From: Psammoneis japonica
Lineage: Eukaryota
Length of the DNA stretch: 64,000 nt
Direction of reading: 5' to 3'
NCBI GenBank assembly: GCA_008632985.1
Contig: QPGO01000010.1
Span: 744,001-808,000 of the forward strand
A program made the translations under genes and the position numbers. This document shows positions 1-64,000 of this stretch, piece after piece. Under the pieces are notes generated by a model. That model had not been told where the DNA came from and searched no databases. It saw nothing but the letters and a program-made list of their open reading frames with translations. How positions within the stretch are numbered: the stretch's first letter is position 1; the number at the start of each line of letters is the position of its first letter.

Positions 1-3000
1 TCATTTTCATGCAATTCCCTGTCTTCACGTTGCCGTACCCAACATGAGGATCCCCCTGGAAGATGGTCCATTCAAATTTTCGATGGACGCCACGGACGGC
101 AAGTGATGTTTGTGTCTTGTTGTCGAGTTTGCTCCAACTCTTCGGTTGCAGGAAAAACAACAGCTTGTGCTCAACAGGTGGCACTGCTGCGACAACAAGG
201 GCGAGCGAACCCAGACCCAAGACGATCCTTTTGCACTGACCTGACTCGGATCTTAGAGAGGTTTCTCGATGACACCGACCGAGAGGTCACTCTGTTCGGA
301 GACTTCAGTGCAGACTTCCGAACTGATGACGACACCCTTGCTTCCATGGCGCAACGGTTCAACATGTCTGATGCAATGTGTTGCCATCAAGAAGACCTTG
401 AATTTTCCACTTGCATGAGAGGATCTCGTCGGTTAGACTTCGTTTTGGCAACCCCAGGGGCTTTGGCAGCCTCTAGAAAGTGTGGGTGCGAATCTTTCGG
501 ATGTCGCATGTCTTCGGATCACCGAGCATGTTTTGTCGATTTTGACACAGTGGCATTGTTTGGCAACCCTGCCGTCGACCTGCCACGTGCCAAACACCGT
601 GACCCAAGCAAATTCTCCCAAACACATCACTGCATGCCTGGAGACAATGGCTTCACTGTCGCACAGCCAAAACGTTACGGTGCGAACCGAAGCCTTGATC
701 CAGTCCTCGACTCCAGACCACAGACTCGCAGAGAGACTTGATCGGGACATCCCACAGTTTTCCATGTCGTCTGCAAAGCATTGCCGATGACATGAAGAAC
801 CAGCATGGTCTGTTAAACTGGCTGGTCTCCGTCGACAGATTTTCGCATTGTCCAGGATGATGTTGATGTTTCGTGCCAAGGTCGACATGGTGCCTTCGAT
901 TCTACGTGCTAAGTTTGACCTCAAAGATTCCTCCATTCTCCCAATTGCCCTGCAGGAATGTGCGATTGCTCTACGAAAAGCTCAGTCAGAGTGCCGTCAG
1001 GCAGCACGCGAAAGTCAGCAACATCGAGACGAAGAACGAGATGCCTGCATTGCTGAACTCGAACTGGATGGTGCCAAACAATCGAAGGCCACTGCACGAA
1101 TTTTACGGAATCAATGTTGTGCGGAAGAAACTGAGAGGGCATTCAGGAAGATCAATGCATGCAAGAGAGCGGAAGGAGCCAGCATCCGAACCATTCAGAT
1201 TCCTGAAGATCCCAGAGATGATCCCAAAACATGCGAGAATTGGATGACGATCGATGCTCCAGACGATGTGGAATCAGCTCTCCAACACAGAAACCAACGG
1301 CACTTCGGCCAGGCACAAGGCACTCCCCCCACAGTTCCACCTCTGTCAGTCGACTTGGGCCATGAAGGTGACACAGTGATGGCGGATCTAATCCTAGACG
1401 GAGAACACGAAACCAGTCACCTGAACCGTGCTGCTTCGTCATTGATGCAACACCTTCGACGAAGGACTCCATCAGCAGTTTCAAATTCTCTCACCCCAGA
1501 GGCACTTCGCTCAAAGACAAAACTGTGGTCAGAGTCAACGTCTGCCTCCTTGAAGTCAGGGCTGCATTTGGGACACTGGAAAGCCATGCATGCTCCACAC
1601 TCCCATTCCAATGATTGTGATGAAGACGGCATCCCTTCAGATCGGAAAGAGTTGTCAGACTCAGTTCAGCAGTCACTGGTGTCTGTGCGACTCAATCTGA
1701 TCAACTGCGCACTAAAGTGGGGATGCTCACACAAACGGTGGAAGGACATGGTCAATGTTGTGATCTTCAAAGAACCAGGCAACAACAAAATACACCGACT
1801 GCGAGTGATCCACATTTACGAGGCAGACTTTCAACTCATCACAAGCGTGAAGTGGCGTGAGTTAGCCCAGCACATGGAACATCATCGAATGCACAATCCC
1901 GGCATTTGCGGATGTCGCTCCTTCCTCTCTGCTCAAACTCCTGTGTTTCTCGAAAACATGATGCTGGAGACATCGCGCGCCTCACGGAAAACCTTGCTCA
2001 CAAGTTACGACGACTGCACCTCTTGCTGCGACAGGAACATTCCAGCGACAGTGGGTCTCTGCGCAAAGAGCGATGGGATGCATGAGAAAGTTGTGAAAGT
2101 GAACATGGCAACTCTGCACCACGCACGGCATTGGTTACGCACTTTGTTGGGACTTGCCCGAAAAAGTTGTTCTCATTCCCCCGAGCACCCGTTGCACGGA
2201 ACAGGACAAGGCAGCGGTGACTCTCCCTGGTGCTGGAACACTCTGTGCAGCAGACTGTTTGACATCTTTGACGCAGAAGCTGTCGGCTCATTTTTCGAAA
2301 CTCCGGATGGACAGTTTTACATCTGCGCATGCAACAGAGGTTATGTTGACGACACGTCTAAGCAGGTGAACGACTTTAGAGCAAGCCCTCAGCCCTCAGC
2401 ACTCGAGCCATCTCAGGCACTTCAATCAGATGACCAGTTGTGGTGTGACTTGCTGGACGCAGCTGGACACGAACTAGAATCACCGAAGTGTTCTTTCCAC
2501 GCCATCGAATGGGATTTTACCGAGTGCGGCGAACCGTGTGTTCGACCTTATCACGACGACATCGAGGTGGAGATTTTTTCCGCCGACCGTTCCACTTCAC
2601 GTTGCAGCAAGCAATTGTCAGCTTACACTCCCCACAAAACTCTGGGACATTACATGGCTCCCATCGGCACGCAGAAGACTCAGCTGCAGAAATTACAACA
2701 CAAGAGCGACACCGTTTCGTCATTTCTTCGGTCATGTCCTCTGGATCGTACAGAAACCTGGCGACATTGCCATGCCTGTTACCTCTCATCGATGACATGT
2801 GTTCTGGCTAACTCTAATTTTCTCCCGAAAGAATTGCAACAGGCACAACAGAAGGCTGTGCGAACGATTTTTGCGAAATGCGGCTACAACAGAAACACGA
2901 AACGTCTTGTTCTTTACGGTCCCCAGGCTTTAGGAGGAGGAGGGTTTCGATCGCTCGACATGGAACAAGGAGTCGCCCAATTGCTGCAACTGCTGAAGCA

Positions 3001-5500
3001 CTCAAGAGGAGTTGCCCATCTTCAACTTGGGGAAGATCAACCATGCAAGTTACTTCACATTGCCGTTGCATGGATTCAGTTAAACTTGGGGACAGGCGAC
3101 AGTTTTTTGTGGGACGTGGAGACAGAGTTACCACACATGGAATCGCGATGGTTCGCGTCGGTCCGAGCATTTCTGCAACGGATCAACGGCCGAGTGTTCC
3201 CAACTCATGATGGAATGCTTCCGCTACAACGAGATAACGACCAGCATCTGATGGATGTCGTTTTGAGATCCAAGACCTTCTCTGCACGAGAGATTCGGTG
3301 GATTGGTCATTGCCAATTGTTCCTTCGGGTCTTGTCTGTCTCGGATGTCACTCTTTCAGATGGTGTTGCAATTGACGGTTCAAAAGTGAAAGGGGAACCC
3401 TCTCTGCGCAGCAGCACAAGCACCCTCAACAACGTCGAACAACACAAACCGTGCAAGCGAGCTTGGACAGCGTGGGGGAAATTCTGTGCAAGTTTGTGTC
3501 GTCCGAAATCACTTCAACTGAAGGAACCTCTCGGTGATTGGTCATTTCCTCCGTCAAAAATGAGGATGCAATCTACCGCTTGCTGCTCCCCATCTGAAGA
3601 GCACTTGTACGTTCGTTCATTGGAAGGTTGTGACATTTTCCAGGCGAACGGAACTACAACTGATTCAATTGTCGAGATCGAGACCGTTCCAACCCCCTCC
3701 GAAGAGTCTTGTCCAGCAGAGGTTTCTACACTCGAGGACGGACGATGGCGATTTGAAATTCCGCGTACATCACTCACACCTCCATCAATTCCGGATGCAC
3801 CAGACTCCTTTCTTGAGAGCCTGCAATGATTGGAACTTTGGGAGTCTACATTGTTTGATGCTTTGGAACTGCATGTGTCCTCTCAAGTGTTGGTTCAACA
3901 CTTTCTTTCGTCAACTCTCACTGCAGGCAGTGACGGCTCTGCACGTGAGGGAGCCACGTTCGGCTGGACAATTACCTTGAACGGCACTCCACCAGTCGAT
4001 TGTGCTGGCCCTGTGTTCGGGAAGAAACCTTCCTTGCATCGCGCGGAAGCCTGCGGCATTCTTTCAATCGCTCGGTTCATTTGCCGATTGTGTGAACATT
4101 GTCGGATTTCTGCTCCATTGGACGCGGTGATTCACTGTGACAACAAAGCTTTGGTCGAATGCCTGTCTCGGTTGACATCCACTCCACCTGTGATCGACCC
4201 AGGAGACGAAGCACACACCATGCATGATTTTCACATTCGGCATCACGGCGCCAATGCCACATCCTCAGACTGGGATGTCTTGAACGAAATTCTTTGTGCC
4301 CAGCGAACGTTGAAGCTGCTCTCTGAGTTGACGGACATGACTCTTCCTGCAGTTTCTTGGGTGAAAGGACATCAAGACAGGCACACTCCAGTTCACACCT
4401 CGCCCTCAAATGCAAGAGTCAACATCCGGGCGGACAGATCAGCAGAATCACATCAAGGCCACCACCTGTGCAACACCGATCAGGTCAAGCATCTTCCTCA
4501 TTGCCATTCTTGTTTCGAGATAGAGGGCGGTGCGGTGACTTCCAATTACAAGAAACAAATCAGACACGCTGCCACAGCTCCCGCACTGCCAGAGCACATC
4601 GTCGAACACAACCAATGGACCAATGCGGTGATCGAGCAAGTTGACTGGAATGCACACGCAATCCCAGTGAAACGCCATTCAAAGCAGCACGTGAACATGG
4701 TCAAATTGGTTCACGATTTGCCACCCACGAACAAAATCATCCACAGACATGACCCGGTGCGTCCCCACCAGTGCATTGTGTGTGATCATCCAATGGAAGA
4801 CAGGGATCATGTTCTACGATGCCCCAACAACGAGCAGTGGAGGAGGAAGTTTTTACAAGGATTGCGCCGCTGTTGTGACAAGGTGGACACCATGCCTGTC
4901 CTGCGTGACTTTCTTCTGGACATGTTGCAGGCTTGGTTTAACGAGGAAATCACTTGTCTTGCGGATGTGGATTGCAGACTCAAAGAGTTGTGGAAAGCCC
5001 AGACTGACATTGGCTGGAGACAGATTTTTAACGGTCGACATTTGTTTGTGTGGAACCTGCTGCAATCCGGCCACCTTCGTGATTCAGGCATCTTGAGGCA
5101 ATGTCAAGAAGAGAACAAGCAGCCACCGGATTGGACCATCCAGGTCGGATCACACATGTGGAGAAGTTGGTGGGAACTGTGGGAGGAACACAACAAGCTC
5201 GTCCACGGGCACGACGTGGAATCTCGTAAGTCTTCCCAGCGGCGAAGGGCAGAGGCCGAATTGACTGCGATTCACAACAAACGTCAGGAGTGTTTGGCAA
5301 AAGACAGAGGCGCACTGCTTGACTCGGTCGAGGAACACCACACATTTTCAACGACGAGGATTCAAAATTGGATTTCAATGGCACGACCAAGCCTCCAAGA
5401 CAGCTTGAAAGAAGCCAAACGCCTGGCCAAACGTGGCACTCGCACCATTCGTAGCTGCTTCCGTCGGGCGCCCCCTGCTGGGGGTGCCGGGTCAGGCTAA
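1..5500 (+). mobile_element. Non-LTR retrotransposon ORF2 (Ambal-like: AP endonuclease + RT + RNase H + Zn knuckle), degenerate; 5' part lies outside the window
   Basis: APE motifs LFGDFSA, RGSRRLDFVL and SDHRA (103-741); RT motifs HRLRVIHIYEADF, GTGQGSGDSP and GYVDD (848-3829); RNase H motifs SDGSA, RAEACG, HCDN and WVKGHQD, then CxxC...EDRDHVLRC (3830-5500). One frameshift near 604 and in-frame TGA stops at 788-790 and 3827-3829; otherwise one continuous frame. Confidence 0.9.
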
Positions 5501-5689
5501 TTGCACACAATTTCTGCCGCGTCCTTTTAGGGTGCACTGGAAGTGTGGGTTGGCCGGCACCGGTGTTGCTGGGCAAAGGTGCAACAGCACTCAAAAATTA
5601 GAGTTTGGTTTTTTTTTTGACAACAACAACTCTCAACAACTCTTGACTTCCCCTTTTTTGCTGACTCAAACAACTGTCTGACCTCTGAG

Positions 5690-8600
5690 GACTGTGGCAC
5701 TTGACAATGACTCAACAACAGTTTTGATGACACCCATGTTTGACAGTTGCCCAGAAAGATGAGAGAGGCTGGGGTCTGCTTTGTTTGGTTGAGGTGCTTG
5801 TCAACAAGGGATGACATTGTGGCTTGCAGCTGCAACACTGCATTGGACAAAGGTGGAGAAAGGTTTCCACACAAGTTGCAGCTCAGAACTTGAGCAGCAC
5901 AACAGCTTGAGCTGTTGTCACACTCCTTGATTTCTTCCCACAAGCAAAGTGAAACCAACAAGGGGGGGGGTTGACAGGTTTCAACCGATCAGTCTCTGAG
6001 TCTGACCACAAAAAGTGCATGATGCAAATGGTTTTGTTGCCTGAAGATTCAATGTGCCCACCAGTTTTGGCTGTTTCAGACAGTGATTTGTTTTGGAGAA
6101 CCCACCAGTGCACTGCTGTCACAAGGTCTTGTGCCACCTTTGGCTGCACTGGGCAAAAAGAGTGACAATCAAGAAATGTGTGTGAGCTCCAGCACACTTG
6201 AGTCTCTCATTCTGCACAGTGTTGGCTTGAAATTCCTGTCACCTCTGCCAATGGGCTCAATGTCTGTTTTGGATGATGACTGCTCTTCCCCACTTGATGC
6301 AACCAACTTGTGTTCATGAGGAGCTTTCAAACTTTTCTGGCTCTGAAAGGTCAATTTTCAACCACGCTCTTTTTCTTGTTTTCTCCCATGATGGGCAAGT
6401 TTTTCTGTGTGAGATTTTGAACACAAGAAGCAGACAGCTCTGGAATGTCCAAAAGTGCATCCTGTCATCCCGTGGCTCAGTCATGCACTCTTCATCAACA
6501 TTTGCAGCTGATGGATCTTCTGTCACTGGAGAGGAGAGAGGGAACAGAGTGACTGAGAGAGGTGCAGCCATGATCTTGATCGTCAGCTCTGCACACCTGG
6601 CTCAGTTTCTTGACCCAGTTGTTTCATTCCTCTTGTGTTGTGGCAGCCAAGAAGCACAGTGGTCTCTTGGAGGCAGTCAGAGGAGTGACAGAAAAAGTGC
6701 ACAGATTCTCTGCAGGATGACCTCATTTTGGTGAATCATCAATTTCCACATGGCAAGATCTCAAGCAAGTCATTTCCCTGGGCACCAGCCACATCACATT
6801 GCACAATGCCAACCTCTGTTCCAGCTCCATCATCATCCACATGGTGTGTCAACAATCCAGAAGCAGGTTGAAGCACAAACCATGACTGATGCCAGAGACT
6901 CTTGAGCACATCACAAGGACATCTTGAAACAGTGGCACCAGTGAAGATGACCTTGCGGGCAAGGTTTCCTTGCATTTGTTCTGTTCTCAGCACAGCTCTC
7001 TGGCTGATGTGCAATGGTTTGTGGAAAAAGTGGCCGGCATGTTTCACCCGACATTGTTGCATGAAAGACGTTGCACAATGCAGCTCAAGCACACCAAAAG
7101 ACATCAAGAACAGTGCACCCAGCATTCAGACAATGGAGCAACTAAAGGATTGATGCCTGCTGCAGACTCCAGCAAACCAGCAAGGAGATGACCTTCTTGG
7201 CGGGCTGTGCTGTGCTGAGAGTGGCTGCACAAAAGCAAGCACAAGAAATCCTTCATTGTCTGGCAGGATGGGAGACATGATGGAGCTGTTGAGGCATCTC
7301 CAAGGAGATGCCAATGATGGACCAGAGATGCTTCCAATGTGTTCCAGCTCCAGGTGGGATCTTGTGCTGCTGAGCTGTGACATCAATGGTTTTTTGGATC
7401 ATGCCACATGTCATGCACGCAGATGGCCACATGCAACATTCTACAAAATCATTTCATGATTCCTGTTTTGCGAAGCCAAAGGCTTTCTATTTTCAACATT
7501 TGTGAGAATGAAAATGCACTGGGTGCATTCTTTGATGTCTGCAGAACATGCCTGTGCAAACTGTTGATGATGTGCTTCAAGTGTGAAGGAGGAGACACAT
7601 TGTTTGCAAAATTGCCTCTTTTTCTGTTGGCAATCATTCACATTTTCATCACTTGACAAATTTGCTGCAGAGCTTGCACATGGAATTTTGCTGACCCAAT
7701 GTCACACAGAGTCCCGCCCAGGACTGGAACCCATCTTCCACTGTGCCATGTCATCAGAGTGCAGACAGCCAAGGTGGTGGCAGGGAATCATCCATGGGAT
7801 TCCGCACATGTGGACAGAAAAAGTGCGGGAAGGTCAGATGTGCATGCTGCACCTGATTGTCATGCTGGAAAATCTGTGGCACAGATTTGGGGTTCAGATT
7901 TGTTGCAGATTTTCAAGGGGTTCACAGAAACAGTTGCAGATTTGCAAAAAGCACAGATCTTCATGATTTGGCAAATTAATGCAATCTTTGAAGAACCCTT
8001 CTGCAGGCCCAGCACAGCAAAAGCAGGCCCAGGCAGTGCGGTCTGCGCACACCCTGTGCAGATTTGTGCCACAGAGGGGGGATGACCAACATTGTCCAGA
8101 TTCCAGACCAGCAATTTGTTTGCCATTCTTAAAAGTTGCAGATTTCATTGACCACTCAGTGGTTGGTGATTGCAGACTCATTTGTGTTGGGCAGTCAGTC
8201 TGGCAATCGGTCCGGCAGTCTGTCCAAATTTGAGAGTGTGTCCCTCGGATTTTGGAACAGCATGGGTTGTTCAGTGCAGATGAATTGTTTGGATTCACAG
8301 AATGATCATTGAGGACATTGGAGGTTGTGTGGGAACATCCCAAAAAATTGAAAAATCCCCTGCAACGGGCAAGTGGACCTGTTTTTCTGGAGAGCTCAAA
8401 AGTGCTGCAAAGTTGGGATTGCCGGCATGGAATGTTAAAAAATGCACCGGTGTTGAGCTTTGAACAAAGAGAAATTGTCGTGAGTTGCACACAAAACAGT
8501 CACACTAGAAAAAACACATCAAACAACAAGTGCACTTGTGCGATGTGCTGTTTTGGTGACAAATTGGAAAAAAAGAGTTTGTCCGTGCACCTCGCTGCTG

Positions 8601-8930
8601 CACCAAAAATGGCATGAGCCATCAAACACAATGGTCGCCCGCATTGCCGGTGCGATGGCCACACCCACGTGTGTGCAGGCAATGCAGCATGCAACAGGAC
8701 ACACCCGCACCCACAAAGAAAGACAAGTGGTCACAATGCTCCCCGCAGGCCTGGTCATCCGCCACCCCCCAGAGTGAAATCATCTTGCAGATTCTGAAAT
8801 CAACACAGATTTTCTATGACATTCAGGGCAGGTGTGGTGCCAGCCAGGCAGGATGGAAGATCATCGCTTAGACGTCGGGGGAGCATCAACTGTGATGACA
8901 ACACACAATGAACACAGGCAGGTTAAACAA
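5690..8930. repeat. Heavily decayed repeat block, unclassified; TpA- and CpG-depleted
   Basis: Long stretches with almost no TA or CG and an excess of TG/CA. Segment ~7565-7690 aligns with ~32000-32115. Confidence 0.7.
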
Positions 8931-10250
8931 CAATGTTGCAGCAGGTTGCATTCTCCATGTCTAAACGTGTCACCTGTGCACAACAGAGCCCTGTGGCAAC
9001 AATGTCAACTCATTCCCTGGCGACTGTTCAACATTGTGAGAAGGAACATGCTCATGAATCTTTGGCTGCCAGAGCTTGTTTTTCTGCAGTTGTCGGTGTC
9101 AGGCCATGCTTTGCCATTCAAGTTGTTGCATGTGATGATGCAGAGCCAGTTGAGACGGGCTTGGATGTTGTCACTCAGGAGAACAATCCGTTGTGGCCTG
9201 CTGGTGTGTGATCAGAAATGGTCAATGACCATGTGGATGAAATGCTTGACAATCCAGACATCAACATCCAAGCCATTCATAACAGCATTGAACGACTCAT
9301 TTACACATCAAATGTTCGTCTCACATTGAGTGCTTTGCACAGCTCATTGTCTGCGTTTCATGGAGAAGAAGTGCTGTGTCATCAGTTGAAGTTGGCGAAA
9401 ACGGGCACTGGCGAGAAACTGAATCTCCATCACAGCACCCGAAAGATCAACGCAAAACAACTGGACGATTTGGCAACCAAGCTGTTGGGAAACAAGGCAG
9501 TCAATCAACGTTGGTTGCCAGATCACATCAAAAGACAATTGTGCACGAACTGCTTGAAGCTTGTCTTTTCTCTCTTGGATGCAATCGCGGACTCGCTTGG
9601 CATTTGCGTCTGTGGCCATGTTTTGTCTCTTCGCTTTGAACCACTCTTGCACGATGCAATCGATCGACAACTTGCCGCAGTAGATGACAACAACCAGCCA
9701 GACATTTGGAGCTAAACGAAGCTATTCTGGAGGAGCTGGTTACCGACACCATCCGAGAATCGCAAGATACCTTTGACGGTACATCCTTGGCTTCGTATTT
9801 GCCATTCCATGAATCGTTCCTGCGAAATCTACACAAGACTCTCTGTAAGTTGGTTGGTTATGTTGTACGAGATCAATTCACTTGACGCTACTGCTTACGA
9901 TCTGTACGCTCCTTGCTTCTTCCAGTTAGTCTCATTCTCGGTATTATAAGCGACATGCTTTCCAAGACGGACTCTCCGTGCTGGAGGAACGAATTCAAAT
10001 ACCTTGTACCGATGGAGATTGAAACTTGGAGAGCAAATAGAAATAAAGCAGAAAATGCCGCAACCAAGCAACAGCAAGAAGAAATGTTTGCTCAGCTCAA
10101 AAAGGAGCTTGAAGAGGCCCACAACGCCGAGGCCAAGGCACGAAAGATAGCTCGCATGGGTTTGATGGTTGGTGCTGTTGCACTGACAGTTGCGGCATTC
10201 CTCCAGGTCGTAGAAAACTTAACAGAACTATGTATCTACTCAAGGTTCAT
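8930..10250 (+). pseudogene. Host-type hypothetical protein gene with an internally repeated domain; 5' half mutated
   Basis: Repeated unit V(D/E)..L.N..IN...(I/L)P..IER..Y...L..(L/V), a TGA at 9209-9211, a frameshift near 9710, a GT-AG intron at ~9845-9925, then a coiled coil and a C-terminal TM segment (MGLMVGAVALTVAAFL). Confidence 0.55.
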
Positions 10251-10313
10251 AGCTACCGTAGATGGTATGCATCGACGCAAGAATTCTGAACTCTGCGATA
10301 CTATGCCTCTACT

Positions 10314-12600
10314 TTACTTGCGATTCAAACCTGGATTCGATGATGACATTGTGGCTTGGTTCCCTACATCAAATGCACCCATTTCAAGCTGTTCAAAGTT
10401 GCCCAAGTCCCCATCTGCGGGGAAGTTACCAGGAGACATTTCGTTTAGCATGTCATTAAGAGCTGCATCGGAAGATCCTCGCTTGTGTTTGGTAGTATTT
10501 TTTGTATTCTTTCGACCGGAGCCAGATGACGAGCCCCGTTTCTTTTTGGTGGTTTGCGAAGCTGGAAACTCTTTTGGGATTGCTGTTACAAATCGGGCCG
10601 GTATGTGTCGTTGAGGAAGAGATCCTGTCAACAAATCTGAAATATGAATAGAATTTCTAGGTGTGAGTCTCAGGCAAAGCATGGAAAAGTCAACAAATCT
10701 CGTTCAACAACATACCAGCTTCATCTCCATCGAATTCAACAACGATAACGTCGTCCTCGCCACGGCAGTAGGTGGTGCTGTCGACCACCGTTGCAGAGTA
10801 CAATGAGGTAGTCTTAGGGAACATGGCGTAGACACGGGCACCCTTTTTTATCCTAAAAACGAGCGAAGAGGCAAGAGGCGTGATGAGAGGTGTCATAATG
10901 AACGTGAGTAATCACTATTGGCCAAACAAAACTCGTACCGGCTGCACCAGTCCGTGGATTCGGCATAGTTACGGGGAAGTGGCAGCACCAGTTCTCTCGA
11001 GACTTGCGTGACATTTCCACCGTCCCTTTCATCGGCATCCTTTATGGAGACTTTCTGGCGAAAAAGCGAGTTGCGCTTGGCCTGTGAATTTATAACACAA
11101 AACACAAACCTTTAGCTCTGGACAGGTGGGTGTGGAGAGTACCAAGAAAACAAAGCAGCTTACCTCGCTCAAGAGCAGAAACGCAGAATCAGACATCTCC
11201 AACGCCGCGTAATCGGAAACTACGATCGCACTGATCCAAAGGTCTCGCGACGAAACCCGAGCAGCCACATAGTCTCCCTTTTTCAAAGAACGGAAACGAA
11301 GAACTTCAAAGATACGACGGGCGTGCTCCTTTTTGGTAACACGGCGTCCATTCTCATCGTATTCCAACGGGCGAATGTCAATGCCGCTAGGGTTTTGCGC
11401 GGCTGCTTTACGTTTTCGCAACTTGCGCAAGGTGGAACCGGCCGGGTCACCCTGAGAGGGATTGCTCGCTGCCCCGCCCGAAGCCGTCGTTGCCACCAAG
11501 GGCTTGGGAGCAGGTACAGGAACCTTGGGAGCTGTGGATGGTGTGATGGGTTTCCACCCTAGAGGTGCGGGCTGTGGGCCATGAGGGTCCAGTTCTGCCA
11601 GAATCGATGAAACAATCCCGTGCATTTTGGTGCAAAACGCCTTTCCTCCCAAAAGTTCTGTCTTGATCTTCTTGGCCGTACGTACATTCATGGCTTCCTT
11701 CTTGAGTTCTTCCTCTTGTTGCTGTTCGGTAAGGCCCCGTTTCCTTTCCTGCATAGCCGCTGCTGCCTCTGGATTGTCCTTCTTTTGACTGGCAGCAACC
11801 TGCCGGGCTCTTTGCCTCTTGGTGCGTTGCGCCGACGCCGTTCCTTTAAGAAATCCATTCACAGAGCTCCCTCCCAACATAGTCTTGGCAACATAGATTA
11901 TCTTGTCCATGGCGCTGCAATGACTCAATAGCAACTTGAACATTTCCGGTGGATGCGGCTGCTGCGGCGCGGCTGTAAACTTCACTGTAGCAGGCAACGA
12001 AGAAGCGGCAGAGGAAGACCGTTGGTAGAGCGGCGGTTGCGGGATAGAAGCGATACTTCCACTAGTAGGCTCTTGAGCGTTTCCAGAACCACTGTTCTGG
12101 TTAATCTGCTGTGCGCCTTGTTGCTGCTGCTGCATTGTTTGAAACCGCATCAAGTCATTCGATGGTGCCAACTCGATTGGGGACTTCTGAGCAGTCGGAG
12201 AAGCATTTTGTTGTGGAGACTGTTGTGGTTGAGGCATGATTTGCTGATACTGATTTGTTGAAGAACGATCCTTTGAAGCTGCCAATTGAGCTGCCTGTTG
12301 CTGATGCTGTTGAAGCTGCATAATTTGCTGTTGCTGCTGTTGAATTTGCATCTGTAACATGCGTTGCTGCTGAGACGTTGCTCCAGGAGCTGCTGGCATT
12401 GGACTTCCGTTGTATGGAAACGGCGTCAAGTTTCCCCCAGAGTAACCACGACTTAAAGATGGCGGTTGCATCATCATTGGATCTCCCGGTGCGTTCATTG
12501 GTGCAGGGTTTGGATTCATGGGCGAGTTCGGCATGTTTGGTGGCATGGGCATTCCCTGCTGCGGCATTCCTGAACCAGTAGAAGAGCGTCCCTTCTGCAT
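10314..12600 (-). CDS. SGF29: SGF29-like tandem Tudor protein with a Q/P-rich N-terminus (multi-exon)
   Basis: LKKGDYVAARVSSRDLWI, LVLPLP, VYAMFPKTTSLYSATVV, VEFDGDE and LPQRHIPARFVT match SGF29 Tudor motifs. Introns at 11082-11163, ~10855-10937 and ~10627-10715. Confidence 0.75.
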
Positions 12601-13479
12601 ATTTTAAGAAAATAACAACAATTACTTCTACCAAAACTCTTCGTGCTCTTACTCTGACGACGTCACAAACCCAGAGATACACGCCGACACTTGCTTTACG
12701 CCATCGTTCGCAACGCAAACTGCACACAGCAAACACCAAAACGTGCTTCTCTCATTGCAATCAGGCTTTTGTGCTGTTTTTGACTGGGTGTATGTAGAAG
12801 TACGTATCGTATACACAGTAGGGCCCTACCGTATTATTATTTATTACCGGTAGGTGTGCGTGCTCGTTCGAGCGATCGCATAGACGGAACCCGGACGCTG
12901 AATTGCTGTGACACCTCCAGAGCCAGAATTATTTTACCACGACAGAACCACGGCCGCTGACGACAACCTCTTTTGATGTTACCACTATTCAGCAAGACGC
13001 TTACTCTCCCAGACACCACTTGCGCTCTCAACAATAGAGACTAAGAGATTCATGTTTGGCAAGTCACATCCTTTATCGTGCGCTTTCCACGGGCTCAGGA
13101 ATCATCGGCACTAACCCATTTTTTCCTCTTCAGCTCCCATTACGGCTCGACCCACCACACCCTACTCGAAGACGTGTATCTCCATTACCGTCAAAAGGAG
13201 CACGTCACCACTGGCGCTTTTATCTTACCTCTCCTTCCTCTACCTGTTGCAGTGATGACAGAAGAATCGCCCACGGCATCGTCTCCCAAAACGCAAGCGA
13301 GATCCCCAGAGGAACCGTTACAAAAGTGTGCGGCTCCACCCTTGCATCTGCCGTGTGCCAGCAAAAGAAGGCCATGTTATGGAAGTGACAATGCAAGCAA
13401 CAACAACATGAGAGATGTGGTGTGTGGGCACCTTGTTGGGAACTCTTGCGTGCCACCGGGACCCACAGGCAATTTTGAG

Positions 13480-14000
13480 TACATTGGATTCAGTTTTTGC
13501 GTCCGTTGTTGGCTATTTCGATGTTACTTCATTGATTTGGCTTGGCAAGTTGGCAATCATGTTTGTTTGTTGTATCAAGAAGAGCATGCTTGAATGTTTT
13601 GTTGCTATGGCAAGCGTTGTCGTCGTTGCACAAAGTCGTTTTATGTGTGCAGTGTTGTGGTTTTTGATCAAATCCCATTGGCCGTGTTGTTTATACCGGT
13701 ACTTTGTTGATTTGGCTTCATCCATTGGCTTTCACGGCTCGTATCATTTGTTTGTTTCATTGAGAAGAGCGACCGAGTGTTTTGTTGTTATGGCGGGTGT
13801 TGTCGTCGTTGTGTAAAGTCCTTTTATACAGTGTTGTGGTTTTTGATCGCATGCCGTTGGCCGTGTCGTTTATACTTCGTTGATTTGGCTTCATCCATTG
13901 AATTTCATCGCTGGTGTCATTTGTTTATTGTATATAGAGAGCGACCGAGTGTTGTATTTCATGGTAGGCGTTGTCGTCGTCATCAAAAGTCGTTTTGCTG
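13480..14000. repeat. Diverged tandem repeat, ~174-bp unit x3
   Basis: TTGATTTGGCT recurs at ~13532, ~13707 and ~13880, with the same downstream blocks (TTTGTTTG...GAGAGCGACCGAGTGTT...GTTGTCGTCGT). Confidence 0.85.
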
Positions 14001-14132
14001 AGCTTCTTCGTTGTGGTCGTGCATGTAACTAAAGGATTACTTCCGTTTTTATCATTGCCTTAAATCAGAGGACACATTTATCCCCTCAGCTTCTGTTGTA
14101 AAATCTAAGAAGTCATCCAGGAAGCCATTGGG

Positions 14133-14470
14133 GAACTATAGCTATCGTATTGTATCGTATAGTATTGAACACTAGCTGTCAAACACTAGCTGCCACGTCG
14201 CATCGAATACTATCCATCGTATCACATCAAATACTACCAGCAGCTATCGATTACTACTATCTGTCGCATCGTGTCAAATGCTAGTACTCTAGCTTTTGGA
14301 TGCTAGCTACCCTATCGTACAGTATCGAATGCTAGCTACCCTGTCGTACAGTATCGAATGCTGGCTATTGGCTATCGCATCGAATGCGAATGCCACCGGT
14401 AGCTATCGAACACTACCTACCCAGTATGTGTTGAATGCCAGCTATCGTACTCCCATCCTTATTAGCATAT
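14133..14470. repeat. TpA-rich simple repeat tract (AGCTATCG/TATCGAAT/GCTAGCTAC units)
   Basis: Repeated gctatcg, tatcgaatgct and ctagctacc words. Confidence 0.75.
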
Positions 14471-15659
14471 CTCCAACACTTGTCACCTAACTTATCCATT
14501 GCCATTTCAACACTCCTTCCGTATTCGTATCTTATTGTCATCGTGCTGACGGAGGACGCACATAAGTGAAGTAGCGCACTCCAGGTTTTCACAGAACCCC
14601 CCCGCATTGCATCAGTTTTTCCCCTATCCCCATCTTATTCTGTGCTTCTTGTCACAAAGAAGCTCGGGTAACCATGATGTAACTGCACCGAAACAAAAAG
14701 CGCCGTTAGTTACATGCACGGCCGCAACGAAAGGAGCACAGCAAAAATGACCGTGTGCAATGACGATAACGTTCGCCATAACAACGGAATGTTCAATCAC
14801 TCCAGTCAATAGCATTAGAGCCTCTCATGTCACCGCACCAACAGTTTAGCACTTAAACCTGTCAATTCTGATTGGTTGTTTGTCGGCTTGTCATCAACAA
14901 GGTCGAACTCGGGCCGGTGCGCAACATCAACGTAGACGTTATCGATTGTCATACTTACTGTCAGCAGCACGACGCATCAGAAAGCATGCCACTGCAGCAT
15001 GTAGAGGAAGGAGAGGCCGAATAAAAGCACCAGTGGTGACAGGCTGCTTGTCTTGGAAAGGGAGATATAAGTCGCCGAGTAAAGGCATTGGTTCATGCCG
15101 TGAGCAAGCGGCAAGAGACAGAAAATACCTCGTCGACACAAGAGGGGTCTGAGCCCGTTGAAGTGACCCAAGCCGGATGTTATTTAACAGAACAAACGTT
15201 CCCCGTATTTGTTGTCACGAGCACGAGTGGTGTCCGGCAGATTTACATTCTTGTCAAGCACCGGCGTTAACAAGACAGTGTCGTCGGCGATCGGCCCATG
15301 GTAGTGCCGTGAAAAGAAAAAATGGAATCTGAGGCGGTCACAGCAATTCGTCTGTCTGCCCGTCAAACAGGTTGCGTCCATTCATTTTTGTGGGCGTTCG
15401 TCCGCCACCCCACAATCCTCGTTCGTTTTGCACAAGAAAACAAATGACATTGACCATGCTAAGGAAATTGTTTACGGCGGCGTTAATGTTGAAAGTCGAG
15501 CGGCAACCACACCTGTAGAGTCTTTTCCACAAGCCCCATGGGAAGCATGTGGCAGCCACACAGCGATTGCCGATCGATTTGTTCATTCGGGGCTTGCTTT
15601 TTGGCTGTCCAGCAGCTGCTGCTTCTCAGAGCTCTTGTCATCTTTTCTGTTGTGGCTAA

Positions 15660-17160
15660 AATGTTGACAGAAAAAAGAGCTCAATTCCCTCCAGAAAAGA
15701 GTTGCTTCAATGTGCAGGTTGTCTGTGCTTGCTTGATTGCTTTCTCTCTTGTTGTTGTTGGGCCGCTCGACAGGAGTCTCTGGGCCGGGGACACGCTGCT
15801 TTGGGCAGCTTGTTGGTGTGGCCTCAAGGGCTCAAAAAGTTGCAATGCATGCATGGTTGACATTGGAAAGTTGAAAAGCTTGCTTCAACACCACAAAGAT
15901 GGCAAAGGCAAAGAGAGTGCATGTTTGATGGAAAGCAGAGCAGCACAGACAATGATGGCAAAGAGCGCCGCAGTGAAGAGAAAAAGAGAGGCGCACCTGT
16001 GAGGCAGTTGACAGCCATGACACTTCTGTGGAAAGACACAACCTCTTAAAGTGGGTCATCAGCAAAAAGTGACAGGTTTTGTTCACAAAATGCAGCAGCA
16101 CAAGCACATCACACTGTGTTGAAAAATGACAACAGATGTGCAGGGCCAACAAACATCTGCCAAGCTTTGCACACATCATGGACAGTCATTGAATGAACAC
16201 ACTGATTGTTGCCCATGAAAAAAAAACAGAGGGGGACAAAAAAGGAGAAAGAAGCGCAGAAAACAAAAGGCAGCAGGAGCTGGGTGGACGTGCACTTTTG
16301 TGGTTGTTGATTTCATGTTGATTGATTGTGTGCACACTTCATTGATTGCTTTGCTTGATTGGTGCTGGTTTGTAAAGAGTGAGCAAAGCAGCTGTCAAGG
16401 CACAATCATGTGTTTTTTTTGCAGGCTCCTCCTGTGCATGACGAGAAAAAGAAGAGAGGCTAAAGTTGGAAGCACGTGAGGAGAGTGATGCCACCAGTGC
16501 TGCACCTCCACTCCTTTTTTCTTTCTTTGTGAGAAACAACAAAAGCCTTGTGTGCACCATCACAAGCACAGTTGTCTTGAGTCCTTGGAGCAGCCAAGCA
16601 ATGGGGCAGAGTCTCTTCTTGTTGTGAAGAAAAAATGTGCTTCTCAAAACAGCGGCCAGACAGCCTGCCTGTCTTGTGAAAGCACATCATCACATCATGT
16701 TTGCAAATGCACCATGCCAGTGCAGTGGGCAGAAAAACATCATTGTGAAGTCTTTTTGAGCAAGTTTTGACAACCACAGCATTTGGAGAAATGCGAGCGT
16801 CAACTGTGTTGTGGTTGTCAGTGCACTGGCTGTCCGGCAGCACCCAGCAGGGCACAGAAGAAGAAAGAAACTCAAAGAAGCACTGCACCTGGAGGTGGCT
16901 GACAAGGTTGGCAACAGTGGGGATGAGCTGACTGGATGGCGAGACGGTCCTGTTTTTTTTTTTTGTCAGAGTTCCCACCTTGTTGCCGCTCCATTGTCGC
17001 GGTGCTTCATCCGTGAGCGGAGGCCTCCAACAATCGAGATTTTCTGGTGCAGACACCCACGCAGTTCTACGTGGATTTGAAAATTTGGGCAAGACACACA
17101 GGCATTCAGGCATGCTGAATGCTGAATGCACTCAAGTGTGCGAGAGGTGCGAGCGAGGCC
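15660..17160. repeat. Decayed repeat block; TpA- and CpG-depleted
   Basis: Near absence of TA, excess of TG/CA, and Cys/His-rich meaningless ORFs in all frames. Confidence 0.65.
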
Positions 17161-17334
17161 ACATTAATAGCCCACTTTCAACTTTGACTTACTCAGGACT
17201 CGTGCTTCTGTGTGCAAGTTGGAAGCAGGGGATCTGGGATCTGAGATCTTGTTGTTGTCATCAGTCATCACTCGGTCCTGCAATCATCCTTCGATTAAGA
17301 CGCCGAAAGCTACAGATGGGCGAATCTGGATCTC

Positions 17335-18553
17335 ATGACCCATCCGCTCATGGTAGACGACGAGTCTCCATCTCCACCAGAGCAAAATGAAAGCAACGAA
17401 CAATCTGAGGAGTCGAGCAGTCGGTGGTCTTACTTCAAGTCGGGTGACTTTGTTGAATTGGTGTGCTGTACAGTCTTTTGTGTCGTCGCTTCTACATGCT
17501 TACTCGGGACGTCTGCTCGAGAACGACCCATTCCATTTCAGTTATTGGATAGTTCCGGCGACAGAGTCTTGAACTTGTATCTTGCAGAAGATCTGGAAGA
17601 CGAGACGATATCAGGTGAAGTTCGCTGCACTCGTCTTGTTGCCGTGGCCTATATCTTTGTAACTGACCATTTCATTTCACGAAAGTTTCAAAGTAAATTC
17701 GTGTCGAAGTTGACTTTTCGCTCACGCTGATTCGTTTTGTTCCTGCTGTACCGCCAATCTGCAGACGCTCTTTTGGTCGTACTTTCTGTAATAATCCCTT
17801 TTGTTATACAAATGTAAGATTATCAATATGCGTTCTTTTCGCTTTCTCGTATGTTCAAGTCTCACCAAACTTGAAACCTTTCTCGTCCTATTCAATGTAA
17901 AAAAGGATACTTACAAAGGCCTTCTACGTGAAAGGGGACGCCCACTCCACTGTATGCGTGTACCTCATTGCAGTGGGCATCAATGTCGTGCTGATGGAAT
18001 TCCTAAAGAATTACGTTGGGTACCTCCGACCTCACTTTTATGCCGATTGTCAACCGGACGAGAACTTTGAACAGTGCACAAACAATAGCTCTGACAAGTC
18101 ACGGAGGTCCTTTCCCTCGGGGCACGCGAGTTTGTCTTTTTGTGGATTGACACTATTCTCATTGTACTTGCTTCGAAGATTTGGATGCTACAACAGCTCG
18201 TGTCTCGTTAGTGTTGAGGAACGACAAGAGGACGGAAGCACAGTTGTCTTGCTGAAATATCAAAAGCCTCCTCGGTACAAACGGGCCGTGTCGCTCCTCT
18301 GCGTGTCGCCAATACTACTCGCCTTCTTTATTTCCGCATCTAGAATTGTCGACAACTTTCATTTCCCGGCGGATGTGGTGGGAGGGGGTGTCATTGGCGT
18401 TGGTATTGCAGTATTTTCGCACGGTCTGTGGTAAGTAGCATACGGTGGTTCATCGGTGATCGTCTCGTGAATGCTTGTTGATTCAATATTTGAAATACTG
18501 AATTGTGATTATTTCCTCTTCTCCACAGGTTTCCATCATGGTCTTCGCTTTGA
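17335..18553 (+). CDS. PAP2-family lipid phosphate phosphatase (about 4 exons)
   Basis: Catalytic motifs KNYVGYLRP, SFPSGH and SRIVDNFHFPADV; TM helices; GT-AG introns, the last at 18432-18528; stop TGA at 18551-18553. Confidence 0.9.
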
Positions 18554-18901
18554 GATGAGGAAAGTCACCAGCACGTTGATTCAGTGGGAGCATACCTTAC
18601 ACAGATACTGTAGATTGGGTCGTTTGGAGGTCAAGAAAACGAGTGACGGCAGCGCTCTTTGTGGAAAGAATCGCGTCCCTACTGTTGCTTCGGATTAGCA
18701 AATACTCTACCATTTACAGCTAAATTACGGTGCAAATAGGAATCGATATGTGTGGATACCATTACAGTATGGTTCGATTCTATACGCCTTCCTCATCAAG
18801 CCCCAGATTCCTGTTGTCAGGCGAGAGTACTCTAATCGATCCCTTTCTCCATACACCACCGCCCCAAGCCTCGTCAACCCCACGACATTTCAAGTGCAGT
18901 G

Positions 18902-20779
18902 CTACGAAAGGCGGCGACGTTTGGCTGTGTCGGAACACTCATCAGCTCCTGGAAAGTATGATGTAATGACCTGTTGTTTCATCCTGCAAAATCTGCAGCT
19001 ACATACAATGCCACACTTTTCGCATGAGCCTTGGCAACCCGGGCCCGCGGTTCTTTTCACCATGTTGCATTCACCGCATGATTCAAAGAGGCAACGTCCG
19101 CACGTGACGTTTGTTTCGCACTTTGGGCAAAAGACATTTTCACAGCTATCACAACGGATTTCGTACTCTGAATCTTCACAAACTCCGCAAAAGCTCTCCC
19201 CACAAACGAAGCAATCGGAAACGGTAGAACAACCCCGACAAGACAGAGAAGAACAATTAGGCCTACTACATTCATCGGTAGGCTTGCACTCGTTGCAAAA
19301 CAACGCGTCGCAGAAACTGCAGCTTTGACCAACGTCCTCGCAGTCGTCACAAAAGCGCTCATTGCAGATGCTGCACTTTTTCACCTGTTGACAGCTCATA
19401 CAGAACGCGTCCTTGCAAACACTGCATTGCTGGCTACTGCTGCACTTTTCGCAGATTGTGTCGGAGCATCGGCAGCAATTGACCACATAGCGACATGAAT
19501 TGCAAAATGTGCCGTCACAGACAACGCAATACGTAGAGTCCCCGCACTCTCCACAGAAGAAATTATCGCAGTCTACGCACGCAAATTCGAGGCAATCGTC
19601 ACAGCAAGGTTTTGAACACTGCTTGCAGAGTTCCACACAGTTGCACTTGTTGCAATAGCTGTAATGACAAAGATGGCATTCGGTCAATTCATCACACCCT
19701 TCGCAGTAGAATACATCGCAAGAGTCACAATAGCGTGTGGCTTGACATATCTCACAGTAAGTTTTCCCGCAGACAGCGCATCCAGAGACCATTCCACAGA
19801 ATCGACAAGATGTTTTTAAACAAGTCTCGCAAGAACTTGTATCTCGGCAAGGGGCACAATACAATTTACTGCAAAAGTCGCAACGTTCCACGTCTCGACA
19901 TTCATCGCAAAAGGGCTTGTCGCAACGATCACAACATTTCACTGACTTGCATTGATCACAGAATGGAGTCAAACACTCGTAGCAAGCCAAGATCTCGGGA
20001 CCACATTGCCTGCAATACGTGCTCCTGCACTGACCGCAAAAGCAGAAAGGTGCCCACGCATCTAGAACCTCTTTTTCAACGACGTCCGCAATAACTTGTT
20101 CACAGTTGTTACAAGAAGTTCGTTGATCTTGCATCTGTCGCGCTAAAGCTTGATGAGTTCTATCATAGAATCTTCTTATGTCGTAAGAAAAACAATCTTG
20201 AAAGTTCGTCCGATCGTCTTGCCGACGAAACTTGACCACTTTCAAACCTCCTCCGTCCTGAGATTCCTTATCAGCAGAAATCTCCGCATTGATTGGATAC
20301 ATGGTCTCCAGCACGCCGATTATAAAGGAGTTATGGCGCCACGTTGGGCCCGGGGTATACATTTGCTCTCTGGATTGTCGCAAATCAATCTGCTCAAGTC
20401 GACGTGAATAACAGAGGGGGGAAATGCCGCGGCCTCTGACGGAGTGGCATCCCAAAAGTGAGAGGGATTTCGTCACGTTGAGAGCATTGGCATTGGTGAG
20501 TAGCCTATGAAGATTTGCATCAGATAAATTCCTCGCGTTTGATACCCTCTCAAAGTCAATGTCGACCCAGGCATTGGGGCAGCCTTTGTACACAAACTGT
20601 CGGTACCACGAAGAACACGCCGCCAGGCACACATTCGATTGAACGTCGCCATACGACACGATTGACCTCAGTACCTCTGTTGGAAGCCCACTTAGCACTC
20701 CACAGCCAAGATCTAGTGGGAGTGCTGGGAGTTCCGCCTCGACGGCCGCAGCCGCTGCGTTGCTCTGTGCGTTCCCCAT
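18902..20779 (-). CDS. F-box-like + LRR-like + long CxxC-repeat protein
   Basis: MGNAQS start, LSGLPTEVLRSIV F-box-like segment, LSLLGCHSVRG LRR-like segment, then ~400 aa of CxxC..(F/Y)CxxC repeats. Normal TA and Tyr content. Confidence 0.75.
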   Translation of the reverse strand: MGNAQSNAAAAAVEAELPALPLDLGCGVLSGLPTEVLRSIVSYGDVQSNVCLAACSSWYRQFVYKGCPNAWVDIDFERVSNARNLSDANLHRLLTNANALNVTKSLSLLGCHSVRGRGISPLCYSRRLEQIDLRQSREQMYTPGPTWRHNSFIIGVLETMYPINAEISADKESQDGGGLKVVKFRRQDDRTNFQDCFSYDIRRFYDRTHQALARQMQDQRTSCNNCEQVIADVVEKEVLDAWAPFCFCGQCRSTYCRQCGPEILACYECLTPFCDQCKSVKCCDRCDKPFCDECRDVERCDFCSKLYCAPCRDTSSCETCLKTSCRFCGMVSGCAVCGKTYCEICQATRYCDSCDVFYCEGCDELTECHLCHYSYCNKCNCVELCKQCSKPCCDDCLEFACVDCDNFFCGECGDSTYCVVCDGTFCNSCRYVVNCCRCSDTICEKCSSSQQCSVCKDAFCMSCQQVKKCSICNERFCDDCEDVGQSCSFCDALFCNECKPTDECSRPNCSSLSCRGCSTVSDCFVCGESFCGVCEDSEYEIRCDSCENVFCPKCETNVTCGRCLFESCGECNMVKRTAGPGCQGSCEKCGIVCSCRFCRMKQQVITSYFPGADECSDTAKRRRLS

Positions 20780-21404
20780 GGCCGATGGGAAGTTGTGCGA
20801 TGTGCATCTCATGATATCATGGCGCGTTTTTTGTTGCGCGGTGCTAAACGCGCGCAAAACAGGGCCAGACGAAAGGGGAATTTGGCGCGCGCGGGAGGAG
20901 CTTGCGAGCCAGCCACATCAATCGTGGAAAGAATAATAAAACATTAATGAGTGTAGCTTGTAATTAAAACTGTCATACATGAAATTTTCTTGTAGGATTC
21001 TACGCAATAATCGCTAAAATCAGTCGTGCGAAGTGCACGTAACGCTCGGCTTTATGAAACCCTCACAGATTTTCCGTCGAAACGCGGGAAACGGCACTGT
21101 ACGCTTACGAATAAAAAATGGAAGGTCAAGTGAACCGCCTCCTCATTCATCGTTGCCAAGTCCCGGGTAATCCCACGTCAACCGTTTTGCGTTGCGTTTT
21201 ACACGTGCAGGTTCTCGTACGTAGCATATCGTCAACAACAAGTCTACTGGGCGCCAGTACCATACAAAGCACACCGCTTGCATTCTACATACTGTACGCA
21301 TCTAACGCTTTGCCGCTCCGGTCTTGGAAACAAAACTAGCACGAACTATTCATCGCTCTCATTATATTTCAATCAAAGCAATTACAACCTTTCCGGAATC
21401 AACC

Positions 21405-21974
21405 ATGGTTGTTTGTGAGAGCGTCGTTGTGAATCTGGTTGCATCGCTGCTTCTTAATGGAGTATGTTGTGTCCACTCCATCAACGAAGAAGAAGCGAGG
21501 AAGCGAGAACAACGACAATCACTACAGAAGACGGTTCAAGTAGAATGGCAAAGGCAACGCCTCTTTGACAAAGAGTTACAAGAGCAAGAGCAACTGAACA
21601 CCTTGCAAGTGCAAGACCGACGAAAGTGTCTAATGGAGGCGAAAATGAAGGCGTTGTCGCTGTCATCGAGCAAAGACGCAGGTGAAGAGGCTAAAGCAAA
21701 CGAGATTGCCACGGTTCAGAATTCTTCAAGCTGTTCATTGCCTGCAAGTGCATCACATACGCGATTATCTGAATCTTCCTCTTGTCTTGAGAGCCCCTCC
21801 ATGATCATGTCACAACGACATACACGATCGACACCGCTAGGTCGGGTGGAAGTATCACGGCGAATATCAAGAGCACGTGAATACGAATCTGACCTGTCAA
21901 TGTCGTCGCTAATGGACGAACTCGAGGACGAAGATGAGGACGAAGAGCCCTTCGAGGAAGTGACAATACCTTGA
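21405..21974 (+). CDS. Hypothetical coiled-coil protein
   Basis: Single-exon ORF with a hydrophobic N-terminus, an E/Q/K-rich helix and an acidic C-terminus. Confidence 0.6.
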   Translation: MVVCESVVVNLVASLLLNGVCCVHSINEEEARKREQRQSLQKTVQVEWQRQRLFDKELQEQEQLNTLQVQDRRKCLMEAKMKALSLSSSKDAGEEAKANEIATVQNSSSCSLPASASHTRLSESSSCLESPSMIMSQRHTRSTPLGRVEVSRRISRAREYESDLSMSSLMDELEDEDEDEEPFEEVTIP

Positions 21975-22269
21975 GAGACAAATGTAACAAAACGCGCAAA
22001 CGCGAGGATGCGAAACCTTTTTGTCCCAGTGTGTTTCATCTTCTCCTCTACCTATATTGTACCTTAACAATCATTTTTAAGATTTATAGATTCCGTCAAA
22101 CAACACTCCTTCAGTACAGTACGACCAAGAAGAAGTTAATGTGGCTTGCTTCATTTGCACAACAAACCGCTACGTGTACAAAAAAGTATCATGAATGAGA
22201 ATTCTTATACTGTATTGTGAGCGAATCACAACGGATTCAGAGTAATGAATGGTCCCCAACGAGTCCGAA

Positions 22270-25200
22270 TCACCAGATTGAGCCCATGCCATTTGGATTG
22301 GTTCCTCCAAGGTTTCCTCCGGTTCCCCAATTTCCAGAACCTCCTCCGTTCTCCTTGCTAGGATCGTTGAAGATATTGTCCAGAGTCCCAAGCGAACGTG
22401 CTGTATGAATGCTCCCGATGGACGACGTTGGGTCGTTCACACCAAATGATGGCAATCCACCAACAGCAGCACCTGGGGCCCCAGCATTCGCTGTGCCAGA
22501 TGTACCCCAAATGTCTCCGACTGAAGATGAGGTGCCGAGCGAAACCGGTTCCAACAACGAAGAGCCAGCCGGAGCGCCAGCAACAGACGACGCTGCACTA
22601 GCAGCGGGAGACTGGTCCATTGCGCTACTAACCCTCGCAGATGCAGAAGGTAGAAGGGACGGCGACCCTGATGAAAGTCCTCCAAAACCTCCTAGAAGGG
22701 AGCTCACCGCGTCGTCACTTGCCTGTCCACCGTACCCATGAGCCCCCAAGTCAGACGCGGACCGCGAAACACCTGGCGAAGGGCGTAAGAAAGCCGCGGG
22801 AGATGGCGACGGTGCTGATGCAACCTTTACGTTCTGGCTCGGAGCGGGTTTGAAGTTCGTCGGAACGAAAGCTTTTGCAGTTGCACGGATTTCGCCCAGT
22901 GGGTTGTCCTCCTCCACGACTTCATGTCGTGTAGGCGTGTTTGGTGCAGAAGCGGACGGGCGGAAACCGGGTGGTGGCGTAGACGACGATAGACTCATTC
23001 CCGGCGGTCCATTGTGCGTGGCTGGCGCCATATTCACCCGGATATCCCTAGGAGGCCTTCCACTACCAGCAGACGATACCGTGCCATCTTCAGGAGGAAT
23101 CATCGAAAGCTGAGGATCTGCATATGCTTCGCCGCCCATCTGAGAGTATTCGTAAGAGTGCGACTCATGATTAGGAGCTCGCTGCATCTCGGCACGCATG
23201 GCTGGTCGAGTCTGCTGCGCCTGCGCAAAAGAGCCAGAATACCCAGGAGGTGCATTGCTCATCACCGGCATTGCCATTCTCATTCCCGGAACAGGAGCTA
23301 CACCCATTTGATTACTCGGCGGAGAAGACTGGGGTCGGGGAGTATGCATCGGGTATTGGGTTACACCAGGGACAAAACTTCCAACAGGACGAATCTTCCC
23401 ATTGCTCTGCAACAAATGGGTGGGAGTTCCCATCGGCTGCTGCTGCACAGACGGACTTTTTTCACTCGCTGCAGGTAACACCGACGGACCCGCAGCCGGA
23501 GCATAGGCAGCCTGTTGCGGGACTCCCACATTGTGGGTGACGACCTTTGCAGGCTGGGTCGCCGCCATTCTACTCATGGCTGCGCGCTGAGCCTCCGCCC
23601 GTGCACGCCTCTCCATCTCCTGCGTCAGTTTCGCTTGTGCTTCCTCTCGCTGGCGCGCCTGCTCACGGTTATTCCACTCACGATTACGGCGACGTTGCTC
23701 CTCCCGTTTCGCGGCCAATTTCTGAGCAGCGATCCGAGCCTCCTCCTCGCGCTTCGATGCTTCCAACAAGTTTTGCTGTGCGATAGCTGCAGCCTGTTCA
23801 CGCTGCTCCTGTGCCTTCTTCTTTTTTTCGAGTGGAGCGTTCGGATCTGTAAAGGGAACCTCCTCCACTTCGTCTGCTTTCTGTTTACCATCTGAATCCT
23901 CATCAGGCGCGGGTGGCGCGGGTACCGGTTCACCCGATTCCTGAGCAAATATCCACATGACTACATCATCAGGAGTGGCACGTTCCACACCTCCTAAAGC
24001 CTTAACAGCAGCACTGATCTGCTCCGAAGAAAAACCCATTCCCAGAAGCGCGGAGATCATGGGATCTTCCGCTTCTTTTATTTGCGGGGGGGCATTACTC
24101 GGGGGTGGCTTTTTCGCCTGTTCAATCTCTGCCTGATTCTTCTTTTCTTTCTTTTTCTTCTTCTTTTTGTTCTTGGACAGATCCTCACTCGACGACGACT
24201 TGCTCGGTATTTTCGCGTCGCTCTTTTCCTCGCTCGCAGTTTCAGTATCAGGGGCCTCATTAGGTAGCGGTGTATATCCATTCTGCTCCACATCTATCAT
24301 TCTCTCAATAACCTTTTCTAGTACGCGTTGAAAACGACGTCGCTCGTTCGAATTATCCAAATGCGCCTCTGTCATATCTGACAATGCATCACCGTGACTT
24401 TCGAGCGTCTTGTCGTGCTTTCCTGCTCGAACAATTTCAGCCAATTCTCGTGCCGTGATTCCTTGTCCGTTGCTGAGGTGGAAAAGAAACAGAGCAGAGC
24501 GTCAACGTTGTGCTCTGCAGCGTATCAATACACAAACAACTCCGCGTGGCATAATTACCTGATTCGCCATGTCTTTGATTCATCAGTAGCCTTCTGCAAA
24601 TCACAGCCCTCCTTTAGCAAAACTTCCACGATTTCGCTGGATCCCGAAACAACAGCGTAGTGCAGTGGCGCCCACCCAGAATCCTGGCATTCGGTTGAAC
24701 GATACGACTCAGGTAGTACAGACGAATCTTCCTTCATCGCAGACGCCGCTCGCTGTAATAGCAGTTTTGCAAAGTATGAATCCCCATTGAAACAAGCCGT
24801 GTGAATTGCTGCTCGCCCATTGCGTCTACAACTAAACCCAAGTTGCACAGACCAGTTCAAGATAAAATTCGTCAGTGTTTGTCTCGCCTCTCGTCCTTCT
24901 TCGACAACCTGTCGACTTTTAGCAATGCAGTTCGGCAAAAGGTATTCCATATGTGTCTTGATAAACGCTTGAGTTTCCTCCTCACTCTCGTCATGCGTTT
25001 TAGGGGGTCGCAGTGGGCTTTCACCCAGCAGCGTTTCTAATTTGGAGACTTCATTAGATTGACATGCTGTGACCACTCGACTTCGCCACGACAATACCAA
25101 CTTTTCTCGTTTCTTTTGCGCGGCTTGTAATGCTTTCAGTTCCTTTTCTTTCTTTTGCTTTTCCTTCTGACGTTTCTTTCTTTCTCGCTTCTTTTCAGCT

Positions 25201-26129
25201 TTTCTTGCTCGCTCCTCTTCTTGCAAGGCATCGTCCAGTTCCACTTGTTCTATTGCCGTAAGTGCATCAGGTGAAAGATTATCAGTATCGCCGTCTCTAT
25301 TGGAATCGTCTTTCGTTGGAGCATCCTTTTCCCCAGCAGTCTGTTTACCCGTTGCAGAAAGAGGCGACTCATCAAGATCGGGTATGCTGTCGTCGTCTAC
25401 GTCCGAGTCCTCGTAGTAATTGCTAAACTCTCGATTCACACCAGCAGCCGCCGCCATTGCAGCCGCGGCGGCACCTGATGACCACCCGCCAGGTGGAGAA
25501 GAACCTTCGCTACTACCGGATTCGCCAAACATGAAAACAGGATGATAAGAACCGCCATCGCCACTGGAACTGCCGCTGGCCACAAAGCTCTTTGCCCCTT
25601 GCGAACCACTCATGGGTCGCGGCGCCCTTTTACTACTGCCACTATTATCAGAATCCATCGACATGCCCATAATTTCAACAAACATGGACATCAGCGCCTT
25701 CATCTCTGCTTCTGAACACGGTGGTCCCTTCTCGCCACTCGATGATCGACTCGCCGCCGCTGCTGCTGTAGCAAAATCAAGACTGCCCGACTGAGCTAGG
25801 GCTGCTAAATCAAGACTTCCAAAAGACACGGACGATCCAGAGGGAGGAGGACGACTCGGGCCATAGGGTCTGTTGTTGCTACCCGAACGAGAAGACGACT
25901 CCTGATTGGCTGAGGATGAGGAATTGGAGGAGCTCTTTTCCCATGCTGCCGCTGCTGCAGCTGTTGCCTGAGAGAGGTACTGAGCAGCAACCTCCGGAGG
26001 TAACGACTGCGGAAACGACGTTACACGCAGAGTTTGGCGCTTTCCCTTTCGTGATTTAGAAGAAGAATCGGTATTCCCTCTCGCAGACGAGGATTCATCG
26101 CTACGATTGCTCTTTTTGCTGTTATCCAT
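22270..26129 (-). CDS. Ankyrin-repeat + UBA-like domain protein (2 exons)
   Basis: Ankyrin motifs GRAAIHTACFNG and GWAPLHYAVVSGSSEIVEVLLKEG; UBA-like ISALLGMGFSSEQISAAV; intron 24473-24558 joins the two ORFs in frame. Confidence 0.85.
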
Positions 26130-26469
26130 ATTGCCCCGAACGACTGTTTTTCGTCGTCGTTCTCTGACTTTACGGAACCTTCACACACTCAATGATCTGG
26201 TGAAGTGGAAGACAGCAACAGAGGATGCTTCTTGGTTGTTTTAAAAGACCTGAGGAACAGTCACACACCAATCACCGTCGTTTAGTTGCCCACGGACCAG
26301 TGGCACGTTGGATGGTTGCCCGCTTCAAGCGCCACGAGGAAACATTATTGCGTCGATCGTACGTGAATTGTAGTATACATTCTACAGAGTTTGTCTCAGC
26401 CAATGAAAACTCTTTATTCTGGCTGACGTTGAATAATTCTGTCTGCCTGTTGTCAGTCTCTTTGGACTG

Positions 26470-29400
26470 AAAGGGGGGGGGGGGTGATTTTTTGCCTCCA
26501 GTGGCCAGTGCGGCATCATTCGACGTTCCACCCCATGATCACACCACAGTGACAGTGTCCTCACAAAAATTTGCATGTTTTGATGTCCATTGTCTTCAAC
26601 AAGAGTGCCAGCAGTTGCCAGACAACCAAAGGTGGTGGTGTGGGTGTCTTCCTGCTGGGTGTGGTGGTGTGGTGGTGTGCATCATGTGTGTGGGGTGCAT
26701 GAGAAGCGGGGGGGGGGGGGGTGCTCTCTGTTCTTTTGCAGCACAGTGGTCATTTCTCTCTCCCCACTCTTGCTGGCTGGAGCATGGAACTGGGAGGGTC
26801 ACCTTTTCACTGCACAAGAGTGGCCCGTGAGCCTCGATGTTGCCAACACTGGGAGGAGCAGCTGCCTCTGAAACCAGCTGTCCTTGACGCCCCTCTTGTT
26901 CCTTGCAACACAAGGCTTTGCTTTTCCAATGAATGACAAACTCCTTTGGCATCATGTGTGTGTGTTGGGTTGGGGGGGGGGTTCAGACCAAAGAGTGTGA
27001 ACACACCAGGTTGACTGCTCTCTGCTCATTGACACAAGAAGGAGAAATTGCAGAGGCACGCCAGCCTGCTCACCCGCTTGTTGAACTTTCTCCGAAAAGC
27101 ACCGTGCATGTTGTTTCTCTCATGCCTTGAGCTTGACATTGTCTCCCTCCTCCAATGGAGATGATGTTGAGTTGCTCAAGATGGCATCATGGTGCCTCAG
27201 CACAATGGTCAAACAATGCAAAGCTGCAGTGCTCTCCACCCATCCAGCAGCAACAAACCTGCTTTTTCACATTTGGGGCCATGACAGCTGCCAGAGAAAC
27301 TTGGCTGATTCTTTCATGGCTGCTGTGATGCACACCAACATGGTGGTGTGAAGTTGTCACACTGAGGGCACTCCATTGCTTGCAACATTGTTGGAAGGGG
27401 GTTCTTTGAGAGCTTGTGTGAAAAGCTTTTGACAATGCATGGTTTGGTGTCAAAGAAGGTTGGCAGCCACTGCACTTCTTTGAACAAAGAGATTGACATG
27501 AAAGTGCAGGAAAAACTCAAGGCATGGTTTCATGCTCACCTTGAGCTTGACCATGCATTTCCAAGACACACGGACCAGCAAGCGTTGGCTCTGAGGGTTG
27601 GGTCACATTTGCTCCTTGTGGGCAAAAGAATGTCCTGTGCCAGTTGATGTGCAAATGGAAAATTTGTCAAAGCCTGACAGCAAAGATTCAAGCACCAGCC
27701 AAGCATGCACAGTGGCAAGCCACAGCACATCAAAAATGATTTGAAGTTGCCAAGAAGATGCAAGAGGAGCTTGCTTGAGCCCATCTCATGTCCAAGGAAA
27801 AACAAGCCTTCTGAGAAAACACAAACCAAAACCTGCTGATGACAAAAAAGCAGTGGTTTGGCAGAGCAAACTCTGTGGAAAAAATTCATTGAACACTGTG
27901 CCTTTGTTTTCCGTGCATTTCTGGTTTCTGAGTTGGGAGCTCATGGATAAAAAAGCAGCAAGGTTGAGGTCAACTCAACATTTGACATTTGACCCACATG
28001 AAAATCTTTTGCTTTGTGTGGCACTTTGTGATTGCAACAAAGACATGTGCAACATTCTCTCAAACACTGCATCAACTTGGAGTGGATTGCACATGGTGAG
28101 TTTGGGAGTGAAGAAAAGACAAAAGAGTTGTCAACAAGAGTGCTGGCACAGTTGCAGAGGAACTTCTTTGGCATGGTTGCACCAAAGTTGGAGTCAGAGA
28201 TGCAACGGGCATGTCATTCTTGATGACCAACCAACAAGCAACATGAGTTTTTGGGGGGGAGCACAATCTTCCTGCCAGACCAGCTCTCATTTGAGCTCAA
28301 AGCCTGTGTTTGGCATCCAGCTGATGGTGTGGAGAGCAACAAGGTTGCCAAGATGGCATCAGCTTTGGAAACAAACTCAGAGCATTCCAAGTGCTGTGCA
28401 ATTCTGTTGAATCTGTTGCTGTGTGCAAAGATGGCCATTGCATGTTGAAACACCTCCAAGCTGACACCGCCATTGTCTGTGCTTGCCTGGATGAAACAGA
28501 ACATGGCCATGGCAGCAAGGCACAGGATCAAAGAGGTGTTTGACATGGCTGGACCAAATGTTGGTGAGGCAAGAGGAGCAACACTCCAGTGAAACATTGG
28601 TTGCTGGCACAAGTTGTCAGAAAGCCTCAGATTAGATGAAGAGCATGCTGCTGCACACAGAGGAGTGTGCAGTGATGGGGATGAGGTGACGACAAGCACA
28701 GATGACATGCCACACATTGTGAGGCATTGGGAGTCAGCAGAGCATTCATGTGACCTGGCATGTGATCACTTGCATCCAGCGTCTGTGGCAGTTTTTTGCA
28801 AGATGTGGGCTGAAGCCTTTCAAATGTCAGATTTGTTCTTGGAAGATGACAGAACAAGTGTGGTCACCAGGTGACTTTGAAAAACAGGCAGTTGGACAAA
28901 ACAAGAGCAGCAAAATGAATGGCAAAAATTGTTGGCAACAAAACAGTTGATGAGTGCATTGATGTTGTTGCTGAAAACCCAAGGTTGCAGTGGAAGGACA
29001 ACCTCAGAGAAATTTCCTGGGTGTGGACATTCAGTGGTGGTCACAAAGAAATCTGTGTGTGTCTTGACATCCACCATTTGAACACCTGGTGGCACTTGCC
29101 TCACTTGCTTGGACATTTGGACACACCTGGCTCTGGTGGGGAAACAGGATGAGTGGGTGGGGGCAGTCCATTTTGTTGTGGTGTGGGGTGCGGCTCTTGG
29201 GCAGAGAAGCTGTGCCCCCCCTTCATTTGCTCCATTTGCTCCACTTGGCATTCTTGCATGTCTCAAACATGCCAAGTGAGCCAACCTCTTTCTCTTCTTG
29301 CTGATGAGGGGTGGAGAGCAACAGGAGCACTGAATGCCATCTTTGGAAACAAGCTTTCCATGTGACAGAAATTGAGGGTCACTTGGTGAAAGAAACAACA

Positions 29401-32400
29401 ACTCCTTGCTGCTGTCTAAACAGCAGATGAGTCTCCATGCAGAGACTGTCACAGGAGCTGAAAGACTGGTGTCATGATGTTGGCACTGCTGTCATTGTTC
29501 TTGTGAGCCAAGTGGCTTGAAAGCAAACTACATCACGTGCATTGTGTGTGACAAACTAAAATCTTGTTCAAATCCTGTCACTCCCCAGTTTGCTTGAGAA
29601 GTCCACAGCAACAGATTCAAGGTCAGATTGGTTGAAAGCCTTGGGATCAAAGCTCCAAAACATTGGAGGACAAAGGAGGTTCCAGACCTGGGAGTGGCCC
29701 CAGTGCTTGCTGAGCTGTGCTGAGAATGTCAGCTGGGTTGCGGGACCTTCGATGAAATGAAACTCAAGGAAATCAGATGCAATCACCTCGTGCACATGTG
29801 GAATGAGAGGGCAGTGTGTCACTTGTGTGACTTGGAGTGCAAGATGACAGCACTGTCCATGACCAACTTGTTGTCCCCAAACATGCAACATGTTTCACAA
29901 GTGGGGACGCCAAGGTGACGCAAAGTGATGCACAGATCAATGATCTGCTCAACTCATGTCCTTGCGGCAACAAACTCAGATCCATGCATTGCAGTCTCAA
30001 CTGTTGCTTGTTTCTTGGAGAACCAATCAACTGGAAACTTGTTGAGGAAATGAATGATGCCCATGACAGAGCGTCCAGCAAGCATGCAATGGAACAAGTT
30101 TGCATCAACACAGTGAGTCGTGGCGACAAACTTGCCAAGTGGCTCAGGTGCATCTTGTGGGAGCTGTTGCACAGTTCTGCTGGATCCAGTGCTGCACGCC
30201 AAGGTGGCCATTGGGCACTGCAATGCCCCCGATCTTGCAAACATGTGCATGGCACATGGGATCAAAAAGGCATTTGAAGTGTGCCACACTCAACTGGGCC
30301 AAAAATTTTGGTGTGTGCCAAATGAGAGGAACAATGTCCAAGCAAAAGATTTGCTGCAGCCAGAAAGCCATGGCTTTTGTGGAGAGCCATGTGCTGCTGT
30401 GCACAAAGGAGAGTGCAGTGACCAACGAGGTGGTGATGCAAGACAAGATGATGCACCACACATCATGAAGAGCTGCTGCAAGCTGTCAGTGCACTCCCAC
30501 AACCTGGTGCACAATTGTTTGCATCCAACGTCTGTGGCAAATTTGCAAAGTGCAAACAGGAGCCTTTCAAAAGTGAACTTTGGCCTTGGGAAATGCCAAA
30601 GCAAAGGGTCGGCAACTTTGGCTGACAAACAGAGCAGTTGAACAAAAAGAAAGTGCAACATGGACAGCAAAATTTCTCAGCCACACAATGGCTGGGTGCA
30701 CTCTGGCAACATTTCTGAGAACCCAGAGATTGCATCATGTGGTGGTGAAGGATTGCAACAGCAGAACAGCAAAGTCAAGGAATTTCACAAGCACTTCCAT
30801 GAGCTGGCACATCACTTGTGTTGATCATTTTGCACACACACCAGCTCTTGTTGCAACACAGTTGGGAAGCACAGTTTCTTGCATTTGGTGACAAAAGTGC
30901 TCACAAGTTGTGTGAGATGTGCTGTTCTTTGAAACACTGTCGTGGCTGGAAGAATCAGTGGAAAAGAATGTTGGCAGCAGATGATGAGGGAAAAGTGGAC
31001 ACAAACTGATTCACTCAACTGGAGTTCTTGTACAAAGCATGCAAAGAATTTGCCATGATGAGCTTTCTGCCTTGAAATGAGAAAATGTTGTTGAGGATGG
31101 GCACACTTTGATGTTGTGCCTGCCAAATTGGAGAACATTTGCAAACATTGCTTTGTCCCAGCTCTCAAGAAGCAGTCTTCAGTTGGCACAATCTTCAGCA
31201 AGACCAAGCAGGTCATTGCTCTCAGCTTGGCTTGGCTCTTTGACAAAGGACAAAAGAAGCTGTCTGACCAAACCAACGTTGCCAAAAATGCACGGGAGCA
31301 ACTGCTGACAACAAACTCCAGTTTCAGAGTTTTTTTCTGCAAAGAGAGCAAACCACCCAGCACTCCTTTGCTTGCACTTTCCATTTTCTTTTTTTGACAT
31401 CACAGCTGTTCAGATGTGGTGCACACATGACACAGAGCAGGTCATTTGCATGTCTTGCAAAAAATCATGATTTTCTCATGCTGCTGTGGTCATTCATGGA
31501 GAAGCACAAACAAGGGCAAAAATGTGCACAAACCACTTGCTGTCCATCCTCTGCAAAAATGAGTCCAGGAGCTTTTGTCACATGTGCCATGCATGTCAAG
31601 CACATGTGTGCATGCAAAGCATGTCATTTGCATGCCCCTGCTGCAAAGCTGCAATGTTTGCAATGAGTGTGAATGCCAGTTTGCAGTGTGTGATCCAAGT
31701 TGCCAAATGCTTTTGGTTTCATTTTTTTTGGCAAAGAGTGCATCGACTGGCACCAGATTGTTCACAGCCATTGCTTTTGCCTTGACAAGGTTTTTGGCCA
31801 GGCATGCTCCAGCTTTGGTGGGTGGGGCTCCATGCCAATGGACTGTGACATGAACATTTTTTGATGATGTGTCATGTGTCGCATGTGCTCACTTCTCATG
31901 CACTCTTCTGCTGCAGAGCTGCTTTTTGCTCCCTGTTTTGTGAAATCAAATGCTTTTTGTTTTGTCCATTTGTGAGAAGGGCTGCACCAAGACAAGTTGG
32001 AATGATGCACTTCAAGCATGCATGAGTTGATGCACTCATTGCATTTTTTGTTGGCAGTCATTGACACATTTGTCACCTGACAATTTTGGCACAGAACTTG
32101 CACATGGAATTCTGTGGGTGGCCAGCATCACACCTGGTTCTGCCCAGAGCTGGAATGTGCTGCACTGGCTGTGCCTTTTGTTGGTGGTTTTGAGCTCATT
32201 GTGCCATTGCAGCAACTGCACCCCCTTTCTTGCAGGCTCCACCTGTGTGTGTGCCACAACAGCTGACAAAGAGATCCAGAGAGCACATGGGCACTCACAA
32301 TTTCCAAAGCTGGTGCTGCAGGTGGTTTTGCAGTGGGAATGGACAGTGCTGTGGGTGGAGCAGAAGACTGGGAAACAGTGTTCAGCATGCTTGCCTGTTT

Positions 32401-35282
32401 CTGGGCTTCATGCACAACAGCAGGAGATGTGCTGGGTCAGCTGGTGTGCAGCCTGCCCAAATCAGAATCCAGCAGCAATCCCAATCTGCCACACTGTCCT
32501 GTGTTTGCTGCATTTCCTCATGCTAAAATTTGAGCTCTGCAACAGAAACACAGGAAAAAGCACATGAAATGGCAACCTTCTGACAAAAAAGCAGATCAAG
32601 CTTGCAAAATCTGAGTCATGCCTGGCTCATGGCCAAATGATCACTTTGCCAAACTTTCCTCAAATCAGAACAATGGCCCTTTGTCTCTGTCCAAATTCTC
32701 AGTCTTTCTTCTGCAGCTTCACTTCCAACACTGCCACTCAATTCAATGCTCACACCCACCATGTTGTTAGCCCCTTTTTTGAGTGCTTCATTGTGATGGG
32801 TGTTGTCTCTGTCCACATGCAGAGCACATTCATGAGCCATGATTTGCCTGTGCTTTGGCTTGCCCATGCACTTTTTTTTGCACCAAGACCAGCAAAGCCA
32901 ACAAAGTTTGTGTTGCTCCATCACATGTTCCAGAATTGCAGCCCAAGAAAGAACAACCAACAATCACTCTGTCTCATCATCCAAGTGCGCTGCCCCAGCT
33001 GCAGGAAGCTGGCCACTGCCCAACCACAAAAACAGGAATGAAAGGTTGGGCGTAAACACAACCAAACATGAAGAAACAAATGACATGCAAAAGCAAACTC
33101 AAAGCAAACCATTGCAAGCTTTTGGCCCAAAATCAAAGCATTTTCAACTTGCACCTGACAGTGCTTGTTCACAATCTAGAGCAGTTTGCACAAGCTCTTC
33201 TTCCTGTGTGCGCTCTTTCCACCTCTCTGATTGCTGCTTCATTTGCCATTCCTGTTGCCCTGGTGATCTGGCTCATGTCAAAACCTTTGTCTGCAGTTGA
33301 CTTTTGCAACTCTGCCCTTTCTTGTTGTGGCAGGTTGAGATGTGATTCTCTTCTCCCTCAGCAGGATTGGCTGAAGCCTCAGTCTGAAGAAAAAAGCGCA
33401 GAAGAGAAAATGGACAAATTGGGCTGAATTCATGATGACTGCAACTCTGCCAAAGCTCAGCCTTGACTTGCACCAGCAATGGAAAACATGTTCCTGCTTT
33501 CTTCTTGCTCTTCTTGTTTTTGCCTCCACCAGCATCATGTTCCAGCCCCAGGAGAGCCAGAGGTTGCAGAAAAACGGGGCCACACCACCAAGTCCCCCCA
33601 GGCCTCCTCAAGGGACAGCTGAGCATGGCTGGTGGTGCCAGCCTGCAGGCAACAGATGACAACATTGTCATGGTCAAATGCACAACAAGGCACCACTTTT
33701 CTTGACAATCATTCACATTGTTTGTCAGAAACAGCAAGGCATGCTTGTGAAGATGGTGAGGGTGTCTTGCATGTTGAAACAGAGAGAGATGGCTTTGCTG
33801 GCAGCAACAATCACATGAGTTGGGCAACAGGGCCAGAGGGTGAAAGAGATGGGAGCAGTTGACCACACAAAGTGTCTTTGTTGTTGGCTTTGTTCTTGGG
33901 AAGAATGATGAAAGCCAACAAAGAAAAATTCTCTTGGGGCAGGTCATGGTGTGTTCAGCATGTGTGTGAGAGCAGTGCAGCAGGTGGCAGGTCTGCTCTG
34001 ACAACTGCCTCAACTTCTTACAAACAGGAGTTGGCACTGCTTTTCTCAACTGTCATTGTGGGTGCAGGACAATCAAGTGTTGAATGTCATCAAAGGACAC
34101 AGTGGGCATTTCAATCCTCCCAAGGCTGGGTCAGGCCAGCTGCAGTCACAGTGTGGCTGTGTTGAGACACAACGCAAAATTTGCACTGCTCCCATGTCTT
34201 GTGTGCTTTGCACATGCCAGCGGTGAAGTGGGGCCATGGAGATGTGATGTCAGGACACAAAAAAAAACCAGATCTGTTTTTGTGAGTGCTGTCACTCCTT
34301 TGTCAGCTGTGCCGACACCGGCTGACCCACACTTCCAGCACACCAAGCCAGTGTGGCAGAAGGGGAACAGGGGCCAGCCGACAGAGGCATCACCTGAAGG
34401 TGACGCCCTCCTGAAACAACTGGCAATGGAACGTGTGCTTCGGAGCGCAAGACGCTTTGATGTCAGGACACAGCAGATGCTCCTCTCTCCAGGGTTGCAC
34501 ACCTTGATTGGCCATGAAGAAGTTGTTGGCTGGCAAAATCCATTGTGTGGCCTCAGAGCCATTTGTTTGGTGCAGATCCTCAGTGGTGGTCACAAAGAAG
34601 TCTCTGTGTGCTCTTACAGCTGACAACAATGTGGCAGGTGGAGCACTGTGTGCTGCTGGTTGACAGGACAAAGAGCCAGCAGTGGGGGTGGTGTGCTTTG
34701 TTGTGGTGTGGGACACACCTGGGTTGAGGCTGTTCTCCCCATTCATTTGCTTTGTTTGTTGTGTTCCTGTTCTGCATGTGTCTGGACATGCTTCGCACAG
34801 CCTCTCTTTCTCTTTGCACTGCTTCTTCCTGGCTTTGCTGTGGCAAACAAAACAGCGGCAAAGGTGCCATTCACTGCAATGATGCCCACAGCAATTGGCC
34901 ACACAAAAATCATCTTGTTTGTTGTTGGTGTTGTTCTTAAGAGTGAAAGCCGCCAGCAAAGGAAAGTTCTCTTGGAACAGGTCACGGAATGTTCAACACA
35001 TGTCAGATGTGATGTGCATGATGGGCAGTGGGTCTCAAACAATTGCTCTTGTTGAGGACAGCCTTCATCTGTGCATGCATGCCAGATGTGGAGCAAGCTT
35101 GTGTGACAGGCAACAATGACAGAGACCATCAGCTTGAGGTGAGGCAGTCCTGCCATTGGCCAGGTGGAAGAAGGCCCTGTGGCTCCAGTCAGTGAGCCTG
35201 TGAGCTGGCCACCAGTGGCCAGTGGGGCCCTGGGAGTCCCCAGTCTAGAGTGGGGCCCTCTGCCAGAGATGAGAGACTGGCG
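26470..35282. repeat. Large nested decayed-repeat block; almost no TpA, few CpG
   Basis: About 8.8 kb with only a handful of TA. It contains a Copia relic and several internally related fragments. Confidence 0.8.
29363..30170 (-). mobile_element. Old Ty1/Copia relic: RNase H end + PPT + 3' LTR (29363-29580); same family as 60541-63680
   Basis: DAPEPLGKFV...VDANL.HCML.GRSVMG..HFLNKFPVDWFSKKQATVETA; minus-strand AACTGGGGAG|TGACAGGATTTGAACAAG; LTR ends TTCTGTCA and aligns with 63404-63680. Confidence 0.9.
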
Positions 35283-35719
35283 GAGGCACAGCCACCACAG
35301 CGCGCACTCGCCATCGTAGTCTCGTCAACTCGATGACTTAGCCAATGCGGCACGTTCACACTAAAAAAGTACCATTCTATCCATGCACTGAATCCGGAAA
35401 AGCCCCAGCTGTTCATCTGCCGCTGTTCGGGGTACACGGCAGACAGGTGGAACTGAACACGAAATTTTTAAAGACAAGCAAGTCAAAGTAACATGAAACT
35501 GGATATTACACATGCACCATTTCATTTGTTTTGATTCATTTTACTCCACTGGGGAGGGCCCGGCAGCCTTGTTTCAGTCTAGTTAGCCGTTTGGTCATCG
35601 TGTAGTACAAGTAGTAAATGCAATTTACAACCTTGTAAGCATAGTGTACATATGCACTTGCGCTGCTTCGCTGTCCTGTATGCAACAAATAAAACGTAAG
35701 AGGACAGGATCCTGCCACT

Positions 35720-37255
35720 TTAGCTGCCGCCACTGCTGCCGCTGCTGTCGTTACTGTCAGAGGTGCTTCCAGCATTGCGACCACAGTTCGATTCTTGAGC
35801 CTCAGAAACAATGGTCTGCTTATCTTCAAGTGAAATGAGACCTGACATCACGAAATCATTGGCAGCATCTTTTACACAGCGGACATATCTGCGGTGGCTC
35901 GTCCAAGGTTTGTCTGCCTTGACGCATGGGCACAGCTGGGCGATAGAGCAACCGTCGGCATTGACAGTTTCATTCGGCTCAGTGTCGGGGCACTTGTCAC
36001 AGGCACCTCGAACGTCGTCTCCATCGGCGTCATCTTGAGTTGCACACATGTACACCTCGTCAAAAATGACAACATGTGAAGCACCGCTTAAGGATGCGCA
36101 ACCGACAGCTATTTCAGGAGTATGACGCGTGTCATCATCTAGTCAATGAGTTCGATGGAGATGCCAAATCTGTCTGTGACCGACCAATTCGGCCTGTCAG
36201 GTACATGCAGCTGAAAATCTCTGACAACCCAACCAGGATCAAACCATACCACGACGATGGCACCACTGTGGGGGCGCACGGGCGGGTCGGTCCTTGGGTA
36301 GGATGACGCACCAATAATCAACTGCTTCGTACCGTCTCCGTAGATGTCGCCATAGGCAAGCCCGTACCCAAACTGAGTATCTGCGAAAGTGGTTTCAAAA
36401 TGATTGATGGTCGCTTCTAGCGTCGGGGTGATTTTATCAGGATCTGAATCCTTTGTGATGGACAAGATCCATATAATGCCTTTCCCGCCTCCGATAGCGA
36501 CTAAAATATTATCGACGTTGTCCTCCATCATGCATATTCCATTACTAAAACCTTTGCGATCAAGAACTGAACACGAATCCACAAAAGAGCAGCGAGCTTC
36601 AAATGAGCGTGATGATGAACATACACATAGCAAATAAAGAAAAGTGAAACTTACTACCGAGTTGCCCGATAGTAAAGGTAAGGGAAGGGAGCTTTAACGA
36701 AGGGCTGCCTGGAGTTGTTTCGTCCACGAAAAGAATATCAAGCCCAGACTCATTGAGGACAATGACATCGTCGGTCCCGTCGCGATCCATATCCGTGGTG
36801 AGGAGTGAACGAGCATCCTTGTTTGAGAGGAACAATGCATGAGTCGGCTCAGCAGTTGATTCGTCGAGGTAATACAAATTGAGTGCTGAGGAGTAGGATC
36901 CAATAATGAGACCACGTGCATTCTTCCTTGCGGGATTACTCCCGAAATTGCCTCGCCAAGGTGCAACCGAGCTGCCGAAATATGATCCTCCTTGAGAAGG
37001 ATTAGGAATTTCTTTCTTGGAAATATACGTTCCGTCCGCTTTGTCCAGGAAGTAAATATAACTCGGCGAATTATGACCAGCAATGGCAAGGGCAGGGTTT
37101 CCGCTATAGTCTCCAAGGTATGCCAAGTCATCTGCAGCATTCGTACCTGGTAGGATAGTCAAGATTGAAGTATCCAATCCCGCCGCTGTCTTCAACGCTG
37201 TCAGACAGACCAATGCCAAGGCAGCGTTCTTTGTTTTGTTGAGGGTGTGTTTCAT
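35720..37255 (-). CDS. Secreted FG-GAP-like repeat protein with a thrombospondin type-3-like / Cys-rich C-terminal domain; one frameshift
   Basis: Signal peptide; YFGSSVA, DMDRDGTDDVIV, FGYGLAYGDIYGDGTKQLIIGA and (D)LDDDT..PEIAVG; C-terminal DADGDDVRGACDKCPDT...DGCSIAQLCPC. Intron donor at ~36654, 1-nt frameshift at ~36142. Confidence 0.7.
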
Positions 37256-37375
37256 GCAAACTCAAGTACTTGTAGTAAGAGAATCGTGTTTTTCGGTTGT
37301 TTCAAAGGCATTCATATCGTTTTTATACACCAGGAGGCGAAAGCCGCAGGTAGGTTTCGCTGCTCGTAACCGCGG

Positions 37376-37556
37376 CTGACACAATCGCGTTTGTGACGTG
37401 GAAGAAATTTCTTTTCCATGGTTGTCACAGATCACACATGTATCAGAGGCCAAAGCCGCAGTAGCGCTTCTCGCAACCGCTGACAGCAATCGCGTTTGTG
37501 ACGTGGAAGAAATTTCTTTTCCACATGTGGTTGTCACAGATCACACATGTATCAGG
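37376..37556. repeat. Direct duplication of ~70 bp (period ~103 bp) upstream of the FG-GAP gene
   Basis: CAATCGCGTTTGTGACGTGGAAGAAATTTCTTTTCCA...GTTGTCACAGATCACACATGTATCAG occurs twice. Confidence 0.9.
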
Positions 37557-37869
37557 CTTCTCGTTTTTAGTGACATCCTTACGTGCCGACACGCCCCCAA
37601 ATGCATCGCATCAACGATCGATCGGTGGCATCATCGGAGTTCGGGTTCCAATCCCAGCAGTTTCGAATGGTCCCCTCCACTGGAACCTGGAACGTGATCA
37701 GCAGAAGGCTTGCTCCGAACAACCAATTACCTGTACTGTGACGAATGGGTTAGACGATGATTCTAACATCAAAATCATTGTGTGTGGCAGGTGGCATTCA
37801 GCATGCAATCCAGGGCGGGCACAGCGAGCCTGCAGCCTGCGCTGCGCACTATCCTGCACAGTTTGGCGG

Positions 37870-39460
37870 GCTGCATGCACGCGCGCGCACTCGTCCCGCC
37901 CGCCCTCGTCGTCGCGATCGCGTCCGTCGCGTCCAAATTTCGACTGTCAAAAGACAGATTGTCTTGCAAACCACAGTGGCATGCATTTCAGCAATGCATG
38001 CCCTCAAGAAGTGCTTGAAACCTTGTGAAGTCATTGCCGCACTTGCTGCACGATCATGTCACCGTTGGTCACACAAAATGCTCAGAGCCCCCACATGTCG
38101 AATGACTTTGATCAACACCAGAACTCCATTGCAAATGACACAGCCTGCATGGCATGCAAACAAGCATTCAAACCAAAATCCACACTTTGAGCTCAAATGA
38201 CATGTGCACCAAGAATGACCCCACCCCCATCCACAATCAACATTGAGTTTTGACACCAAGCCAAAAGTGCTTGCAACAAGCACATCCTCCGCAGCGAGAC
38301 ACACAGGATGCTCAAATGGCCAACAATGCCAGAGCTCCAAAAAAGTCAGTGCAAGTGCCAGCCCAGGCAAGTGCTGGCAACAACAGCTTGTTTTGGTGCT
38401 TTTGTGGGGAGCGAGTGCAACATGCACATGCAATGACAAGAACATCTGCGCATGAGAGCAACAGCCGCCAAATGTGCAGACAACAATTTGTGAAAGACAC
38501 ACACCATTTGAGCTGCACTTGAGATGTGTGACATCTCTCACAACAATTTGGCACATGCCATGAAGGCCAAAAGCACAAATGTTGCTCTTGTCTTCTTGGG
38601 CCCATTGCAACAGTGGCAAGGGGGTGAAATTTGGTGCACAGCTTTGGCGGGGCACAAAAATGCAAAAAAAGATGCTGACAACCAACAGGCCTCCTGGCAA
38701 GACATGTGTTTTGTCCTGCAAACTTTTTGCTCACAATTTTTCTGCAAAAATGAACCACATTGTCATCAGAAATTGCAGCACACCTTCTTGCACTGTTGCC
38801 ACAATCACTGTCATTTTAGATGCACCCAAAGACAACAACAATGGATGACTTGCCAGACAAAGCTTTGCTGCATGTGCAGAGCAGCAGCACCTTTCTTGTG
38901 GCTTTGGCTGCCTTGCTGCTCTGCTTCTTTGGTGTCCTCTGCTTGTGAGATCAGCTTGTCAACTTTGAATGTGCACTTGATGAGTTGGATGAGGAAAAGC
39001 CATGGGGAAGTTGTGAGCTGTGGTGCTCTGGGGTGCAGATGTCCTGTGTTGTTGTGTTGCAACCACGCTCTCTCTCTGTTTTGTTTCAAAAGAACCCTTG
39101 CTTTCTCAGTGCCTGCTGCAGCAAAATGACTTTCTGTTTTTTTGCAGGAAATGTTTTTGCTCATGGGCTGGGTAAAATGGCACACAATCCACCATTGTCT
39201 CACACTTGTCATCTTTGTGCTTCCTCTGTGTTCTGTGTCTTCCCCCAGGAGTTTGTTCTTCTCTCACACAGGGCGCGGCACAGCCAGCCAGGTGCAGCAA
39301 CCTCCTTGTCTGTTGTCAGATCCAGAACTCCAGAACAGGACCTGCAAAACTGTGCCAGTTGTCCTTGAAGTTTTTGTTCCCTGCATCATGAAGCTTTGCT
39401 TCTGCCCTCTTGTTCCTCCAAAAAAGCAAAGAATGGTGTGGGTGTGCCCGTCACCACATT
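37870..39460. repeat. Decayed repeat block; TpA-depleted
   Basis: Almost no TA and a TG/CA excess. Confidence 0.65.
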
Positions 39461-39810
39461 TTCGTGCGCGCGAAGCTTCGCGCGAGATGGACTTCACCCT
39501 GACGATGACCAGACGCCGTGCAAGAAAAAAATGAATGAGAAAAAGTGACATCACTTTCAATCACACTGGCGGGCCAACAAACAACAAACAACGAAGACAA
39601 GAGAAATAGATCAGTGAACAGCTTGTACTTTTCCCGGGGACACTGTTGTCGATTAGAAGGCTTGTAGATAGGTGGAAAACTTGTTGTTGGTCTTTTCCTA
39701 GTTCACGAGCGGTTCAAACACTTCGAAAAGAAAGTGTTGTGCTTCTCTTGCTTCCCGTACATGGTTTTCACGTGACACTGGAGGTGTCAGTCGGGATAGT
39801 ACTCGTGATC

Positions 39811-42800
39811 ATGTCGACTGCTTCCCGTTTAGATTGTTTTCGATGCCGTCACTCTGGTCGAGTTGGTTTCAGAAACCGATCCTCTGCAGCAACCAGTAAA
39901 AGACCTCGCCTTTCAGTTCTTGTTGTCGCTCTTGCTGTAGCGTGTTCCCGTGCTACTCTTGCATTTATTGCACCAAGAACAACAGACAACTGGCGCAACC
40001 AACGCCGAACAAATAAAATGACATTACAGGTATCGATAGCAAACGAAGTTTCCAGCGACGAGTCGTCAAAACAGTCCTTGGAAAACAATAGCACATTGCA
40101 TAAGAATGACACAGCAACGCACAATGACGCTAATGAAACTTCAAAATCAGATTGGTCCACAGCAAGCTCGTTTGGATCTTTCCTACTGAAAAGACAAGAG
40201 AAGAGGTAGAAGAAATACGTCGTTTAGGACTCAATGAAACAGAGCTGGAAGTATCGGCCGAAATGGAGGCTGCGCTAAAACCGGTGGCGGCTCCAACGAC
40301 GACGACAAGTACAGTTCAAGATGATATGGACCGAGAGGCTGTACGAGAATTAGATGATGCCGTCACGTGGCTCAAGGGAACACCCGAATCTCTCACCAAG
40401 GACATAACAGTATTGCCGCAGTCCTCAATGTACACATCACTTCAGTCGTCTGAGATTGTCAGTTCGCAAGAAGAACCGGAGGAAGCAAGACGAAAGGGAA
40501 GGTAGGAATCCTTGAACGAATTCGATTGCTTCGAAGAAGAGCCGCAAGAAAAACAGAAGAAGAAACCACCGTTAAGTCACAAGAAATGCCATTGAGCATG
40601 CCAGAGCACTATTCAATCCGAATCGGTCGTGACATTCGCCATTTGGCCGTATCGATTGCATCGAACGTTCAAGATCCCTCGCAGTGGAGATTGTTTGTGG
40701 AAGAAAAGGGTGGTATAGTACCGCTGCTTGAGTGCATTCAAGAGGGAGCTCGGTTTGTTCGTGAAAAGAAGCGTGATTTTGATGAGGAATCCGAGTTTCT
40801 CGGCTTTGCTCAAGATTACGAGGAGTCTCTCATGGTCGCGTGCGCAGCCTGTCGGGCATTGCGAGATTTGGCAGCACTATCAGATAGTCTTTCTGCGGTG
40901 GTTACAGATGACATACTACGAGTTAACAAGGTCGCGTCCTCTCGGAATGAGACGGGTGTAGGTATAATGTCTGATCTAGCCACTCTCTTGAGTCATGCCA
41001 ATGATGTGGAACGTTTGTACGGTCGAATTTACAGACGCCGGCGACGATTAGGCCCAAAAGAGAAAGCGAAAGCTCGGTTTCTATTCAGACGTGGTGGAAG
41101 AAAGAACAGACGAGGTGAGTTCTCAGAGTTACCTTGAACGGCTGCAAGGCCTTTATGCTTAGTAGTGTGTTGACGATTATTGTTCGTTTGTGTGTATTCA
41201 GAGGCGCGTCAGCGTTGCAAACTGTATGTGCTCCAGCTTCTCCTTTCAATGGCAATTGCAAGCGATGATGCTGTCGAAACAGTACGAAAAACTCCGGGGT
41301 TAACTGACGCTGTGTCGCATGCTCTTCGTATGCGAGAAAGGAACAAACAAGACGCTGGCTTCGATATCCTGTAGAGGTTGTCCGAAACGCGTTCCGCTCC
41401 GGAGGTGCAGCAAAACTTGAGGATGAGACCGAAGGGAAGGTAATGCCTTTCATAGCCGCTGCCGCTATACGCGATGATCTTTTAGGAAAAGTGCAAGGGA
41501 CTGCAAACCAAGTCCTTGCCGCGGTCGGTTGCAATCAGTGGGTACCCAAAATTCCGGGACAGAAGGGCCTGCGTATTCTTTGCCTGGATGGAGGTGGTTC
41601 GAGAGGAATCGTGGCTGTGACGACTTTGGTGAAACTTGTTGACTCCATGGGTGGAGTTGAGGTTTGTGACTCTTTCGACATTATCTGTGGAACGTCAACA
41701 GGAGCGATCATTGCATTTTTAGTGGGTCTTCGACGCGAGTCGACTCGTATGGCGATGGAAAGATACAACGAGCTCATCAAAAGGATATTCGTCAAGTCAC
41801 CGCTCCGGACGCCTTTGCTATTGTTCACAACTGCATCATACGACGAGGCTCACTTCACAAGAGTCATGAACGATGTTCTCGGTGACTTCTCGATGCTCGA
41901 CAGCCGCGAAAACCCAGCTGTCCCTTTGGTTTGCGCTGTTTCTTCAAAAATGTCGTCCACACCAACTCACGTAGCCTTATTTCGTAACTACAACTACGCT
42001 GAAGGCGAGTTCCCCGACACGTTTGTGATTGATCCTGATGAAGCTAGAACTGAGCTAGGCCTTTCCAGAGAGAGCATTCCCAATGAGAACTCTGAATCGC
42101 TTCTATCGAGGCAAGGCGTTATCGAGAGCCATCAATGCCTGGTCTTCGAATGAGCGAGGGGTCTCGTCATCCAGGTACTAGCGCCGAAGACGCCTGTTTG
42201 ATGCTCAAAGTCAGCAATCATTTAACTCTCACCTCTGTCATCTATACCCGCTGCAGGATCTTTTCGAGTGCTTCAGCGTGTGGCTCTACGTGCGTCGACT
42301 GCAGCGCCCACCGTGTTCAAACCTGTTTCGATGGGTGGAGAGATATACTGTGACGGAGGCATTGTTGCAAGCAACCCATCTGCTGTCGCTTTGCACGAAG
42401 CACGGACTCTGTTCCCCGGCGTCCCTGTTGAGATGATTGTTTCATGCGGTACGGGAGGTAAGCGTAACGGTGTATTTGCTAGCCGGCTTAAAGATGTTTG
42501 TGACGCTAACCTGCTGTTATATTATATTTTTTGTGTCACAGGCTTTCTAGAGGAAAGGAATAATCCGAAGTAAGATATCTTGTATAGTCTCACCGAACAA
42601 TCATACGTTGATTTTCTTTTGGAAATCTAATTTACCTTATCCTTGCCTCCGGCTCTTCTCAGGTTTGGCTGGGACGGAATCATCGGACAAATTGTAAATA
42701 GTGCCACCGACGGTAAGTTCTGCTTGCATTGATCAGCGGTATCAGATGTTCATTGCTCAACATCATCTTGCCTTGGATTCCTTCAGCTGAGCAGGTTCAT

Positions 42801-43074
42801 CACATTCTAGAAGATGTATTGGGAGAAGGTGGAACGGCACACTTGGCGGGACGTCCATTTCGAAGACTAGGTACTACCGTCTGAATCCAATTATCGGTGC
42901 GCCGAACGACTTCCCAATCGACGTGACGGACCCGAAGCTCCTCGATGATTTGAAAACAATCACAGAAAGATATTTAGAGGAGCCCGAGCAACAACGAAAG
43001 CTTCGAGAAATTGGGGATATTTTGGAAGGGCGCAGCTGGTGGAAAAGCTTCGTACCGTTTCAAACCAAGATTTA
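39811..43074 (+). CDS. Patatin-like phospholipase (PNPLA8/iPLA2-gamma-like), multi-exon, with several apparent frameshifts
   Basis: LRILCLDGGGSRG, GTSTG nucleophile elbow, ASTAAPTVF, DGGIVASNP and YYRLNP; GT-AG introns; frame breaks at ~40200, ~40500, ~41315, ~42130 and ~42855. Confidence 0.85.
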
Positions 43075-43977
43075 AGATAGTAGGCATCTGCTAAGCGGCA
43101 CATGCCATTTCATTGCGTGCACTACCTTAGTACAGTTACCTGGTGTATGATGGTTGGGAGCCGGATCAACATCCAGACAAATATGAATGACCCTAAACAC
43201 ATCCGTTGGCTGGCATGATTGGCAGAAGGCGGCAATATTTGGAAGAAATTTGGTCGTGCTCACCAAAGAAGAGTGGCATCCAAACATACATGAAATTAGA
43301 TGACACATGGCTTTCACTTGGATTGTTTACACGAATCCTGTTGTCACAGAAGGCAAAATTTGGTATTGTAGACATTCAAACATACATGAATAAGAAGCAC
43401 ATTCATTCGCATGAATTGTTTACAAGAATACGGGATACGGGATGCATTTACGAATCAGAACGACGAGAATGGCACAAGGGAAATTAGAATATCGACACCG
43501 AAGAACACTTTTCATCTCGCTTCTTTGGCACCGCAATCAGCACACTTATAGAAAAACATCACTATGATCACCTTCAAGGCTGTAGCTTATTTCAAAAATT
43601 ATGATGTTCTATTGGCATGCAAAATCAAAGATTAAAATAAAAAACATTTTGAAACTGAGTGAATAATTTTATGAATAAATTCAAAACCTTTTAAATTTAA
43701 CTTGATCCATAAGTTCTTAGTCATGGCATTTAGATTTTATATCGTGAAAATTGTAGTAATATTGGTATGTGAACGAATGTTTTATTGAATGTTTTTGGCG
43801 CGAATCGTATAATCTCTTGGAACAAGACTCACACAATGAGATCCCGGAAAGATATGGTCCTGGTTCCAGTCGTGAAAAATCCCGAATCCTACATGCAAAT
43901 TGATGCCACAAAATTCCTGACACAATTTCGACACAGGTGCATTCGCGAAGCCTTGTCTTCCACAGCTGTATCGAAAC

Positions 43978-46695
43978 ATGAAGTTTTTGCTCCATTTTGT
44001 GCTTTTGAGCACATGTCAAGATGGCTTTCTTGCCGCCGCAAAGGAGTTGCGTTGGACTAGAAGAGCCTTGAACTCAGACTTGATCGGGCAGAAACAAACA
44101 GAGGATCGGGTGGTCGGATATGAAGGTTTCCTGAGGAAGGCCGAAAGTCATCGAGAGCTTCAAAACTTTTCGCCAGTTCCACCGAGTCCTAGGCCACCCT
44201 CCCCGCAACCGCCATCTCCCCGCCCCCCTACGCCACGTCCCACACAGCGGACTGTAACAGAATGCGAAGTAACGGTACGTACAACATGAAAAAATCGAGC
44301 TTTGCTGGCGTAGTAAAGAATTGACAATGCAAACCAACCTTTACGTTTGCCGATTACTTCCTTTAGGTGAATATTGATTGCACAAGTGCAGAAAACAAGT
44401 TTGTTCCGTGCGATGATATTCCGCAGCCTCAGGGAGTGTGCTCGGACGGTGAACCCTTCAATTCGCTCGTGTTTGTGTACGGGCCACGAAACTGCTACCA
44501 AAGCGTAAATGCTCAAGGCAGCGACTTTATTTGCGAAGATACGCCTGGTCCACCCCTCAGTAGAGTGAAACTTCAATGCGGGTCTGGCAATGGCATGACG
44601 GAGTACTTTGACAAGACCGTGACACCAGGCGACATTGTCACGGTTGCTGCAGCACCAGGCAGTGTCTTGTCAGATAGGCTTAACTGCACAATTACGACTA
44701 CCGACGTGAATCGCAACCCTTATCAAAAGCTATCGTTGGACACATCCGGAGATGCTCCACTTCACCTGAACAACATCTTTGGTAGCTTGGTCCTAAAGGC
44801 ATGTCAAGATGAAACATGTTTTGCGGATATAGAGTATGACATCACCATGACGAATATTGGCGAGTCGGACTTCAATATCACCAAGGTTGTCCAGTCGACT
44901 AATGGTGGGAACCCAGAAGACATTACAGATCTTGTCCCTGATACGGAGCTTGCCCCAACCGAGAGCACCGAATTCAGTACCCCTGACACCGTGGACATTT
45001 GCGTCGACATGGTGTACACGACAGAGGTGGTCATTGAAGCCGAGCCTATTCCGGATGGTGACATTTGCACAGGAAAAGATGAGGTGAGTATACTATTTCA
45101 TTTTGAATTCACAAGAGATACCAAGAAAATTGCACAAGCTGAATTCTTGTCTGGTGTTTCTTTGCGATTAAAAGATTGTGTTTGATACGAAGAACTTACC
45201 GACACCGGCTCCGACTCTGGCACCTACACCGCCTCCGACACAACGAGCTGAGACGTTACCACCAACTCCGCCGCCATCACCGGAGCCTACCCCTCCACCT
45301 ACCGGTACTCCCCCTCCATCTCCGAGGCCCACACCTCCGCCAACCCCCCCTCCCTCTCCGGAGCCCACTCCTCCGCCAACCCCACCACCTACGCCACCTC
45401 CGAGTGTCCAACCAACGCCCAGGCCGACGCAAAGAGCTGAGACGCCGCCTCCCACACCAGGCCCGACACCGCCGCCGTCTCGCATGCCTACTCCTCCACC
45501 AACCCCACCGCCTACCCCACCTCCGAGCATCCAACCAACGCCCAGGCCAACGCAGAGAGCTGAGACGCCGCCTCCTACACCAGGCCCGACACCGCCGCCC
45601 TCTCGCATGCCTACTCCTCCACCAACCCCACCGCCTACCCCACCGCCTACCCCACCTCCGAGCATTCAACCAACGCCCAGGCCAACGCAGAGAGCTGAGA
45701 CGCCGCCTCCTACACCGGGTCCGACGCCGCCACCTACGCCCAGGCCAACACAGAGAGCTGAGTCACCTCCACCCACGTGTTTGCCAAAACCCCCGTCACC
45801 CTCGCCGAAGCCCCCATCGCCTTCACCGAAGCCACCTGCAACTCCACATCCTACTGTGACGCCACCGCCTCCGGCAACTGCGGCTCCAACGAAAGCACCG
45901 AAGCCACCGTCGCCGTCGCCAAAGCCACCGTCGCCTTCACCAAAACCACCTGCAACTCCAAATCCTACTGTGACGCCACCGCCTCCGGCAACTGCGGCTC
46001 CAACGAAAGCACCGAAGCCACCGTCGCCGTCGCCAAAGCCACCGTCGCCTTCACCAAAACCACCTGCAACTCCACATCCTACTGTGACGCCACCGCCTCC
46101 GGCAACTGAAGCTCCGACGAAAGCACCGAAGCCCCCGCCGCCATCGCCAAAGCCTCCTTCGCCGTCTCCGAAGCCGCCATCACCGGGACCTTGTCCTCCC
46201 AAGCCACCGTCTCCTTCTCCCAAGCCACCGTCTCCGTCGCCTAAACCACCCTCTCCCAGCCCGAAGCCACCATCACCGTCGCCAAAACCGCCATCACCGG
46301 GCCCTTGTCCTCCCAAGCCGCCATCTCCATCGCCACAGCCACCCCCCAGTAAGGGAGCCAAAGGAGGAGGATCAAGTAGCAAAAGCAAAGGAGGATCGAG
46401 CAGCAAGAGCACGGGCGGAAAGATGGGAAGTGGAAGTTCGAGCAGCAAGAGCAAAGGAGGATCGGGCAGCAAGAGCAAGGGTGGTTCTTCTTCCAAGAGT
46501 CACTCTTCTAGCAGCGGGTCTTCTGGCGAGAGCAAGGGTAAAGGCGGTGGGAACTCCAGCGCAAGTTCATCTTCCAAAAGCACGGGCGGAAAGAATGGAT
46601 CATCGAATGGCTCATCCTCCTCCAAGAGCAAGGGTGGTAAAGACGGGACCTCATCTTCAAATAGCTTTATGCATGAATACCGAAGAGGCTCATAA
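43978..46695 (+). CDS. Secreted Pro/Thr/Ser-rich repeat protein with a Cys-containing globular domain and a Ser/Gly/Lys tail (cell-wall or adhesive-like)
   Basis: Signal peptide, RELQ (RXL) site, exons ~43978-44274, 44368-45083 and 45175-46695; PTPPPT, PTQRAET and KPPSPSP tandem repeats; SKSKGG repeats. Confidence 0.8.
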
Positions 46696-46930
46696 GTTGA
46701 ACAAGGGCAACCTGAGAAGCATCGCAAGGGAGCAAACGGCTGTTGTCGCCGCAAGACATATCTATGAATTGCATATTCTTCATTGTACCCTTCGGATAGA
46801 GCCGCTGTCAAAGCTCAGCTTGACTGAGACACAGCTATTCGGCTTACGAAAAGTACATAATATAGTAAACCAAACGAAAGTTATCAGTGTCAGTCTAAGC
46901 ACGAATGCACCCCCCTCCTAAGCACACCTC

Positions 46931-49900
46931 TCAAGGATGCATTGGCTGTTCAATAGGAAGCAAAAGGTGTGTTCCAATCCGTAGGAGCCTCTTGATTTCA
47001 AACAGGTCCACCGCCTCCATTCCCATTTGATCCAAAACCAAGTTTTCCATGGAGCTGTCGTAGGCAATGCCATCTGTGCGTGCGTCGTGCTTTGTACCGG
47101 CATCGGAAATGCCAGCCTTGTATTGGTGCAGAACTCGCCCAAAAGTAGTGGAATCCAACACTCGCATTTGCAGTTCTTGTTTGGTCATGTGCTGCTGGCT
47201 ACGGATCAGCTCCTCCCAGGATGCCATGTCGGTCAACAAACTCTGAGCCCAGACGCTGCTGGCCAGCCGCTCTCGTTGCTCCTTGCCATTGACCGATCGG
47301 CAAATAGCCAATCCAACCATGCAGAGCTGAATCGCTTCATCGCTACTTCCAACTATCATGTTGTTTTGATCTTGTGTCGCCTCTTGCAATTTCTGGAGGG
47401 TCAAGGACAAGAGATCTTCGGGTGGCAAACATGCCTTATTTCCGCTACGAGTGTCATCCACGAGCATCTGTTGAGCGCGAACCAACTCAGTCTTGTTGCC
47501 AATCGTGGTGCTTTGCCTCGTTAACTCCTGCTTGGAATCCTCGTTAAGAGCTTCTTCTTGTGCAACCTTGTTGGAAAGTTTAGCCATGCTGAGTTTCCAA
47601 TCACATGACGACAATTCCAAGCCGGGACGAGTTGCATCCTGCAGCAAATGGCGAGACGCCTCATCAAACTGTTGGTTTCGAATTGCCGGTATCCATTGGT
47701 AGGAATGCATCCGAGCGTTTGCTTCAAAGAAACGATCGAGCACCTCTGGACGACAGCAGCGTCCATAGTTCAAAACGTGCGCGTACAATCCACGGTCCGA
47801 GTACCATTCCAAAACAAAGCGGGCAAACTCAAACCCCGTTTTGAAATCGCAACCGCCGCTGAGGGGACTATCTTCGGCCAAGAGTGGTTCTATAGAAAAG
47901 GTGCTCTGCTCATCCTGATCATGATCGAGACAGATTTCGCAAATGCCTTGATAATACTCGTGCTGAACACTAAGTTCAAACGCAATCTCATCGCGGCGAT
48001 CGGCAGCCGCCACGTGCTTCTGAATGAGTGCCACACCCATGGCCTTCATATCATGGTATCGCTCTTGTCCATTGACTGCATCACCTTGAGTTTCTCCAAA
48101 GGACGCCAGAGCCACATTTACCACCGTGATGAGTCGATTCGTATCCACACTTCTTGTAGTGTCTTGCAACACTTGCATTTGTTTCACCATAATTGCTTGC
48201 AAGGTTGGATGATGAGTCCAAAGACGCGTCGGCTGCGTCGATTCGCTATTGTTGTCGCTGCTTGATATATCGTAGATCCCATCCGCTTGTTGCTGACGAT
48301 ACTGCGTGGCGCTACGCAGAGCCAACACGAGCAAGTCTTCAAACTTCACCATGGCAGCATCGCCGCCATCGGGATGTCCGCCGTCCAGTGCCTTGTTTTG
48401 AAGAGATTGCAACCAATTCACAAGTCCATGTGGTTGACATGCATCGTCCAGTCCCTGAGTCTTTGCTGAGAGAGCCTGATAGGCAGCTAGCTCCTGCCCA
48501 ATCCCAAGAAGCGCATACCGTCCTTCGCTCGACAAGCTTCGATAGAATCCTCCATCCTTCAACAGATCCAAAAAGGACATGTGCCACTTCATGGGGTTAT
48601 GGAGAGAAGATGAATCTCCCTCGAGCTGCAATTGCCTTGCCGTGGCGACAATGGCTGGTTCCAAATCATCCGGATTGGCTTGTTGCAAGGAAGGTGGCAA
48701 TCTCAACAAGCCGTTGTTGCTGCTACTATTGTTTTGATACCATGGCCAAAAGGCCGAGCGCAAATGCGACGTGAGCGTTGCCACATCGCTTGTAGTAGCA
48801 CTTCCGCTTCGTTTCCGCTTCATGGGTGTCGCCGACACGGCTTGCATTTGCAATCCCGTCCAACGCCCACGCAATCCCAATCCTGACGTGGCAGCGCACA
48901 CCAACCGTGAGTGACCGTGTCGCGTCCCATGGTGCCCTTGACCAAAGAGGGTGCCATATCCGTTGGCAAATCGACTTCATAGTGGACAGACGAATCGTCC
49001 ATGAGTGCCATGACCGTTACAGGGAGCGTGGGCAATGACTCATTGTTGTTGTTGTTGTTGTATTGAAAAGCGGCATAACTCAAATGCTCGTGGGTAGTAA
49101 CGAGACCGACACAATCCACTTCAGACGCGTGAAAGCGACTCAAATATAGTGCTTGGCTCACCTCGAACTCCATTCATTAGTAAAGGAGGCTTGTAACCAA
49201 AAGATTTGTTCTTTTGGTTGTTGTTGTCCTCTATCATCAAATCCGACTCGAACAATAAAGTTGAGTCCGTGCGTCGAATCGTCGTTTTCGTGCTTCATCG
49301 AATTGCAACGCAGGACACAGAGATTGCAAACACCAGTGCCCGTCTCGGCAAGATACTGTTGTATATGCGCCACGGGAGTGGCTTGAAAGCTCGCCTTGTG
49401 AGAAGTCGCCACCGTGGTGACCTTCCAATGCTCTAGGAATCCTGAGTTTGATACCGCTAAAATCGAATCCTCGGATAGCTTGAGTACGGCATGAATGGGC
49501 TCTTGGCGTGGCCCTAATGCAGTCGATGAGGAGGATGACAAGAACATAGAAAAAATATTAGCCTTCGGTCGTTCCATGAGTTGCGTATGAAGCATGAGCG
49601 GTTGAGCCGTCTCGACACACCAAAAGAGCCGTCCCCTTGACGTTCCAATCACGAGCGGATCTGCCGATAAGCATGATATCGTTTCGTCTAGTTCGAGTGG
49701 AGCAAGCTTGACTCGCGCCTGTGCTTTGCGTGGTAGTATTTGTGTCTTTTCATCGTGACCCAGTCTCCACAAGAGTACAGCTCCCTCCTTAGGACTGGCC
49801 GCATACACGTGAACGTGAGCACCCTGATCTTTCGACGATAGTGCCAAGAGCGGAGACGATCCACCCAAACTGGGATGATACAGCTTGTGTCCGTGTTGTG

Positions 49901-50129
49901 CCGGATTCAGTGGTTGGGAGAGCGTTGCCGTCTTGACGGGAAAGGCGTGGATCTTACCCTCCTTGACAGCTACTGCCGACCACCCTCTCGTCACAGCACC
50001 ACCCACAGCTTCATTCAGAATTTCATGAACCGATTTGGGAACGACCGAAACGATCTGAACGCCCCACGGTTGGAACTTTGATGGCTTTATCAATTGACGC
50101 TGTTGGCTGTCAGAAGCAGAGGGAGCCAT
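46931..50129 (-). CDS. NUP133: Nucleoporin Nup133-like (frameshifts at ~49165 and ~48900)
   Basis: N-terminal beta-propeller-like region; C-terminal helical motifs AFELSVQHEYYQGICEIC, FARFVLEWY, YQWIPAIRNQQFDEAS and LSMAKLS. Confidence 0.7.
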
Positions 50130-50585
50130 GGTGTATGTAAAGAGAGACAACAGCAACGGGAGGTCGTCATTGTGTGTTACCCAGACGCTTGACGCTTGTT
50201 GCTTCTGTGTCGCGCTCCGAGCTCGGGAAAATCTTTCATAATAAGAAAGCGCGCGATTTAGATGCGCAGTTGACAGCACAGCCAGGTTCCATATCTTTCT
50301 GCGTCATATCGACGTCATCAAGATCTAACACACTTTTTGCGCGCGAAAAAATCAGCTGGTCGTCGTCCAGCGAACACAAAATGCACCTGCCAATGAGATC
50401 GGCAGCAAGCGACGGCTGTTGAACTCCCGTTACTCTAACTCCGCATGCCTACACTTGCGTTGATACCACGTCCATTACAATCTCGACGTTTTCTGGCTCT
50501 CTCGTGGCTTGTCCTTGGCAGCACCACTCCCACCGCGAGTTGGATTGTTCTTCCCTCGTTTTCTCGTTGTTGCAGGTTTTACAGC

Positions 50586-51655
50586 ATGGCTCCACAAACG
50601 CGGCGTCAAAAAGTAGCATCTGTATCCGATGTGAATGAACCGTCTCTTGTCTTTCGTCAATTTTCGACAGCCTTGCAAGATTCTGCTTCCAATGACGGCG
50701 ACGGTAACAACGAAAAGAAAAGCCCGAGGAAACGAAAGACGCGAGCTAGCGCTGCTGTAAAGACAGAAGAGCAGGTTGATGTTGTTACGCCCACAAAAAG
50801 AAGAAAACAAAAAGGACAGCGTCTCCCAAGAAGTCACCGTCTACACCTCGCAAGGCACCCAAGGATTGGGAAGAGATTTACAGCTTGGTCGAAGAGCTGC
50901 GCACCGACCGATCGGCACCGGTGGATTCCGATGGAGGACACGCACTGCCACAAAAGGACTTGGGCGAGTCAGTGTGGAGGTTTCAAATCTTGATTGCGTT
51001 GATGCTCAGCAGTCAAACCAAGGATGCGGTTGTAGGACAAACCATGGCCAAGTTACAAGAGCACGGATTAACCATGCAAAACATTCAGCAGACTTCTCAC
51101 GAACAATTAAATCAACTCATTGGCAAGGTGGGATTTCACAACAACAAGACCAAATACATTAAACAAGCTGTTGAGATTTGCATGGAAAAGTACAGTGGCG
51201 AGATTCCAGACAATGCCAAGGAGCTCATGGAATTGCCGGGCGTTGGTCCGAAAATGGCCTACATTGTTGAGTGCGTTGCATTTGGTAAGTCGACTGGCAT
51301 TGGCGTTGACACGCACATGCATCGCATGTACAACCAATTAAAGTGGGTCGATAGCAAGAACCCTGAACAGACACGCGTCCAGTTACAATCGTGGCTTCCT
51401 GAATCGAAATGGCCAACCGTCAATGTCTTGTGGGTGGGATTGGGACAAGAAGTTCAGCAATTTAAACCAAAGATTTTGCGAAAATCGCTGGATTGCAGCC
51501 GACCCAGAGATGCGTTGCGACTCCTCAAGAGACTAGGGATGAATGTGAAAAAGGAAGCTGAGAAGCAAGGGTGGGAGGAAGAGGTTAAAGACGTAATGAA
51601 GGGAGCGAGTGTGAAGCAGGAAGAGGACAGAAGTGTGTTAGAAGCGTACGAGTAA
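50586..51655 (+). CDS. NTH1: Endonuclease III / NTH1 HhH-GPD DNA glycosylase (frameshift in an A-run near 50810; start may be at 50445)
   Basis: FQILIALMLSSQTKD, VGFHNNKTKYIK, ELPGVGPKMA (HhH with catalytic Lys) and GIGVDTHMHR. Confidence 0.9.
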
Positions 51656-52032
51656 CTATTAGGTAGTAGGTTACCATATACTCCAGTAGCAGTTTATACG
51701 GGGGATAATTATGCTTCAGAAGTGTAGCCTACCTACTGTAGCTATGGAACAGGATATCGTTTTCTCTCGATTCATTCACTAGCTTTCGTGGTAGGAAGCA
51801 AGAGACTGTTGTAATGCAAGAAGAAGAGACTAGCGTTTCAGATGTATAGTATCCATAGTAGCTCTAATAGGGTTAGCATTTCGTTTTCTACTCTACAGTT
51901 TCTACCTTGGGTGGTAGGAACCAATAGACGATCTAAAAGGAGAACACTGATGTTCTCGTCTAAGGTTTTGATCGTGCGTTTCGATCGATCGTGCGTTATG
52001 TGGTCTAACGAATTGTGAGATTCCTGACATCA

Positions 52033-53515
52033 TTACGTGTTGGCGAGGCCTTGCCTCATGTAATCATAGACAATGGTGCCAACGCCGTACATCCAAGCTA
52101 TGAAGCAGTTACGAGAAAAGCGTACAATGTTAGAGCAACTGCGAAAGGGCTTACTTGAACTAGTACAAACACGATTACAAGTGACTTACCCATATGGTAC
52201 GCGTTGTCGAGCACCTTGATTGTAAAGCCTCGAGTAAATGCCTTGGATCCACTCTCGTGGTACATGCGACGCACGACAGAGACAATGTCACGGCGACTGC
52301 CAGGAGGAAGCGGCATTTGTGAGTTGGTAATAATGTTATCAATCGGATGAGTGAGAGCCGAGAAGGCTCCTCCTACTAGTCCACAGCCAATCAATTCGTG
52401 CATCTTGAGCTGATATCCATTTCCATATCCGTGCTGGCGCTTGTATTCGAGCAAACGATTCTTGACTTCAGAGGAGACGGCGAATCGAATGCCCCAATCC
52501 AAAGAACGACGCATCATCATGGGCAACAGGCCGTCGTATAGAGCGGTCGCGCCGTGTTTCTCTACAACTACTCGGCATGCCTGTAGTGGCGACAATGCGT
52601 TTAGAGACTCGCAAGCCACGACTGAGACCTGTGGAAAAGCAATGACGTAAGAGGGAGTAGTTAGCATTGCTCCTTGTTTTCTGTACACCACAGCTTTTGA
52701 AATCTATGCTACACTTACCTTTAGTTTCTGGCACGGGCAGACGACCAAAGCCTGCGAAGCACCGCCAAGGAATCCAGACAGCTTTTCCGCGGACTTGGAA
52801 TCCCAGCCACCTCGAGACTGAAGTTGGTACATGCTTTCGTGTTGAACGAAAAGCACTGGCACGCCCTTCAAGCATTGCAGCAGTCCCCACGGCAAGAAAC
52901 CCCGATAGAATGCTCCAACAAAGCCAGTTTCGGAAACGAAGCCTTGATGCAAGCTATAGTAGGAGGGACACGCTTGGTGCCCAACAGTCATTTGTTTGCC
53001 AAGCCGCAGCACTTCCAGGTAATGCCCGCCCGTAAGACCCTCACCCAAGATCATGAGAGGGCCAACGAGAAGCTTCTCAAACGCCGGTCGACTTCGAATA
53101 TGATGTGAAAGCTGGCTACGATTCCCATTGCCAATGCTGGGTAAACGGGAAAATCCCGATGCCGCTTCTATAAAAAGAGAAAGGATTAGCAATGAAAGAG
53201 ATTCGCGTTGCACAATGAGAAACAATAGAGAAAGGATTAGCAATGAAAGAGATTCGCGTTGCACAATGAGAAACAATGGCAATATGCATTCTCAATCGCT
53301 ACCATCCACCATTAATTTTTCTTACCCGTCATTGTCTCCCTACCGGTACGTGCACGTGCACCTTGAGGTAGGACCTGTATTCAGACGGTCGATCTGCTTG
53401 GTGATGTGTGGTGGAGCAACCTGCTCGCGATCGAAATCGAAAAGTATCGGTAGGTTGGAATGTGAAACGAGAAGGTGTTTGGATCGCATGCTTCAAATGC
53501 GATGTCTTCTTCCAT
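52033..53515 (-). CDS. Mitochondrial carrier (SLC25) family protein, multi-exon; start uncertain
   Basis: Carrier repeats HYLEVLRLGKQ, VCPCQKLKV and THPIDNIITNSQ; FYRGFLP and LYDGLLP; last exon AWMYGVGTIVYDY...stop at 52033. Confidence 0.8.
53176..53277. repeat. Perfect 51-bp tandem duplication, probably intronic
   Basis: AGAGAAAGGATTAGCAATGAAAGAGATTCGCGTTGCACAATGAGAAACAAT x2. Confidence 0.95.
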
Positions 53516-53891
53516 CTTTGACACCTGACACCGGACGTCGCTGGCACGAATGAGTTGACGGACCAAACGGTAGCTAATTTCTTATAAATTTATTCATATA
53601 CGAAGGTATCAAACTGATGTCAGTCCCGAGTGGTGTCAATTTCGCCATCAATCGCCAGTCGCGAGTCGCCAAAATTCAAACTGAATGGAATGAATCGGTA
53701 GTAGGGCTAGAATAATCAACATCGCCAACCTGAACGAACACACAATTCAGGCACCTTAGTGGATACGACGCCCCCTTCGTTAATGTGAACAGTATCGACC
53801 CTTTTTTTCCGAACCAAACGGCTTTCAAGCAATTCTACGTGACATTCTCCTTTCTCATCTACGCTCGCTAGTGTGCACAGCTCAAAACATT

Positions 53892-54755
53892 ATGTCTGAC
53901 TCTACTGGTAATTCGCCTACTCGCCGTCCAACAGATGGACCCGCAACTGTGTTTGAAAGCGATTCTCATGTAGCTACACTCATTGCAATTCGTAACGAGG
54001 AACAACACTCGACAAAAACCGATTCTCCATTTCTCCCGGATGAGTTTGGCTTGGTTGTTGTAGCGGGATGGCCACCATCACACAATACCATGGCTTGTTA
54101 CAAAGAGTTTCTAAACTTGATTCGCAAGTGCTTTGACAAAGAAGATCTTAGTGACGAGAATGATCAGAAAAAGTCAATCGCCGCATACTTGTATCCACCT
54201 CAGCACCTCCACGTTACGGTTGCGACTCTACATTCGATCGCACATGCAACATACGGCGACTCAGAAAGACGTGCATTATTGAAACGCCATTGGACGGACA
54301 TTGTTACAAAGGCCTCTTGTCGACCTGAATGGCCTACTCGACCATTGGAAATGACAATTGAATCTGCTCAGATTGGAAAACGCGCAGGTATCCTTTTGTG
54401 GCGAGATTTAACTGGTGGCTTGGATCAAATGCGTTTGTGCATTCGTCAGGAGACCGTGCAACGCCAGGCTGAATTGAAGGCAGCAGGCATTGATGTTGGG
54501 ACGCTATCGATTCCAAGCATTGCTCACAGTACCTTCTTACGCTTCAATCGAGTACCAGAAACAAAGGGAGAAACTGTACAGGAGCGTTTCAAGAAAATTG
54601 CATCACCCTGCTTACAGGATGTGTTTCCATCGCCGATTGCGATGCCAGATGCAAAGATGGTATGCGAGCGAAATCCATACATGCATATACCTAATGATGA
54701 CCGCCATGTGTTTCAAGTCTTTCCACTTCAGCAAGACGCGGACACTAGAGAGTAA
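53892..54755 (+). CDS. 2H phosphoesterase superfamily protein
   Basis: Two HxT motifs: YPPQHLHVTV and IAHSTFLRF. Confidence 0.7.
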   Translation: MSDSTGNSPTRRPTDGPATVFESDSHVATLIAIRNEEQHSTKTDSPFLPDEFGLVVVAGWPPSHNTMACYKEFLNLIRKCFDKEDLSDENDQKKSIAAYLYPPQHLHVTVATLHSIAHATYGDSERRALLKRHWTDIVTKASCRPEWPTRPLEMTIESAQIGKRAGILLWRDLTGGLDQMRLCIRQETVQRQAELKAAGIDVGTLSIPSIAHSTFLRFNRVPETKGETVQERFKKIASPCLQDVFPSPIAMPDAKMVCERNPYMHIPNDDRHVFQVFPLQQDADTRE

Positions 54756-55767
54756 ATACCTCTTGTTAGTGCTGAATCTGTGTAAGCAGTCTGTGTAATG
54801 ATGGAATTTCTGATTTGTGTTGAGGAATCTGTGTAAAAGAGTATTGTCTATTGAAGGGATTTCTGATTTATATTGAGACCAATATCCAACAGCAGGGCAA
54901 GAGAAACGGACCGTCAGCCTGGAAAAGAGATCAGTGGCGCCAGAATAATGTGTGGTGGACTCGGCACGACAACACGGAAGACGGTCATGTCGAATTGAAC
55001 TGAAATTTTGAGTGACGGCTTGCACGTTTGTTTGGTTTGCGCGTTGGTCCATTTGACGCTGTCGAAGAAGCGTCTAGCAGGCTCCGAATACTAAAATAGT
55101 GTGCCTAGACTTTCTTTGCCCTGCCCTTCACCTCTCTCCTTGATTTTCTCCTGTGTAATCATGATGTGCACCATGCAAGAATGTGAAAAAAAATGAAGAG
55201 CTCTTTTCACGGCAGATTGCCCGAGAGATTGCTGGCGATATTGGATATCATACGCAGAGCCTTCATCAAGCTGTCATTGCTTGTGTGGAATGCGGGTGGC
55301 AAGAAATGCCGCGCGGACAACAAGATGAGGGGCCGGATTCAAAATTTCAAATTCCTGATTCCCACATGGAAAAGTTAGATTGTTAATCTCTAGACACTTA
55401 GAAACTTTATTGTTCTGAGAAACGAAATGACGTAATATTCGAAACCTTAAGTCACGAAGAGTAAGAAAAAAAGCACTCTTCACTCTTGCACACAAACAAA
55501 AGCACACAATTTGCGCAAACCCGACCTCATTCGTCGTTCGTCACAACCATCATCGATCCCAGCTGTTCATTTGTATGGTGGGTGCCGGTAGTTGATACTG
55601 TAGTCGAGCAACACCAACACAGTCTGCAACGCAAGTGAGTCTCTGGACAAGTACCTTGACACTGAATTCGTACACGCGATTCTCGGATACGCGACTTGAA
55701 ACGCACTGATAGCGAAAGATACATCGCAAGATTCTTTTGGCGAGTGCTGATCTGAAGAAAACATCCA

Positions 55768-58700
55768 ATGTCTGTGACTGACGAAAACGCAACAAACAAC
55801 GGCGATGAAGCCCCTGTTCCAGCCCCTGACGACTCATCGCTGCTGACAGACACAAATGTGTCGCTGCTCACAGAAACGAGCAACGTGTCGACTCTCGAGT
55901 GGGCGGGCGGCGTAATTACCAATGCTGGAAAAATCCTACGTGGTAAGCTTCCGACGCCACCTTCTTCCGAGCCAGATCGGAGCGACGTGCCCCGAGTCGT
56001 TGACAGCAAGGAGTGGATTGTGGAGGGCGCTGCTTCGAACGAACTGACTCGAGAGAACGGTTCGACTAAAGCAATAGAAGGCGCTACTTCGAATGAATCG
56101 ACTCGAGAGACTGGTTCTGCAGAAGATTCTGCGACGCAAGACGAAGATGAAGACGTGATTGATTTTCTGAAAGATGAACCTCGAGAAATGACGTGGGGGA
56201 GACGGATTGCTTTGAAACTCATGTCAAAGCCATGGTATAATCCTTCACTCAAAGGAGAACGCAAAGAACTGGCATACGCTGCTTTGGAGAACGAAACCCA
56301 AACCAATGATTCAGCGGACGAGTCGAACACAACTTGCCGCCCAAACCATCTCTGGAGAAAGCTTGGGCGTATTTTGAACACGTTACCCTTCCACGTTATA
56401 TCGACGAGCGTGATCCTCTCAAGGAGAAAAAGAGTCTACCGAAGCGATGTGTGCGCAAGTTCTGCAAAGGAAACGATCTTACGTTGGATCGTGCCGAGCC
56501 TGGAGAGAAACATTTGCCCACCCGTCTGTATTCGGTTTTAACTACACCACTTTCCCAAATGGGAGACTTTGTGAGTTCAAGCATGTCTTCTTGCAGCCTT
56601 CATACGACTTGTCGCCCTCTCTCATTACTTACATTTGTTCTTTTCTGACGCAATCGCCGTTGCTCCTCGCACCTGTGCCACACAGGGCCTGGGAATCGGT
56701 CTATACTTTTCGTCATTACGAGCCGTTACCTTGCTGACGCTCATGGCAGGGGTCATAAGCATCCCCAATTTCATTTACTTTGCCGGAGACGAATACTCGG
56801 ATGGGCAGGAAGGCGTCGGCACGCTCATTTTGGGTTCTGCGATATGCACAAGACAAGTATGGGTCCCTTGCCCCGACTGCAACTCAGACGACTTTGAAGA
56901 CAGGAGAATTGGATACGCGCCTGGCGAAAACAACGAGACGCTAACGTTTGCGCTTCAAAACGATTGTGATGGGGCAACCTTGCAACAAGGGTTCATCAAC
57001 TACGGTACCATGATTTTCATGATTATTGGAATCTTTATCATGACTTTCTTTCAGAAACGGATGGAAGTCAAGTTTGACGAAGATGAGCAGAGCGCACAGG
57101 ATTATAGCGTCCTTATTGAGAACCCACCTCCGGATGCCCTCGATCCTGAAGAGTGGAGAGCCTTTTTCAAAGAAGTGTTCAACGCACAGTTGACCGCATG
57201 CACCGTGGCTGTCGACAACGATTTCCTTGTACGTTGCCTCGTGGAGCGACGGGAGTGTTACCGAAAGCTAGAAATCACTCTTCCTCCCGGGACGCCCCTC
57301 GACTCCTTTAAAAAGCTCGCTGGTATTGCTGCACAGCTTGAGCGCGATCGGAAACTCCATCAGCGGCTCTTGGCCATGATCGCACCGGGAGTTCCAGAAG
57401 TGGTGGCTCGCATTGCCGTTCTAACCGCCAAGGTCCAAGGCTTGGCTCAACTGGATTATCCTGCTACAAACGTTTTTCTAACGTTTGAAAGCGAAACAGA
57501 TCAGCGAAAGGTATTGTCGGCTCTCACAGTGGGAAGCCTCCGTGTCTCGCGACAAGATGCGCGTGCTCTAAAGGATCCCTCCTATTTGTTTCGCGGCGAA
57601 AAAGTTCTCAAAGTCAATGAACCGGACGAGCCCTCGGACGTGCGGTGGCAGGATCTTAACGTCAAGTTCAAGGAGCGGATCAAGCCGCTCATCACGACGA
57701 CTCTTGCAACAGTTGGTGCGATTGCCCTGGTCGCCTTCATTGTCAGTGTCTGCAACAACGTCAACTCTGCATGGGCCGCCATTGCCATTGCGGTAGGAAA
57801 TGCTGTCTTCCCTATGTTTGCAAAAATCTTGACGAATTTGGAGGCGCACACGTCAGAGGGAAGTAAGCAAACGTCACTCTACTTCAAAATTGCTTGTTCC
57901 GCTGGGTGAACACGGCGATTGTCATTACTGTTATTACGCCCTTTACTTCCACTCTGGAGAACCAAGGCGGAGTAATTGAAGGCATTTCCGCAATTTTCTT
58001 TGCCGAAATCGTCACCACCAACGTGATTCAATTGGCGGATCCAATGGGGCATGTCCAACGTCACTTTTTGGCGCCGCGGGCTCTAACTCAAGACATGGCA
58101 AACATCAATATGAAAGGAACCGTCTTTGAACTCGCTGAGCGCTATACGAATATGACCAAGTAAGTTTGATTGACTTTTGGAACGGTTGTTTGCTTTGTGA
58201 GTGACCTAACCTTTGCTCTATTCTTGTTAACAGGATATTGTTTTTGGCCATGTGGTATTGTGCCATTTACCCTGGTGCTTTTTTCATGTGTTCGTTTGCA
58301 CTCTTTATCAACTACTTTTCGGATCGTTTCTCGTTGATGCGAACCTGGGCGAGGACTCCTAAACTGGGCACGCGAATCGCCGAATTCAGCCGAAAGTATT
58401 TCTTCTCTACCGCTTTGATTGCCATGGCATTGGTGTCAGCGTACGCTTGGAGTGGCTTTCCTTACGACAACCTTTGCAGCAACGAAGATAAGGTAGACAG
58501 CGACTACTTAGCGGTCACTACCATTGTCGACGGAAATGGAAATGCCCAGAATATAACCGTGGAATCATCGGATCCAACTTATCGCTACTGCCTTCAAGAT
58601 TTGCTTCGAACCAAAGGACGCAGCTTTCCGGCGATTCCTAAGCACCAACCAGAAGGAGGAGAATGGATGACGGAGGACCAGGAAACCCTCACCTCGGCTT

Positions 58701-59116
58701 ACGGATGGACGAGTGTTGGTGTTATGGCTCTTATGCTTTCTGTTTTTGTTTATGGTTTTCTAGTTTCGGTTCGACGCATCTTCCGAAGCACTTACAGCCC
58801 GTCGGGCAAAGACATGGCGATCAACTTTTCAGATGTTGCCAGTGTCAACACCTATGTTCCACAAGTATTCAGTGGGCTCTTTGCCTACCCTTTGCTGGCC
58901 TGCAACATCGACGGAATTGATCCTGACTTGTTTGATTGGTGCAACCCTGATCGACCTCATTCATACTACGACATTACCAAGGATGCTGATGAGCTACTGA
59001 AAGGAATCGACGTCAAGGCCACCCACGTGTTCTCGCGATTGGCTCACTGGCCTCCGGATGACCAACGGGAGCAGAAGGCGAGCAGACGCACCTTGTTGTC
59101 ATCAAAAACGGATTGA
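55768..59116 (+). CDS. OSCA/TMEM63 (CSC1-like) channel, multi-exon, frameshifts at ~56335 and ~57895
   Basis: GLGIGLYF, DEQSAQDYSVLIENPP, VFLTFESE, EPDEPSDVRWQDL, LAERYT and YFSDRFSLMR; multiple TM helices; introns at ~56571-56684 and 58160-58233. Confidence 0.85.
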
Positions 59117-59339
59117 ATGAATCGCAATCGTCTTCGACCACCTCTTTGTAAGCTCTCGAGCGTAGTCCAATCTTTCATATCCGCGAGTCGTACTAGTCAC
59201 ACCACCAACACGAAAAGATGGTTGCTAGCAAATTCAAATGTCATTGGAATGCGCGCCTCACTCATGGTGCTCTCTCCAGCAGCAGTTTTCTATCTTAGCT
59301 AGTTCATTGTCGCTCCAGCGATAGCAAACTTCTCTTCCC

Positions 59340-59530
59340 CACTTACTGTAGTGTGCCTCGAGAAGTAAGTTGCTTGGAAAAGTTGATGGTTGTAAGGGAT
59401 TTGCCTTACCGCTACTACTCTTAGGGTGTAGGCCCTCTACTGTAGCTCTAGAGAGTAGACTCTAGAGCTACTTCTAGAGTAGAGAGTACTTGCTAGTCTC
59501 TACTCTAGAGTAGGTATGAATAGAGCTATT
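59340..59530. repeat. TpA-rich CTAG/GTAG/CTAC low-complexity tract
   Basis: ctctagagagtagactctagagctacttctagagtagagagtac... Confidence 0.8.
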
Positions 59531-59605
59531 CCCGGACTCGCCCTCCTCTGTCGCAACTCGCAACGGAGCGAGCGAACGCTCGCGCGCGACATGTGGGTTG
59601 GAATG

Positions 59606-59975
59606 TTGCAGTGGCCCTGGTGGGCCGTCGTCACTCAGATTTCACATCCCTTTGGACGATTTGGAGATTGCCCTCTCTGTCGCTCTCTCCACTTGCTCTG
59701 CAGCATGATCCTTTTGCTGTGGGCATGTCTGTGCTGCAGTCAGGTTGACTGTGGCACAAACCACAAGGAACCCTGGGCCCCCCTGCTTCTGCTGACTGGC
59801 AACTCAGAGTTTCAGGGGCGCCAGTCCCAGAAAACTCTGCTGGACGATGGCAGCAGCTCCAGAGTGAGCTGCAAGGGCTGGCGGTGGTCGTGTGGTGGGC
59901 TGGATTCAAAACTCTGCACTCTCTCACTTGACATTGCAGTGGGCCCTGGGGTGGGCTGTCGTCGCTCAGATTTCA
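59606..59975. repeat. ~330-bp tandem repeat; the second unit is interrupted by an LTR composite and resumes at 63681-63960
   Basis: TTGCAGT(G)GGCCCTGG...CTCAGATTTCA at 59606 and 59934; 59641-59930 aligns closely with 63681-63955. Confidence 0.9.
59971..59975 (+). other. 5-bp target-site duplication TTTCA (partner at 63681-63685)
   Basis: CTCAGA-TTTCA|TGACAG ... CTGTCA|TTTCA-CATGATCCC. The empty site CTCAGATTTCACATCCC is present at 59634-59650. Confidence 0.85.
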
Positions 59976-60540
59976 TGACAGGATTTAAACAAGATTGACC
60001 AACTCGATTAAATCCGACCCATCAACCTGAAAAATTGCGATACCCAGGAATCGAACCTAGGTCCTCTTATAACCGGTTACCGACTAAACCATTTACCGCT
60101 TTCTTCAAACTGACAGGCTTTTTGTACATAGTCACACATGTTTCAGCCAGAGAGTGACATGCACCTTTAATTCTTCTTAGAATTCTGTCACTCCCCATAT
60201 GTCACGAAGCTGTCTGACGTCACGAAGCTGTCTGACGTTCCTTTCTTTGGACAATGACACTTCTCACAGCTCCCCTTCTACCTGGGCCACATTTTTCTGC
60301 ACACGTCATGACCTCCCCGGCGAACTGACAATTGGGCGGCCATTCCGGCCTCGGCATCCCTAACAAGAGCACCATGTGCATCGTCGGTCTGTCTCACCGC
60401 AGCCTCTCCTCAGTTTTAGAGTCATCTTGAAGGAGCACACACACCCAGGTTCAAATCATCAACGGTCCTCGCACCATGACAAGATTTAAACAAGATTGAC
60501 CAACTCGATTAAATCCGACCCATCAACCTGAAAAATTGCG
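59976..60540 (-). mobile_element. TRIM-like non-autonomous LTR element: truncated 5' LTR (60477-60540), PBS, ~286-bp non-coding interior, PPT, 3' LTR (59976-60190)
   Basis: LTR bounded by TGACAG...CTGTCA; its first 64 nt are repeated at 60477 with one mismatch. On the minus strand, TGGTGCGAGGACCGT (PBS) follows the 5' LTR and GGGGAG (PPT) precedes the 3' LTR. Confidence 0.75.
60036..60099 (-). ncRNA. tRNA-derived (tRNA-Gly-like) 64-nt Pol III cassette inside the TRIM LTR; anticodon arm degenerate
   Basis: GCGGTAAATGGTTTAGTCGGTAACCGGTTATAAGAGGACCTAGGTTCGATTCCTGGGTATCGCA then ATTTTT: A-box-like TGGTTTAGTCGG, B-box GGTTCGATTCC in a paired T-arm, 6/7 acceptor-stem pairs, oligo-T terminator. Confidence 0.65.
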
Positions 60541-63500
60541 CGTGCTCAAGTTGAGATCAGCAACAAAGTGCTCGGGTTCCTGCACACCCTCTTCATCTCC
60601 AGCTGGCAAAGTGAGCCTCACCAGCAACACCAAAACTTTGCCGAGCGTCGACACCAGACCGCGAAGCGCATGGCGAACACTGTCATGGACCGTTTTGGTT
60701 CGCCCGCCCACACATGGCTGCTGGCGCTCATGTGCGTGTGCTTCACACTCAACCACACAGCGTCCCCACGTCTCCACTGGCGCACGCCCCTCGAGACTCT
60801 CACTGGATCCACCCCGGACATCAGCCCATTGCTTCGCTTTCACTGGTGGGAACCAGTGTGCTTCCACCTCGATGACTCTGATTGGCCGTCCGAATCCCGT
60901 GAGTTGCGTGGACGCTTCGTTGGCATTGCTGAGCACGTCGGCCACCAGATGACCTTCAAGATCCTATCTGACGAGACTCAGAAGATCCTCTGCCGGTCCA
61001 ACGTTCGCTCCGCTGCCCCCGATCCTGCCGTTCGAAACCTGCGTCTTGATCCTCCTGATGGGGAGCCACCCGAACCCATCATCAAATCTCGCCATGACGA
61101 CAACCCCATCGATTCTCCTGATGGGGAGATCAGGACACCCAAGATGCCAGTTTTTGATCCGCAAGACATCATTGGACGCACCTTCCTCATGCAGCCACAA
61201 GAGGACGGACAACGCCACAGAGCTCGCATCGTCAAGGCCATCGAAGACCACGAATGGAAAGTGAACGGCAATCCCGAGCTCACTAAGTTCGTCTGCTCTG
61301 TCAACAATGACGAATACGAGGAAGTCCTTGCCTGCAATGACATCATGAATCACATTGAGCAAGAAGACGAAGACACCACCATTTGGAAATTTCGATGCAT
61401 CGCATCACACGAAGGACCTCTGAAGCCTCACGACCCAACCTGGAAAGGCTCAAGCTGCAACATCATGCTTGAATGGGAAAGTGGGGAGATCACGTCCGAG
61501 CCTCTTGCCATCATCGCCAAGGACGACCCCGTCACCTGTGCCATCTGTGCACGAGAGAACGGACTCCTCGACACGGATGGCTGGAAGCGGTTCCGCACTA
61601 TCGCGAGGCGCCAAAAGAAGCTATTTCGCATGGCCAACCAAGCCAAGCTTCGCTCCTTCCGCACTGCACCTCGCTACAAGTACGGATACGAAGTTCCCCG
61701 GAACTACAAACACGCCATGTCACTGGACGAACGCAACGGCAACCGCAAGTGGGGAGACGCAACTAATCTCGAGATGGACCAACTCGACGAATACAAAGTC
61801 TTCCATGACTGCGGGCCCTTCAAGTCTTCCACTCCTCCTGCGGGACACAAGAAGATCCGAGTGCACCTGGTGTGCGACGTGAAACACGACGGTCGCCACA
61901 AGGCACGACTCGTAGCCGACGGGCACCTCACGGACGCACCTGTCGACAGTGTCCACTCCGGAGCAGTCTCCCTCCGTGGCCTTCGGCTGATGATTTTCCT
62001 GGCCGAACTCAACAAGCTGGAGACATGGGCCACCGACATTGGCAATGCCTGCCTTGAAGCCACCACCAAGGAGAAGCTTTACATTGTAGCTGGACCCGAA
62101 TTTGGCAAACTCGAAGGACACATCCTTGTCATCCACAAGGCACTGCATGGACTGCGCAGCTCCGGTCTCCGCTGGCACGAGCGCTTCGCCGACTGCCTGC
62201 GAGCTGAAGGCTTCTTCCCCTGCCGCGCCGAACCCGACATTTGGATGCGCAGGAACGGCGACCACTGTGAACACATTGCCGTTTATGTGGATGACCTCGC
62301 CATTGCCATGAAGGACCCTCAATCTTTCGTCGACACTCTCACGGAAAAGTGCAAGTTCAAGCTCAAGGGTGCGGGACCCATTGAGTTCCATCTGGGTTGC
62401 GACTTTTCCCGGGACCCCGACGGAACCTTGTGCCTGTCTCCGCGCAAGTACATCGAGCGCATGGTCGACAGTTACGCCCAACTGTTTGGGGAGAAACCTG
62501 CCACCAATGCCCTGTCACCTCTAGAGAAGGGTGACCACCCCGAACTGGACACTTCCAAACTGCTGGGACCCGATGGCATTCACAAGTTCCAGTCTCTTGT
62601 TGGTTCACTCCAATGGGCAGTGTCCCTTGGTCGAATTGACATTACCACGGCTGTCATGTCACTCTCTAGCTTCCGAGCTGCGCCCCGTCAAGGCCACTTG
62701 GATCGTGCCAAACGCGTCTGTGGGTGCCTCTCCAAGATGCGACACGGTGCTCTCCGCGTTCGCACGGAAGAGCCCGACCATTCGGATCTCCCTGCTCCGG
62801 CCTATGAATGGATGCATTCCGTGTGTGGTGAAGCAGAAGAGATGATCCCGAAGGACGCTCCACCGCCCCTTGGCAAGTTCGTCACTACCACCCGCTGCGT
62901 TGATGCAAACTTGTGCCATTGCATGCTCACCGGACGCTCTGTCATGGGAATGCTCCACTTCCTCAACAAATTCCCGGCTGATTGGTTCTCCAAGAAACAA
63001 GCCACCGTGGAGACTGCAACCTACGGATCTGAATTTGTTGCCGCAAGGAATTGTGTTGAGCAGATTGTCGACCTGCACATCACCCTGCGCTGCCTTGGCG
63101 TCCCGATCCGCAATGTTGGTTGCATGTTCGGTGACAACAAGTCGGTTGTAGACAGTGCCACCATCCCGCACTCCAAGTTACACAAGCGACACACCGCACT
63201 ATCGTTCCACCATGTGCGTGAGGCAATTGCCTCTGGTTGCCTTGAGCTCCACTTCATCGAAGGCTCCCGCAACCCTGCTGACATTCTCAGCAAGCATTGG
63301 GGTTACTCCCAAATCTGGGACCTTCTCCGCCCCCTCATGTTCTGGAACTTCATTCCATCCGAAGTCGAATCTGTTTCTGTGGCTCCTCAAGCAAACTGGG
63401 GAGTGACAGGATTTGAACAGGATTTGGATGCGCGCGAAGTGTCGCGCGCTGTTTAGTTTACCGCGCACAGTTTTGTGTGCTTTAGTTCCGCGCGTTCACG

Positions 63501-63680
63501 CGCGATGTAGTTTGCTTTCGAGCCACAAGGCTCACAAGAATAAACAACAGTAGCCCGATTGTACCGACTCACACGTCTCTCGGCTCCTGCAACGGTCTCT
63601 GAGCGGAGACTCATCTGCTGTTTAGACAGCAGTAAGGAGTTGTTGTTTGAATTCTTGCCATTTGCCTTCATTTTCTGTCA
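60541..63680 (+). mobile_element. Ty1/Copia (CoDi-like) 3' half: partial integrase, RT, RNase H, PPT and 3' LTR (63404-63680)
   Basis: SEP.QQHQNFAERR, DVKHDGRHKARLVADG, DIGNA.L, YVDDL, WFSKKQATVETATYGSEFVA, FGDNKSVV and NPADILSKHW; GGGGAG|TGACAG...CTGTCA. Confidence 0.95.
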
Positions 63681-64000
63681 TTTCACATGATCCCTTTGGA
63701 CGATTTGGAGATTGCCCTCTCTGTCCCTCTCTCCACTTGCTCTGTGGCACAATCCTTTTGCTGTGGGCATGTCTGTGCTGCAGTCAGGTTGGCTGTGGCA
63801 CAAACCACGAGGAACCCCCAACTCAGAGTTTTGGGGCACCAGCCAGTCCCTGAAAACTCTGCTGGAGAATGGCAGCAGCTCCAGAGAGAGCTGCAAGGGC
63901 TGGGGGTGGTCGTGTGGTGGGGCTTGATTCCAAACTCTGCACTCTCTCACCTGAATGTGAGCAGTGCCAGCAAGAAAAAAAGTTGACAGGGGTGGAGCAG

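Follow-up and report, generated by a model that had tools for sequence, protein, structure and literature searches.

In ascomycete fungi, RIP changes CpA to TpA (C>T), leaving AT-rich DNA and creating stop codons. Deamination of 5-methylcytosine at CpG yields TpG and CpA and cannot remove TA. APOBECs change C, not A. ADARs, which to our knowledge are confined to animals, act on double-stranded RNA, would mark one strand only and favour a 3' G next to the edited A.

Hypermutation in the direction opposite to that of RIP was reported in a bioRxiv preprint of April 2026, which describes de novo A>G and T>C changes, at TpA only, in viral inserts of Bigelowiella natans (Mettrop et al., 2026; 10.64898/2026.01.13.699255). 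According to its main text, 230 of the 231 mutations found in two viral inserts of mutation-accumulation lines were A>G or T>C, all of those at TpA. They were called from Illumina reads and arose during vegetative growth in integrated NCLDV and virophage DNA, a single-copy insert included. Only some lines were affected, and the rate for each site was about 1e-7 to 1e-6 in a generation. Adenine deamination was proposed as a defence, with an ADAT2-like protein as the predicted candidate. TpA-poor B. natans coding sequences were enriched in reverse-transcriptase, endonuclease-RT and DDE domains, and the discussion adds that ADARs favour U before the edited A (Mettrop et al., 2026).

Here we describe the same kind of signature in 64,000 nucleotides of the diatom Psammoneis japonica (contig QPGO01000010.1, positions 744,001 to 808,000), referred to below as the window. 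The host proteins encoded there likewise point to a diatom. We put at roughly 0.78 the probability that it reflects a real, DNA-level and TpA-directed mutational process acting on mobile DNA. The original prediction, made from a Copia element in the window, had taken the mechanism to be undescribed, a view overtaken by the B. natans preprint. The literature that we searched, subscription journals and the preprint's supplements aside, contained no diatom report of the TpA signature.

The B. natans case is alike in its near-exclusive A>G and T>C changes at TpA, giving TpG and CpA, and in their confinement to foreign or mobile DNA beside normally mutating host DNA (Mettrop et al., 2026). The two cases differ in host (diatom, Stramenopila, versus chlorarachniophyte, Rhizaria), in host TA content (3.7% of dinucleotides here, 6.0% there), in target (retrotransposons and old repeats here, viral inserts there) and in depth of depletion, which is far greater here (observed/expected, o/e, 0.02-0.2 versus 0.45 for the NCLDV insert). 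In addition, old zones here have lost CpG too, and the TA that survive are mostly YTAR, a flanking-base effect absent from the preprint's main text. Finally, the diatom signature is a fossil one, whereas in B. natans mutations were caught in real time; as no de novo events were seen here, the process may be extinct in the lineage.

As in RIP, dinucleotide-specific transitions ruin repeated or mobile DNA, with a strong skew and sharp borders. The direction, however, is opposite, from TpA to CpA and TpG, so that GC rises and a stop codon cannot be created. Fungal RIP was ruled out by the near absence of TpA, the excess of CpA and TpG, and the stop codons of the most depleted zones (8 TAA, 8 TAG and 389 TGA).

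The Copia Element and Its Relatives

The features of the window are collected in Table 1.

Table 1. Mobile and repeated DNA in the window (positions are those of the 64,000-nucleotide stretch).
Feature	Position	Strand	Remarks
LINE (non-LTR retrotransposon) with APE endonuclease, RT (GYVDD) and RNase H	1..5500	+	Same TpA loss, near-normal CpG: TA o/e 0.17, CG o/e 0.82
Saturated zone, repeat without family assignment	5501..9000		TA o/e 0.05, CG 0.21; TA-free run of 1,544 bp at 5599-7143
Saturated zone, repeat without family assignment	15501..16500		TA o/e 0.07, CG 0.29
Saturated zone	26501..34500		11 TA in 8 kb (o/e 0.02), CG 0.12, TG and CA o/e about 1.9; includes degraded Copia 3' end at 29364-30162, minus strand
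Saturated zone, repeat without family assignment	38001..39000		1 TA in 1 kb (o/e 0.01), CG 0.18
Old repeat unit, left flank of block	59639..59969		83% identical to 63680-63954; CpG-poor; 0 TA in 331 bp, CG o/e 0.29
3,710-bp block with Copia element	59970..63679	+	Present in window, absent from one contig of DNA run X1
Non-coding 5' part of block (565 bp)	59976..60540	+	Two LTR-start-like segments of about 63 bp (59978-60040 and 60478-60540) around a segment of about 437 bp with a tRNA-like fragment; 19 TA, o/e 0.48
Ty1/Copia pol, 5'-truncated (integrase end, RVT_2 reverse transcriptase, RNase H)	60532..63456	+	Strong TpA depletion, normal CpG; 60541-63403 (2,863 bp): 27 TA, o/e 0.20; 193 CG, o/e 0.87
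LTR-like 3' end of Copia element, 275 bp, begins TGACAGGATTT	63405..63679	+	Not TA-depleted relative to host: 9 TA, o/e 0.54; CG o/e 1.24
Old repeat unit, right flank of block	63680..64000		CpG-poor; 0 TA in 321 bp, CG o/e 0.13

The pol frame runs for 974 codons without a stop, matches Pfam RVT_2 (E=1e-24) and aligns full-length with Copia pol relatives over residues 4-940, at 55-66% identity. Gag, protease and most of the integrase are missing from it, and in other copies integrase-coding sequence is found upstream of 60541 (loose contig ends of X3 and X4). X1 is an accurate DNA run from this species; the depth and length of its contigs suggest short accurate reads. One X1 contig (depth 59) joins 59969 directly to 63680, with 40 letters on the short side and 6 letters that fit either side; it matches 59718-59969 with 0 other letters, and ATTTCA is present at both junctions of the block. 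The LTR-like end has the highest summed contig depth in the stretch, aligns with the degraded copy at 29364-29600 and has only its first 20 or so bases in common with the 5' part of the block. No tRNA (ARAGORN) or Rfam match was obtained at 60041-60100, where the sequence resembles a tRNA, and Tandem Repeats Finder returned trivial arrays only over 59000-64000. That the LTR and the 5' part stand near the host TA level is unexpected if the process acts on the entire insert, though how much so depends on the TA content with which they started.

The low TA of pol is not the composition of its family, since TA o/e in 80 metagenome relatives has a median of 0.70 (range 0.30-0.99). The 423-bp stretch 60541-60963 had been singled out as TA-free yet CpG-rich, and counting gives 0 TA and 30 CG, with the nearest TA at 60510 and 60965. 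This is not a general AT>GC drive, because AA, TT and AT are undepleted (o/e 1.06-1.25 for AA and TT, 0.77-0.92 for AT).

The loss is written into the protein. Seven motifs had been quoted in which Cys or His takes the place of a usual Tyr, and all seven have Tyr in the consensus of 19 relatives (NAYL, KALYGL, SVYSG, YEYIAVYVDD, IYGYL, LRYLG and SYMFGD). Alignment with the first 60 of 120 homologs gives 31 columns of conserved Tyr; the element keeps 9 of these and has 13 Cys, 5 His, 3 Phe and 1 Trp at the others. The remaining residue classes in that set are kept at 66-100%, and at 82% or more in 17 of 19 classes, the lowest being Thr (19/29) and Ile (23/31). With all 120 homologs the conserved-Tyr columns number 26 and read 7 Tyr, 11 Cys, 5 His, 2 Phe and 1 other. 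Conserved and invariant residues of integrase, RT and RNase H are among the Tyr replaced.

At the DNA level we used 58 of the 80 metagenome relatives, those with an ORF of at least 650 aa. Conserved TA is kept at 11 of 33 places, the others having become TG (14), CA (6) or TT (2), so that 20 of 22 changes are A>G or T>C transitions. The other 15 conserved dinucleotides are kept at 684 of 830 places (Fisher p=1.9e-9). The original prediction was right in expecting A:T to G:C transitions at TpA on both strands: the change is specific to TpA, and the occurrence of both TpG and CpA means that either strand was hit. It was also right that neither RIP nor 5-methylcytosine deamination is the cause. 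Decay of CpG as the cause in pol was rejected on its CG o/e of 0.87 and on conserved CG, kept at 29 of 36 places, the same as the background. With CpG normal and most TA lost, the TpA process in pol is separable from CpG decay, and faster.

Of the 58 relatives, 38 could be aligned over 2,400 bases or more, and relative to these the TA ratio is lowest at synonymous codon boundaries (0.10) and highest in Tyr codons (0.31). Some of the loss may have built up while the lineage was still under selection, or the bias may be an effect of the copy's higher GC.

The LINE at the other end of the window tells the same story. A Pfam search of its ORFs gave no match, and it was identified instead by motifs and by homologs, which carry PF03372, PF00078 and PF00075 and diatom names. 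It keeps 5 of 26 conserved Tyr, with 8 Cys and 6 His, against 270 of 370 other residues (p=6e-8). In Copia and LINE together, 52 conserved Tyr codons comprise 19 Cys, 11 His, 12 kept and 10 other. The pattern recurs in P0074 (26 sites: 10 Tyr, 5 Cys, 5 His), L055 (33 sites: 12 Tyr, 8 Cys, 5 His) and P0307 (26 sites: 5 Tyr, 8 Cys, 7 His). When the Copia and LINE ORFs of the window were used to retrieve proteins, copies with Cys or His for Tyr formed a few percent of each set, at 5 of 148 among library representatives, 1 of 120 among Copia homologs and 1 of 80 among LINE homologs.

Saturated Repeats, Host DNA and Sequence Context

Older repeats, about 14 kb in total, are saturated, with a TA o/e of 0.03 and a CpG o/e of 0.16. 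Their TG and CA are in nearly equal excess (o/e 1.84 and 1.87), and their CpG deficit (CG o/e 0.12-0.29), accompanied by this excess, is what 5-methylcytosine deamination would explain. If TGA is read through, they contain frames of more than 1,000 codons; Pfam found no family at E<=0.01 in 19 such read-through frames or in the long LINE frame. The sole identified saturated repeat is the degraded Copia 3' end, which was found by alignment. At least two unrelated retrotransposon classes and further repeats are thus hit.

Host DNA is different. Pooled over 37,000 bp it has 1,391 TA (o/e 0.58) and a CG o/e of 0.98; by region, TA o/e is 0.55-0.64 in host DNA, 0.17-0.20 in the two young TEs and 0.01-0.07 in the saturated zones, and the shift between host and TE or repeat takes one or two 500-bp steps, some 0.5-1 kb from host genes. 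Within the 64-kb window, TpA loss is restricted to mobile or repeated DNA, and host genes are spared. The claim of normal host genes beside the element held for 58000-59600 (TA o/e 0.72) and its ORF at 58205-59113 (5.3% Tyr), but the immediate flanks, 59639-59969 and 63680-64000, are TA-free old repeat units. Repeats as the target, also claimed, find no support here. The short internal repeats of a host gene (45300-46350) and the 275-bp LTR are undepleted, and in B. natans a single-copy insert is hit, as described in the preprint's main text (Mettrop et al., 2026). One host ORF in the window has nucleoporin-like matches in a protein atlas.

The young and the degraded Copia copies read DLHITLRCLG and DLCITLRHLG, with Tyr in relatives at both sites, and in their alignment of 772 bases there are 13 dinucleotides at which TG of one copy stands opposite CA of the second. 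As a single ancestral TA could thus turn into either product, the copies were hit independently. When the whole block was aligned locally with 26001-35200, no more than about 800 bp were recovered. The young copy has 41 CG at places where the degraded copy reads TG or CA 29 times. The degraded copy went on losing TA and CpG in place. The TpA process is much faster than CpG decay: young copies are without most TA and show no detectable CpG loss, and old copies are without both.

The X1 contigs have a depth of about 57 and reach 315 kb in length, and they are not identical to the window at host sites. In them the Copia family, of roughly 1,000 copies, reaches a summed depth of about 90,000. At several sites most other copies share the G (64-94% of depth), so some changes were inherited from a common mutated ancestor and are not independent.

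Of the 30 TA that survive in saturated zones, 20 are YTAR, compared with 228 YTAR among the 1,391 TA of host DNA (p=2e-9). The ratio of saturated to host density is 0.006 for RTAY, 0.03 for RTAR, 0.03 for YTAY and 0.23 for YTAR. His occurs at 8 of 18 conserved Tyr codons after a purine and at 3 of 34 after a pyrimidine (p=0.005). The mostly-YTAR survivors suggest TAY as the target, which is new here. In the two young TEs the ratios to host are 0.11 (RTAY), 0.09 (RTAR), 0.47 (YTAY) and 0.45 (YTAR). There the depletion tracks the sense-strand 5' base, which a strand-symmetric TAY rule does not predict.

What Could Remove TpA

A process that acts on the DNA of mobile elements has to be weighed against one that acts on their transcripts. 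Retrotransposon RNA or cDNA might be edited by an ADAR- or ADAT-like A-to-I activity at UpA and the change fixed with each new copy, the integrated DNA being left untouched. Both clearly affected identified elements are retrotransposons, pol is depleted and the LTR is not, the same G is common to many copies, and depletion in the young TEs follows the sense strand. On that strand A>G exceeds T>C, 14 TG to 6 CA in Copia pol (p=0.12) and 43 to 28 at the changed places in X1 (p=0.10), neither excess being significant. However, sense-strand T>C is common, giving His at 11 of the 52 Tyr codons, and in other hypermutated relatives Cys may outnumber His or the reverse (Cys:His 9:4, 2:8, 2:6, 6:3, 6:0). 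Non-coding and unassigned repeats are saturated on both strands, as the nearly equal TG and CA excess reveals, and the degraded copy continued to lose TA where it stood. In B. natans, moreover, vegetatively growing lines acquire the mutations in integrated DNA viruses, according to the preprint's main text (Mettrop et al., 2026). We therefore consider editing of RNA or cDNA improbable. Clustered transitions in mobile elements, here presumably driven by a deaminase, are shared with ADAR and APOBEC activity, but here both strands and non-coding repeats are hit, and a pyrimidine takes the 3' position at which ADARs favour G. The frequent sense T>C, the saturation of both strands in non-coding repeats and the protection given by a purine after the A speak against RNA editing of the ADAR type.

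The same signature and targeting would arise if the T of TpA were oxidised or modified in another way, for instance to 5-hydroxymethyl- or 5-formyl-uracil by an enzyme of TET/JBP type, and mispaired with G. 5-Formyluracil is mutagenic, and 5hmU favours TpA in dinoflagellates. Since TpA is its own reverse complement, our results fit a T-directed R-T-A as well as an A-directed T-A-Y, and nothing in the sequence speaks against a thymine chemistry. Against it, the sole candidate in print is a predicted adenine deaminase, named in the main text of the preprint (Mettrop et al., 2026), and we give the thymine route only a minor share of the probability.

It could also be argued that the bases are wrong, a modified base at TpA in silent DNA being misread where the true sequence is TA. 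The window probably does come from error-prone long reads, as it carries single-base indels relative to contigs of both X1 and X2 (e.g., behind 57893); X2 behaves like RNA, with spliced joints, and provides no cover over pol. Comparison with other reads had been proposed as a check, and it upheld the bases: X1 contigs carry the window's TG and CA states, and some even read G where the window keeps TA. Among the differences listed (40 of 169), those supported by X1 are TpA<>TpG/CpA in 8 of 11 cases in the block and in 2 of 26 in host DNA (p=1.6e-4). The shared states and the TpA-centred differences in the element, not in the host, make a base-calling artefact unlikely. The Tyr-to-Cys/His pattern is likewise found in unrelated assemblies, and in B. 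natans the calls were made on Illumina reads, as stated in the main text (Mettrop et al., 2026). An artefact is largely refuted and has a negligible chance of being the explanation. No more credible is an intrinsic composition, in which UpA or TpA is avoided by selection (for example against an RNase or a DNA-binding factor) or GC-biased gene conversion runs among copies. TA is under-represented in the host too (o/e 0.58), the GC of the copy is 56% versus 48% in relatives, and the loss of TA is greatest at synonymous codon boundaries, all of which would agree with it. Nevertheless, conserved and invariant Tyr of three enzymes are replaced, relatives stand at a TA o/e of 0.70, AA, TT and AT are undepleted, and one ancestral TA gave TG in one copy and CA in another. 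At the Tyr sites intrinsic composition is refuted.

A DNA-level process directed at TpA is thus the reading that we prefer. In such a process, adenine in 5'-TA, preferentially 5'-TAY, would be deaminated to hypoxanthine and copied as G, the candidate agent being a DNA deaminase, either TadA/ADAT2-like or of another kind. Mobile DNA may be marked, and the process aimed, by a cue that lies in chromatin, in methylation or in small RNA, and the loss of CpG in old copies would be ordinary 5-methylcytosine decay on top. Judged from sequence patterns, adenine deamination has about an even chance of being the chemistry.

Implications for Diatom Genomes

TpA-directed A:T>G:C hypermutation of invading DNA has been reported once so far, in the 2026 preprint and in one rhizarian alga. 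The diatom signature represents a second major lineage, at saturating strength and in the commonest kind of mobile DNA. Having two lineages allows a comparative search for the enzyme, among deaminase or dioxygenase genes common to genomes with the signature and absent elsewhere. The diatom data suggest TAY as an extended motif and offer a natural time series, in which TA is lost first and CpG later. If true, the motif would suggest that an enzyme of TadA/ADAT2 type has been recruited to DNA.

Because the process cannot create a stop codon, frames remain open while the protein is ruined. Dead transposon genes therefore remain as long ORFs and inflate gene and protein catalogues; if this is true, annotation pipelines keep calling wrecked TE genes as intact ORFs.

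A broader proposal, which we make tentatively and at somewhat less than even odds, is that diatoms, a dominant group of ocean phytoplankton, actively defend themselves at the DNA level by erasing TpA from all classes of mobile element through adenine deamination at 5'-TAY, much faster than methyl-CpG decay and without making stops. Chlorarachniophytes would share this system, which would then be either ancient in the SAR supergroup or the product of repeated acquisition. The adenine-to-guanine DNA editing that it implies would be a natural counterpart of engineered adenine base editors.

TA depletion in mobile DNA and its specificity

A 1-kb sliding dinucleotide count split the window, which is eukaryotic with about 50% GC, genes on both strands and few introns, into three kinds of DNA (see table). 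Host genes have an observed/expected ratio (o/e) of about 1.0 for CpG and 0.55–0.64 for TA. Two "young" retrotransposons, a Copia pol and a LINE, keep CpG near normal despite very low TA. About 14 kb of "saturated" DNA has a TA o/e of 0.03 and a CpG o/e of 0.16, with TG (1.84) and CA (1.87) nearly doubled. The longest TA-free run measures 1,544 bp. The original prediction had described host genes with normal TA, which agrees with the host ratio against 0.20 in the Copia pol, and a segment (60541–60963) lacking TA but rich in CpG; the exact count there is 0 TA and 30 CG in 423 bp.

Within a host ORF, internal tandem repeats at 45300–46350 (units 78–86% identical, 57–64% GC) keep a TA o/e of 0.44–0.7, and short intragenic repeats are thus not targets. 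A TA-rich patch with CTAGAG/GTAG-type words, at 59400–59530 just downstream of a host gene, ends about 110 bp from a TA-free repeat unit, so depletion has a sharp border there. An open frame of 671 codons in host-type DNA with normal TA (18902–20914, minus strand) is 14.6% Cys and has no Pfam match.

Features of the window, with o/e for TA and CG where calculated
Feature	Position	Details
LINE	1–5500	"young"; TA 0.17, CG 0.82
Copia pol	60541–63403	"young"; 27 TA, TA 0.20, CG 0.87
"Saturated" zones (part of about 14 kb)	5501–9000; 15501–16500; 26501–34500; 38001–39000	
"Saturated" repeat units directly flanking the Copia block	59639–59969; 63680–64000	
5' part of Copia block	59976–60540	565 bp, non-coding; two LTR-start-like copies of about 63 bp; TA 0.48
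Truncated pol	middle of block	TA 0.20
LTR-like end of block	63405–63679	275 bp; 9 TA, TA 0.54
Host introns (skipped in run X2)	44274–44365; 45082–45172; 52098–52189; 52627–52716; 53168–53325; 56571–56685; 58160–58233	
Single-base indels, window against run X1	57893; 48888; 50794; 53379; 53533; 55575; 55690; 56327	4 of 8 also in X2

The Copia pol is a 974-codon, 5'-truncated Ty1/Copia frame (60532–63456; RVT_2, E=1e-24) with hundreds of relatives at 55–66% identity. We scored protein columns in which at least 70% of relatives agree. Against the first 60 of 120 homologs, only 9 of 31 conserved Tyr were kept (13 Cys, 5 His, 3 Phe, 1 Trp), while the non-Tyr residue classes were 66–100% kept, 17 of 19 of them at 82% or more and the lowest being Thr (19/29) and Ile (23/31). 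With all 120 homologs, Tyr is kept at 7 of 26 conserved sites, with Cys at 11 and His at 5. All seven motifs originally listed as reading Cys or His for Tyr do have Tyr in the relatives' consensus.

At the DNA level, codons were aligned to those of 58 metagenome relatives, the ones among 80 with an ORF of at least 650 aa; 11 of 33 conserved TA were kept, 14 having become TG, 6 CA and 2 TT, compared to 684 of 830 for the remaining fifteen dinucleotides (p=1.9e-9). Tabulated by dinucleotide context, the loss is therefore concentrated at TA, as originally proposed. A family-wide habit of composition could be imagined as the cause of low TA; this is ruled out because all 80 relatives (median TA o/e 0.70, range 0.30–0.99) lie above the window copy. 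Together with the specificity of the loss, their higher TA indicates that TA was lost from a normal ancestor. Set against relatives, the Copia pol retains least TA at codon boundaries (ratio 0.10), more at codon positions 2–3 (0.21) and most in Tyr codons (0.31). This gradient reflects either partial loss under ongoing selection or a contribution of the host's higher GC3.

The LINE (APE endonuclease, RT, RNase H) is unrelated to Copia and has homologs that carry the names of two diatoms, Fragilaria crotonensis and Nitzschia inconspicua. Against the first 80 of 120 homologs, 5 of 26 conserved Tyr were kept (8 Cys, 6 His, 5 Phe), compared to 270 of 370 other residues (p=6e-8).

Sequencing runs and the insertion/deletion locus

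Four coded runs of one sample cover the stretch. Host DNA is covered about 57-fold by X1, whose records reach 315 kb and which resembles an accurate DNA run. X2 is RNA-like, as its contigs are spliced, skipping 74–158-bp pieces at GT..AG (CT..AC on the opposite strand). X3 and X4, both tiny, contain the element only. At full depth, about 0.2% of host positions in X1 disagree with the window, and host DNA also shows eight single-base indels between the two, so X1 is not simply the source data of the window. These indels are probably residual long-read errors of the assembly. Behind 57893, such an indel disrupts the reading frame of an anoctamin/OSCA-like host gene (ORFs 56575–57909 and 58205–59116), which explains the broken ORF.

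The summed X1 depth of the Copia family is about 90,000, corresponding to roughly a thousand copies that are at least 90% identical. Among the 40 differences listed (of 169), 37 were used and three seen in X2 only were dropped. Inside the block, 8 of 11 between-copy differences are of the TpA<>TpG/CpA kind (in five, other copies have G where the window has TA; in three, they have TA where the window has CA), compared to 2 of 26 in host DNA (p=1.6e-4). A base-calling artefact is contradicted by these TpA-centered copy differences in X1 contigs and by the presence of the pattern in other assemblies. Among 148 representatives of a library of 1.8 billion proteins, 5 show Cys or His for Tyr, as do P0074, P0307 (a Logan-derived LINE protein) and L055, a JGI metagenome contig with Tyr kept at 12 of 33 sites, Cys at 8 and His at 5. 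Public Copia and LINE sequences with such changes include P0074, P0307, L055:601-2759, P0446, P0488, P0484, P0402 and P0423, some with zero Tyr at the tested sites. Cys:His ratios in other hypermutated sequences go either way (9:4, 2:8, 2:6, 6:3, 6:0) and may reflect strand-coordinated episodes.

In one X1 contig, identical to the left flank, position 59969 is followed immediately by 63680; the short side of this joint covers 40 letters, and six letters (ATTTCA) fit both sides. The 3,710-bp block (59970–63679) is thus polymorphic for presence or absence between the window and the X1 sample. It lies between two units of an old, already TA-free repeat. TA in its LTR-like end and 5' part is not below host level, and the pol between them is depleted. 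The 5' part carries a tRNA-like 3' half of GGTTCGATTCC-type (60041–60100, minus strand), which neither ARAGORN nor Rfam matched, and after it an exact tandem duplication of 18 bp (60201–60238); these are possibly a SINE-like or template-switch insert.

Order of loss, flanking bases and open frames

The same Copia 3' end occurs a second time, degraded, at 29364–30162 on the minus strand. A site with two Tyr in relatives reads His...Cys in one window copy and Cys...His in the other, and an alignment of 772 bases contains 13 dinucleotides at which one copy has TG and the other CA, each one step from TA but two steps apart. These alignments show independent hits on the two copies. The young copy retains 13 TA and 41 CG; in the degraded one, 8 of these TA and 29 of these CG read TG or CA. 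The comparison clearly points to TA having been lost first and fast, and CpG later.

In "saturated" zones, 20 of 30 surviving TA are YTAR, compared to 228 of 1,391 in the host (p=2e-9), and TA density relative to the host is 0.006 for RTAY, 0.03 for RTAR and YTAY, and 0.23 for YTAR. Among 52 conserved Tyr codons in the two elements, change to His (T>C) affected 8 of 18 after a purine versus 3 of 34 after a pyrimidine (p=0.005); change to Cys was independent of the preceding base (6/18 versus 13/34). YTAR survival and the His bias fit a single rule, tentatively strand-independent, by which the A of 5'-TA would be hit more readily before a pyrimidine (5'-TAY) or, equivalently, the T after a purine. 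The two young elements fit it less well (RTAY 0.11, RTAR 0.09, YTAY 0.47, YTAR 0.45 of host), in a comparison where ancestral composition differs from the host and Copia numbers against relatives are too small to decide. We tentatively regard the flanking-base effect as a new observation. Bacterial TadA naturally acts on the A of U-A-C-G in an anticodon loop of tRNA, and in all known ADAT substrates A34 comes directly after the universal U33; an enzyme of the TadA/ADAT type would therefore be expected to favor T-A.

T>C never creates a stop codon, and the only stop effects of A>G after T are TAA to TGA and TAG to TGG, so the process is unable to close a reading frame. Consistent with this, stops in "saturated" zones are 8 TAA, 8 TAG and 389 TGA, and several frames there stay open for more than 1,000 codons if TGA is read through. 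The Copia element has long open frames on both strands. An intact ORF in such DNA is no evidence of function.

Precedent in Bigelowiella natans

The observation stands, with high statistical significance, and so does the reading of it as TpA-targeted A:T>G:C mutagenesis of mobile DNA. The remark that this was not recognised as a described mechanism has been overtaken: full-text literature searches for the signature found one paper, published only months before (Mettrop et al., bioRxiv 10.64898/2026.01.13.699255, April 2026). In B. natans mutation-accumulation lines, 231 of 302 nuclear mutations fell in an integrated giant-virus region and a virophage region; 230 of these were A>G or T>C, every one on TpA, at about 6e-7 per site per generation and in some lines only. 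RT, endonuclease-RT and DDE domains were enriched among TpA-poor coding sequences, and an ADAT2-like protein was proposed as candidate enzyme (Mettrop et al.). Neither diatoms nor a flanking-base motif is mentioned in its main text.

Host TA makes up 3.7% of dinucleotides in the window, compared to 6.0% reported for B. natans. The best named relatives of one host protein are from diatoms (Amphora coffeaeformis, 56%; Cyclotella cryptica, 51%; a Bacillariaceae genome, 43%). Both findings show that the DNA of the window does not come from B. natans. The window is a second and much stronger instance of the B. natans-type signature in a different major lineage. It extends this TpA signature to a second major lineage, with retrotransposons (Copia and LINE) affected here.
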